Source: Candidatus Gagatemarchaeum stordalenia
GTDB taxonomy: Archaea > Thermoproteota > Nitrososphaeria > Nitrososphaerales > Gagatemarchaeaceae
Direction of reading: 5' to 3'
DNA: 32,000 nt
Assembly (NCBI GenBank): GCA_003164815.1
Contig: PLUF01000050.1
Location: 1 to 32,000, forward strand
The position numbers and the translations under genes are program-made. Shown here piece after piece: positions 1-32,000 of the stretch (positions are counted from its first letter, which is position 1; every line of letters starts with the position of its first letter). Below the pieces are notes generated by a model that saw only the letters and a program-made list of their open reading frames with translations, was not told the origin of the DNA and made no database searches.

Positions 1-129
1 CCGCGGGCAGTGATACGCTTAAATAGCGCATCTTGGGAATAAATAGTTACTGCAAGTCGCAGTCTTGTTGATTCAGGACGATTACGCTCTGATTCTCTGA
101 CGTCGAATTGCCGTGGAAAACAAAAGAAA

Positions 130-1437
130 ATGAACAGTTTCGAAGAAATGGATTTGCACCCTCAAATATTGAAGGGTGTGAAGTCGCTTGGATTTGAGAA
201 GCCATTCCCGATCCAGGAACTCACGATTGGCCCACTTTTATCAGGCCGCAACGTGATAGGACAGGCGAAGACAGGAAGCGGAAAGACGGCGGCGTTCGGA
301 TTGCCGCTGTTGCAGAAGATTAACGAGGACTCCTGGGACGTCCAGGCGCTCGTGCTGGCCCCAACAAGGGAGCTGGCGGTCCAGATAACCGCGGAGCTGA
401 AGAAGCTCGCATCGTTCACCCGGATCAAGCTTGTGACCATCTACGGTGGCCAGTCGATCAACGTCCAGTTCGAGGCGCTCGACCGGGGCGTGCACGTCGT
501 GGTCGGTACCCCGGGCAGGATAATGGACCACCTCAAGCGGGGAAGTCTGGACCTCAGCAGGGTAAAGTACGTAGTACTCGACGAGGCGGATACCATGCTC
601 GACATGGGCTTCATCGAGGACATTGAGTTCATCCTCGACTCGGTCCCCGAGCCGAGGCAGATGAGCCTCTTCTCGGCCACGATGCCGAGGAGGATCATGG
701 ACATCGCCAACAAGTACATGCACGACGCACAGAAGATACTGGTCTCTGCGGACGAACCCACCGTCGACACGCTGGAGCAGTTCTACGCCATGGTTGAACA
801 GAAGGACAAGCAGGGCGTTCTCCTCGACCTGCTGGAGAAGGAGAAGCCCAGGAGCGCCATCATATTCTGCAGGACGAAGTACGGCGCCCACAAGCTCGCG
901 AAAGAGCTGCAGAGGAACTACATCAACGCGGTCCCGCTCCATGGGGACCTGAGCCAGCACCAGAGAGACCACTCGATGGGAGTCTTCAGGTCGGGCCACG
1001 CAGACGTCCTGGTGGCCACCGACGTGGCGAGCAGGGGGATTGACATCTCGCAGGTCGACTGCATCATAAACTACGACGTCCCCGAAGACCCTGTGCTCTA
1101 CTTCCACAGGGTCGGAAGGACCGCCAGAGCCGGCGCCTCCGGCAAGGCATTCACCCTGGTCTCGTACGAGGAGGACACCGACTTCGCGAGGATCATGGGC
1201 CTGACAAAGGCCGTGATCAAGCCGATGCGTCCCGAGGACGCGGAGCACAACTTCTACGTGAGCACCAGGGGCACGATAACCGAGCTTCAGAACCAGAGGC
1301 ACGGCGGCGGCGCAAGGCGGGGCTACAGCAGCGGCAACAGGGGCCGCGGGAGGGGAGGATACAACAACAGCGGACGCGGGAACAACAGCAACAGCGACGA
1401 GAGCAGGGGCGGATCCTGGAGGGGCTCTCGATGGTGA
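130..1437 (+). CDS. DEAD-box ATP-dependent RNA helicase with a C-terminal RGG/Asn-Ser-rich tail
   Basis: 435-aa ORF with the full motif set: Q-motif GFEKPFPIQ, Walker A AKTGSGKT, PTRELA, DEAD (nt 580-591), SAT, HGDLSQHQR, ATDVASRGID, HRVGRTARAG. Confidence 0.95.
   Translation: MNSFEEMDLHPQILKGVKSLGFEKPFPIQELTIGPLLSGRNVIGQAKTGSGKTAAFGLPLLQKINEDSWDVQALVLAPTRELAVQITAELKKLASFTRIKLVTIYGGQSINVQFEALDRGVHVVVGTPGRIMDHLKRGSLDLSRVKYVVLDEADTMLDMGFIEDIEFILDSVPEPRQMSLFSATMPRRIMDIANKYMHDAQKILVSADEPTVDTLEQFYAMVEQKDKQGVLLDLLEKEKPRSAIIFCRTKYGAHKLAKELQRNYINAVPLHGDLSQHQRDHSMGVFRSGHADVLVATDVASRGIDISQVDCIINYDVPEDPVLYFHRVGRTARAGASGKAFTLVSYEEDTDFARIMGLTKAVIKPMRPEDAEHNFYVSTRGTITELQNQRHGGGARRGYSSGNRGRGRGGYNNSGRGNNSNSDESRGGSWRGSRW
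1300..1434 (+). repeat. Low-complexity RGG / Asn-Ser coding tract (helicase C-terminal tail)
   Basis: Translation is HGGGARRGYSSGNRGRGRGGYNNSGRGNNSNSDESRGGSWRGSRW. The DNA repeats aacagc/ggc units. Confidence 0.8.
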
Positions 1438-1610
1438 AGTGCTACAACTGCAACTCCGTGGCGAAGGTCCAGTGCGGGGAGTGCCTGCGCATGGTCTGCA
1501 GGTCGCACTCGAGCATCATCTTCAATGAGGATTCCAGAACATTCAAGAGCCTGTGCGGGGCGTGCTACTCCCAAGTGAGGAGATTGAGTTGGGTAAGAGA
1601 AAGGTCCTGA
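1431..1610 (+). CDS. Small (59 aa) Cys-rich zinc-ribbon / B-box-like protein, not in the ORF track (below its size cutoff)
   Basis: ATG 1431 overlaps the helicase stop (ATGGTGA). The translation is MVKCYNCNSVAKVQCGECLRMVCRSHSSIIFNEDSRTFKSLCGACYSQVRRLSWVRERS, ending at TGA 1608-1610. By my count 49 of 59 codons end in G/C, like the neighbouring genes. Confidence 0.6.
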   Translation: MVKCYNCNSVAKVQCGECLRMVCRSHSSIIFNEDSRTFKSLCGACYSQVRRLSWVRERS

Positions 1611-2002
1611 ACGAAGCGCACCTGAAGGAACTGGTCATGCCGCAGCAGGGAGAGATCCTCGGCCGAGTGGTCAAGATCTCCGGAGGGAACCAGGTCATAG
1701 TCGCCTGCGTCGACGGGATGACTCGGCTCAGCAGGATCCGCGGGAAGATGAAGCGGCGGATGTGGATCCGGGAGCGGGACATCGTCCTCGTCTCGCCGTG
1801 GGACTTTGACAACAAGAAGGCTGACATCATCTGGCGATACATCAAGGACCACGCCGAGTGGCTCGAGAACAACGGCTACATGACCAAGCCCGAAGCAAAG
1901 CCTGTGGCAGCGGTTGCCGCAGCTCCGGCTCCGGGACCCGTCCCGGCACCGCAGCCGGTGGCCGAGCCGACTCCGTCGGCGCCTCAGCAAGAGATCCAGT
2001 AG
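1553..2002 (+). CDS. eif1A: Translation initiation factor aIF-1A with a Pro/Ala-rich C-terminal extension
   Basis: S1/OB core GEILGRVVKISGGNQVIVACVDGMTRLSRIRGKMKRRMWIRERDIVLVSPWDF..ADIIWRY is typical of a/eIF-1A. The start is uncertain (GTG 1553, TTG 1589 or ATG 1637). The tail KPEAKPVAAVAAAPAPGPVPAPQPVAEPTPSAP spans nt 1886-1999. Confidence 0.9.
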   Translation: MRGVLLPSEEIELGKRKVLNEAHLKELVMPQQGEILGRVVKISGGNQVIVACVDGMTRLSRIRGKMKRRMWIRERDIVLVSPWDFDNKKADIIWRYIKDHAEWLENNGYMTKPEAKPVAAVAAAPAPGPVPAPQPVAEPTPSAPQQEIQ

Positions 2003-2014
2003 AACCAGCGCGTC

Positions 2015-2770
2015 TCAGAGCAGAGGCGCCCAGCCGGCCTTCTTCGACCACGTCGCTACTGCGTCGTGTGCGTGTATCGACTCGAAGCACCTGGCCCGGA
2101 TGAAGAGCGAGTTCGGGAACCTCTTCGCGCACTCCCTCACGAGGTCTTCGGCGAACCTTCCGTTCTCCTGGGCCTCGAGGATCTTCCTCGCCTCCTCGAC
2201 CCTCTTCATCTTCTCGGTGGGCATGGCAGAGAAGCACTCCTCCACCTTCCCGATCGTCTCCATCATGTCCAGCGAGCCCTTCCTGTCGAGGACCATTGTT
2301 ATCTCTGCCCGCTGCATGTGACCAATCCCTATCATCTTCTTGCTGCAGGGACAGGCGGTCATCCCCTTGGCGTTGAACTGGTATCTCACGGCGCCCTTCT
2401 CGGTCGTCCTTATGGCGACTGGAATAAACTGGTCTGAGTAGGGTATCTCGAACCTGCATGTGACCCAGGAACCCGGCTGTGTCCTGTTCACCTCCCGGCA
2501 GATCGACTTCAGCCACCCCTCGATGCCAGACCCGTCCTTCGCAGAGGCGGCGTGGACGAGCCTGCTCATGTGGACCCCCCTGTGGAGGCCCGTGGAGGTC
2601 TGGATCGTCAGGAAGACCGGTATCGAGGTCTGGCCGTTGTGATAGAGGATCTGGAGGTCGGACACGCCTGCGTCTACGACCACCTCGGAGGGTTCGCTCT
2701 GGGTGTCGGCCAAGACGTCCACTAACTGAGTCCTGGCAACCCGTTCGTCCTGATCCTTTCCGCGACGCAC
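2015..2770 (-). CDS. GTP cyclohydrolase of the COG1469 family (FolE2 / MptA type)
   Basis: 251 aa with family motifs GVHMSRLV, MTACPCSKKM, GHMQRAE and ESIHAHDAVA. It lies immediately downstream of queC and queD on the same strand. Confidence 0.85.
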   Translation of the reverse strand: MRRGKDQDERVARTQLVDVLADTQSEPSEVVVDAGVSDLQILYHNGQTSIPVFLTIQTSTGLHRGVHMSRLVHAASAKDGSGIEGWLKSICREVNRTQPGSWVTCRFEIPYSDQFIPVAIRTTEKGAVRYQFNAKGMTACPCSKKMIGIGHMQRAEITMVLDRKGSLDMMETIGKVEECFSAMPTEKMKRVEEARKILEAQENGRFAEDLVRECAKRFPNSLFIRARCFESIHAHDAVATWSKKAGWAPLL

Positions 2771-2774
2771 GAAT

Positions 2775-3440
2775 CTAGCCGGCGCGAACCCGTTTTAGAC
2801 CCTTTCGGTCTCCGGACGCTCTCAGAGGGTCGACGACACCCGCCTCGCGGAACGCCCGCTCCCTCCCCAGGCAACCGTCGCACTCCCAGCAGTGGACGCT
2901 CCCGGCCCTGTGACAGCTCCAGGTGTCCTCTAGGGGGACCCCGAGCCTCGAAGCGAGGGCGACGACCTCGGCCTTGCTCATCGCCCTGAGCGGCCTCCAG
3001 ATCCTAAAGTCCTGCTCCCTGAGCCTGGCCGAGCCGGACCTGAGGGTCCGCTGCAGGTTCCGGAAGAACTCGTCGCTGGTGTCCTCGAAGACCGCCCTGT
3101 CCTCCCTGTTGTGCCCCCCGGCGACGCGGGAGGCCCCGACCTCCTCCGCGAAGGCCGCGGCCACGTTGTAGTAGATCGAGTTCTTCATGGGGATGTAGGT
3201 GGAGGGCAGCCCCGAGAGCCGTTCGAGCGGACCGATGTCGCCGATCTCCCTCAGCTCGGGCATAGAGAAGAACCTGTGGTCCTCGACTCCCGCAGCGGCG
3301 CCCAGGCGCCTCGCGGCCCACAGTTCCCCCTTGGCCATGCCGTGGAACCTTATGGTGAGGGCCCTGTTGATGTACCCCTTCCTCTTCGAGAGGAAGAGGC
3401 AGGCGGCCGAGTCGATGCCTCCCGACAGGAGGACTATTAC
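2775..3440 (-). CDS. queC: 7-cyano-7-deazaguanine synthase QueC (5' boundary unresolved)
   Basis: The ORF track starts at ATG 3338, but the same frame continues upstream as STEVIVLLSGGIDSAACLFLSKRKGYINRALTIRFHG, carrying the PP-loop SGGxDS. The C-terminal Zn site is CHRAGSVHCWECDGC. There is no ATG/GTG/TTG upstream of the PP-loop (see finding). Confidence 0.85.
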   Translation of the reverse strand, partial: VIVLLSGGIDSAACLFLSKRKGYINRALTIRFHGMAKGELWAARRLGAAAGVEDHRFFSMPELREIGDIGPLERLSGLPSTYIPMKNSIYYNVAAAFAEEVGASRVAGGHNREDRAVFEDTSDEFFRNLQRTLRSGSARLREQDFRIWRPLRAMSKAEVVALASRLGVPLEDTWSCHRAGSVHCWECDGCLGRERAFREAGVVDPLRASGDRKGLKRVRAG

Positions 3441-4324
3441 TTCCGTCGACGCTCTGCCTCTCTGGAATGGATGAGCGCGAGAAGGTGGGTCCCCTTGTTC
3501 AGCCCTTCGTAGACGTAGACGCCGACGGACTCGACGTTCTCGGGCATCCTGGGGGCTATCCTCCGGACCAACTCCTGCGCCAGGTTCTCCACGGTCGCCT
3601 CCTCCTCCAGGAGGACGGTGGTCTTGGTGGGCACCTTCATCTCGAACCTCCCATGCACCGTGTCGAAGCCGATCCTAACGCTCCCCTTCTCCCTGCCCAG
3701 GACGTACCTGCTGCTGATGAAGAGCTTGTGGTCGAGGGCGCGGACCGCCTCCCTGATTATCGGCTTGGCGTCATTGAAGTCGACGACCATCCCGTCCCTG
3801 GGCGAGCCAGCGAGCTCGACCAGCACCGACGAGGTGTGCCCGTGCATCACGGAGCACTTCTCGGTCTTGGGGAGTATGTGCGCGTAGTCGAAGTTGAACG
3901 ACGGGTCGTCGAGGAAGATCGTCTGGAGCCTCTCTTTCGAGCGGTCGCCCGACCGGCGCACCCGCGTCCCGGAGTCGAGGACGTCGCTGCGCGAGTCGCT
4001 CTGCGAGATCACCACGCACTCCCTCCCGGCGCGGGCGGCCTTCCTCCTCTCCTCGGCGCTCAGGTCATCCCCGACAAGAATCAGCCTGTCGCCTATCGCA
4101 AAATCAGCTCGCCTTGGCGACCCGGTGTAGATGGGCACGTCCGTCCCGTACTCGATGCCCGAAGCGTCCAGGACCCTGCTCACCAGCGCGTGCAGGCCCG
4201 TCGGGTACTCCCTGCCTCCGCTCATGTAGACCCTCGAGTAGCCTCCGCCGTCGAGTTCCTTTACCCTCGCCGCGATGCCGTCCAGGAGGTCCTTTTGCAC
4301 GATGGCGCGCAGCCGCGGTTTCAT
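3437..4324 (-). CDS. queD: QueD/6-carboxytetrahydropterin synthase (PTPS-fold) domain fused to an unknown ~130-aa N-terminal domain
   Basis: The C-terminal half, FNFDYAHILPKTEKCSVMHGHTSSVLVELAG...VVDFNDAKPIIREAVRALDHKLF, is the PTPS/QueD signature. I cannot assign residues 1-130 to a family. The TAA stop overlaps the queC 5' region. Confidence 0.8.
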   Translation of the reverse strand: MKPRLRAIVQKDLLDGIAARVKELDGGGYSRVYMSGGREYPTGLHALVSRVLDASGIEYGTDVPIYTGSPRRADFAIGDRLILVGDDLSAEERRKAARAGRECVVISQSDSRSDVLDSGTRVRRSGDRSKERLQTIFLDDPSFNFDYAHILPKTEKCSVMHGHTSSVLVELAGSPRDGMVVDFNDAKPIIREAVRALDHKLFISSRYVLGREKGSVRIGFDTVHGRFEMKVPTKTTVLLEEEATVENLAQELVRRIAPRMPENVESVGVYVYEGLNKGTHLLALIHSREAERRRK

Positions 4325-4344
4325 TTATAGTGTTTACTCAGGGA

Positions 4345-4352
4345 CTTTTAGA
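4345..4352 (-). promoter_or_regulatory. TATA-like box upstream of the queD-fusion gene
   Basis: The minus strand reads TCTAAAAG, centred about 24 nt upstream of ATG 4324 in the 31-nt spacer after the tRNA. Confidence 0.4.
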
Positions 4353-4355
4353 TGT

Positions 4356-4430
4356 TGGTGCGGCGTGCGGGATTCGAACTCGCGCGACAGGCTTGGGAAG
4401 CCTATATCCTAACCACTGGATCAACGCCGC
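4356..4430 (-). tRNA. tRNA-Gly (anticodon CCC) with genomically encoded CCA
   Basis: The minus strand reads GCGGCGT-TG-ATCC-AGTGGTTA-GGAT-A-TAGGC-TTCCCAA-GCCTG-TCGC-GCGAG-TTCGAAT-CCCGC-ACGCCGC-A-CCA. It has a 7-bp acceptor stem, a 4-bp D stem, a 5-bp anticodon stem and a TTCGAAT T-loop, with one A:C mismatch in the T stem. Confidence 0.85.
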
Positions 4431-5149
4431 TCCAGAATCTTATCGAGCAAGTTGCTCCGAAGAGGGTCAGTTAAACCTATTCTTGCCTTGAGTGCCCTTA
4501 GATCACGTGTCCCTCTTACAGTTACGGAGTGAAGGGGGACTCTGCGCATTCTCTTCTTCGAACTATGCCAATGGCTACCAATTCCAAATGACTTGAGAAC
4601 CTCAGCGTACTGCTTGGCCAGTCTCTTCGAGGTAACGGCAAACTCAACGCGTGCGTTCTTCAGGTTAACTGAACCATCCCCCACAATCAACCCGCGTATT
4701 ATACCAAGGCGAAAAGCGTCGCCTAGATTTAGCGATTTGCGTCTGAATGCTATGGTATGAGTCTTGTTTCCAGTCCAGAACAGAAACCGTTTCAAGAAGT
4801 CGAGAATCTCCCTGCCATGAATAGTGATTCGAACAGTGTGTTGCTTGGGATACGACCAAACCTTCGGTCTTTTCCCCAAGACCTTCTCCATCTTGTCTGT
4901 TAGGACTTCGGCATAGATGGCTTGGTCCTCTGAAAGCACAATTGTAACTCGGTAATGATGCGATTTCTTGTCAGATTGGAAATTACCATCACTTGCGAAC
5001 GCCCCTAGGAATTCCCCGAGGTCTGCATTTGGCTCGAGTTCGAACTTGAGCGGAAGATATCTTCTTCCGAAGTTCTTTCTTACGTGATAGTATACCGTAG
5101 TCTTACTTCGACCCAATTTCGAGGAAATCACATTCAGACTGAAGCCCAT
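4421..5149 (-). CDS. Double-motif LAGLIDADG homing-endonuclease-like protein with an N-terminal HTH
   Basis: The two dodecapeptide motifs are LGEFLGAFASDGNF and GIIRGLIVGDGSV. The N-terminal HTH-like segment is FSLNVISSKLGRSKTTVYYHV. GC content is clearly lower and codons are A/T-ending. The last codons (GAG CGG CGT TGA) overlap the first 10 nt of the tRNA. Confidence 0.8.
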   Translation of the reverse strand: MGFSLNVISSKLGRSKTTVYYHVRKNFGRRYLPLKFELEPNADLGEFLGAFASDGNFQSDKKSHHYRVTIVLSEDQAIYAEVLTDKMEKVLGKRPKVWSYPKQHTVRITIHGREILDFLKRFLFWTGNKTHTIAFRRKSLNLGDAFRLGIIRGLIVGDGSVNLKNARVEFAVTSKRLAKQYAEVLKSFGIGSHWHSSKKRMRRVPLHSVTVRGTRDLRALKARIGLTDPLRSNLLDKILERR

Positions 5150-5260
5150 TCTGCTTAGCTCGAGAATCTGCTTTCGTTCCGTTTCATCTAGTCTTTTCGT
5201 AGAAGAGGAAGAACCACGCGTAGTTAAGCACCCATTATTGGTATCCTATGCATTCTATGC
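4431..5260 (-). mobile_element. Low-GC islet (probable horizontally acquired or selfish-element remnant) carrying the LAGLIDADG gene and abutting the tRNA-Gly 5' end
   Basis: Composition drops abruptly by eye relative to both flanks. It holds a single endonuclease gene. I found no integrase and no flanking direct repeat. Confidence 0.4.
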
Positions 5261-5356
5261 CATGGCTTAGCCGAACCGTCTGGCGTTAGCCCCGTCCTCC
5301 TGGCGGCCCCGGCATCGGCCCCCCAACGGGGCGGGCGATATCCCAGCCACACCATC

Positions 5357-5366
5357 ATATTCTTAA
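5357..5366 (+). promoter_or_regulatory. TATA-like box for the USP gene (leaderless geometry)
   Basis: ATATTCTTAA is centred about 27 nt upstream of GTG 5388. Confidence 0.45.
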
Positions 5367-5387
5367 GACAGAATCGGGCCTAGCGCC

Positions 5388-5846
5388 GTGTTGAGCTCGT
5401 TCAAGGGTATCCTGGTAGCGGTCGACGGGTCGGAGAACGCGATGCGGGCAGCGGAGATGGCGATGGACCTCGCGAAGAGGAACGACGCAAACCTGTACGT
5501 GCTCAGCGTGATCCCGACCCCCGTCTACGCGGCGACGGGCGTCCAGGGCGCCGTGGGGTCTGGCCCTGTCTCGGAGGAGTTCTTCGACAGGGCGAAGAAG
5601 GACGCGGAGGCTTTCGTCGGGGGAATTGTCTCTAGGGCAGAAGCCCAGGGTATCAAGGTGAGGGGCGAGATAACGGAGAACGTCCCCTCCGTCGTCGAGG
5701 CGATAACCGAGTACGCGCAGGAGTGGAGGGTGGAGCTCATCGTCGTGGGGACGAGGGGCCTCAGCGGGTTCAAGAAACTGCTCCTAGGCAGCGTCTCCGG
5801 GGCGCTCGTCTCGCACTCTCCGTGCAGCGTCCTCGTGATCAGGTAG
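5388..5846 (+). CDS. Universal stress protein (UspA family)
   Basis: ILVAVDGSENAMRA at the N-terminus and the ATP-binding motif VGTRGLSGFKKLLLGSVSGALVSHSPCSVLVI at the C-terminus. Confidence 0.9.
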   Translation: MLSSFKGILVAVDGSENAMRAAEMAMDLAKRNDANLYVLSVIPTPVYAATGVQGAVGSGPVSEEFFDRAKKDAEAFVGGIVSRAEAQGIKVRGEITENVPSVVEAITEYAQEWRVELIVVGTRGLSGFKKLLLGSVSGALVSHSPCSVLVIR

Positions 5847-6312
5847 TCTTCGGGGCTTCCTTCGCAGTCTTGAGGGCATCCAGCGCCTCTCTGATGTGCT
5901 TCGTCGGCCGGAGCTGGGATGAGTAGACTAGCCGCACTATACCTTGCTTGTCGATCACGAACGTCACCCGTCCGGCGAGCCCCAGGGTGGACGATACGCC
6001 GTATAGCTCCCGCAGCCGCTTTCCAGAGTCGCTGAGGAGCTTGAAGGGTAGGCTGCACTCCTGCGAGAAGCGGCGGTGGGACTCGACGGTGTCGGAGCTG
6101 ACCCCGATCACTTCGGTCTCGCCGTCGCTGAATGCCTGGTAGCTGTCCCTGAAGCCCTTCGCCTCGGCGGTGCAGCCCGGAGTAAAGTCCTTCGGGTAAA
6201 AGTAGAGGACGACGTTCTTCTTCCCAAGGTAGTCGCCTAGGCGGACTTCCTCGTCGCTCTGGGAATGGAGCGAGAAATCAGGCGCCTTGTCGCCGACTGA
6301 TATCTTCGGCAA
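5839..6312 (-). CDS. bcp: Peroxiredoxin, Bcp/PrxQ type (thiol peroxidase)
   Basis: FYPKDFTPGCTAEA contains the peroxidatic Cys motif, in an AhpC/TSA-like layout. TTG start. There is an 8-nt convergent overlap with the USP gene. Confidence 0.9.
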   Translation of the reverse strand: MPKISVGDKAPDFSLHSQSDEEVRLGDYLGKKNVVLYFYPKDFTPGCTAEAKGFRDSYQAFSDGETEVIGVSSDTVESHRRFSQECSLPFKLLSDSGKRLRELYGVSSTLGLAGRVTFVIDKQGIVRLVYSSQLRPTKHIREALDALKTAKEAPKTT

Positions 6313-6371
6313 GTCGACGGATTATCCGTACCGCCGGTATAACTGCGTTTTTCCAAATCCCCGCGGAGGGC

Positions 6372-6704
6372 CTAGGTCCCTTCGGTTGACTTCTTGAGGG
6401 TCAGGCTGCCGTTCTTGATCTCGAGCTCGTAGACGTCGTTCACGTCGAGCCGCAGTCCGAACATGTCGTACTCGCTCTCGGTCAGGACCATCGTCACCTT
6501 CGGGAAGACCATCTCCCGGACCTGGGGTACGAGCCCCATCGACTGCAGCTGGTTGACCATGCTCTGGACCATCCTCCCCTCGTCGCCCATGCCATAGGCC
6601 TGGCTGCCCCTCTGCTTCACCTCCACGAGCTCAATCTGCTTGGCCGGCAGACCAGTGAGCGGTTCGGTTACGCTGCTAATCCTGTGTACCCTGACCTGAA
6701 CCAT
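6372..6704 (-). CDS. Hypothetical protein (110 aa)
   Basis: ORF with G/C-ending codon bias, co-directional with and 43 nt downstream of 6748-7302. No motif recognised. Confidence 0.55.
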   Translation of the reverse strand: MVQVRVHRISSVTEPLTGLPAKQIELVEVKQRGSQAYGMGDEGRMVQSMVNQLQSMGLVPQVREMVFPKVTMVLTESEYDMFGLRLDVNDVYELEIKNGSLTLKKSTEGT

Positions 6705-6747
6705 GTTCCGACTGAAAACGCGCCTGTATTAAAGTAGGGTGAACGTC

Positions 6748-7302
6748 TTATCCAGTCTCGGCGTCGTCGTCTTCCTGTCTGGGCTGCGCTGGCTCGACGC
6801 CAAGGAGCTCTGCGGCCGTCTGCCCGGCCTCGGGGAACGGGGGCTCATCTCCGGAGACCCCAGGTTCGCTGGCATCCTGCTCCATGGGCTCCTGCGGGCC
6901 CCCTCCGGCGTTCTGGATTATCTCCTCGACCTCCTGCGGCGTGAGTATCCTCGCCATGGACATGTTGACCAGGCTGTTGTTGCTGGCGTCGCCGGTCAGC
7001 CGGCCTATCGGACCCCTCGCCTGGCGCCACTTCAGCTTCGTGTTCCCGCTCTTCGAGGTGTAGATTATCCCCAGGATGTCCTGGGCGTTGATGAACGTGA
7101 TGTCCCTGATCTTCTTGAGGGTCACCTTGTCCGCCGCCTCGATATAGATCGAACCAGGGTCCATCTCCTTCTCGGGAAAGACCTCATCGTCCCTGAGGTA
7201 CGATTCGGGGATGAAGCTCCTGCACGTGCTGTTAATCAGGAACCTCCGGAATCCCTCTAGATGGCATGTCAGATCAATCTCTACCACCGTTGACCCCTCC
7301 AA
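6748..7302 (-). CDS. Hypothetical protein (184 aa) with an acidic, disordered C-terminal tail
   Basis: ORF with coding-like codon bias. The C-terminus EPMEQDASEPGVSGDEPPFPEAG...RQEDDDAETG is acidic low complexity. TTG start. No family recognised. Confidence 0.55.
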   Translation of the reverse strand: MEGSTVVEIDLTCHLEGFRRFLINSTCRSFIPESYLRDDEVFPEKEMDPGSIYIEAADKVTLKKIRDITFINAQDILGIIYTSKSGNTKLKWRQARGPIGRLTGDASNNSLVNMSMARILTPQEVEEIIQNAGGGPQEPMEQDASEPGVSGDEPPFPEAGQTAAELLGVEPAQPRQEDDDAETG

Positions 7303-7400
7303 CTCAGGAGCGCTATTCGCCCGTATTTGAACCTAGGGCCACCGTGCCGCCGGCGTTGGAACCCTCACGCTTATGAGGTCCCGGAGCGTCTCAGCCGCCC

Positions 7401-7814
7401 ATGAAGGCAGACGCCAAGACCGAGAAGGCCATCCTGAGTCTACTCGGGGGATTCAGCGACAGCTTCTCGAGACAGGACGTCGAGGGCGCGCTGGGCCTGT
7501 TCGCCCCTGATGCGGAGGTCGTCATGATGGGCTCGGAGGACTGGGAGACGGGGGTGGGCCGCGAGAACATACGGTCCGTCTTCAAGAGGCTCCTCTCGAG
7601 ACGGGAGACGTACCGGTGGGAGTGGAAGTGGCACATGCTCGCCGAATCCGGTTCGGTGGCCTGGATACTGGCCAAGGGCGAGTGCCACACCAGGGCCGGC
7701 AAGACCGAGACCGTCTCGCCATACCGGCTGAGCGGCGTCTTCGAGAAGCGCGGCGACAGTTGGCTCTGGGTGCTCTTCCACGGATCGGAGCCGATGCCCG
7801 CCGCGAAAGAATGA
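7401..7814 (+). CDS. SnoaL-like / NTF2-fold protein (DUF4440-like)
   Basis: 137 aa. FSDSFSRQDVEGALGLFAPDAEVVMMGS ... SVAWILAKGECH...YRLSGVFEKRGDSWLWVLFHGSEP matches the general NTF2-like cone pattern. Confidence 0.55.
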   Translation: MKADAKTEKAILSLLGGFSDSFSRQDVEGALGLFAPDAEVVMMGSEDWETGVGRENIRSVFKRLLSRRETYRWEWKWHMLAESGSVAWILAKGECHTRAGKTETVSPYRLSGVFEKRGDSWLWVLFHGSEPMPAAKE

Positions 7815-7927
7815 TATGCTGGATGTGAGTTCTCCGGGAGAGGCGGGCAGTGACGACATTAGCCCTGGTGATTTGTGATCCACGATCTTGAGTTCCGAGC
7901 CCGTCATCTAGGGACACCCGCTCGCCC

Positions 7928-8488
7928 ATGAGGTTCCTGGTAAGGCTCGTACCTGGTGACGCCGACCGCCAGGCGTTCCTCGCCGCTGTCAGGAGCATAG
8001 CGGCCAATCTAGGGGCAAACGCGGTTAACCCGAAATGGACCTCCTACGGCGCGCTCGAGATGGACATCTTCGCTCCCACACCTCAGGATTTTCAGCTGGT
8101 CCTGGCCGCGCTGGAACCGCTTGGAGAGACCGAGTTCGCCAAAGACCTGCAGGAGCCTCAGCGTCTCATGACGAAGGAGAAGGCGTTAGAGGAAGCGGTC
8201 GCGCTTTTCAACGGCGAGAGGTTCTGGGAGGCCCACGAGGTCCTCGAGACGCTCTGGAGGGCCGCGGAGGGTAACGAGAAGAAACTGCTCCAGGGCCTGA
8301 TACTCGTGTGCGCCGCGTTCGTGCACCACCAGAAGGACGAGGAGCGGGTGGCCCTAGGGGTCGCGAGGAGGGCAATCCCGCTGCTGGTCTGGGGTGGTTC
8401 CTCCTATGGATCGATCGACGTCATCGCCGTCATCGACAGGTTGAACCGCCTCGAGGCCGAAGGAAAGCTCTCTATCTTCGAGCTCTAG
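7928..8488 (+). CDS. DUF309-domain protein with an unassigned N-terminal domain
   Basis: The C-terminal half, AVALFNGERFWEAHEVLETLWRAAEGNEKKLLQGLILVCAAFVHHQK, matches the DUF309 helical-hairpin signature. Confidence 0.6.
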   Translation: MRFLVRLVPGDADRQAFLAAVRSIAANLGANAVNPKWTSYGALEMDIFAPTPQDFQLVLAALEPLGETEFAKDLQEPQRLMTKEKALEEAVALFNGERFWEAHEVLETLWRAAEGNEKKLLQGLILVCAAFVHHQKDEERVALGVARRAIPLLVWGGSSYGSIDVIAVIDRLNRLEAEGKLSIFEL

Positions 8489-8892
8489 CCGTATTGGAGA
8501 TCTCTCAGCTTGAGCTCTGCCTCAATCATCTTGCGCTTGACTCTCTTCTTCGGAGTAGCCAGCATTCTTTTCAACTCCTCTATTCTTCGAATCTTCTCCG
8601 GGTGCCTCCTCCAAGGAGCGGTTATCTCCAATTCTTTGGCGACATTTACAATACCACTAATCTCGGAATAATAGGTGACGATGTTGTACGGAAAGTGCCG
8701 AGTCTTTTTCCTTGGCTCGACTATGACCCTGCAGACGACACCATCAAGGTCTGCGCCTAGGCGGTAAGCCTCCAACATGCTCCTTTCTTTCTGGAATGTT
8801 CTGATTCGATACATGCTCAGCAAAGAGTTGAAGTAGAAGCAACCTTCCGCGTCCTCCCAGACAGCCCTTTCGCATGCGTTCATGGGCCTCAT
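8485..8892 (-). CDS. Hypothetical protein encoded in a second low-GC islet; basic coiled-coil C-terminus
   Basis: The tracked ORF is 8485-8988, but its first 32 codons are Ser/Arg-rich and overlap the upstream gene, so ATG 8892 (MRPMNACERAVWED...) is the more plausible start. Codons are A/T-ending, unlike the neighbours. The C-terminus is RRIEELKRMLATPKKRVKRKMIEAELKLRDL. Confidence 0.5.
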   Translation of the reverse strand: MRPMNACERAVWEDAEGCFYFNSLLSMYRIRTFQKERSMLEAYRLGADLDGVVCRVIVEPRKKTRHFPYNIVTYYSEISGIVNVAKELEITAPWRRHPEKIRRIEELKRMLATPKKRVKRKMIEAELKLRDLQYG

Positions 8893-8980
8893 GCTTCCAG
8901 ACCTTAGACTGCTGTATAAGCGCCCACTCCAAATGACCGAAGGACTCGTCCTGAACGAAGTTCTGCTAACTGGGGTCGAA

Positions 8981-9379
8981 TCAACCAAAGACAGGGAGGT
9001 TGAGGGGATGGTCCTCCTCCGGGATGAAGAGCTTCCTCCTTGCGGCGAGGATGTCTAAGGCTATCACAACGAGGCCCAGGATGAGAGACCCTGCGAACGC
9101 CGGACTTGCGAATTGGACCCTTCCTATCGCGATGTCCAGGACGATGAGCAAGGAGACGGCGGCCGAGGCGTACAGCGCCTCGGTCCACCCCACGTAGCAT
9201 GCGATCGAGTCGAGCAGCAGGATCGCACCGAGCACAATGAGGATGATGTTCTCCGAGCCGAGGCTGGTCTGGATTGGCGGATTGACAAACTCGAATATCC
9301 GACTCCAGTACGCGCCCGCGGCGACCGACCACAACCCATTGACTAGTGTTACTGCGGATACCGCCGACCTCAGCCTCAA
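8981..9379 (-). CDS. Small integral membrane protein (about 4 TM helices)
   Basis: Four hydrophobic segments: AVSAVTLVNGLWSVAAGAYW, IILIVLGAILLLDSIACYV, LYASAAVSLLIVLDIAI and FAGSLILGLVVIALDIL. The TTG start directly abuts the stop of the upstream gene (TAG-TTG). Confidence 0.7.
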   Translation of the reverse strand: MRLRSAVSAVTLVNGLWSVAAGAYWSRIFEFVNPPIQTSLGSENIILIVLGAILLLDSIACYVGWTEALYASAAVSLLIVLDIAIGRVQFASPAFAGSLILGLVVIALDILAARRKLFIPEEDHPLNLPVFG

Positions 9380-9808
9380 CTACTTCAGCATCCGGAGCTT
9401 GTAGAACCCTGCCTCGATGTGCTTGTTGATGTTGTCCTTGACCATGAAGAGCCTGTGCACAGACTCGCCGTCGTCGGGCGCGATGGTCCAGTCCTCCAGC
9501 ACGGTGAACTCGTGGGGGGCGCCGTCCTTGCACGTGTGGGCGATCTTCTTGCCTGGCTCGACCCCGAGGCTCATCATGTAGACCTCCCTGATGTTGGTGC
9601 AGGTCAGGATCGCCCACTGCTCGTTGAGGCCGATCTCCTCGAACCCCACGCTGGGACGGAGCGGCTCTCCGTACCTCTTGTCGTCGCAGAAGAGCCTCCT
9701 GCACGACCTGCACCTCCAGACGTCGACCGTTCCCTGCAGGTAATTGTCCCTGTTGACATTGACCATCCCGATCATGACGATCTCGTGCTCGTGCGGCGGC
9801 TGGCTCAT
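9380..9808 (-). CDS. Cys/His-containing hypothetical protein (142 aa)
   Basis: ATG 9808 overlaps the stop of the upstream HTH gene (ATGA). The sequence is MSQPPHEHEIVMIG...WRCRSCRRLFCDDKRYG...HTCKDGAPHEF. The tracked 315-aa ORF is this gene plus an off-frame Arg/Ser/Pro-rich read-through of the HTH gene. Confidence 0.65.
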   Translation of the reverse strand: MSQPPHEHEIVMIGMVNVNRDNYLQGTVDVWRCRSCRRLFCDDKRYGEPLRPSVGFEEIGLNEQWAILTCTNIREVYMMSLGVEPGKKIAHTCKDGAPHEFTVLEDWTIAPDDGESVHRLFMVKDNINKHIEAGFYKLRMLK

Positions 9809-10155
9809 TCTCTCCCTCTCCTCGCTTCGTAGGCCGGGATGAGCTCCAAGGTAAGCTTGTCGGCCATCCTCCTCTTGGCCTTCATCGGGGTCGATGTCCT
9901 GTCGGGTAGAGACCGGAACAAGTTGGATATTGCCAGCCTCGGGTGGACCGGAAGATAGACCTTTTCGTCGGCGCCCCGGATGAGCATCCCCCTCGCCAGC
10001 AGCGGAAGCGCCGCCCTGTCTCCCACTCGTAATGAGCCCTCCTTCAGAGCTTCGATGTAGGTCTCGGCCTCGCCTTGGGTAAGACCGAATTCGAGCGTGA
10101 GCCTCTGGAGGACGGACGCCTCGTCTCTTATCAAGGGACCTTGGTGACCGGCCAT
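9805..10155 (-). CDS. Short TrmB-like winged-HTH protein (116 aa)
   Basis: VLQRLTLEFGLTQGEAETYIEALKEGSL...GMLIRGADEKVYLPVHPRLAISNLF resembles the N-terminal DNA-binding domain of TrmB regulators. Confidence 0.6.
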   Translation of the reverse strand: MAGHQGPLIRDEASVLQRLTLEFGLTQGEAETYIEALKEGSLRVGDRAALPLLARGMLIRGADEKVYLPVHPRLAISNLFRSLPDRTSTPMKAKRRMADKLTLELIPAYEARRGRE

Positions 10156-10190
10156 TGCCTAAGCAAAAGGCTTTCCGCCCCGGGCGCGCC

Positions 10191-10958
10191 CTACCGCTTC
10201 TTCGACGTGTCGGGGGAATTCCAGAGGATTTGGAAGTAGTCTTTGGCGAACCCGGCCAGGCCGATGTGCTCCGCCCAGATCGCCAGCGCGGAGCTCGCCG
10301 TCTCCCCGCCGCCGAGCAGCAGGACAACCTGCTTGGAGTCCGCGATCACCCCTCCGCCGTAGAGCACGGTCCTGGTCTTCACCTCTGCCACCGCGTCGAG
10401 GACCGTCAGGGTCGGTTCGGGGATGTCCCTCGAGGTCAGAATCTCTATCTTGACGCCCTTCTCCTTCAGGGCCGCGAGGATCCCCGCGATTTCCTCCGCG
10501 TAAGGGGCGATGACCAGCGGCAGCGCGATGAGCAGCTCGTTCCTGCAGTCCAGGACCATCGTCCTGAGCCTCGAAAGTATCTCGGCCGTGCCCCTGAGGA
10601 TCCAGATCTCGGGCCTCTCCTGCTCGCCCTTCTTCTCGTAGATCCCGGTGAGCTCCTTGAGGACGAGCTGCTCCCTCTCCCTCCTCTCCGCGTCGTGCCT
10701 GGAGTTCATCTCCTCAATCGCCGTGTCCGGGGATTTGGCGGTGTAGAGTATCGGTCTACTCTTCTGTTCCTCTATCCACCCGTTGGCGCGCAGGCCCTCC
10801 AGGGCCTCGTAGACCTTGGAGTATGGTATCCTCGCCGCCTTGCTGACCTCGCTCGCGGTCATCGTGCCCTTCTCGATCAGGGCGACGTAGGCCTTGACCT
10901 GTGTCTTGGTGAGACCAAGAGCCTCGAGAGCCGTTCCTGCCTTCTCGCTAAGGCTCAT
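10191..10958 (-). CDS. TrmB-family transcriptional regulator (full length)
   Basis: N-terminal LEALGLTKTQVKAYVALIEKGTMTASEVSKAARIPYSKVYEALEGLRANGWIEEQKSRPILYTAKSP plus a coiled-coil and a C-terminal TrmB-type domain. Confidence 0.85.
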   Translation of the reverse strand: MSLSEKAGTALEALGLTKTQVKAYVALIEKGTMTASEVSKAARIPYSKVYEALEGLRANGWIEEQKSRPILYTAKSPDTAIEEMNSRHDAERREREQLVLKELTGIYEKKGEQERPEIWILRGTAEILSRLRTMVLDCRNELLIALPLVIAPYAEEIAGILAALKEKGVKIEILTSRDIPEPTLTVLDAVAEVKTRTVLYGGGVIADSKQVVLLLGGGETASSALAIWAEHIGLAGFAKDYFQILWNSPDTSKKR

Positions 10959-11025
10959 TGGAGCTTTCGCTGTCTCCGGTCGTCACGCCACCGTAACCTG
11001 ACTTCGCTATGGACCGCGGGTCGGT

Positions 11026-11367
11026 CTAGGGGCTTCCCTTCAGGTACGCGAAGACGTTTCCGTCAGGGTCGTCGAAGCTAGCGAACTCCCCCCACTCGGC
11101 CTTGGTGTAGTCCTTCGAGAAGTTCACGTCCTTCTTCTTGAGCGAAGCCACGGCTTTCTCCAGGTCCTCGACGTAGAAGGCGATGCCCGTGTTCCCCGGC
11201 TCTAGCTTCCCCTCACAGAGGTGAAGCTTCCAGGTCGCGCCCTTGGGCCAGACTGTGACCCAGTGATCTTCAACCGAGGCGTTGAAGCCCAGCTTCGACT
11301 TGTACCACTTCGCCGATTTCTTCGCGTCCGAGACCATTACGGCCACGCTGAAGCTCTTCGAAAACAT
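11026..11367 (-). CDS. VOC-family protein (glyoxalase / bleomycin-resistance fold)
   Basis: MFSKSFSVAVMVSDAKKSAKWYKSKLGF...HLCEG...GIAFYVEDLEKAVASLKKKDV...FDDPDGNVF. ATG 11367 is preferred over the tracked 11427 start, which adds a non-conserved-looking leader. Confidence 0.75.
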   Translation of the reverse strand: MFSKSFSVAVMVSDAKKSAKWYKSKLGFNASVEDHWVTVWPKGATWKLHLCEGKLEPGNTGIAFYVEDLEKAVASLKKKDVNFSKDYTKAEWGEFASFDDPDGNVFAYLKGSP

Positions 11368-11472
11368 GGAAGAGCGTGAAAAACACCCTCTTTTCGGTCT
11401 TTCCCTCCCCTCTGACCACGGAGGCACCGGGGAAGGCCGTCCACAGCACGACGGAAATCGCTAAACCTTATC

Positions 11473-12099
11473 TTGAAGAATCATGCGCGTTGGAGCAGCG
11501 CAAGGAAGTTGGCACCAATCTGGACGATACTGGTCATCGGCCCTCCGACATCCGGCAAGAGCTTCCTAGCGAAGCGCCTGCTCCAGAGCGTTCCAGATTC
11601 GGTCCGGATTAACCCCGACGAGGTGCGCTTCATGCTCTTCAACGACCTGGCCCCGGCGCACGACGAGGACCTCGTCTACAAGACCCTGAGCAGCCTCCGG
11701 GACCTCTCGCTGGCATACGGCCACTCGGTCATCATAGACTCGACAGCTCCCAGGCACCTGACCCGGGAGTACTTCCTCAGCGGGAGCAATCGGAGCAGGC
11801 ACCTGGTCGTCGTCATGGACGTCGACAAGAAGATCCTCCAGGAGAGGGCGAAGAAGGAGGGCAAGATCGGGCCGCTCAAGGCCTTCGAGGCGGTCTGGCA
11901 GGAGCCCCCGCACAGCCTCCCCTTCTTCAAGTTCAAGAACGACAACGCGCAGCAGTTCGAGACGAGCTACTACCTGCTGATGGAGTACATCAAACACGAG
12001 TACGTCCACCACAGCGGCGTCATCGACAGTCTCTTCCGCAGAGGACGAAAGGAGGAGATGATACCGGAACCTAGAACGGCGAAAGTGCCCCCGGCCTGA
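11473..12099 (+). CDS. P-loop kinase-like ATP-binding protein (AAA_33 / polynucleotide-kinase-like)
   Basis: Walker A VIGPPTSGKSFLAKRL, followed by INPDEVR and IIDSTAPRHLTRE. The start is uncertain (TTG 11473 or TTG 11509). Confidence 0.65.
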   Translation: MKNHARWSSARKLAPIWTILVIGPPTSGKSFLAKRLLQSVPDSVRINPDEVRFMLFNDLAPAHDEDLVYKTLSSLRDLSLAYGHSVIIDSTAPRHLTREYFLSGSNRSRHLVVVMDVDKKILQERAKKEGKIGPLKAFEAVWQEPPHSLPFFKFKNDNAQQFETSYYLLMEYIKHEYVHHSGVIDSLFRRGRKEEMIPEPRTAKVPPA

Positions 12100-12125
12100 A
12101 CAGCGCCTGCCTCCCGTGCCGACTG

Positions 12126-12626
12126 CTAGAGCGTCGTGCCGGCGACCATTAGGACAGTGATGAGGATCATTACTGACAAAGTCGCTGTCGTGATGACCTT
12201 TTGCCGGTTGGCAAGTACCATCAACTCCGGTGGAGGCGGCCCAGGAGTCTTCATCATCGACTCGCTGATCCTGATAATCTTGCGGGTGACCGGGATGGTT
12301 ACGGAGTAGGAAACTGCGAAGACAAGCAGCGCGAGGACGGCACCGACCGTGATGTACAGCCCGAAAGGCGTGGAGAGGGAGACCTTCGAGAAGTCGCCGT
12401 TCAGCAGGACAGCAGCCGTGGCTACGCCGAAGACGATGGTCATCCCGGAGAAGACCTCGAAGTAGCGGAGGTACTTGGGCACCACCTTGACCATGAACTC
12501 GCCCCTCGCCTGGGGGGAGAGCTTCGCGAGCGACGGAGCGAGGATGATGCCGAAGACCATGGCGGCCCCGAGCCAGCCGATGGCGCTGAATATGTGGGCC
12601 CAGAGGACCACCGTGAGAAGGACCAT
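12126..12626 (-). CDS. Integral membrane protein (4 TM; CopD-like first-helix pattern)
   Basis: WAHIFSAIGWLGAAMVFGIIL plus three more hydrophobic helices. It lies 16 nt downstream of 12643-13545. Confidence 0.65.
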   Translation of the reverse strand: MVLLTVVLWAHIFSAIGWLGAAMVFGIILAPSLAKLSPQARGEFMVKVVPKYLRYFEVFSGMTIVFGVATAAVLLNGDFSKVSLSTPFGLYITVGAVLALLVFAVSYSVTIPVTRKIIRISESMMKTPGPPPPELMVLANRQKVITTATLSVMILITVLMVAGTTL

Positions 12627-12642
12627 CTGACGCCGACGCCAA

Positions 12643-13545
12643 TTACATATGTGTTAATATCTCGCGCGTCCTAAACGCCGCTATCACCTCACGGATGTTG
12701 ACGACGGTCAGGGCGACTATGGTCAGCAGCGGGATGAGGGCGTACCAGTAGAGCGGGGTGGTGAGGCCGCTGGTGAAGAGCATAGTGAGGAAGCCCCCGC
12801 CAACCCCGGGAACTAGCAGCGTCGCGTTGGTCGCAAGCAGGGTCGCCGCGCCCGCCCCGAACGCTCTCCTGAGGCTCGGTCTGTTGTACATGAAGAAGAG
12901 AGGGAGCGCGACGAGCGCGAACCTCGGATCGAACGCGCAGAGCCCGAAGGCCACCCCGGAGAGGAGCGGCCTCTTGGTCTTGCCCAGGTAGAGCCCGAGC
13001 AGAAGGAGGAACGTCTCCAGAACCTTCGACTGGCCCTCGGCCCACTGCCAGTAGTACGCTGCCGAGAGGCTCCAGTGAGGGCTCGGGGACGGCAGGAGGA
13101 GCGCGATTATCGCGACTATCGCTGCGACAGCGACGCCTTTCTCCTTCGTCAGCTCGTAGACCAGGAGGGCGACCAGCGGCAGGAGGAGGAACTGGAAGAC
13201 GTCGAACGCTGTCAGCGCCTGCTGATACGGAAGCGCCGTGAAGGGCAGTACCATCAGCAGGAACGAGGGCAGGTACTTGTATGATTCAGGCTGCGGGAGC
13301 ACGTGGTACTCCCCGTCGTTGACGTAGCCCGATGTGTAGACCTGACCGGGGTCGTGGATGAGCCGCCAGGCTGCCGTGTAGAAGGCCGAGAAGTCCTTGG
13401 CCAGCAGCCGGTCCCCGCAGCAGCCGGAGTCTATGGTCATCGTCTCCGGATACGCTGCCGCTAGGACTACCAGGTTGAGCGCGAGCAGGCAGAGGACCGC
13501 CGCGACGAAGATCGTCCTCGACCGCGAGGTCCAGCCGGCTACCAA
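12643..13545 (-). CDS. Polytopic membrane protein, GT-C-like glycosyltransferase (DUF2029/GT87-like)
   Basis: About 8 hydrophobic helices. The first loop, LLAKDFSAFYTAAWRLIHDPGQVY...YKYLPSFLLMVLPF, resembles the DxxxxYxxA...Y.Y.P pattern of DUF2029 mannosyltransferase-like proteins. Confidence 0.5.
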   Translation of the reverse strand: MVAGWTSRSRTIFVAAVLCLLALNLVVLAAAYPETMTIDSGCCGDRLLAKDFSAFYTAAWRLIHDPGQVYTSGYVNDGEYHVLPQPESYKYLPSFLLMVLPFTALPYQQALTAFDVFQFLLLPLVALLVYELTKEKGVAVAAIVAIIALLLPSPSPHWSLSAAYYWQWAEGQSKVLETFLLLLGLYLGKTKRPLLSGVAFGLCAFDPRFALVALPLFFMYNRPSLRRAFGAGAATLLATNATLLVPGVGGGFLTMLFTSGLTTPLYWYALIPLLTIVALTVVNIREVIAAFRTREILTHM

Positions 13546-13647
13546 TTTCCTACGGTGGCCCTGATGGCTCGCGCATCTTAACGATTGGGGTCTCTCGGCC
13601 GGCTCCGCCTCGCCGGACTCGCGGAATGTCCCGCTTGTCCTGCGTCG

Positions 13648-14064
13648 TCAGGTCGCGCGCATGCGGTTGCCCTTCGGGTTGTGCTCGACCTCGGCGGTCC
13701 CCAGGGCCTCCATGACTGGCGGTACGTACATCGCGAATCTCCCCCTCAGCCCCTTCTTCAGGCCGTACCACCCGCCGACGGGGTTCTTCGGCGAGCGCCC
13801 CCACGCCTCGACCGTCCCCTCCTTCGCCGGCTTCTGCTCGTCGGCGCTACCGAGCTCAATCCAATCCCCGTGCCTCTTGAGCATCGAGTGCAGGTCGACG
13901 AGGCAGCGCAGGTCGTACTTCAGCTGCGTCTTGCCCACCTGGACCACTAGCACCGCAGGTACCGATGTTTCGTCCCTGTACGCCTCGAACTCAGAGGTTC
14001 CCGAAGGGGTCTTCAGGAGCCACGGCTGTTCCTTCGTTCCCTTTCCCTTGTTGACTTTGGACAT
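13648..14064 (-). CDS. Conserved-looking hypothetical protein (138 aa)
   Basis: Well-formed ORF with distinctive motifs GSADEQKPAKEGTVEAWGRS and NPVGGWYGLKKGLRGRF. I cannot name the family with confidence. Confidence 0.6.
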   Translation of the reverse strand: MSKVNKGKGTKEQPWLLKTPSGTSEFEAYRDETSVPAVLVVQVGKTQLKYDLRCLVDLHSMLKRHGDWIELGSADEQKPAKEGTVEAWGRSPKNPVGGWYGLKKGLRGRFAMYVPPVMEALGTAEVEHNPKGNRMRAT

Positions 14065-14223
14065 CGACGGCCCGATTCTGACCCCGCCGAGTAATAAGAG
14101 GTGCGATGCGCGTTTGACCCTCAGTTGCTAATTCTCGCAATGCAAATCCGGGCTTCCGTCGGCCTTCCACGTGCGCGGATCGGTCTCTCGGCAGGCCCTA
14201 CTCGTCCGCTGTCCTGAGTCCCC

Positions 14224-15348
14224 CTAGGCGTGGCGAGCGTCCAGTCGGAGGGCCTTCAGGAACTTCTTGTAGGCCGGGGGCGTCATCATGAAGCGGGCAA
14301 GCTGAAGGCGGTCCAGGATCTTGGCGTTGTCCAGCCCAAGCTTTCTGCCCTCCTTCACCATGGCCGCGTACGCCTTGAATACCGCAGGGTTCTCGGCGAA
14401 GTCGGCCTCGGGATCTGGGGCCCCTCCGCCCTCGGAGATTGCCTTCATGAGGTTGAGACAGAGGAACGCGTCCAGGTAGAGTGAGGTTACAGGGCCCTTC
14501 CTGAAGTAATCGTTCGCCACTATCAGGTGTCCATCGTCCTCGTTCGGGTAAATCGTAGGGAAGGGGCTGTCGATGAACTCGACCTTGACGTCGCCGAGGA
14601 CCTCCTCGGTCGAGTCTCCGAAGAGCTCTCTCACGGCTTGGACCTTCTCGAACCCGAGGAAGTAATCGGAGAACGAGCAGAGCCTCGTAGGGGCGTCGCG
14701 CTTTATCTTGACCGGGAACTTCGTGACTCGCGTCGCCGGCTTCGACCCGCGCTTCTTCAGATTCATCTCCTTGAGGAAGCTCCGCCAGACCTTGGGCGGT
14801 GCCTCGCCCATCTTGAGGTACTCGGTTATCTCTTCGGGGGTCATTCCTATCCTCTCTGCCTCTCTAACCGTGTGCTCGTAGGCGGGTATCTCGATGGGGC
14901 TGGCGTAGTAGAGCGACCGGTCTTGCATGAACTTCATGAACTCCCTGTGGAAGAACTTCTCGTCGGTCATCCTCTGGTTGATGTGGAAGAGCTCGTGGAC
15001 GACGTCGAGGTAGAGCGTCCTCAGCGGGCTGTTCTTGAGGTGGTGGGTCCCGACTGCGACGTTTCCGTCAACGTCCCTTATGCCCATGTACATCCTCCTG
15101 TTGGGCATGAACCCTATGCGGAGGTTGCTGAGCACTTGATCGGTCCTGTCGCCGAAGACCGACCGGACGGCACCGACGCGCTCGAACCCCTGAAAGTACT
15201 CGGTGAACCGTTCGAGGGAAGGCGTCGGCGAGTTTCTGTTGAGCTTGACCGGGACGGTGTATTCCCCGCTTGTCTGTTTCACGGCTGGGCGTCCCGGTCG
15301 CCGAGGTCTAATAAGCCTGCCTTGGGGTTTTTCCGTCCCCGTTCTCAT
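14224..15348 (-). CDS. Internally duplicated protein; the N-terminal copy carries an HExxH metallopeptidase-like motif and the C-terminal copy has lost it
   Basis: The two ~170-aa halves align: PVKLNRNSPTPSLERFTEYFQGFERVGAVRSVFGDRTDQVL against PVKIKRDAPTRLCSFSDYFLGFEKVQAVRELFGDSTEEVL. HELFH (nt 14983-14997) corresponds to LCLNL in copy 2. ATG 15348 is preferred over the tracked 15441 start, which would overlap the divergent gene. Confidence 0.65.
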   Translation of the reverse strand: MRTGTEKPQGRLIRPRRPGRPAVKQTSGEYTVPVKLNRNSPTPSLERFTEYFQGFERVGAVRSVFGDRTDQVLSNLRIGFMPNRRMYMGIRDVDGNVAVGTHHLKNSPLRTLYLDVVHELFHINQRMTDEKFFHREFMKFMQDRSLYYASPIEIPAYEHTVREAERIGMTPEEITEYLKMGEAPPKVWRSFLKEMNLKKRGSKPATRVTKFPVKIKRDAPTRLCSFSDYFLGFEKVQAVRELFGDSTEEVLGDVKVEFIDSPFPTIYPNEDDGHLIVANDYFRKGPVTSLYLDAFLCLNLMKAISEGGGAPDPEADFAENPAVFKAYAAMVKEGRKLGLDNAKILDRLQLARFMMTPPAYKKFLKALRLDARHA

Positions 15349-15417
15349 TAATATTTTTGTCCGACTAGAGATTAGAACAGCTGTTCGCACACTCAGGATT
15401 ATCCCCGGTGGGGTGGT

Positions 15418-16251
15418 ATGTGTCTGCGACGAAACATGCAAACAGCACCAAACTCGCGGACGCAGAAGTTCATCGCGGTGGGCGCCGTCCTGGCGCTCGC
15501 ACTCATCTCCCTCCAGGCGTACACGCTGATGACCGACGGGACATTCAGCGCGGCCGGGATCCAGAAGGTCGGCGGGAGCACAGATCCGCCCACGAACGGC
15601 ACCATATCTGTGACCGGCAGCGGACAGGTCGAGATCCAGCCGACCATGGCAATCCTCACGATCGGCGTGAACACCCAGGACCCGTCAGCCCAGACCGCGG
15701 CCCAGCAGAACGCGAACATAATGACAAACGTGATCAGCGCGCTCGAGAACCTCGGGATAAACAGCAGCAGCATCCAAACGGTCTCCTACAGCATCAACCC
15801 CCAGATCAACTACGACGCAAACGGCAAGTCTTCTGTCGCCGGCTACCAGGTGGACAGCCAAGTCCAGGTGACGATAACGACCCCCACCACGACAAGTCAG
15901 GCTGAGGTCCAGCTCGGGACCAAGGTAGGCTCGGCAATCGACGCGGCGGTCGGACAGGGTGCCAACGAGGTCTACGGGGTCCAGTTCACCGCATCGAACT
16001 CCGCCGTCCAACAGGCAGACCAGCAGGCCCTCCAGCTTGCGGTCCAGGACGCGTCCAGCCAGGCGAAGTCGATCGCGACAGCGCTCGACGTGACCGTAAC
16101 CGGTGTCATCTCGGTCAGCACGAACCCATCCTATACTCCCTCCCCCGTGATCCAGGACGCCATAGCATCCGGATCGAGCCAGACTCCCATAGTCGCACCC
16201 CAGTCGCTCACCGTCTCCGCCACAGTACAGGCCGTCTACGCGATCAGCTAG
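15418..16251 (+). CDS. SIMPL-domain (DUF541) secreted or membrane-anchored protein
   Basis: N-terminal anchor KFIAVGAVLALALISL. ISVTGSGQVEIQPTMAILTIGV...AQQNANIMTNVISAL...GYQVDSQVQVTI...QQALQLAVQDASSQAKSIA...VSATVQAVYAI follows the SIMPL pattern. The start is ATG 15418 or ATG 15436. Confidence 0.8.
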   Translation: MCLRRNMQTAPNSRTQKFIAVGAVLALALISLQAYTLMTDGTFSAAGIQKVGGSTDPPTNGTISVTGSGQVEIQPTMAILTIGVNTQDPSAQTAAQQNANIMTNVISALENLGINSSSIQTVSYSINPQINYDANGKSSVAGYQVDSQVQVTITTPTTTSQAEVQLGTKVGSAIDAAVGQGANEVYGVQFTASNSAVQQADQQALQLAVQDASSQAKSIATALDVTVTGVISVSTNPSYTPSPVIQDAIASGSSQTPIVAPQSLTVSATVQAVYAIS

Positions 16252-16271
16252 CACCCCCTGTGGGTGCTCCG

Positions 16272-16284
16272 CTCTTCTTTTTTC
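16272..16284 (+). terminator. Oligo-T tract, candidate archaeal terminator after the SIMPL gene
   Basis: CTCTTCTTTTTTC lies about 20 nt after the stop at 16251. Confidence 0.4.
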
Positions 16285-16330
16285 GGAAAGTCACAGTTAT
16301 TACAAAGGTCGACCGACCCGATGCTCGACC

Positions 16331-17212
16331 GTGATTCCCGAGGCAGTATCCAACATTAGAGCCCAGATAGGAGAGGGGCCCAGCTGGGACGCGAGGAAGA
16401 ACGTCCTCTACTGGGTCGACATCACCGGCGGCGTCGTCTACGCCCACACGCCCAACAAGCCCTACGACGAGGTGATCAAGAGTGTGAATGACGTCAGCTC
16501 TGTCGTGCCAAGGAAGGGCGGCGGGCTGGCGTTGACCTCCCAGCATGCGTATTTCGGGCTGGACCTGAAGAGCAGGGACCTCTCGCCGCTCACCGCTTCT
16601 GTGGAGGGCGAGATAGAAACGAACAGGTTCAACGACGGCAAGTGCGACGCGGCGGGCAGGTACTGGGCCGGGACGATGGACAGCCTGGAGAAGTCCCCGA
16701 GCGGGGGACTCTACGTCCTTGAGAAGGGCCTGAGGCCGAAGAAGGTCCTCTCGGACGTCACCATCTCCAACGGGCTCGGCTGGAGCCCTGACAACACGAC
16801 GATGTACTACATCGACAGCCCCACGAGGAAGGTCTCTGCCATGGACTACTCCCTGAAGACCGGGAAGGTCAAGAACAGGCGGACGATAGTCGACTTCTCA
16901 GTCAGCAGGCAGCCGGGGTCTCCCGACGGGATGTCGGTGGACTCGGAGGGGATGATATGGGTGGCCCACTGGGGAGGCGCGAGTCTTACGAGGTGGAACC
17001 CCTCAAACGGGAAGCTCATTGGGACCATGGCGGTGCCTGCCGAGCAGGTCGCGTCGTGCTGCTTCGGCGGGAGGAACCTCGACGAACTGTACATCACCAC
17101 CGCCTCGATAAGGCTGGACGCCAAGACTCTGGCCGCGAAGCCTCTCAACGGCGCCCTCTTCATGGTCAAGCCGGGTGTCAGAGGGTTGCCCACGAACGAG
17201 TTCGACGGCTGA
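16331..17212 (+). CDS. SMP-30 / gluconolactonase / LRE-family six-bladed propeller hydrolase
   Basis: GEGPSWDARKNVLYWVDI, NRFNDGKCDAAGRYWAGTM, SNGLGWSPDNTTMYYIDS, PDGMSVDSEGMIWVAHWGG, CCFGGRNLDELYITTA. Confidence 0.9.
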   Translation: MIPEAVSNIRAQIGEGPSWDARKNVLYWVDITGGVVYAHTPNKPYDEVIKSVNDVSSVVPRKGGGLALTSQHAYFGLDLKSRDLSPLTASVEGEIETNRFNDGKCDAAGRYWAGTMDSLEKSPSGGLYVLEKGLRPKKVLSDVTISNGLGWSPDNTTMYYIDSPTRKVSAMDYSLKTGKVKNRRTIVDFSVSRQPGSPDGMSVDSEGMIWVAHWGGASLTRWNPSNGKLIGTMAVPAEQVASCCFGGRNLDELYITTASIRLDAKTLAAKPLNGALFMVKPGVRGLPTNEFDG

Positions 17213-17241
17213 GATACTAGGCGCCGCCCCGGCGGGGTCCC

Positions 17242-18153
17242 TCAACCAGTTGAATCGCCCAGCGGAGGGGTAACGCCCTCGACGCCGGGTGCCACCGCGC
17301 CACGGGTCAGAGGAGCGGCCGAGATGGCTGTCACAGGGTAGCCGCCCTCGACTCTCAGCGACGAGGCCGCGCTCTCCTCCTTCTCGAGGGACTTCTGGGC
17401 TATCGTCGCGGCGCCGAACGCCCCTATGATCTGAGGCTCAGGCGGGATGAGCAGCTTCGTCTTAAGCTCCTTCTCGAGCGCCGCGACCATCCCAACGTTC
17501 TTCGCCACACCGCCGCTGAACACAACCGATTCTCTGACCCCCACGTACCTGACCATTATGGAGACCCTCCTCGATATGGACTCGCAGAGTCCCGCAGCGA
17601 CGTCTTCCCTGCTCCTGCCGTTGGTGAGGAGGGAGATCACCTCGGACTCGGAGAAGACGGTGCACATGCTGTTTATCCTGGCCGGGTTGGCGCTCTTGAG
17701 GGCGAGCTCGCCCATCTTGGCGACGCGAACGTGCAGCACCCTGGCCATCACCTCGATGAACCTGCCCGTGCCGGCCGCGCACCTGTCGTTCATAACGAAG
17801 TTCGCCACCTGGCCTTCCTCGGTAAGGCTGATCGCCTTGCTGTCCTGGCCGCCGATATCGAGGATCGTCCTCGCCGAGGGGCAGACGGCCTTTGCGCCCT
17901 CCGCGTGGGCCGTGATCTCCGTGACGGACTTGTTGGCCTCGCTGAACACCTTCCTCCCGTAACCCGTCGAGACGATGAAGTCAATGTCCCCCCGGGCCAG
18001 CTGGGACTCCTCGAGCGCCAGTCTCAGGGCGCGACGCGCGGCCCCGTTGCCGTCGTAGCCGGACGGGAGGATCTGGATGGAGAGCATCTTCCCGTCGGCG
18101 AGGATGGCGACCTTCGTCGCCACCGCGCCAATGTCGACTCCCGCGACGGCCAT
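17242..18153 (-). CDS. BcrAD/BadFG-type activator ATPase (HgdC / DCCP-reductase-like), with a ~45-aa C-terminal extension
   Basis: GVDIGAVATKVAIL, TGYGR, EITAHAEGA, DIGGQDSK, NDRCAAGTGRFIEVMA and CTVFSESEVISL (the two Cys-containing motifs), and FSGGVAKN. Confidence 0.9.
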   Translation of the reverse strand: MAVAGVDIGAVATKVAILADGKMLSIQILPSGYDGNGAARRALRLALEESQLARGDIDFIVSTGYGRKVFSEANKSVTEITAHAEGAKAVCPSARTILDIGGQDSKAISLTEEGQVANFVMNDRCAAGTGRFIEVMARVLHVRVAKMGELALKSANPARINSMCTVFSESEVISLLTNGRSREDVAAGLCESISRRVSIMVRYVGVRESVVFSGGVAKNVGMVAALEKELKTKLLIPPEPQIIGAFGAATIAQKSLEKEESAASSLRVEGGYPVTAISAAPLTRGAVAPGVEGVTPPLGDSTG

Positions 18154-18171
18154 CCGGGCCCACCTCTGCTC

Positions 18172-19458
18172 TTACACAGGGCTGAGCATCTCAGTGAAGG
18201 CCTCGACCCTCGTCCTGATCTGCTCTACGTCCTCGGAACCGTAGTCGGTCTCGACCTTCAGCATCGGGACGCCCGCCTTCTTCAGGGCCTTGTCGACCTT
18301 GATCGCCTCGATGTTGTAGGTGTGGCAGTACTGTAGCACATTGTAGACGACGCCGCTGGCGTTGTACTCCTTGGCCATGTCGACGACCTTGGTCACCCTG
18401 TCGTCGTTGGGGGTGAAGCACGCGCACGAGATGTTGTGGTACCTGTCCCAGATCGCCTCCAGGAGGCTGTCCATGGAGTCGCCCTTGGGCTCGACCAGGT
18501 CCGTGAAGTACCGGGAGCCAATGCAGCTCTCCTCCGCCACCACGGGCACCCCCGTCGACTCGATGATCGAGTGCAGCTTCCAGTTGGGGATGGCCATCGG
18601 GCAGCCGGAGAACATCAGCCTCGGCTTGCTCGGGTCGCCGACTCCGACGCCGTCGGCGTTCCGCTTCTCCAGCTCGTCGGCCAGTTCGTTGGTCTTCAGG
18701 GTGAACCTGTTGACGTCGTCGTAGAAGCTCATCTGGTTGACGAGCAGGGCATCGAGGCCGCTTATCGGCGTGGGGGAAGCCCTGCGAGTGTCGCTCACCC
18801 TCTTCATCGCCTTCTTCTTCTCGTTGATCAGCCGGATGGCCTCCTTCAGGGAGTCCTTCTCGATGACGTTGCCCGTCAAGGTCTCCATCTGCTGCTTGAA
18901 CAGCTTGATCTCCGAGAGCCAGAGCGCCTTGGACTGCTCCGTGTCCACCTTGTGGGGGATCTCCATCACGTAGGTGGGCGTGTAGTCCGCCAGGACCTCG
19001 TAGACCTTCTTCTTCGCGTCGCACGTGGTCTCACCCACGACCATGTCGCAGGAGTTGAAGTACGGGCAGGTCGCTCCGACCTTGAACCCGAAGAACGACT
19101 TGACCAGCGGGCAGATGTTCCTGGGCAGCACAGTCTCGGCGTCGGGTATGGAGAAATCGGCGCCTCCGCAGAGACCGACCATGGTGGCGTCGGCGGCGTA
19201 GACCAGCTCCTCGGGCACGTAGAGGCAGAAAGCCCCTATAATCTTCTTTCCCGCCTTCTTGCGGTCGACCAGCTCCTTGATCCGGAGCCCGTGAACCTCC
19301 GAGATGACGAAATCGAAGTATCCCATCCCGGCCGGCCGGTTCTTCTGCGTCATGAACAGGTCCCCGTATCCCTTCGCCAGGGCGTTGAGGAGCACGTCGT
19401 GCTTCTCGAGATTGAGTCCCAGGTCTTTCCACATTTCGGCGTATTGCTGGTTTGTCAA
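18172..19458 (-). CDS. 2-hydroxyacyl-CoA dehydratase / BcrC-BadD family protein, present as a single subunit (double-cubane-cluster-protein-like)
   Basis: 428 aa with the family's Cys-rich motifs (GAFCLYVPEE, GLCGGADF, CPYFNSCD, TTCDAKKK, SGCPMAIPNW, EESCIG, LQYCHTYN). It sits 18 nt upstream of the activator gene. No second dehydratase subunit is present. Confidence 0.85.
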   Translation of the reverse strand: MTNQQYAEMWKDLGLNLEKHDVLLNALAKGYGDLFMTQKNRPAGMGYFDFVISEVHGLRIKELVDRKKAGKKIIGAFCLYVPEELVYAADATMVGLCGGADFSIPDAETVLPRNICPLVKSFFGFKVGATCPYFNSCDMVVGETTCDAKKKVYEVLADYTPTYVMEIPHKVDTEQSKALWLSEIKLFKQQMETLTGNVIEKDSLKEAIRLINEKKKAMKRVSDTRRASPTPISGLDALLVNQMSFYDDVNRFTLKTNELADELEKRNADGVGVGDPSKPRLMFSGCPMAIPNWKLHSIIESTGVPVVAEESCIGSRYFTDLVEPKGDSMDSLLEAIWDRYHNISCACFTPNDDRVTKVVDMAKEYNASGVVYNVLQYCHTYNIEAIKVDKALKKAGVPMLKVETDYGSEDVEQIRTRVEAFTEMLSPV

Positions 19459-19474
19459 GCAGTTTCGCTTACCG

Positions 19475-19592
19475 GTTCGGGATTGTTTGTGATATTTACG
19501 CAGAGTCCCGAACTGATTGGGGAGCGTCGACGCCTGAGCGTGCTCCGCCTGGCATGGCTTTGTCCCGAACAGGTTCGTGCCGAGTTTCGGGC
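19475..19592 (-). promoter_or_regulatory. Array of five GTTCGGGA / TCCCGAAC-type sites bracketing a TATA-like box upstream of the dehydratase-family operon
   Basis: The sites are GTTCGGGA 19475-19482, TCCCGAAC 19506-19513, TCCCGAAC 19563-19570, GTTCGTGC 19573-19580 and TTTCGGGC 19585-19592. The first pair is a perfect 8-bp inverted repeat whose 23-nt spacer contains GATATTTAC (19491-19499). Confidence 0.55.
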
Positions 19593-19634
19593 TTTAGAGA
19601 TCGGATCCGCTGAGCCGTCGTTAGGGGCTCTTCC

Positions 19635-19940
19635 CTAGGCGCGGAAGTCCTTCGGGTTGGCTGTCCCCTCGACTACGTCGACCGACTTCTCGGTCCACTT
19701 GTAGTGGCAGTGCTCGCACTCGTAGGTGGTCTCGAACGTCTCCGTCTCCACCGCGACCTCCTCGGATAGCTGGTTGGGAGGGGGAGGCTGGAGGCTGGAG
19801 TCGTGCATGAGGCCTTCGGTGCGGCTCGCCAGGTCGAGGTCCACGTGCTCCATGTGGTGTTCGGTCGAGACCAGCTCCTTCCCCTTCTTCTCGACCGAGA
19901 AGTGCTTCCCGCAGTTCGGGCATTTCTTGAGCAGGTCCAT
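19635..19940 (-). CDS. Zinc-ribbon protein (101 aa), function unknown
   Basis: CPNCGKHF near the N-terminus pairs with CEHCHYKW near the C-terminus, with an acidic/Pro-rich linker between them. Confidence 0.65.
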   Translation of the reverse strand: MDLLKKCPNCGKHFSVEKKGKELVSTEHHMEHVDLDLASRTEGLMHDSSLQPPPPNQLSEEVAVETETFETTYECEHCHYKWTEKSVDVVEGTANPKDFRA

Positions 19941-20234
19941 GTTCCTCGCCTGAGCCTACCATGCGCCCGCGGCATATAATCGCGTTGCAACACTCCGCCT
20001 TTGCGACGGCGCCTAGACTGGATCGTCTAACCGAGTCCCTCCACCTTATATTTCGCGGCGGGGAGACTCCGATAGGAATGCCACACCGATCTGCCGGAGT
20101 GCGCCATCACAGTCCGAGCCTCTCATCGGTCACATCCGCCCTAGCCGACCGCCTCGCAGATTCAGAGGACGCGCGCCTGACGTCCGCTCTCAGAAAGAGG
20201 TAGTGCCTGCGCCCTCGAGATAGACCGTGAAACG

Positions 20235-21467
20235 ATGCCAAGCTCCCACAAGTCCCTCTGGGTCATCCCTATCCTCATGGCCTGCCTGGTCGGGTCCTTC
20301 GTCTTCCTCCCGGGAACCAGCGCTGCGTCCGGCTCTGTGAATGCGACGCTCTCGTCTGTCAGCCTCGGGACCGTACCCAGGGGCGTCGCGGTCAACTCGA
20401 ACTCGGGCGTGATCTATACGTCGCTCTTCCTGAACGGGACGACCCTGGCGCTCTCTCCCGTCACTTTCACGGTCTTCGGTAGGGTCGCGACACCCTCCCC
20501 TTACGCTGTAGCCGTTGACTCCGTCACGGGCCTGGCGTACGTCTCGCAGGGCGAGCAGGCGTCGATCATCGTGCTGGACCGCTCCGGGAACACGGTCCTG
20601 GCGAGCATCAATGGAGCGGGGACGCCGTACGCGCTGGTCGTCGACGAGCCTCAGAACCTCCTCTTCGCCGCTGACACGAGCGCCAACTCCCTCTGGATCG
20701 TCAACTGCTCGTCGGACACGGTGGTCTCCCGGGTGCCAATGGGCGACACCTCGGCGCTCGCGTTCGACCCCGTCAGTCACGAGGCCTTCATCGGTAACGT
20801 CTCCTCCGGCTATGACGGCGGCTCCGTCTCCGTCGTGAGCAGCGACAGCATGAAGATAGTCAAGACCTTCTCGGTCCCCGTCGCCCCGATGCGGTTCGCT
20901 GTCGACCCTGTCTCCCACCTCCTTTTCGTGACGGGGACAGGGCCCAACTCCACGTCGCCCAACTTCCTCGCCATCAACGACGAGACCTTCCAGACCGTCT
21001 ACGCGCTCCATCTCGGCGACTCACCGCAGCTGATGACCGCCGCCTCCTCGCCCGATGTCTACGTCAGCGACCCCGGAGTAAACAGACTCTACGAGGTCGA
21101 CGGAGCCAGCGGCCAGGTCCTCCTCAACTCGACCGGCGACCCGACCGTCGGCATCACGTTCGCAGGGATCACATCGATGGCCTTCAGCCCAATCACCGGG
21201 ACCCTCTACGTGACCGAGAACGACGTAACAAGCCTGATAGTCCTGAGCACCTCAACGACGACTTCCTCCTCACCGACCCTCCACGCCCCCGTATGGTACC
21301 TCATCGCGCTGATTATCATCGGGGCTTCGCTCGTAGTGGCCCTCTTCTTCGTTCGGAGGCGGGATCGGATAAGACGAAAACCAGCGGCGGAGCGACCTGG
21401 CGGTCTGTCTACCGCGTCTTCAGGGGCGCCGGCATGGACTCCGCCCCGGCCTGCATCCCATCGCTAG
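20235..21467 (+). CDS. Cell-surface beta-propeller repeat protein (YVTN-type repeats) with a signal peptide and C-terminal Ser/Thr linker plus TM anchor
   Basis: The signal is MPSSHKSLWVIPILMACLVGSFVFLPGTSAA. Repeated units include GVAVNSNSGVIYTS, YAVAVDSVTGLAYVS, YALVVDEPQNLLFAAD, LAFDPVSHEAFIGN and FAVDPVSHLLFVTG. The C-terminus is STSTTTSSSP, then WYLIALIIIGASLVVALFFV, then RRRDRIRRK. Confidence 0.8.
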   Translation: MPSSHKSLWVIPILMACLVGSFVFLPGTSAASGSVNATLSSVSLGTVPRGVAVNSNSGVIYTSLFLNGTTLALSPVTFTVFGRVATPSPYAVAVDSVTGLAYVSQGEQASIIVLDRSGNTVLASINGAGTPYALVVDEPQNLLFAADTSANSLWIVNCSSDTVVSRVPMGDTSALAFDPVSHEAFIGNVSSGYDGGSVSVVSSDSMKIVKTFSVPVAPMRFAVDPVSHLLFVTGTGPNSTSPNFLAINDETFQTVYALHLGDSPQLMTAASSPDVYVSDPGVNRLYEVDGASGQVLLNSTGDPTVGITFAGITSMAFSPITGTLYVTENDVTSLIVLSTSTTTSSSPTLHAPVWYLIALIIIGASLVVALFFVRRRDRIRRKPAAERPGGLSTASSGAPAWTPPRPASHR

Positions 21468-22293
21468 CCTCTTCGGTCGAGATGTGGGTCTTCTCGGGCC
21501 TCTCGAGCACTCCGGTAAGGCGGAGGTGCTTCAGGGACCCTCCCTTCCGGGCGTGTATCACCTCGGCCATTATGCTAACCGATATCTCCTGGGGCGTCAC
21601 GGCGCCGATGTCGATGCCTACCGGAGCAAAGACCGTGAGGAGTTTATCGAGTGGCGCACCCTGCTCCAGCAGCTGCTTGAACGTCTGGTTGACCCTGTTC
21701 TTGCTCCCGATCATGCCGATGAACCTCGCCTTCGAGTTCAGGACCGTCTGGAGCGCCTCGAAGTCGTACCGGTGGTCGGTCAGCATCAGGATGCTGTCGA
21801 AGGGCGTTATGGGTATCTCCTTGATCTTGTGCAGCACGCCCTGGGTGTAGATCTCGCAGCCTGGGAACGACTCCTCGTCCGCGAAGGGGTCGAGCACGAT
21901 CACGTCGTAGGCGAGCATCTTCGCGATCTGGGCGCAGCTCTTCGCGATCCCTCCCGAGCCGAAGATTATCAGCCTCTCACGGGGTTCGACCAACTGCATC
22001 AGCATCTTGAGCTTCCCGCCGCAGGACATGCCGATCCCGCTCCAGCTGTCGTCCCCGAGGTTGAACTCCTCGACCTTGGTCTTGCCGTCCTTGAAGACGG
22101 TCCGTGCCGACTTGACGATGTATCTCTCAACGCAACCGCCGCCGACCGTCCCGCACGTCGGGCCGTCCTCTGATATCGCCATCGCCGCCCCGCTCCCCTG
22201 GGGTACAGATCCGTCCGACTCGATGACGCTGGCAACGACGACCTTCTTCCCCTCGGCCAGCCTCTTTCCGACAAAGCTGTAGAACTCTTCCAT
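21409..22293 (-). CDS. xdhC: XdhC/CoxI-family molybdenum-cofactor insertion/sulfuration chaperone (both domains)
   Basis: The N-domain is KKVVVASVIESDGSVPQGSGAAMAISEDGPTCGTVGGGCVE. The Rossmann C-domain is RLIIFGSGGIAKSCAQIAKMLAYDVIVLDPF...MLTDHRYD...FIGMIGSKNR...APVGIDIGAVTPQEISVSIMAEVI. Confidence 0.9.
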   Translation of the reverse strand: MEEFYSFVGKRLAEGKKVVVASVIESDGSVPQGSGAAMAISEDGPTCGTVGGGCVERYIVKSARTVFKDGKTKVEEFNLGDDSWSGIGMSCGGKLKMLMQLVEPRERLIIFGSGGIAKSCAQIAKMLAYDVIVLDPFADEESFPGCEIYTQGVLHKIKEIPITPFDSILMLTDHRYDFEALQTVLNSKARFIGMIGSKNRVNQTFKQLLEQGAPLDKLLTVFAPVGIDIGAVTPQEISVSIMAEVIHARKGGSLKHLRLTGVLERPEKTHISTEEASDGMQAGAESMPAPLKTR

Positions 22294-22325
22294 CTCGTCT
22301 CACCTGTGCCTATACTCCATGCCGA

Positions 22326-22685
22326 TTAGTCCCAGCGCGCGCCGCACGGGCCGACGACCGGCATCGGCTTCTCTACCCTGACCTCGGGCGACTTCTTCAG
22401 GAGGATATGGAAGTCCGGCCCGCTCTCGTACGACTTTACCACCTGCTGGCCGCGGTTCCAGCAGTACTTGAGGACATTCTCCTTCGAGACGTGCTCGTTC
22501 ACGACTATCTCGAGGACCTCGCCCAGGGCCGCTTCCGAGAGTGCCTTCTTGACCATGAGGATGGGCTTGGGACAGAGCTCGTCCCTGCAGTCTACGACCC
22601 GCGCCACCGCTCCCTGGGAATCGTTAACGTCGGTTGGCGTTGACGCCGCGGCCCCTTCATATTGAACCGAGACTGTCTTCTCCAT
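22326..22685 (-). CDS. tusA: TusA/SirA-family sulfur carrier with N- and C-terminal extensions
   Basis: VVDCRDELCPKPILMVKKALSEAALGEVLEIVVNE contains the conserved Cys-Pro-x-Pro active-site motif. At 119 aa it is longer than the roughly 75-80 aa typical of the family. Confidence 0.85.
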   Translation of the reverse strand: MEKTVSVQYEGAAASTPTDVNDSQGAVARVVDCRDELCPKPILMVKKALSEAALGEVLEIVVNEHVSKENVLKYCWNRGQQVVKSYESGPDFHILLKKSPEVRVEKPMPVVGPCGARWD

Positions 22686-22717
22686 AGAGGAAGGACGCGC
22701 TTCCTCTGATATATATG
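22686..22717 (-). promoter_or_regulatory. Perfect 8-bp inverted repeat between a TATA-like box and the tusA start codon (candidate operator)
   Basis: AGAGGAAG (22686-22693), spacer GACGCG, CTTCCTCT (22700-22707), then GATATATATG (22708-22717) centred about 28 nt upstream of ATG 22685. Confidence 0.5.
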
Positions 22718-22849
22718 GGCGACGGTTTCGTCAAGGCAAAGCCATTACGCTCTTTCTGGGGATTCCTGTCCATCTTTGAGGCAAGGCGCGCCAAGAACTG
22801 CAAGCTCACTCGATAAAGTGCACGCGATCTTGCGAGAGTCGAGGGAATG

Positions 22850-23722
22850 CTATTGCTCGTCCACGGTCTTCCTGACCGCTTCGCCGATGTGGTCCACTAT
22901 CTCGAAGACCCTCGTGGCGGGAGTCGGATTGGAGAGCGCCCCGGCGAGCCTGTTCGCCTTCGATGCGATCAGCCCCGCTTTTACCGGGTCGAAGCCCGCG
23001 GAGATCAGCGCCGAGACTATCCCGGTCAGCGTGTCCCCGGTCCCCCCGATCGGCTCCATCGCTGGAATGTTCGGCTCCGAGACGGTGTGGATGATCTTCC
23101 CGTCCTCGACGATGAAGTCGGTCGGCCCCTTCACCAGGAGGTAGCGGGGAGTGTTCTTCGCCGCGTATGCCTGTGCTATCAATCTCGGCACCTCGGTCGT
23201 GTCGACCTCGAAGAGGGCCGCCTTCACATAGGCCGGGTGACCGGCGTCGGGGTCGGCGAGGAACGATATCTCGCCCGCGTCCGGAGTGAAGAGGTCAAAC
23301 TTGTCGCAGACCCTCGTCGCCTTCGCTATGAGGAGCGCGCCGGCGTCGGCCACAAGGAAGGGCCTCTTCGCCCAGTAGTCGGCCATCTCGACGAACCCGA
23401 GGAACTCGTTCCTGAGCGGGAGTATGTAGTGCAGAGTGACAATCGAGGGCCCTAGTCCTCCCGCCTCCTCGGTCAGGTACTGGTAAACCAGCTTCGACCC
23501 CGCGCCCTCGCCGAGGTCCCCGGCGACAACGCTCATGGGTGGCTCCCCACCGAGGGCCTCGGTCGTCTTCACCGCCGCAGCCATCATCGCCGTGGCGCCG
23601 ATCGAGAGCATCTCTGGGGGTACCTCCCTGTCGCCTATGCTCATCCTCCTCCCGTCAAGCTTCACCCGCCCGACCGTTAACGAGACGTCTGACGTGGGCA
23701 GGGTCCCCGAAAGGAGGAGCAT
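22850..23722 (-). CDS. Ribokinase-fold protein of the YjeF C-terminal (NAD(P)HX dehydratase / carbohydrate kinase) type, divergent
   Basis: The C-terminal motif PIGGTGDTLTGIVSALIS matches the GxGDxLxG signature. FLVADAGAL, FTPDAGEISFL and LLVKGPTDFIV match the family order. The N-terminal third is atypical. Confidence 0.55.
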   Translation of the reverse strand: MLLLSGTLPTSDVSLTVGRVKLDGRRMSIGDREVPPEMLSIGATAMMAAAVKTTEALGGEPPMSVVAGDLGEGAGSKLVYQYLTEEAGGLGPSIVTLHYILPLRNEFLGFVEMADYWAKRPFLVADAGALLIAKATRVCDKFDLFTPDAGEISFLADPDAGHPAYVKAALFEVDTTEVPRLIAQAYAAKNTPRYLLVKGPTDFIVEDGKIIHTVSEPNIPAMEPIGGTGDTLTGIVSALISAGFDPVKAGLIASKANRLAGALSNPTPATRVFEIVDHIGEAVRKTVDEQ

Positions 23723-24268
23723 CTAGGCCACTTCCTTCCACTGCTTGAGCGCCACCTCGTACGCCTTCTGGAGCGTGTAGGCGCACAGGGTGAACCCGGT
23801 CTGGGCCGGCGGCGCAACCTCGTCCAGGGTTTTGCCGATCATCATCACTGCCAGCAGGGGGATGTCGGGACAGCCTCCGCCCGAGACGTTCACGATCACG
23901 CCGGACTTCTTCTGATACGTCAGCTTCATGTTCCCGACCCTGACCATGACGTAGCCGCCATAGTCGACCTTCTTGAGGAGCTTGCTGATCTGGAGCTCCG
24001 GGAGGTTTCCGCTGAACTTGAAGATCACGTCCCAGACCTTGATCCCGTGCTCCAGCAGCTTCTTCTCGGCATCCACCGTCTCGCTGGTCGGCACGGAGAT
24101 CGAGAGGTCGCAGCCCGTCCTCACGTCCGGAGGCGGGGCACCGGAGCGGGTGTGGAACCCTGCGGTGATTAGAATGTCCTCCGCCCTCATCCCGTCCCTG
24201 AAGTGCTCGAAGAGGAAGACGGAGCGGCCGTCATCCTTGGAGGAACTGGGCACTGATGCCACGGTCAA
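23723..24268 (-). CDS. DUF3343 (putative Se/S-carrier-like) domain fused to an unknown C-terminal domain with a GGGCPD motif
   Basis: The N-terminal segment VFLFEHFRDGMRAEDILITAGFHTRSGAPPPDVRTGCDLSISV fits the DUF3343 pattern, a small alpha/beta unit ending in a conserved Cys-containing strand. The C-terminal ~110 aa (VNVSGGGCPDIPLLAVMMIG) is unassigned. The stop abuts the next gene's ATG (TAGATG). Confidence 0.55.
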   Translation of the reverse strand: MTVASVPSSSKDDGRSVFLFEHFRDGMRAEDILITAGFHTRSGAPPPDVRTGCDLSISVPTSETVDAEKKLLEHGIKVWDVIFKFSGNLPELQISKLLKKVDYGGYVMVRVGNMKLTYQKKSGVIVNVSGGGCPDIPLLAVMMIGKTLDEVAPPAQTGFTLCAYTLQKAYEVALKQWKEVA

Positions 24269-24384
24269 TCGTCCCTCTGTCCGGACGTTGTAACCGTCGG
24301 GGCTATCGTTCCCGTTCCAAGGCAGCCCTGCCCGAGCAACGCCAGGAAACCCTTATCCTCAGCATTTCAACCCTTCGCGATGCC

Positions 24385-24738
24385 TTGACCGAGTTCGGGA
24401 TCGTCCTTCGCGGCGGCCCCTACCAGACGCAGAGGTGGGAGACCGCCTACGGGATGGCCGACGCCGCCCTGAAGCGTTCCGACGGGGTCACCATCTTCCT
24501 TTACATGGATGGCGTGTACAACGCGCTCGCTCCCCAGGACTTCGAATCGATGAAGAAGTTGCCGAAGGACCACATCGAGGCCCTGCTCGACCGGGGCGCC
24601 CAGATATTCGCGTGCCTGACATGCACAGACAACAGGGGGCTCGAAGACGGCAGGGCATACCTGAAGCGCGTCCAAGTGACGGGGTCGACCGAGGCCGGAG
24701 AGATGGTCAGCAAGTGCGACCGGATCATAAACCTCTGA
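24385..24738 (+). CDS. DsrE/TusD-like sulfur-relay protein
   Basis: Starting at TTG 24385 gives 117 aa: MTEFGIVLRGGPYQTQRWETAYGMADAALKRSDGVTIFLYMDGVYNA...IFACLTCTDNRGL...SKCDRIINL. The tracked 24256 start adds an off-pattern leader that overlaps the divergent gene. Confidence 0.8.
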   Translation: MTEFGIVLRGGPYQTQRWETAYGMADAALKRSDGVTIFLYMDGVYNALAPQDFESMKKLPKDHIEALLDRGAQIFACLTCTDNRGLEDGRAYLKRVQVTGSTEAGEMVSKCDRIINL

Positions 24739-24748
24739 GGGTGGTGGC

Positions 24749-25009
24749 TTGACAGTCTATCTGGTCGATGAGCCCTTCGTCGATATCGCGATCGCCTATG
24801 CGGCCAAGGACAGCACCGCGCAGATCGTCCTCTTGCAGGACGCCGTGTACTCAGCGGCACATATGCGCGCGTCCGGGCCGGTGTACGTCGTGGCCGACGA
24901 CATCGCCCGCAGGGGGCTGAGCTCGAGGATGCCTCCCTCCGTGCACACGATCAGCTACGACGAGCTCGTGGCGATGATGGAGAGAGAAAGGGTAGTCAAC
25001 TTCCTATAG
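24749..25009 (+). CDS. DsrH/TusB-like sulfur-relay protein
   Basis: 86 aa with IVLLQDAVYSA...VYVVADDIARRGL...ISYDELVAMM. TTG start preceded by the SD-like GAGGGTGGTG. The protein contains no cysteine. Confidence 0.7.
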   Translation: MTVYLVDEPFVDIAIAYAAKDSTAQIVLLQDAVYSAAHMRASGPVYVVADDIARRGLSSRMPPSVHTISYDELVAMMERERVVNFL

Positions 25010-25018
25010 CTGATCAAC

Positions 25019-25372
25019 ATGCAAAAGAAAGTCTTCATCTCGATTCTCAGGCCGCCTGTGGGCACGTCATACTACACGGAGGGTCTCAGGTTGGCGCTCG
25101 GGGTCCTCGGGGGGACTTACGACCACGAGGTCACCATCGCCCACGTCGGGAAGGGAGTCCTTTGCGCGCTCAAGGGCGTCGACAGGTCCTACGCCCAGGG
25201 CTTTTTGGAGCTGTTCCAGAAGGACGGCGCTGGCAACGTCTTCTACGTCGAGAGGGAGTCGCTGGCGGAGGAAGGTGTATCCAAGTCCGAACTCGCTGAG
25301 GGCTTTGGCATCGCCTCCCGCGACGAACTGAGGGAGAAGATGCTCAGCTCGGATGCGGTCTTCAGCTTCTGA
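25019..25372 (+). CDS. DsrF/TusC-like sulfur-relay protein
   Basis: 117 aa with KKVFISILRPPVGTSYYTEGLRLALGV...VTIAHVGKGVLCALKG...FYVERESLAEEGV...SSDAVFSF, colinear with TusC/DsrF. Confidence 0.7.
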   Translation: MQKKVFISILRPPVGTSYYTEGLRLALGVLGGTYDHEVTIAHVGKGVLCALKGVDRSYAQGFLELFQKDGAGNVFYVERESLAEEGVSKSELAEGFGIASRDELREKMLSSDAVFSF

Positions 25373-25418
25373 ATTCGGCTCGAGGACGGCCAGCCCCTAC
25401 GCCTTTGACTCCAAGCGC

Positions 25419-26237
25419 CTAGCCGGACGAAAGGGCGAACGCCGTGACCCGCCTCACGAACTCCCTCGGGTTGGTGACGTGAGGCGAATGACCTGCCTCT
25501 GGGTCGAATTCGACCTTGGATTTGGGAATGGCCTTCGCGATCCTCTCGACGACCATCTTGGAGCCGCGCATCCCCCTCCCTCCGTACGTCAGCAGCGCTG
25601 GTCTGTCGAAACGAGCGAGCGCTTCGAGGTCGACGCTCGACCCTTCGCCGTCCCGGGTCTCATCCAGCCATGTATCGGCGTTCGCGACCATCCTCTCCCT
25701 CGCCTGGGGCGACATTCTGTCCCACGCCCCCGGTCTGGAAGTCAGGGTCTCGACGAAGAGCCTTGCGGCACCGATCCTGTCCCCGCTCTCGAGCACCCGG
25801 ACCACCTGATCCCTCCGCTTGTTCCCCTCGGCCACCGCTGTCTGGACCAGCGGGTCGTCCGTGAGAAGTTTGAACAGGGGAGGCTCATGGGCCGTCAGAC
25901 TGCGGAATACCTGCGGTTGAGCCGCGGCCAGCTTGAGTGCTATCGACCCCCCGGAGGAGTTCCCGACGATATGGGCCGGTGACATCTCCAACCGGGCGAG
26001 CAGCGCCGCGGCATCCCGGGCGTCCTCCTCCCCGCTGCCCTGGGTCCCGGGCTTCTCGCTCAGCCCGTGCCCCCTCCTGTCGTAGGTCACCACGCGGAAG
26101 CTCTCGGAGAGACCGGCGACCACAGGATTCCAGTTGGAGTGGTCCGTCCAGGAGCCGTGGATGAGCAGGAGAGGGTCTCCGCGGCCTCCCAGCTGTTCGT
26201 AGTACAGTTTGACACCGTTTGCTTCCGTAACCGGCAA
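25419..26237 (-). CDS. Alpha/beta-fold hydrolase
   Basis: LLLIHGSWTDHSNW (oxyanion region), nucleophile elbow VGNSSGGS, and C-terminal GHSPHVTNPREF (catalytic His region). Confidence 0.85.
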   Translation of the reverse strand: MPVTEANGVKLYYEQLGGRGDPLLLIHGSWTDHSNWNPVVAGLSESFRVVTYDRRGHGLSEKPGTQGSGEEDARDAAALLARLEMSPAHIVGNSSGGSIALKLAAAQPQVFRSLTAHEPPLFKLLTDDPLVQTAVAEGNKRRDQVVRVLESGDRIGAARLFVETLTSRPGAWDRMSPQARERMVANADTWLDETRDGEGSSVDLEALARFDRPALLTYGGRGMRGSKMVVERIAKAIPKSKVEFDPEAGHSPHVTNPREFVRRVTAFALSSG

Positions 26238-26326
26238 ATCGCAAGTGGTTAGCAGGCCGAACAGTTAGTCATTGCGGCCCCAGCGATTTCACTCCGGGAT
26301 CGCAGAGAGCGGAATCTTCCCTAGGG

Positions 26327-26866
26327 CTAATCGGACGATCCAGGCTGCAACCTGTTCTCAACCTGCAGCTGATCGTCGGCCGGCCTCAGGTCCTTCCGGA
26401 TCACCGGTTTCCCGTACTTGGTCGCCACGACCTCGGCCATGATGCTCAGCGCGATCTCCGGCATCGTCCTTGCGCCGATGTCCGCGCCGACGGGGCCCTT
26501 GATGGAGGAGACGAACTTCTCATCGACTCCCCTGGCGCGAAGCGCCCCGGTGTCGTCCCTTATCCTCTGCCTGTCGCCGAGGAGCCCGACATACCTGAGC
26601 TTGAACCCCGAGAGCGTCTGGAGGACGTCGGCGTCTCGCTCGCTGTGGGTGAGCACTATCGCCGAATCAGACTCTAGGAACTTGAATGAGGCGATGTCGT
26701 AATCCGGCGCGGCGAACAGCTGGTCTGGCTGCGCGCCAATCATCGGGCTGTGGTCCATCACTACCACCTCGAAGTCGAGAATCTTGGCAAGCCTGACCAG
26801 GGCATCCTCGAGATCCCTTGTAGCTCCTTCGCCGATCAGCACGACCCTCTCTTTCGTCTGGTTCAT
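26327..26866 (-). CDS. Stand-alone XdhC C-terminal (Rossmann-like) domain protein
   Basis: ERVVLIGEGATRD...VLTHSERDADVL...YVGLLGDRQR...GPVGADIGARTMPEIALSIMAEVVA is colinear with the C-domain of the XdhC at 21409-22293. There is no N-terminal XdhC_CoxI domain. Confidence 0.7.
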   Translation of the reverse strand: MNQTKERVVLIGEGATRDLEDALVRLAKILDFEVVVMDHSPMIGAQPDQLFAAPDYDIASFKFLESDSAIVLTHSERDADVLQTLSGFKLRYVGLLGDRQRIRDDTGALRARGVDEKFVSSIKGPVGADIGARTMPEIALSIMAEVVATKYGKPVIRKDLRPADDQLQVENRLQPGSSD

Positions 26867-26966
26867 GGCTCCTCCCGCGCGTCGACTTGGCTATCTATTC
26901 ATTCGCCCGGCCCGTTCATCGTCTGGGCTGTCCTGTGAAGCTACCGTTGCCGCGCGCATGTTCTCT

Positions 26967-28319
26967 TCAAAGGACCGGCGTGAGCATAGGATAGGGAAAG
27001 CCGCGCTCGTAGTCGTAGTACACGTGCACTATCGGACCAGGCGGGTTTATGCTATGGACCGTGAGGGAGTCATCGATGATCTCGAACTTAGCGTGGAAGT
27101 CGCAGAGGCCCTTGAGTTGGCTCGCCAGCCTCGAGGAATTGCCGCACGCGAGGGCCAGAAGATCCGCGTTCCTACGGACGAGCTGACACGTCCTTGAGAT
27201 GTAGTACAGCAGCTCCCTCTCTCCGAAGAGCGACTCCAGCGTGTCCAGCCCTAGCATCACTACAAGCGGACGCTTGGTCTTTCCCTTCAGGTCGGCCATC
27301 TTGGTCCACAGCTGGTTGAAGCAGTCCTCGATGGAGACCGACGACAGCGAGAAGAACCAGGGGTCGTCGTACTTCTCGAAGGCACCGACGGCCAGGTTCT
27401 TCGAGACGCTCTCGGCCGGGAGGATGAGCCTTGCGAGCTTGGCGATCTCCGTGTACTTCCCGCCTCCTCCCGGGACCTTCAGGGCGCACCCGCCGTTGAG
27501 GATGAAGTTGCAGAAGACGATGTTGTAGATGCCGTAGTGCACGGCCGAGTTGAGGTTCTCCCCGAACTCAAGGAGGTCGACGCTGCCCTTCTTCCAGCCG
27601 CCGGGGGAACCCACGTCAAAAGCCTTCATCCCCGATGAGTAGACATGCTCAGAATGGGGGATGGGGCGGAACTCAGCGCTCTTCTCAAAGGAGGCAGGGT
27701 GGGGCGGACCTGCTTCGAATTCCTTGAATCTCCCCCCTGCGAGGGTGAAGAGCGCCTTGGGGCGAAGGATCGGGCCCCCTCTGAGCTTCTCCGTCTCTAT
27801 CGTCCGCACCACCGCTCCGTCATGCAGCTCCTTCGTGAGCGTGACGATGGCGTCCACCAGGTAACTTATCGTCGTCTCCTCAGGCTCCTCGCTGAGGAAC
27901 ACGAGTTTCTTGTTACGGGACTCCGCCACCACCAGGAGCGTCTTCTCGATCTTCACCCTCTCGACGCTCGAGACCTCCTTCGCTATTCCGTCCCACGAGT
28001 CCAGGACGATCACCTCCTTCACAGGCTCTCGGCCCCCCTCCACTATCTGGCGGAGGACATCGCTCGGGGTGGCCAGCCTCATGTCTCCCATCTCGACCGA
28101 ACCGGAAGGACCCTGGGTGCTTCCACTGGAGATTATGAGCTCCTTAACGCCCGGTATCTGCCCCAGCAGCTTCTCCCTCGAGACCCGGGTCGAGATGTAG
28201 ACCCCGCCGCCTGCAGCCCGCAGCAGCTCAAGAGCGAAGGTCGTCTTCCCGCAACCGGGCTCGCCCTTTATCAGAATCGCCTGCACCGCGTCGGAGAGCA
28301 GCGAGGTGATGGTCGTCAA
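26967..28319 (-). CDS. KaiC/RecA-superfamily ATPase with two tandem domains; only the first has a Walker A
   Basis: Domain 1 has Walker A GEPGCGKT (nt 28242-28265), Walker B-like EVIVLDSWD and ETEKLRGGPI...FTLAGGRF. Domain 2 (from about residue 215) keeps the fold-like pattern (SSGMKAFDV..PGGWKKGSVDLLEFG) but lacks GxxxxGK[ST]. Confidence 0.75.
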   Translation of the reverse strand: MTTITSLLSDAVQAILIKGEPGCGKTTFALELLRAAGGGVYISTRVSREKLLGQIPGVKELIISSGSTQGPSGSVEMGDMRLATPSDVLRQIVEGGREPVKEVIVLDSWDGIAKEVSSVERVKIEKTLLVVAESRNKKLVFLSEEPEETTISYLVDAIVTLTKELHDGAVVRTIETEKLRGGPILRPKALFTLAGGRFKEFEAGPPHPASFEKSAEFRPIPHSEHVYSSGMKAFDVGSPGGWKKGSVDLLEFGENLNSAVHYGIYNIVFCNFILNGGCALKVPGGGGKYTEIAKLARLILPAESVSKNLAVGAFEKYDDPWFFSLSSVSIEDCFNQLWTKMADLKGKTKRPLVVMLGLDTLESLFGERELLYYISRTCQLVRRNADLLALACGNSSRLASQLKGLCDFHAKFEIIDDSLTVHSINPPGPIVHVYYDYERGFPYPMLTPVL

Positions 28320-28560
28320 TGTGAACCCTCGGCAGCATCCCTTATGCGTCCGTCTAGAATCATCCCTATCTGACCCGGCCGTCGCAACTCAGGTCATCCC
28401 CAACCGTCGATTTCCGATTTTTCTCTTCCTTATAAGGTCACGATAGCGCCCATTCTTGACCGCTTCTCCCGATTTGCACGTATTCCCGTCTTCCTCATCC
28501 GGCCTTCCGGGAGTGAACCACGTAAATATTCAAAAGAACTCGAAGTGGAGGGGACAACAT

Positions 28561-28773
28561 ATGGTCGCACAGCATTCGAAAGAAGAACTTGAGAGCAAGC
28601 TGAAGGAGTGGACGGACTACCAGCACAAGGTCCGTGAAAAAGGGGACGAGTTCCGGAAGGAGCTCAACACCATCACGTCGAAGGTCCTCTACACCAAGAA
28701 GGACGCCGACAGGGTGAAGGAGCTGGTCGAAGAGTTCGCCAAGGTCATGCACGAGATGCCGAAGCCTCTGTGA
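28561..28773 (+). CDS. Small charged coiled-coil protein (70 aa)
   Basis: ATG 28561 is preceded by the SD-like GGAGGGG and a TATA-like GTAAATATTC (about 28521-28532). The sequence is MVAQHSKEELESKLKEWTDYQHKVREKGDEFRKEL...VKELVEEFAKVMHEM. The tracked 28456 start adds a non-coding-looking leader. Confidence 0.55.
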   Translation: MVAQHSKEELESKLKEWTDYQHKVREKGDEFRKELNTITSKVLYTKKDADRVKELVEEFAKVMHEMPKPL

Positions 28774-28843
28774 GGCTGGAAGCGCACCCGGCCTGACACC
28801 GAACGGCTTACATGACGCTGCGTGAACGCGGTCCTCCTCTCGC

Positions 28844-29161
28844 ATGTCTGAAGTCAGCGAACTGACGCCCCACGAGGCCAACTACAACCTGATCGCGGCG
28901 GCCATCGCAACTGCCGCCGCTACGATGCTGACCCTGCTGACTACCCTCGGCACGGTCGACATCGTCTCCCGCAGCTCCCTCCTGAAGGGGCTCCTGGAGG
29001 CGGAGCTGCTCGTGATCAAGTTCTCGCTGATAGTCTCGGTGATCGCGCTCCTGCGGAGGAGGCAGGGAGAGAAGAGGAAGCTGGTCCTCGGGACTGCCTT
29101 CCTGCTGATCTTCGGGACCCTCCTGCTCTGGCTCAGCGCCACCACCATAATCTTCGGCTAG
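28844..29161 (+). CDS. Small membrane protein (3 predicted TM helices)
   Basis: Hydrophobic segments NLIAAAIATAAATMLTLLTTLG, LLVIKFSLIVSVIALL and LVLGTAFLLIFGTLLLWLSATTIIFG, with G/C-ending codon bias. Confidence 0.65.
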   Translation: MSEVSELTPHEANYNLIAAAIATAAATMLTLLTTLGTVDIVSRSSLLKGLLEAELLVIKFSLIVSVIALLRRRQGEKRKLVLGTAFLLIFGTLLLWLSATTIIFG

Positions 29162-29280
29162 ACACCACCGGATGACCGAAGGCTGCTCTCCGGCGCCTAC
29201 TATCTTCGCAGCTGACCTTATTCTGGGCGTCTGCGGGCGCATCCAGAGTGCGGATATGTCCCCCTCCGGGACCTCAAACC

Positions 29281-29290
29281 CTTAATATTC
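29281..29290 (+). promoter_or_regulatory. TATA-like box (leaderless geometry) for the 29311 gene
   Basis: CTTAATATTC is centred about 26 nt upstream of ATG 29311. Confidence 0.45.
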
Positions 29291-29310
29291 GCGCGGCACT
29301 GGAACGAGAC

Positions 29311-29601
29311 ATGCGTTTCATCGTCACGGAGAAGGTCCGAACCGGCGTCAGCGGCGACAACAAGGAGTTCATGAAGACCGCCGAGGGTTACCTCAAGTAC
29401 ATGGCGAAGCTCCAGAAGAAGGGGAAGGTGATCGGGGGTCCCTGCCTGGACGTCCTCTCGAACGGGTACATCCTCGAGACCAAGACGATCGAGGAGATGG
29501 GTGAGATCTTCTTCAACTCCCCGGCCAACTTCTTCCTGGATAGGGAGGTACATCCCATCGGCAGCTTCGCGGACACACTCGAAGGAATGAAAGAGCGGTG
29601 A
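29311..29601 (+). CDS. Small dimeric alpha/beta-barrel protein (muconolactone-isomerase-like / YciI-like fold), tentative
   Basis: 96 aa from ATG 29311: MRFIVTEKV...EGYLKYMAKLQKKGKVIGG...ETKTIEEMGEIFFNSPANFFLDREVHPI. Its length and beta-alpha-beta periodicity resemble muconolactone isomerase-like proteins. Confidence 0.45.
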   Translation: MRFIVTEKVRTGVSGDNKEFMKTAEGYLKYMAKLQKKGKVIGGPCLDVLSNGYILETKTIEEMGEIFFNSPANFFLDREVHPIGSFADTLEGMKER

Positions 29602-29637
29602 GGGCTCTACTCCTCTCTCGACTGAGGTCCAATTCTC

Positions 29638-29644
29638 TTAAATA
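29638..29644 (+). promoter_or_regulatory. TATA-like box positioned for a leaderless transcript starting at TTG 29667
   Basis: TTAAATA is centred about 26 nt upstream of TTG 29667. Confidence 0.4.
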
Positions 29645-29666
29645 CGGTCGAGCCTGATCGAGGCTG

Positions 29667-29801
29667 TTGTACCGAAGAGAGAGTGCGATCGCGCGTCCTG
29701 TCATCGCAACGGCAGTCATCGTAATCATCGTCATCGCCGCCTTCGGCGCATACGACGTCCTGTCATCCTCCAAATCGAGCCCGAGCACCTCGATGAGCTA
29801 G
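29667..29801 (+). CDS. N-terminal signal-anchor fragment (44 codons) ending at an in-frame TAG; probably the 5' part of the 29823-30620 gene
   Basis: The translation is LYRRESAIARPVIATAVIVIIVIAAFGAYDVLSSSKSSPSTSMS, then a stop. It is in the same frame as the downstream ORF, and the Ser/Thr-rich tract continues across the stop. Confidence 0.45.
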   Translation: MYRRESAIARPVIATAVIVIIVIAAFGAYDVLSSSKSSPSTSMS

Positions 29802-29978
29802 TCGTCCACGACATCCGCGACCGTGTCCATCTCTTCCCTGCCTTCTTCCTCATCGTCGCTGGTCACCTCGTCCTCATCCACGACCTCCTCGACCACCACC
29901 CAGCAGACCACCTCTAGCTCGACGTCGAGCTCCCCGGCTTCGACGATCTACTCGCCGCCCACGAGCACCACCACTTCT
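29763..29978 (+). repeat. Ser/Thr-rich low-complexity coding tract spanning the in-frame TAG
   Basis: SSSKSSPSTSMS, stop, then SSTTSATVSISSLPSSSSSLVTSSSSTTSSTTTQQTTSSSTSSSPASTIYSPPTSTTTS. Confidence 0.8.
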
Positions 29979-30620
29979 TGCCCGGGCGGCCACGCAGTCA
30001 ACCTAGTGCCGATACTCAGCGCGTTCTCAGCCATGACCGTCTCCTACAACGGGACGTCCGACGGTCAGGCCTTCTATGTGAGCGCAGACTATACCGTGGC
30101 CTACGCGAGCGCCACGACCCTGAAGGTCTCGGTCGCCTACGACACCCAGGCCAGCACATCCACTGTCTACGCCGAGCAGCTGACCGCCTGGGTCCTGAGG
30201 AACGGGACGATACTCGCGGTCTACACCCCCTCGGCCGGGAGCACCGGGGCCAACCTCACGGGCACCACGGGCCAGCAGTTCGTCCTGGGGGTCTTCGCCG
30301 GGTTCTTCGCCGAGGCCAACGACGGCCAGTCCCTCGTGGACTACACCTCGAGCTCCTCGGTCCACAGCACCGGCACCTCCAAGGTGACCCTCGGCCCGAC
30401 CACGATGACGGTGACCAACTACGTCTCCACCGGGATCGAGACCATATCGAACACCTGCACCAGCGACAGCCTGCAGTCGCTGTCACTCTCGGTCGGCAAG
30501 CCGGCCGGCAGCGGCTTCGACCTGATCACCCACCTCGTCGAGTCCGGGTCGTTCACCTCCGGAGGTACGACCACGACAGGCACGGTGGAGCTGCAGATAG
30601 AGTCCGTCACGGTCGCCTGA
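29823..30620 (+). CDS. Ser/Thr-rich extracellular protein (globular C-terminal domain of unknown family)
   Basis: A 52-aa Ser/Thr/Pro tract is followed by a ~210-aa domain with several N-x-S/T sequons (NGTS, NGTI, NLTG). The ORF as tracked has no signal peptide of its own. Confidence 0.65.
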   Translation: MSISSLPSSSSSLVTSSSSTTSSTTTQQTTSSSTSSSPASTIYSPPTSTTTSCPGGHAVNLVPILSAFSAMTVSYNGTSDGQAFYVSADYTVAYASATTLKVSVAYDTQASTSTVYAEQLTAWVLRNGTILAVYTPSAGSTGANLTGTTGQQFVLGVFAGFFAEANDGQSLVDYTSSSSVHSTGTSKVTLGPTTMTVTNYVSTGIETISNTCTSDSLQSLSLSVGKPAGSGFDLITHLVESGSFTSGGTTTTGTVELQIESVTVA

Positions 30621-30719
30621 AGCACCTGCCGCGCCGGTCTCCCCACCATCGCACACCCGCGACCAGTCCGCCCTTCAGGCTCCCGTGGGTCTGGGTCCAG
30701 CCCCGCGGAGTCCCGGCTA

Positions 30720-30848
30720 TCAGAGGCGAAGCTCGAGCCCGGGCATCCTCTTGAAGTGGTCAGCCCTTGTGACGAGCGATTCGTTGTTCCTCAAGGCGAC
30801 CGCCGCTATCAGCAGGCCGAACTCCCCTGCCGTCTTCCCCCCGGCGCG
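30720..30848 (-). pseudogene. C-terminal remnant of a PIN-domain (VapC-like) toxin gene
   Basis: A 42-codon open segment with no start codon: RAGGKTAGEFGLLIAAVALRNNESLVTRADHFKRMPGLELRL. It matches the PIN C-terminal pattern (G....D.LIAA.AL.....LVT.N..F.r.PGL.l), but the acidic residue before LIAA is lost. It is bounded upstream by TAG. Confidence 0.45.
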
Positions 30849-30966
30849 CTAAACCCAGGGTCGAGGCGCATCAGTTCTCGACAGAAGCGCTGAGGATTTA
30901 ACAGGGCCTCGTGGCCACACGTAGCAGGTTCGATGTTGCTCATCTGCGAGCCGCGGGACAGACACA

Positions 30967-32000
30967 ATGGCTAGACGCGGAGATGATGAGGGGGAGAGAC
31001 GGCTCGACCCCCTCCTTTGCTGGGCCGTCGTCTTCGCCGACATAGGGACCTCGGTCTACTACGTCCCCGGCATACTCTATGGAAACGTCGGGAGTCTGGC
31101 GGGCTTCTTCGTCTTCATGACAACGTCGGTCTTCGTCCTCCTCGCGCTGAAGTACGCGGAGGTTGTACATCGGTTCCCTCAGGGTGGCGGGGTGGTCACG
31201 GTGGCGGCCCAGGCGATGAATCACTGGGTCGGCGCCCTGGGGGGCATGTTCATCCTCGTCGACTACTCTCTCACCGCCGCGATCAGCTGTCTTTCGGGGA
31301 TGCTCTACTTCAGCGTCGTCGTTCCGGCGCTCGAGCCTTTTGCCCTCATGGCTACCATCGGGACCCTCGTACTGCTGGGTGTCCTCAATTGGCTCGGCGT
31401 CAGCGCGAGCGCAAAGGTGAGTCTGGCGGCGGCTTCCGTCGCGTTCCTCAGCGACGTAGCTCTCCTGCTCACGGTCTTTTCGCACCTCTCCCTCTCTCAG
31501 TTCCTCTCCCTCTTTCCCAGGATGTTCGCGGGCCATGCGCTCACGCCCGTCACCATCCTCATCGGCTTCGCCGGCTCTTTCCTCGCCTTCTCGGGCCTGG
31601 AGAGCATCTCCCAGCTCTCTCCCGTGATGAAGACCCCTAGGAGGAGAGTCGGTGGGATCGCTCTCGCCCTCGTCGTGGTCACCATAGGCCTGACCAGCCC
31701 CCTGCTGACGATGTTCTCTACGCTCCTGCTCCCGGGGAATGTTGTCGGAGACCCCGTCCTGTCCTCGCAGCTGGTCTCGCTCCTCGGAGGGCAATCGGGA
31801 GGCATGGTCCTCCAGACCGAGGTGGCGCTCAGCGCCAGCGCGCTGCTCGTCTTCGCCGCCAATACGGCCATCATCGGGGCGTACTACGTGTTCATGGCCC
31901 TCGCGCGGATGCAGTTCTTCCCCGCGATTCTCCTGCAGAGGAACAAGCGGCGGGGTACGCCCCACTACTCCATTCTTCTGGCAACGGCCATACCCGTCAT
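30967..32000 (+). CDS. APC-superfamily amino acid/polyamine permease, 3'-truncated by the window edge
   Basis: It is not in the ORF track because no stop lies inside the window. ATG 30967 gives MARRGDDEGERRLDPLLCWAVVFADIGTSVYYVPGILYG...KYAEVVHRFPQGGGVVTVA...LVDYSLTAAIS...FSGLESISQLSPVMKTPRRR..., with multiple TM helices and open to nt 32000. Confidence 0.8.
   Translation, partial: MARRGDDEGERRLDPLLCWAVVFADIGTSVYYVPGILYGNVGSLAGFFVFMTTSVFVLLALKYAEVVHRFPQGGGVVTVAAQAMNHWVGALGGMFILVDYSLTAAISCLSGMLYFSVVVPALEPFALMATIGTLVLLGVLNWLGVSASAKVSLAAASVAFLSDVALLLTVFSHLSLSQFLSLFPRMFAGHALTPVTILIGFAGSFLAFSGLESISQLSPVMKTPRRRVGGIALALVVVTIGLTSPLLTMFSTLLLPGNVVGDPVLSSQLVSLLGGQSGGMVLQTEVALSASALLVFAANTAIIGAYYVFMALARMQFFPAILLQRNKRRGTPHYSILLATAIPV

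Follow-up and report, generated by a model that had tools for sequence, protein, structure and literature searches.

A selenium-linked carrier and kinase-fold pair joined to sulfur-relay proteins and molybdenum-cofactor chaperones in an archaeal gene cluster

The gene cluster described here, located in a 32,000-nucleotide stretch of contig PLUF01000050.1 of Candidatus Gagatemarchaeum stordalenia (the window), combines a widespread, uncharacterised selenium-handling pair, namely, a cysteine-rich carrier and an enzyme of kinase fold, with proteins of sulfur relay and chaperones of the molybdenum cofactor. Its most likely role is to supply selenium or sulfur to a molybdenum enzyme whose genes lie elsewhere. 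We moderately favor the reading that an archaeal form of the selenium-linked 'YedE-type' cassette for chalcogen handling has here been recombined with genes of molybdenum-cofactor maturation. A preliminary description had suggested delivery of either element to a molybdenum or tungsten cofactor; molybdenum gained support and selenium is credible, but no link to tungsten was found.

Gene content of the cluster

All nine genes of the preliminary description could be placed in the Pfam families it had named, with scores above the curated gathering cut-offs, and their open reading frames have a coding-type GC3 of 0.80–0.90. These genes, and three others on the same contig, are as follows (Pfam scores are followed by gathering cut-offs).

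17242–18153, minus strand: ATP-dependent activase (BcrAD/BadFG family) of the double-cubane reductase; Pfam 196.9 bits, TIGR00241 278.1 against 125.4
18172–19458, minus strand: double-cubane-cluster ([8Fe-9S]-type) anaerobic reductase; NF040772 484.5 against a cut-off of 350
19635–19940, minus strand: 101-aa double-CxxC zinc ribbon protein; conserved in the clade, membership of the system uncertain
21409–22293, minus strand: full-length XdhC, predicted XdhC-type molybdenum-cofactor chaperone; XdhC_CoxI 74.9/24.3 and XdhC_C 106.5/29.7
22326–22685, minus strand: TusA-like protein, 119 aa, CPKP motif intact; TusA 65.1/28.6
22850–23722, minus strand: Carb_kinase / YjeF_C-like protein; Carb_kinase 41.7/27
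23723–24268, minus strand: carrier, DUF3343 (Se_S_carrier) plus DUF8182; Se_S_carrier 43.2/25
24269–24384, no strand: divergent intergenic region between the carrier and DsrE/H/F operons, read directly from the sequence
24385–24738 (alternative ORF start 24256), plus strand: DsrE/TusD-like subunit; DsrE 67.6/22.7
24749–25009, plus strand: DsrH/TusB-like subunit; DsrH 35.8/24.4
25019–25372, plus strand: DsrF/TusC-like subunit; DsrE 47.8/22.7
25419–26237, minus strand: alpha/beta hydrolase; Abhydrolase_6 and Abhydrolase_1
26327–26866, minus strand: XdhC_C-only paralogue, 179 aa, lacking the N-domain; XdhC_C 86.1/29.7

The spacings reported earlier are exact when read from the sequence: the XdhC start lies 32 nt beyond the stop of TusA, the ATG of the kinase-like gene lies directly 3' of the carrier stop codon (TAG ATG), and the DsrE/H/F trio diverges from the carrier operon across some 116 bp, where both promoters are presumably found. 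The start of the DsrE gene follows that called on identical contigs and gives a protein of 117 aa. The alpha/beta hydrolase, already set apart from the system in the preliminary description, occupies this position only in same-species contigs (L001–L003) and is absent from the other clade loci; it is a lineage-specific insert, probably outside the system. SelD, cysteine desulfurase, DsrC/TusE, MnmA and molybdenum hydroxylase, previously said to be missing from the window, were indeed not found among its scanned ORFs, some small ones of which have no family match. The preliminary description had overlooked the genes at 17242–19458, which encode a double-cubane reductase and the activase of this enzyme.

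A widespread carrier and kinase module linked to selenium genes

The cluster had been called unusually composed. The carrier and the Carb_kinase-like gene are not peculiar to it: they make up a fixed module of two genes, present in at least 582 bacterial and archaeal genomes or loci and as a rule accompanied by seleno-YedE and TusA. An XdhC gene adjoining TusA in combination with the DsrE/H/F trio occurred in the window's archaeal clade alone among the loci seen. The carrier and the kinase-fold protein are shown to be one functional unit: their genes lie side by side, in many cases overlap or abut, and in some cases are fused. Fusions into one polypeptide occur in five cluster representatives (P0365, P0366, P0368, P0373 and P0384). 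Of these, P0365 was compared with the window kinase-like protein, to which it is 40% identical over its full length.

The neighbors of the module were counted in 81 loci, leaving out the window and contigs nearly identical to it, with the following results: kinase-like 78, TusA 66, YedE 63, SelD 22, LysR 21 and YedF 19. For the 32 of these loci that are flanked by 5 kb or more in both directions, the counts were 32, 30, 28, 12, 12 and 11, respectively. Outside the window's clade the module adjoins seleno_YedE, a TusA/YedF-like protein, LysR_Sec_metab, SelD, YedF and tRNA-Sec, the last of which is no more than 10 kb away in L016, L036 and L066. Representative neighbors exceed the cut-offs of curated selenium models, namely, seleno_YedE (486 against 200), SelD (364 against 125), YedF (226 against 110) and LysR_Sec_metab (257 and 254 against 250).

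Two distant genomes, L092 and L093, place the module with the genes of selenium-dependent molybdenum hydroxylase cofactor maturation (XdhC, YqeC, MocA/YgfJ and YqeB), which makes the selenium option credible. In L093 these form one same-strand string, YedE-carrier-kinase-XdhC-MTase-YqeC-MocA-YqeB (score/cut-off: YqeC 162.6/73, MocA 192.4/186.45, YqeB 311/220), and the same genes lie beside the module in L092 (YqeB 347.7, YqeC 165.7). A third selenium trait has been described as marked by SirA-like, XdhC, YqeB and YqeC proteins (PMC2432076, PMC2276186).

The double-cubane reductase family adjoins the module in L016, L036, L039, L030, L062, L077 and L087, and reductase and activase recur beside it in three phyla; the reductase is likely the low-potential reductant for the relay. 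Of the double-cubane proteins scoring above 400 bits, 955 of 970 were reported from SelD-positive genomes, with exceptions to this correlation mostly among archaea (bioRxiv 10.1101/2022.07.06.499078); the window protein compares with this set at 484.5 bits.

The C-terminal half of the carrier corresponds to PF26554 (DUF8182) in precomputed annotation. Three cysteines are invariant in alignment A1, namely, C53 (TGCD), C133 (SGGGCPDIP) and C162 (LCAY). In four Dehalococcoidia homologues an in-frame TGA stands at the C133 position, with a conserved SECIS-like hairpin, GGCUCGGUCUGAGCC, after it. We infer that C133 is a reactive residue, since it is exchangeable with selenocysteine. The AF2 model of the carrier (mean pLDDT 86.9) gave no match to the PDB at E<=1e-3, leaving its fold without a solved analogue. 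Its partner is a predicted ribokinase-superfamily (Carb_kinase / YjeF_C-like) enzyme, although it falls below the TIGR00196 cut-off (41.2 against 129.85). It keeps the phosphoryl-transfer motifs TPDAGE and GGTGDT; its invariant residues were read from alignment A2, and it has no invariant cysteine. Its AF2 model (pLDDT 89, pTM 0.91) aligned in Foldseek with PfkB, ribokinase and Nnr at TM 0.53–0.59.

Conservation in the Nitrososphaerota clade

Nine clade loci were compared (the window, L086, L087, L007, L008, L009, L010, L091 and L094). As the same genes are linked in the eight others, whose carriers are 58–82% identical to that of the window, their juxtaposition is not due to chance, which bears out the linkage previously proposed. 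The TusA-XdhC pair accompanies the module in each of the nine loci, with XdhC always adjoining TusA, and lies directly 3' of the kinase-like gene in six; the DsrE/H/F trio is linked in eight of the nine.

In L091 and L094, a three-subunit xanthine-oxidase-family hydroxylase (Fer2 / MoCoBD / FAD_binding_5) is encoded near TusA-XdhC, and for this reason the molybdenum cofactor held on XdhC is supported as the target of the relay. The full-length XdhC of the window scores below NCBIfam cut-offs (NF045664, 209 against 350; TIGR02964, 89.9 against 161.6), and neither window XdhC-family protein matches TIGR03309.

The sulfur-relay proteins

The preliminary assignment of TusA and a DsrE/DsrH/DsrF-like trio stands at the level of Pfam families, but not as orthology: the four proteins reach none of the equivalog cut-offs for TusBCD, TusA or YedF, and are therefore relatives rather than orthologues. 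The best NCBIfam match of the TusA-like protein is the selenium_YedF N-domain (49.4 bits, cut-off 110), on which it scores higher than on TusA. Besides the CPxP cysteine, which is intact as described, it has a C-terminal tail, GPCGxRWD, with a second cysteine, conserved in seven of seven aligned clade orthologues. Within the trio, alignment shows conserved cysteines in the DsrE-like subunit only, in a CxxC motif (FACLTCTDNRG) and a C-terminal KCDR (TIGR03012 TusD, 36.3 against 89.25); the DsrH-like subunit has no cysteine (TIGR03011, 37.9 against 49.2), and the lone cysteine of the DsrF-like subunit is not conserved (TIGR03010, 27.2 against 94.15). A Tus-like operon of Methanococcus is induced 4.5 log2-fold by selenium depletion (PMC11097638).

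Proposed mechanism and alternative explanations

In the mechanism that we propose, a reduced chalcogen would be bound on the carrier cysteines as a persulfide or perselenide, and the ribokinase-fold partner would power its ATP-dependent loading, activation or release, with low-potential electrons supplied by the double-cubane reductase and activase. The chalcogen may then pass to the TusA-like protein, by way of its CPxP cysteine and the cysteine-bearing arm at its C-terminus, and to the DsrE CxxC of a DsrE2H2F2-type complex. TusA would transfer it to the XdhC-held molybdenum cofactor, forming a terminal Mo=Se or Mo=S ligand, and XdhC would then insert this cofactor into a hydroxylase of the xanthine-oxidase family whose genes lie outside the window. 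For this organism, we infer that the chalcogen is selenium somewhat more probably than sulfur. Counting against the proposal are the lack of a TIGR03309 match for the XdhC-family proteins of the window, the archaeal exceptions to the double-cubane and SelD correlation, a carrier fold with no solved analogue, a kinase-like partner with no invariant cysteine, and the location of the molybdenum hydroxylase outside the window.

The strongest competitor, which we regard as rather unlikely, is a relay of sulfur only, in which a cysteine desulfurase whose gene lies elsewhere provides persulfide that reaches the XdhC-bound cofactor through TusA, DsrE/H/F and the carrier, yielding the ordinary Mo=S ligand of a xanthine-oxidase-family enzyme, with no part for selenium in this organism. 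Both TusA to TusD/DsrE transfer and the sulfuration of XdhC-bound cofactor by NifS4, followed by insertion (PMC13653126), are established paradigms. Moreover, none of the nine clade loci has selD, yqeB, yqeC or tRNA-Sec at a distance of up to 10 kb; YedE is missing at the locus in the window and in the relatives nearest to it (absent in the window, L086, L087, L007, L008 and L094); DUF3343 proteins are also known from SelD-lacking organisms (PMC5322559); and out-clade homologues of XdhC neighbor ordinary MoeA and MocA-like genes. Against this, curated selenium markers are overwhelmingly linked to the module elsewhere, the module has selenocysteine-containing members, the double-cubane family correlates with SelD, and the window TusA is closer by score to the YedF N-domain.

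It is improbable that the module serves selenium (or sulfur) acquisition and reduction feeding SelD, or detoxification or respiration, with no specificity for a cofactor and XdhC a secondary, clade-specific neighbor. Such a role would fit most genomes, where the module occurs with YedE, SelD and LysR_Sec_metab and without XdhC, and the Bathyarchaeia, where the module string terminates in double-cubane reductase, activase and SelD. [NiFe] hydrogenase and polyferredoxins lie directly upstream in L009 and L091, and DsbD_2 and NapH-like Fer4_5 membrane proteins nearby in L009 and L091–L093. However, the window has no transporter, hydrogenase or SelD, the linkage of TusA-XdhC holds throughout the clade, directly after the kinase-like gene in six loci, and XdhC-YqeC-MocA-YqeB directly follows that gene in L093. 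A canonical tRNA 2-thiouridine relay (TusA-TusBCD-TusE-MnmA) with XdhC and the rest as unrelated neighbors, to which the TusA, DsrE and DsrH domain families would belong, is barely conceivable given the four scores far below Tus cut-offs, the gene order E-H-F instead of D-C-B, TusE/DsrC and MnmA in neither the window nor any related locus, an archaeal host, and a linkage to both XdhC and the module that is conserved throughout the clade.

Beside the proposed delivery genes, the zinc ribbon protein between XdhC and the reductase has orthologues in L086, L087, L002 and L003 and no Pfam match. Conservation of the C-domain-only XdhC across the clade is partial: it replaces the full-length second XdhC that L087 and L008 carry next to DsrF, and other short XdhC_C-only homologues are P0314, P0319, P0330 and P0341.

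Gene content and layout of the locus

Profile-HMM searches of the locus at 21409-26866, whose nine ORFs have a strong coding signature (GC3 0.80-0.90), placed all nine above Pfam gathering cut-offs. The gene layout and spacings put forward in the preliminary description were confirmed, namely, the stop codon of the DUF3343-containing gene abuts the start codon of the kinase-like gene (TAG ATG), and 32 nt separate the end of TusA from the start of XdhC; together with the Pfam placements, this confirms the original observation as written. Two further genes (17242-19458), located 2 kb from XdhC and overlooked at first reading, encode a double-cubane-cluster reductase and its activase.

Features of the locus and of the neighbouring reductase genes (scores in bits against model cut-offs).
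17242-18153, minus strand: ATP-dependent activase of the reductase (TIGR00241, 278.1 against 125.4)
18172-19458, minus strand: double-cubane-cluster anaerobic reductase (NF040772, 484.5 against 350)
21409-22293, minus strand: full XdhC, XdhC_CoxI plus XdhC_C (Pfam, 74.9 and 106.5 against 24.3 and 29.7)
22326-22685, minus strand: TusA with intact CPKP motif (Pfam, 65.1 against 28.6)
22850-23722, minus strand: Carb_kinase/YjeF_C-like protein, the kinase-like protein (Pfam, 41.7 against 27)
23723-24268, minus strand: DUF3343 (Se_S_carrier) protein, the carrier (Pfam, 43.2 against 25), with PF26554/DUF8182 as its C-terminal half (precomputed assignment)
24385-25372, plus strand: DsrE, DsrH and DsrE/F-type genes (Pfam, 67.6, 35.8 and 47.8, each above its cut-off)
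25419-26237, minus strand: alpha/beta hydrolase (Pfam)
26327-26866, minus strand: XdhC Rossmann-domain-only protein (Pfam)

None of the curated equivalog models for TusA, TusD/C/B, XdhC or NnrD was passed by the window proteins, which are therefore superfamily members and not orthologues of characterised proteins. In agreement with the absences listed in the preliminary description, no SelD, no DsrC/TusE and no molybdenum hydroxylase of the xanthine-oxidase family was found in the 32-kb window. The host lineage is a non-ammonia-oxidiser, Conexivisphaerales-like archaeon of the Nitrososphaerota, recovered from metagenomes of wood and peat.

The carrier and the kinase-like protein form a fixed module

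The carrier and the kinase-like protein constitute a fixed, widespread module. The carrier-family profile recovered at least 582 genomic loci; ORFs were called in the best 80 of these and searched with iterated HMMs of the window proteins. Neighbour counts leave out the window and its near-identical contigs, and a second set comprises the 32 loci flanked by at least 5 kb of sequence on each side.

Genes found near the carrier (all loci; loci with at least 5 kb flanks).
Kinase-like protein: 78/81; 32/32
Small TusA: 66/81; 30/32
YedE-type membrane protein: 63/81; 28/32
SelD: 22/81; 12/32
LysR regulator: 21/81; 12/32
Two-domain YedF: 19/81; 11/32

The three loci at which the kinase-like gene was missed (L011, L021 and L076) are all short contigs, and there the gene probably sits past the contig end. 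An apparent 273-aa 'kinase' on a same-species contig (L001, 10547-11368), without a Pfam match, was discarded as an artefact of a run of masked bases. The hosts of the module belong to the Desulfobacterota, Dehalococcoidia, Actinomycetota/Coriobacteriia, Clostridia, Nitrospirota, Atribacterota, Bathyarchaeia and Nitrososphaerota. Moreover, the carrier profile, run against 1.84 billion representatives, recovered five polypeptides of 514-588 aa in which carrier and kinase-like protein are fused (P0365, P0366, P0368, P0373 and P0384), a classic Rosetta-stone indication of joint action; in P0365, the only fusion compared, the C-terminal half shares 40% identity with the kinase-like protein of the window along the whole length of the latter. 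Two copies of the module lie a few kb apart in L013, L017, L018, L019, L052, L092 and L093, where one copy is accompanied by a fused YedE together with TusA and YedF, and the other by a YedE split into two half-size genes.

Three cysteines are invariant in the carrier alignment (A1), namely, C53 (TGCD), C133 (SGGGCPDIP) and C162 (LCAY). The AF2 model of the carrier is confident (pLDDT 86.9), and comparison with PDB returned no significant fold match and no sequence match. The kinase-like protein, with zero invariant cysteines, is modelled by AF2 as a confident ribokinase-superfamily fold (pLDDT 89, pTM 0.91), with TM scores of 0.53-0.59 to PfkB, ribokinase and Nnr and a Foldseek probability of 1.00. 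With NAD(P)HX dehydratase (YjeF_C/Nnr), a member of this superfamily, it has in common the fold and the motifs DA(D/G)A, TP(H/D)xGE and GG(S/T)GD; its own phosphoryl-transfer motifs read ADAG, TPDxGE and GGTGDT, the last of which, the GxGD anion-hole motif, is invariant. However, identity to solved members of the superfamily is just 12-16%, with TM scores of at most 0.59 and a TIGR00196 score far below the cut-off (41.2 against 129.85), and PDB sequence searches gave marginal matches to Nnr only (best E 0.0015). Unlike Nnr and ribokinase enzymes, the protein is modelled by AF2 with a beta-sheet region at its N-terminus, and it has an invariant segment of its own, DPDAxHPAY, and an obligatory coupling or fusion to a cysteine carrier. 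Neither carrier nor kinase-like protein has a curated functional model or a solved structure, and their pairing is unmentioned in the literature searched.

An apparent selenocysteine form of the carrier

In four Dehalococcoidia genomes the codon of the invariant Cys133 is an in-frame TGA (SGGG*PDIP), beyond which the frame is conserved; the TGA is the fifth codon of the spans L022:2038-2052, L043:4028-4042, L052:10364-10378 and L078:1600-1614. About 16 nt 3' of it, all four have a conserved hairpin, GGCUCGGUCUGAGCC, also given as GGCTCGGTCTGAGCC, which resembles bacterial SECIS elements. Judged from sequence, the TGA carriers are apparently the selenoprotein form of the DUF3343-DUF8182 family. 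The Cys/Sec pair at position 133 would mark C133 as a reactive residue, and would also mean that the four Dehalococcoidia hosts decode selenocysteine. Neither PF11823 nor PF26554 appears in the 2026 catalogue of prokaryotic selenoproteins, and read-through scans revealed no TGA in conserved regions of the TusA, kinase-like, DsrE, XdhC, reductase and activase genes. In L052, which has two module copies, the selenocysteine-form carrier belongs to the second. The in-frame TGA in the carrier of L008 (10007-10552), a long-read assembly, was rejected as selenocysteine and attributed to an assembly frameshift because its flanking sequence is scrambled.

The module is tied to selenium in other lineages

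Beyond the Nitrososphaerota clade that contains the window, the neighbours of the module tie it to selenium. First, the YedE representative from L004 scores 486 against a cut-off of 200 with the model for a putative selenium transporter (TIGR04112), whereas the thiosulfate transporter TsuA models give just 26-47 bits on the YedE neighbour. Second, neighbours exceed the cut-offs of the models for the selenium-metabolism LysR regulator (257 and 254 against 250), SelD (representative, 364 against 125) and YedF (representative, 226 against 110). Third, a tRNA-Sec gene lies within 10 kb of the module at three loci (L016:6129-6214, L036:8336-8420 and L066:8300-8391), and that of L036 directly adjoins a selenium-type LysR regulator. 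In Bathyarchaeia the module and its neighbours make up a single string, LysR / YedE(N)-YedE(C)-TusA-carrier-kinase-DsrE-TusA-double-cubane reductase-activase-SelD. A SelD 'gene' in L092 was rejected, being a C-terminal fragment only. Directly after the double-cubane activase gene of L077, ARAGORN predicts a 92-nt tRNA with a GCA (Cys) anticodon (15952-16043), whose length resembles that of tRNA-Sec; possibly, this is a selC-like tRNA bearing a Cys anticodon.

The YedE/YedF/DUF3343/LysR_Se neighbourhood is already described (Lin et al. 2015, PMC5322559), and the window has its DUF3343 carrier and a TusA/YedF-like protein; the '2-hydroxyglutaryl-CoA dehydratase subunit plus activase' association reported there for Slackia matches the reductase and activase of the window. 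Unlike that neighbourhood, the window is devoid of YedE, YedF proper and a LysR regulator. In addition, the DUF3343 proteins of that paper are stand-alone and of 80-100 aa, the DUF8182 extension and XdhC are unmentioned, and PSTK is the only kinase mentioned, the kinase partner not being described. The term 'DUF8182' is absent from the literature searched.

Linkage to XdhC and to molybdenum cofactor maturation

Within the clade, where carriers are 58-82% identical, all nine loci (window, L086/L006, L087, L007, L008, L009, L010, L091 and L094) show linkage of TusA-XdhC to the carrier/kinase pair and eight have the DsrE/H/F trio, a conservation that excludes chance juxtaposition of the genes first noticed in the window. 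TusA-XdhC directly follows the kinase-like gene in six of the nine, and in L009, L010 and L091 it lies 3-8 kb downstream, past YedE and further genes. L009 (5698-9916) and L091 (5807-9890) also have, on the same strand and directly upstream of the carrier, genes for both subunits (small and large) of a [NiFe] hydrogenase, for a pair of polyferredoxins and for a HycI-like protease, and, downstream of YedE, a DsbD_2 membrane protein and a NapH-like Fer4_5 protein. In L087, an 82%-identical relative, an FmdE-domain protein, a full-length second XdhC and a DUF4213/DUF364 protein (6335-8897), candidates for further metal-cofactor accessory genes, stand where the window has its alpha/beta hydrolase and truncated XdhC.

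A potential client enzyme is encoded nearby in L091 and L094, namely, a three-subunit hydroxylase of the xanthine-oxidase family ([2Fe-2S], MoCoBD of 749-788 aa and FAD subunits). It lies immediately upstream of TusA-XdhC in L091, where the Fe-S subunit has a TAT signal, and 2 kb downstream of XdhC in L094. At the more distant L092 and L093, whose carriers are 46-51% identical, the pair stands beside genes for the cofactor of selenium-dependent molybdenum hydroxylases. L093 has the same-strand string YedE-carrier-kinase-XdhC-methyltransferase-YqeC-MocA/YgfJ-YqeB (YqeC 162.6 against 73, MocA 192.4 against 186.45 and YqeB 311 against 220), and L092 the same gene set (YqeB 347.7 and YqeC 165.7). 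The YqeB/YqeC/MocA/XdhC set was defined as the third trait of selenium utilisation (Haft & Self 2008; Zhang et al. 2008; PMC2432076, PMC2276186), in which XdhC and a SirA/TusA-like protein had already been noted. Furthermore, in two of the three contexts examined, the nearest XdhC homologues outside the clade (45-47% identical) have MoeA and a MocA-like transferase as neighbours, confirming a cofactor-maturation role of this XdhC lineage.

Compared with the selenium-dependent hydroxylase maturation set (SelD, YqeB, YqeC, YgfJ/MocA, XdhC and a SirA/YedF-like protein), the window likewise combines an XdhC-type chaperone and a TusA/SirA-like protein with chalcogen carriers, and the likeness extends to the bona fide YqeB, YqeC and MocA adjoining the pair in L092/L093 and to the hydroxylase by TusA-XdhC in L091/L094. 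On the other hand, the neighbourhoods of the window and its clade have no SelD, YqeB or YqeC, and the TusBCD-like trio, the carrier/kinase pair and the double-cubane reductase fall outside the described set. XdhC-NifS4 of Rhodobacter capsulatus and PaoD offer a second parallel, that is, a two-domain XdhC holding the cofactor for its terminal chalcogen ligand before insertion; however, the window has a TusA-like protein in the neighbouring position and no adjacent cysteine desulfurase, and its XdhC scores below the equivalog cut-offs (TIGR02964 xanthine_xdhC, 89.9 against 161.6; NF045664 XdhC_rel_AOR, 209.1 against 350).

A TusA with a cysteine tail and a TusBCD-like trio

The CPxP active-site motif is conserved in the TusA of the clade (CPKP in the window), as is an invariant C-terminal tail, ...KSPE..KPxPxxGPCGxRWD (window codons at 22326-22400), which provides a second conserved cysteine and is reminiscent of the cysteine-bearing arm in DsrC/TusE-type acceptors. 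The window TusA fails the TusA equivalog NF001423 (28.3 against 78) and the two-domain YedF model TIGR03527 (49.4 against 110), which it matches over the N-domain only. The trio, in the order E-H-F, also fails its equivalogs (TIGR03012, 36.3 against 89.25; TIGR03011, 37.9 against 49.2; TIGR03010, 27.2 against 94.15). A CxxC in DsrE (FACLTCTDNRG), a candidate counterpart of TusD Cys78, is conserved in six clade orthologues, together with a C-terminal cysteine. DsrF has a cysteine that lacks conservation, and DsrH is devoid of any. As in TusBCD, one type of subunit alone looks catalytic.

A CPxP TusA with a DsrE/DsrH/DsrF set, in which the DsrE-type subunit alone has conserved cysteines, is what the window shares with TusA-TusBCD of E. 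coli and TusA-DsrEFH of Allochromatium. The differences are the sub-cut-off scores, the gene order, the cysteine-free DsrH, the tail of TusA and the absence of a TusE/DsrC acceptor from the window and related loci, in a context of cofactor maturation and not of tRNA thiolation or sulfur oxidation.

A double-cubane reductase beside the module

The window reductase passes the NF040772 equivalog cut-off and has its activase adjacent, as in known double-cubane proteins. The same family adjoins the module in Bathyarchaeia (L016, L036 and L039), Desulfobacterota (L030, L062 and L077) and the close relative L087, with 457-518 bits for the members scanned. Of 970 proteins scoring above 400 bits with the double-cubane model, 955 come from SelD-positive genomes (Haft 2022 preprint, bioRxiv 10.1101/2022.07.06.499078). 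Linkage of such a reductase to a carrier/kinase selenium module is undescribed in the papers searched. An ATP-driven reductase of low potential could plausibly deliver the electrons with which bound chalcogen is reduced.

A possible chalcogen relay to the XdhC-bound cofactor

We slightly favour a scheme in which chalcogen is relayed to a cofactor held by XdhC. The observations behind it are family membership, conserved linkage, domain fusion and Cys/Sec exchange, as well as co-location with selenium-cofactor genes and, in relatives, with a client hydroxylase. Reduced chalcogen would be bound on the cysteines of the carrier, the kinase-fold subunit would serve its ATP-dependent loading, activation or release, and electrons would come from the double-cubane reductase. 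The TusA-like protein and the DsrE subunit would then shuttle the chalcogen, TusA handing it to the XdhC-bound cofactor to form a terminal Mo=Se (or Mo=S) ligand, and XdhC would insert the cofactor into a xanthine-oxidase-family hydroxylase encoded elsewhere. Within this scheme, we lean towards selenium over sulfur for the window organism.

A relay that carries sulfur only and yields the ordinary Mo=S ligand is less likely, yet it is the alternative to be taken most seriously: selD, yqeB (TIGR03309) and yqeC (TIGR03172) were found neither in the window nor in the 10-kb flanks of the clade, where tRNA-Sec is also missing from all nine loci; YedE is absent from the window and gone from the locus in its closest relatives; and the published exceptions to the co-occurrence of double-cubane proteins and SelD are mostly archaea. 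We consider it improbable that the genes constitute a general module for selenium/sulfur acquisition and reduction with a secondary XdhC link, an explanation for which the [NiFe] hydrogenase, polyferredoxin and DsbD-like genes of L009, L091, L092 and L093 speak. Canonical tRNA thiolation can practically be dismissed, as equivalog scores, gene order and the absence of TusE/MnmA from the window and related loci all argue against it.

Returning to a relay that carries selenium, how cells sort trace selenium from abundant sulfur, by what route selenium reaches selenophosphate synthetase and how assembly of the labile Mo=Se ligand proceeds in selenium-dependent hydroxylases are long-standing questions. 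As of 2024, no selenium-specific transporter was known in any organism (PMC11097638). It is tempting to speculate, with due caution, that the DUF3343-DUF8182 carrier and its ribokinase-fold partner are an unrecognised ATP-dependent selenium-mobilising system, the missing step from YedE-type uptake to the selenium consumers, namely, SelD and the Mo=Se cofactor. In such a system, selenium would sit on the reactive Cys/Sec133 and be activated or released by the kinase-fold subunit; in the clade, the system might feed the XdhC-bound cofactor via the cysteine-arm TusA and the TusBCD-like complex, perhaps with no need of YqeB/YqeC. The double-cubane cluster, too, might receive selenium from it.

The YedE/YedF/DUF3343 neighbourhoods and the maturation set of selenium-dependent molybdenum hydroxylases are known already from comparative genomics. 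Against the literature searched, the following appear to be new: the obligate pairing of carrier and kinase-like protein, with their fusions; carriers of the selenocysteine form; the pair in one gene string with YqeB and YqeC; and the archaeal variant with a TusBCD-like trio, a cysteine-tail TusA, a double-cubane reductase and XdhC in one or two paralogous copies. One odd locus has thus led to a concrete, widely distributed candidate module, a three-invariant-cysteine carrier with a kinase-fold enzyme, which shows physical linkage with YedE, SelD and YqeB/YqeC in certain lineages and with XdhC in others; since several cultivable hosts have it, such as Desulfuromonas sp. CSMB_57 (L031) and Pseudodesulfovibrio pelocollis (L072), direct tests by genetics and 75Se labelling are feasible. 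The archaeal TusBCD-like complex, cysteine-arm TusA and double-cubane reductase suggest a chalcogen route to the XdhC-bound cofactor without an adjacent cysteine desulfurase.

Other genes of the window

Three genes were set aside as parts of the system because they are not conserved alongside the module, namely, those of the alpha/beta hydrolase, a beta-propeller protein (20235-21467) and a KaiC/GvpD-like P-loop ATPase of 450 aa (26967-28319, minus strand); the latter, directly past the truncated XdhC, is conserved in same-species contigs only. At 2015-5149 the window has a 7-deazaguanine (preQ0/archaeosine) set, consisting of a FolE2-type GTP cyclohydrolase, QueC and a PTPS/QueD-like protein, which adjoins a tRNA-Gly(CCC) gene (4356-4430) and a LAGLIDADG-domain protein (4421-5149).
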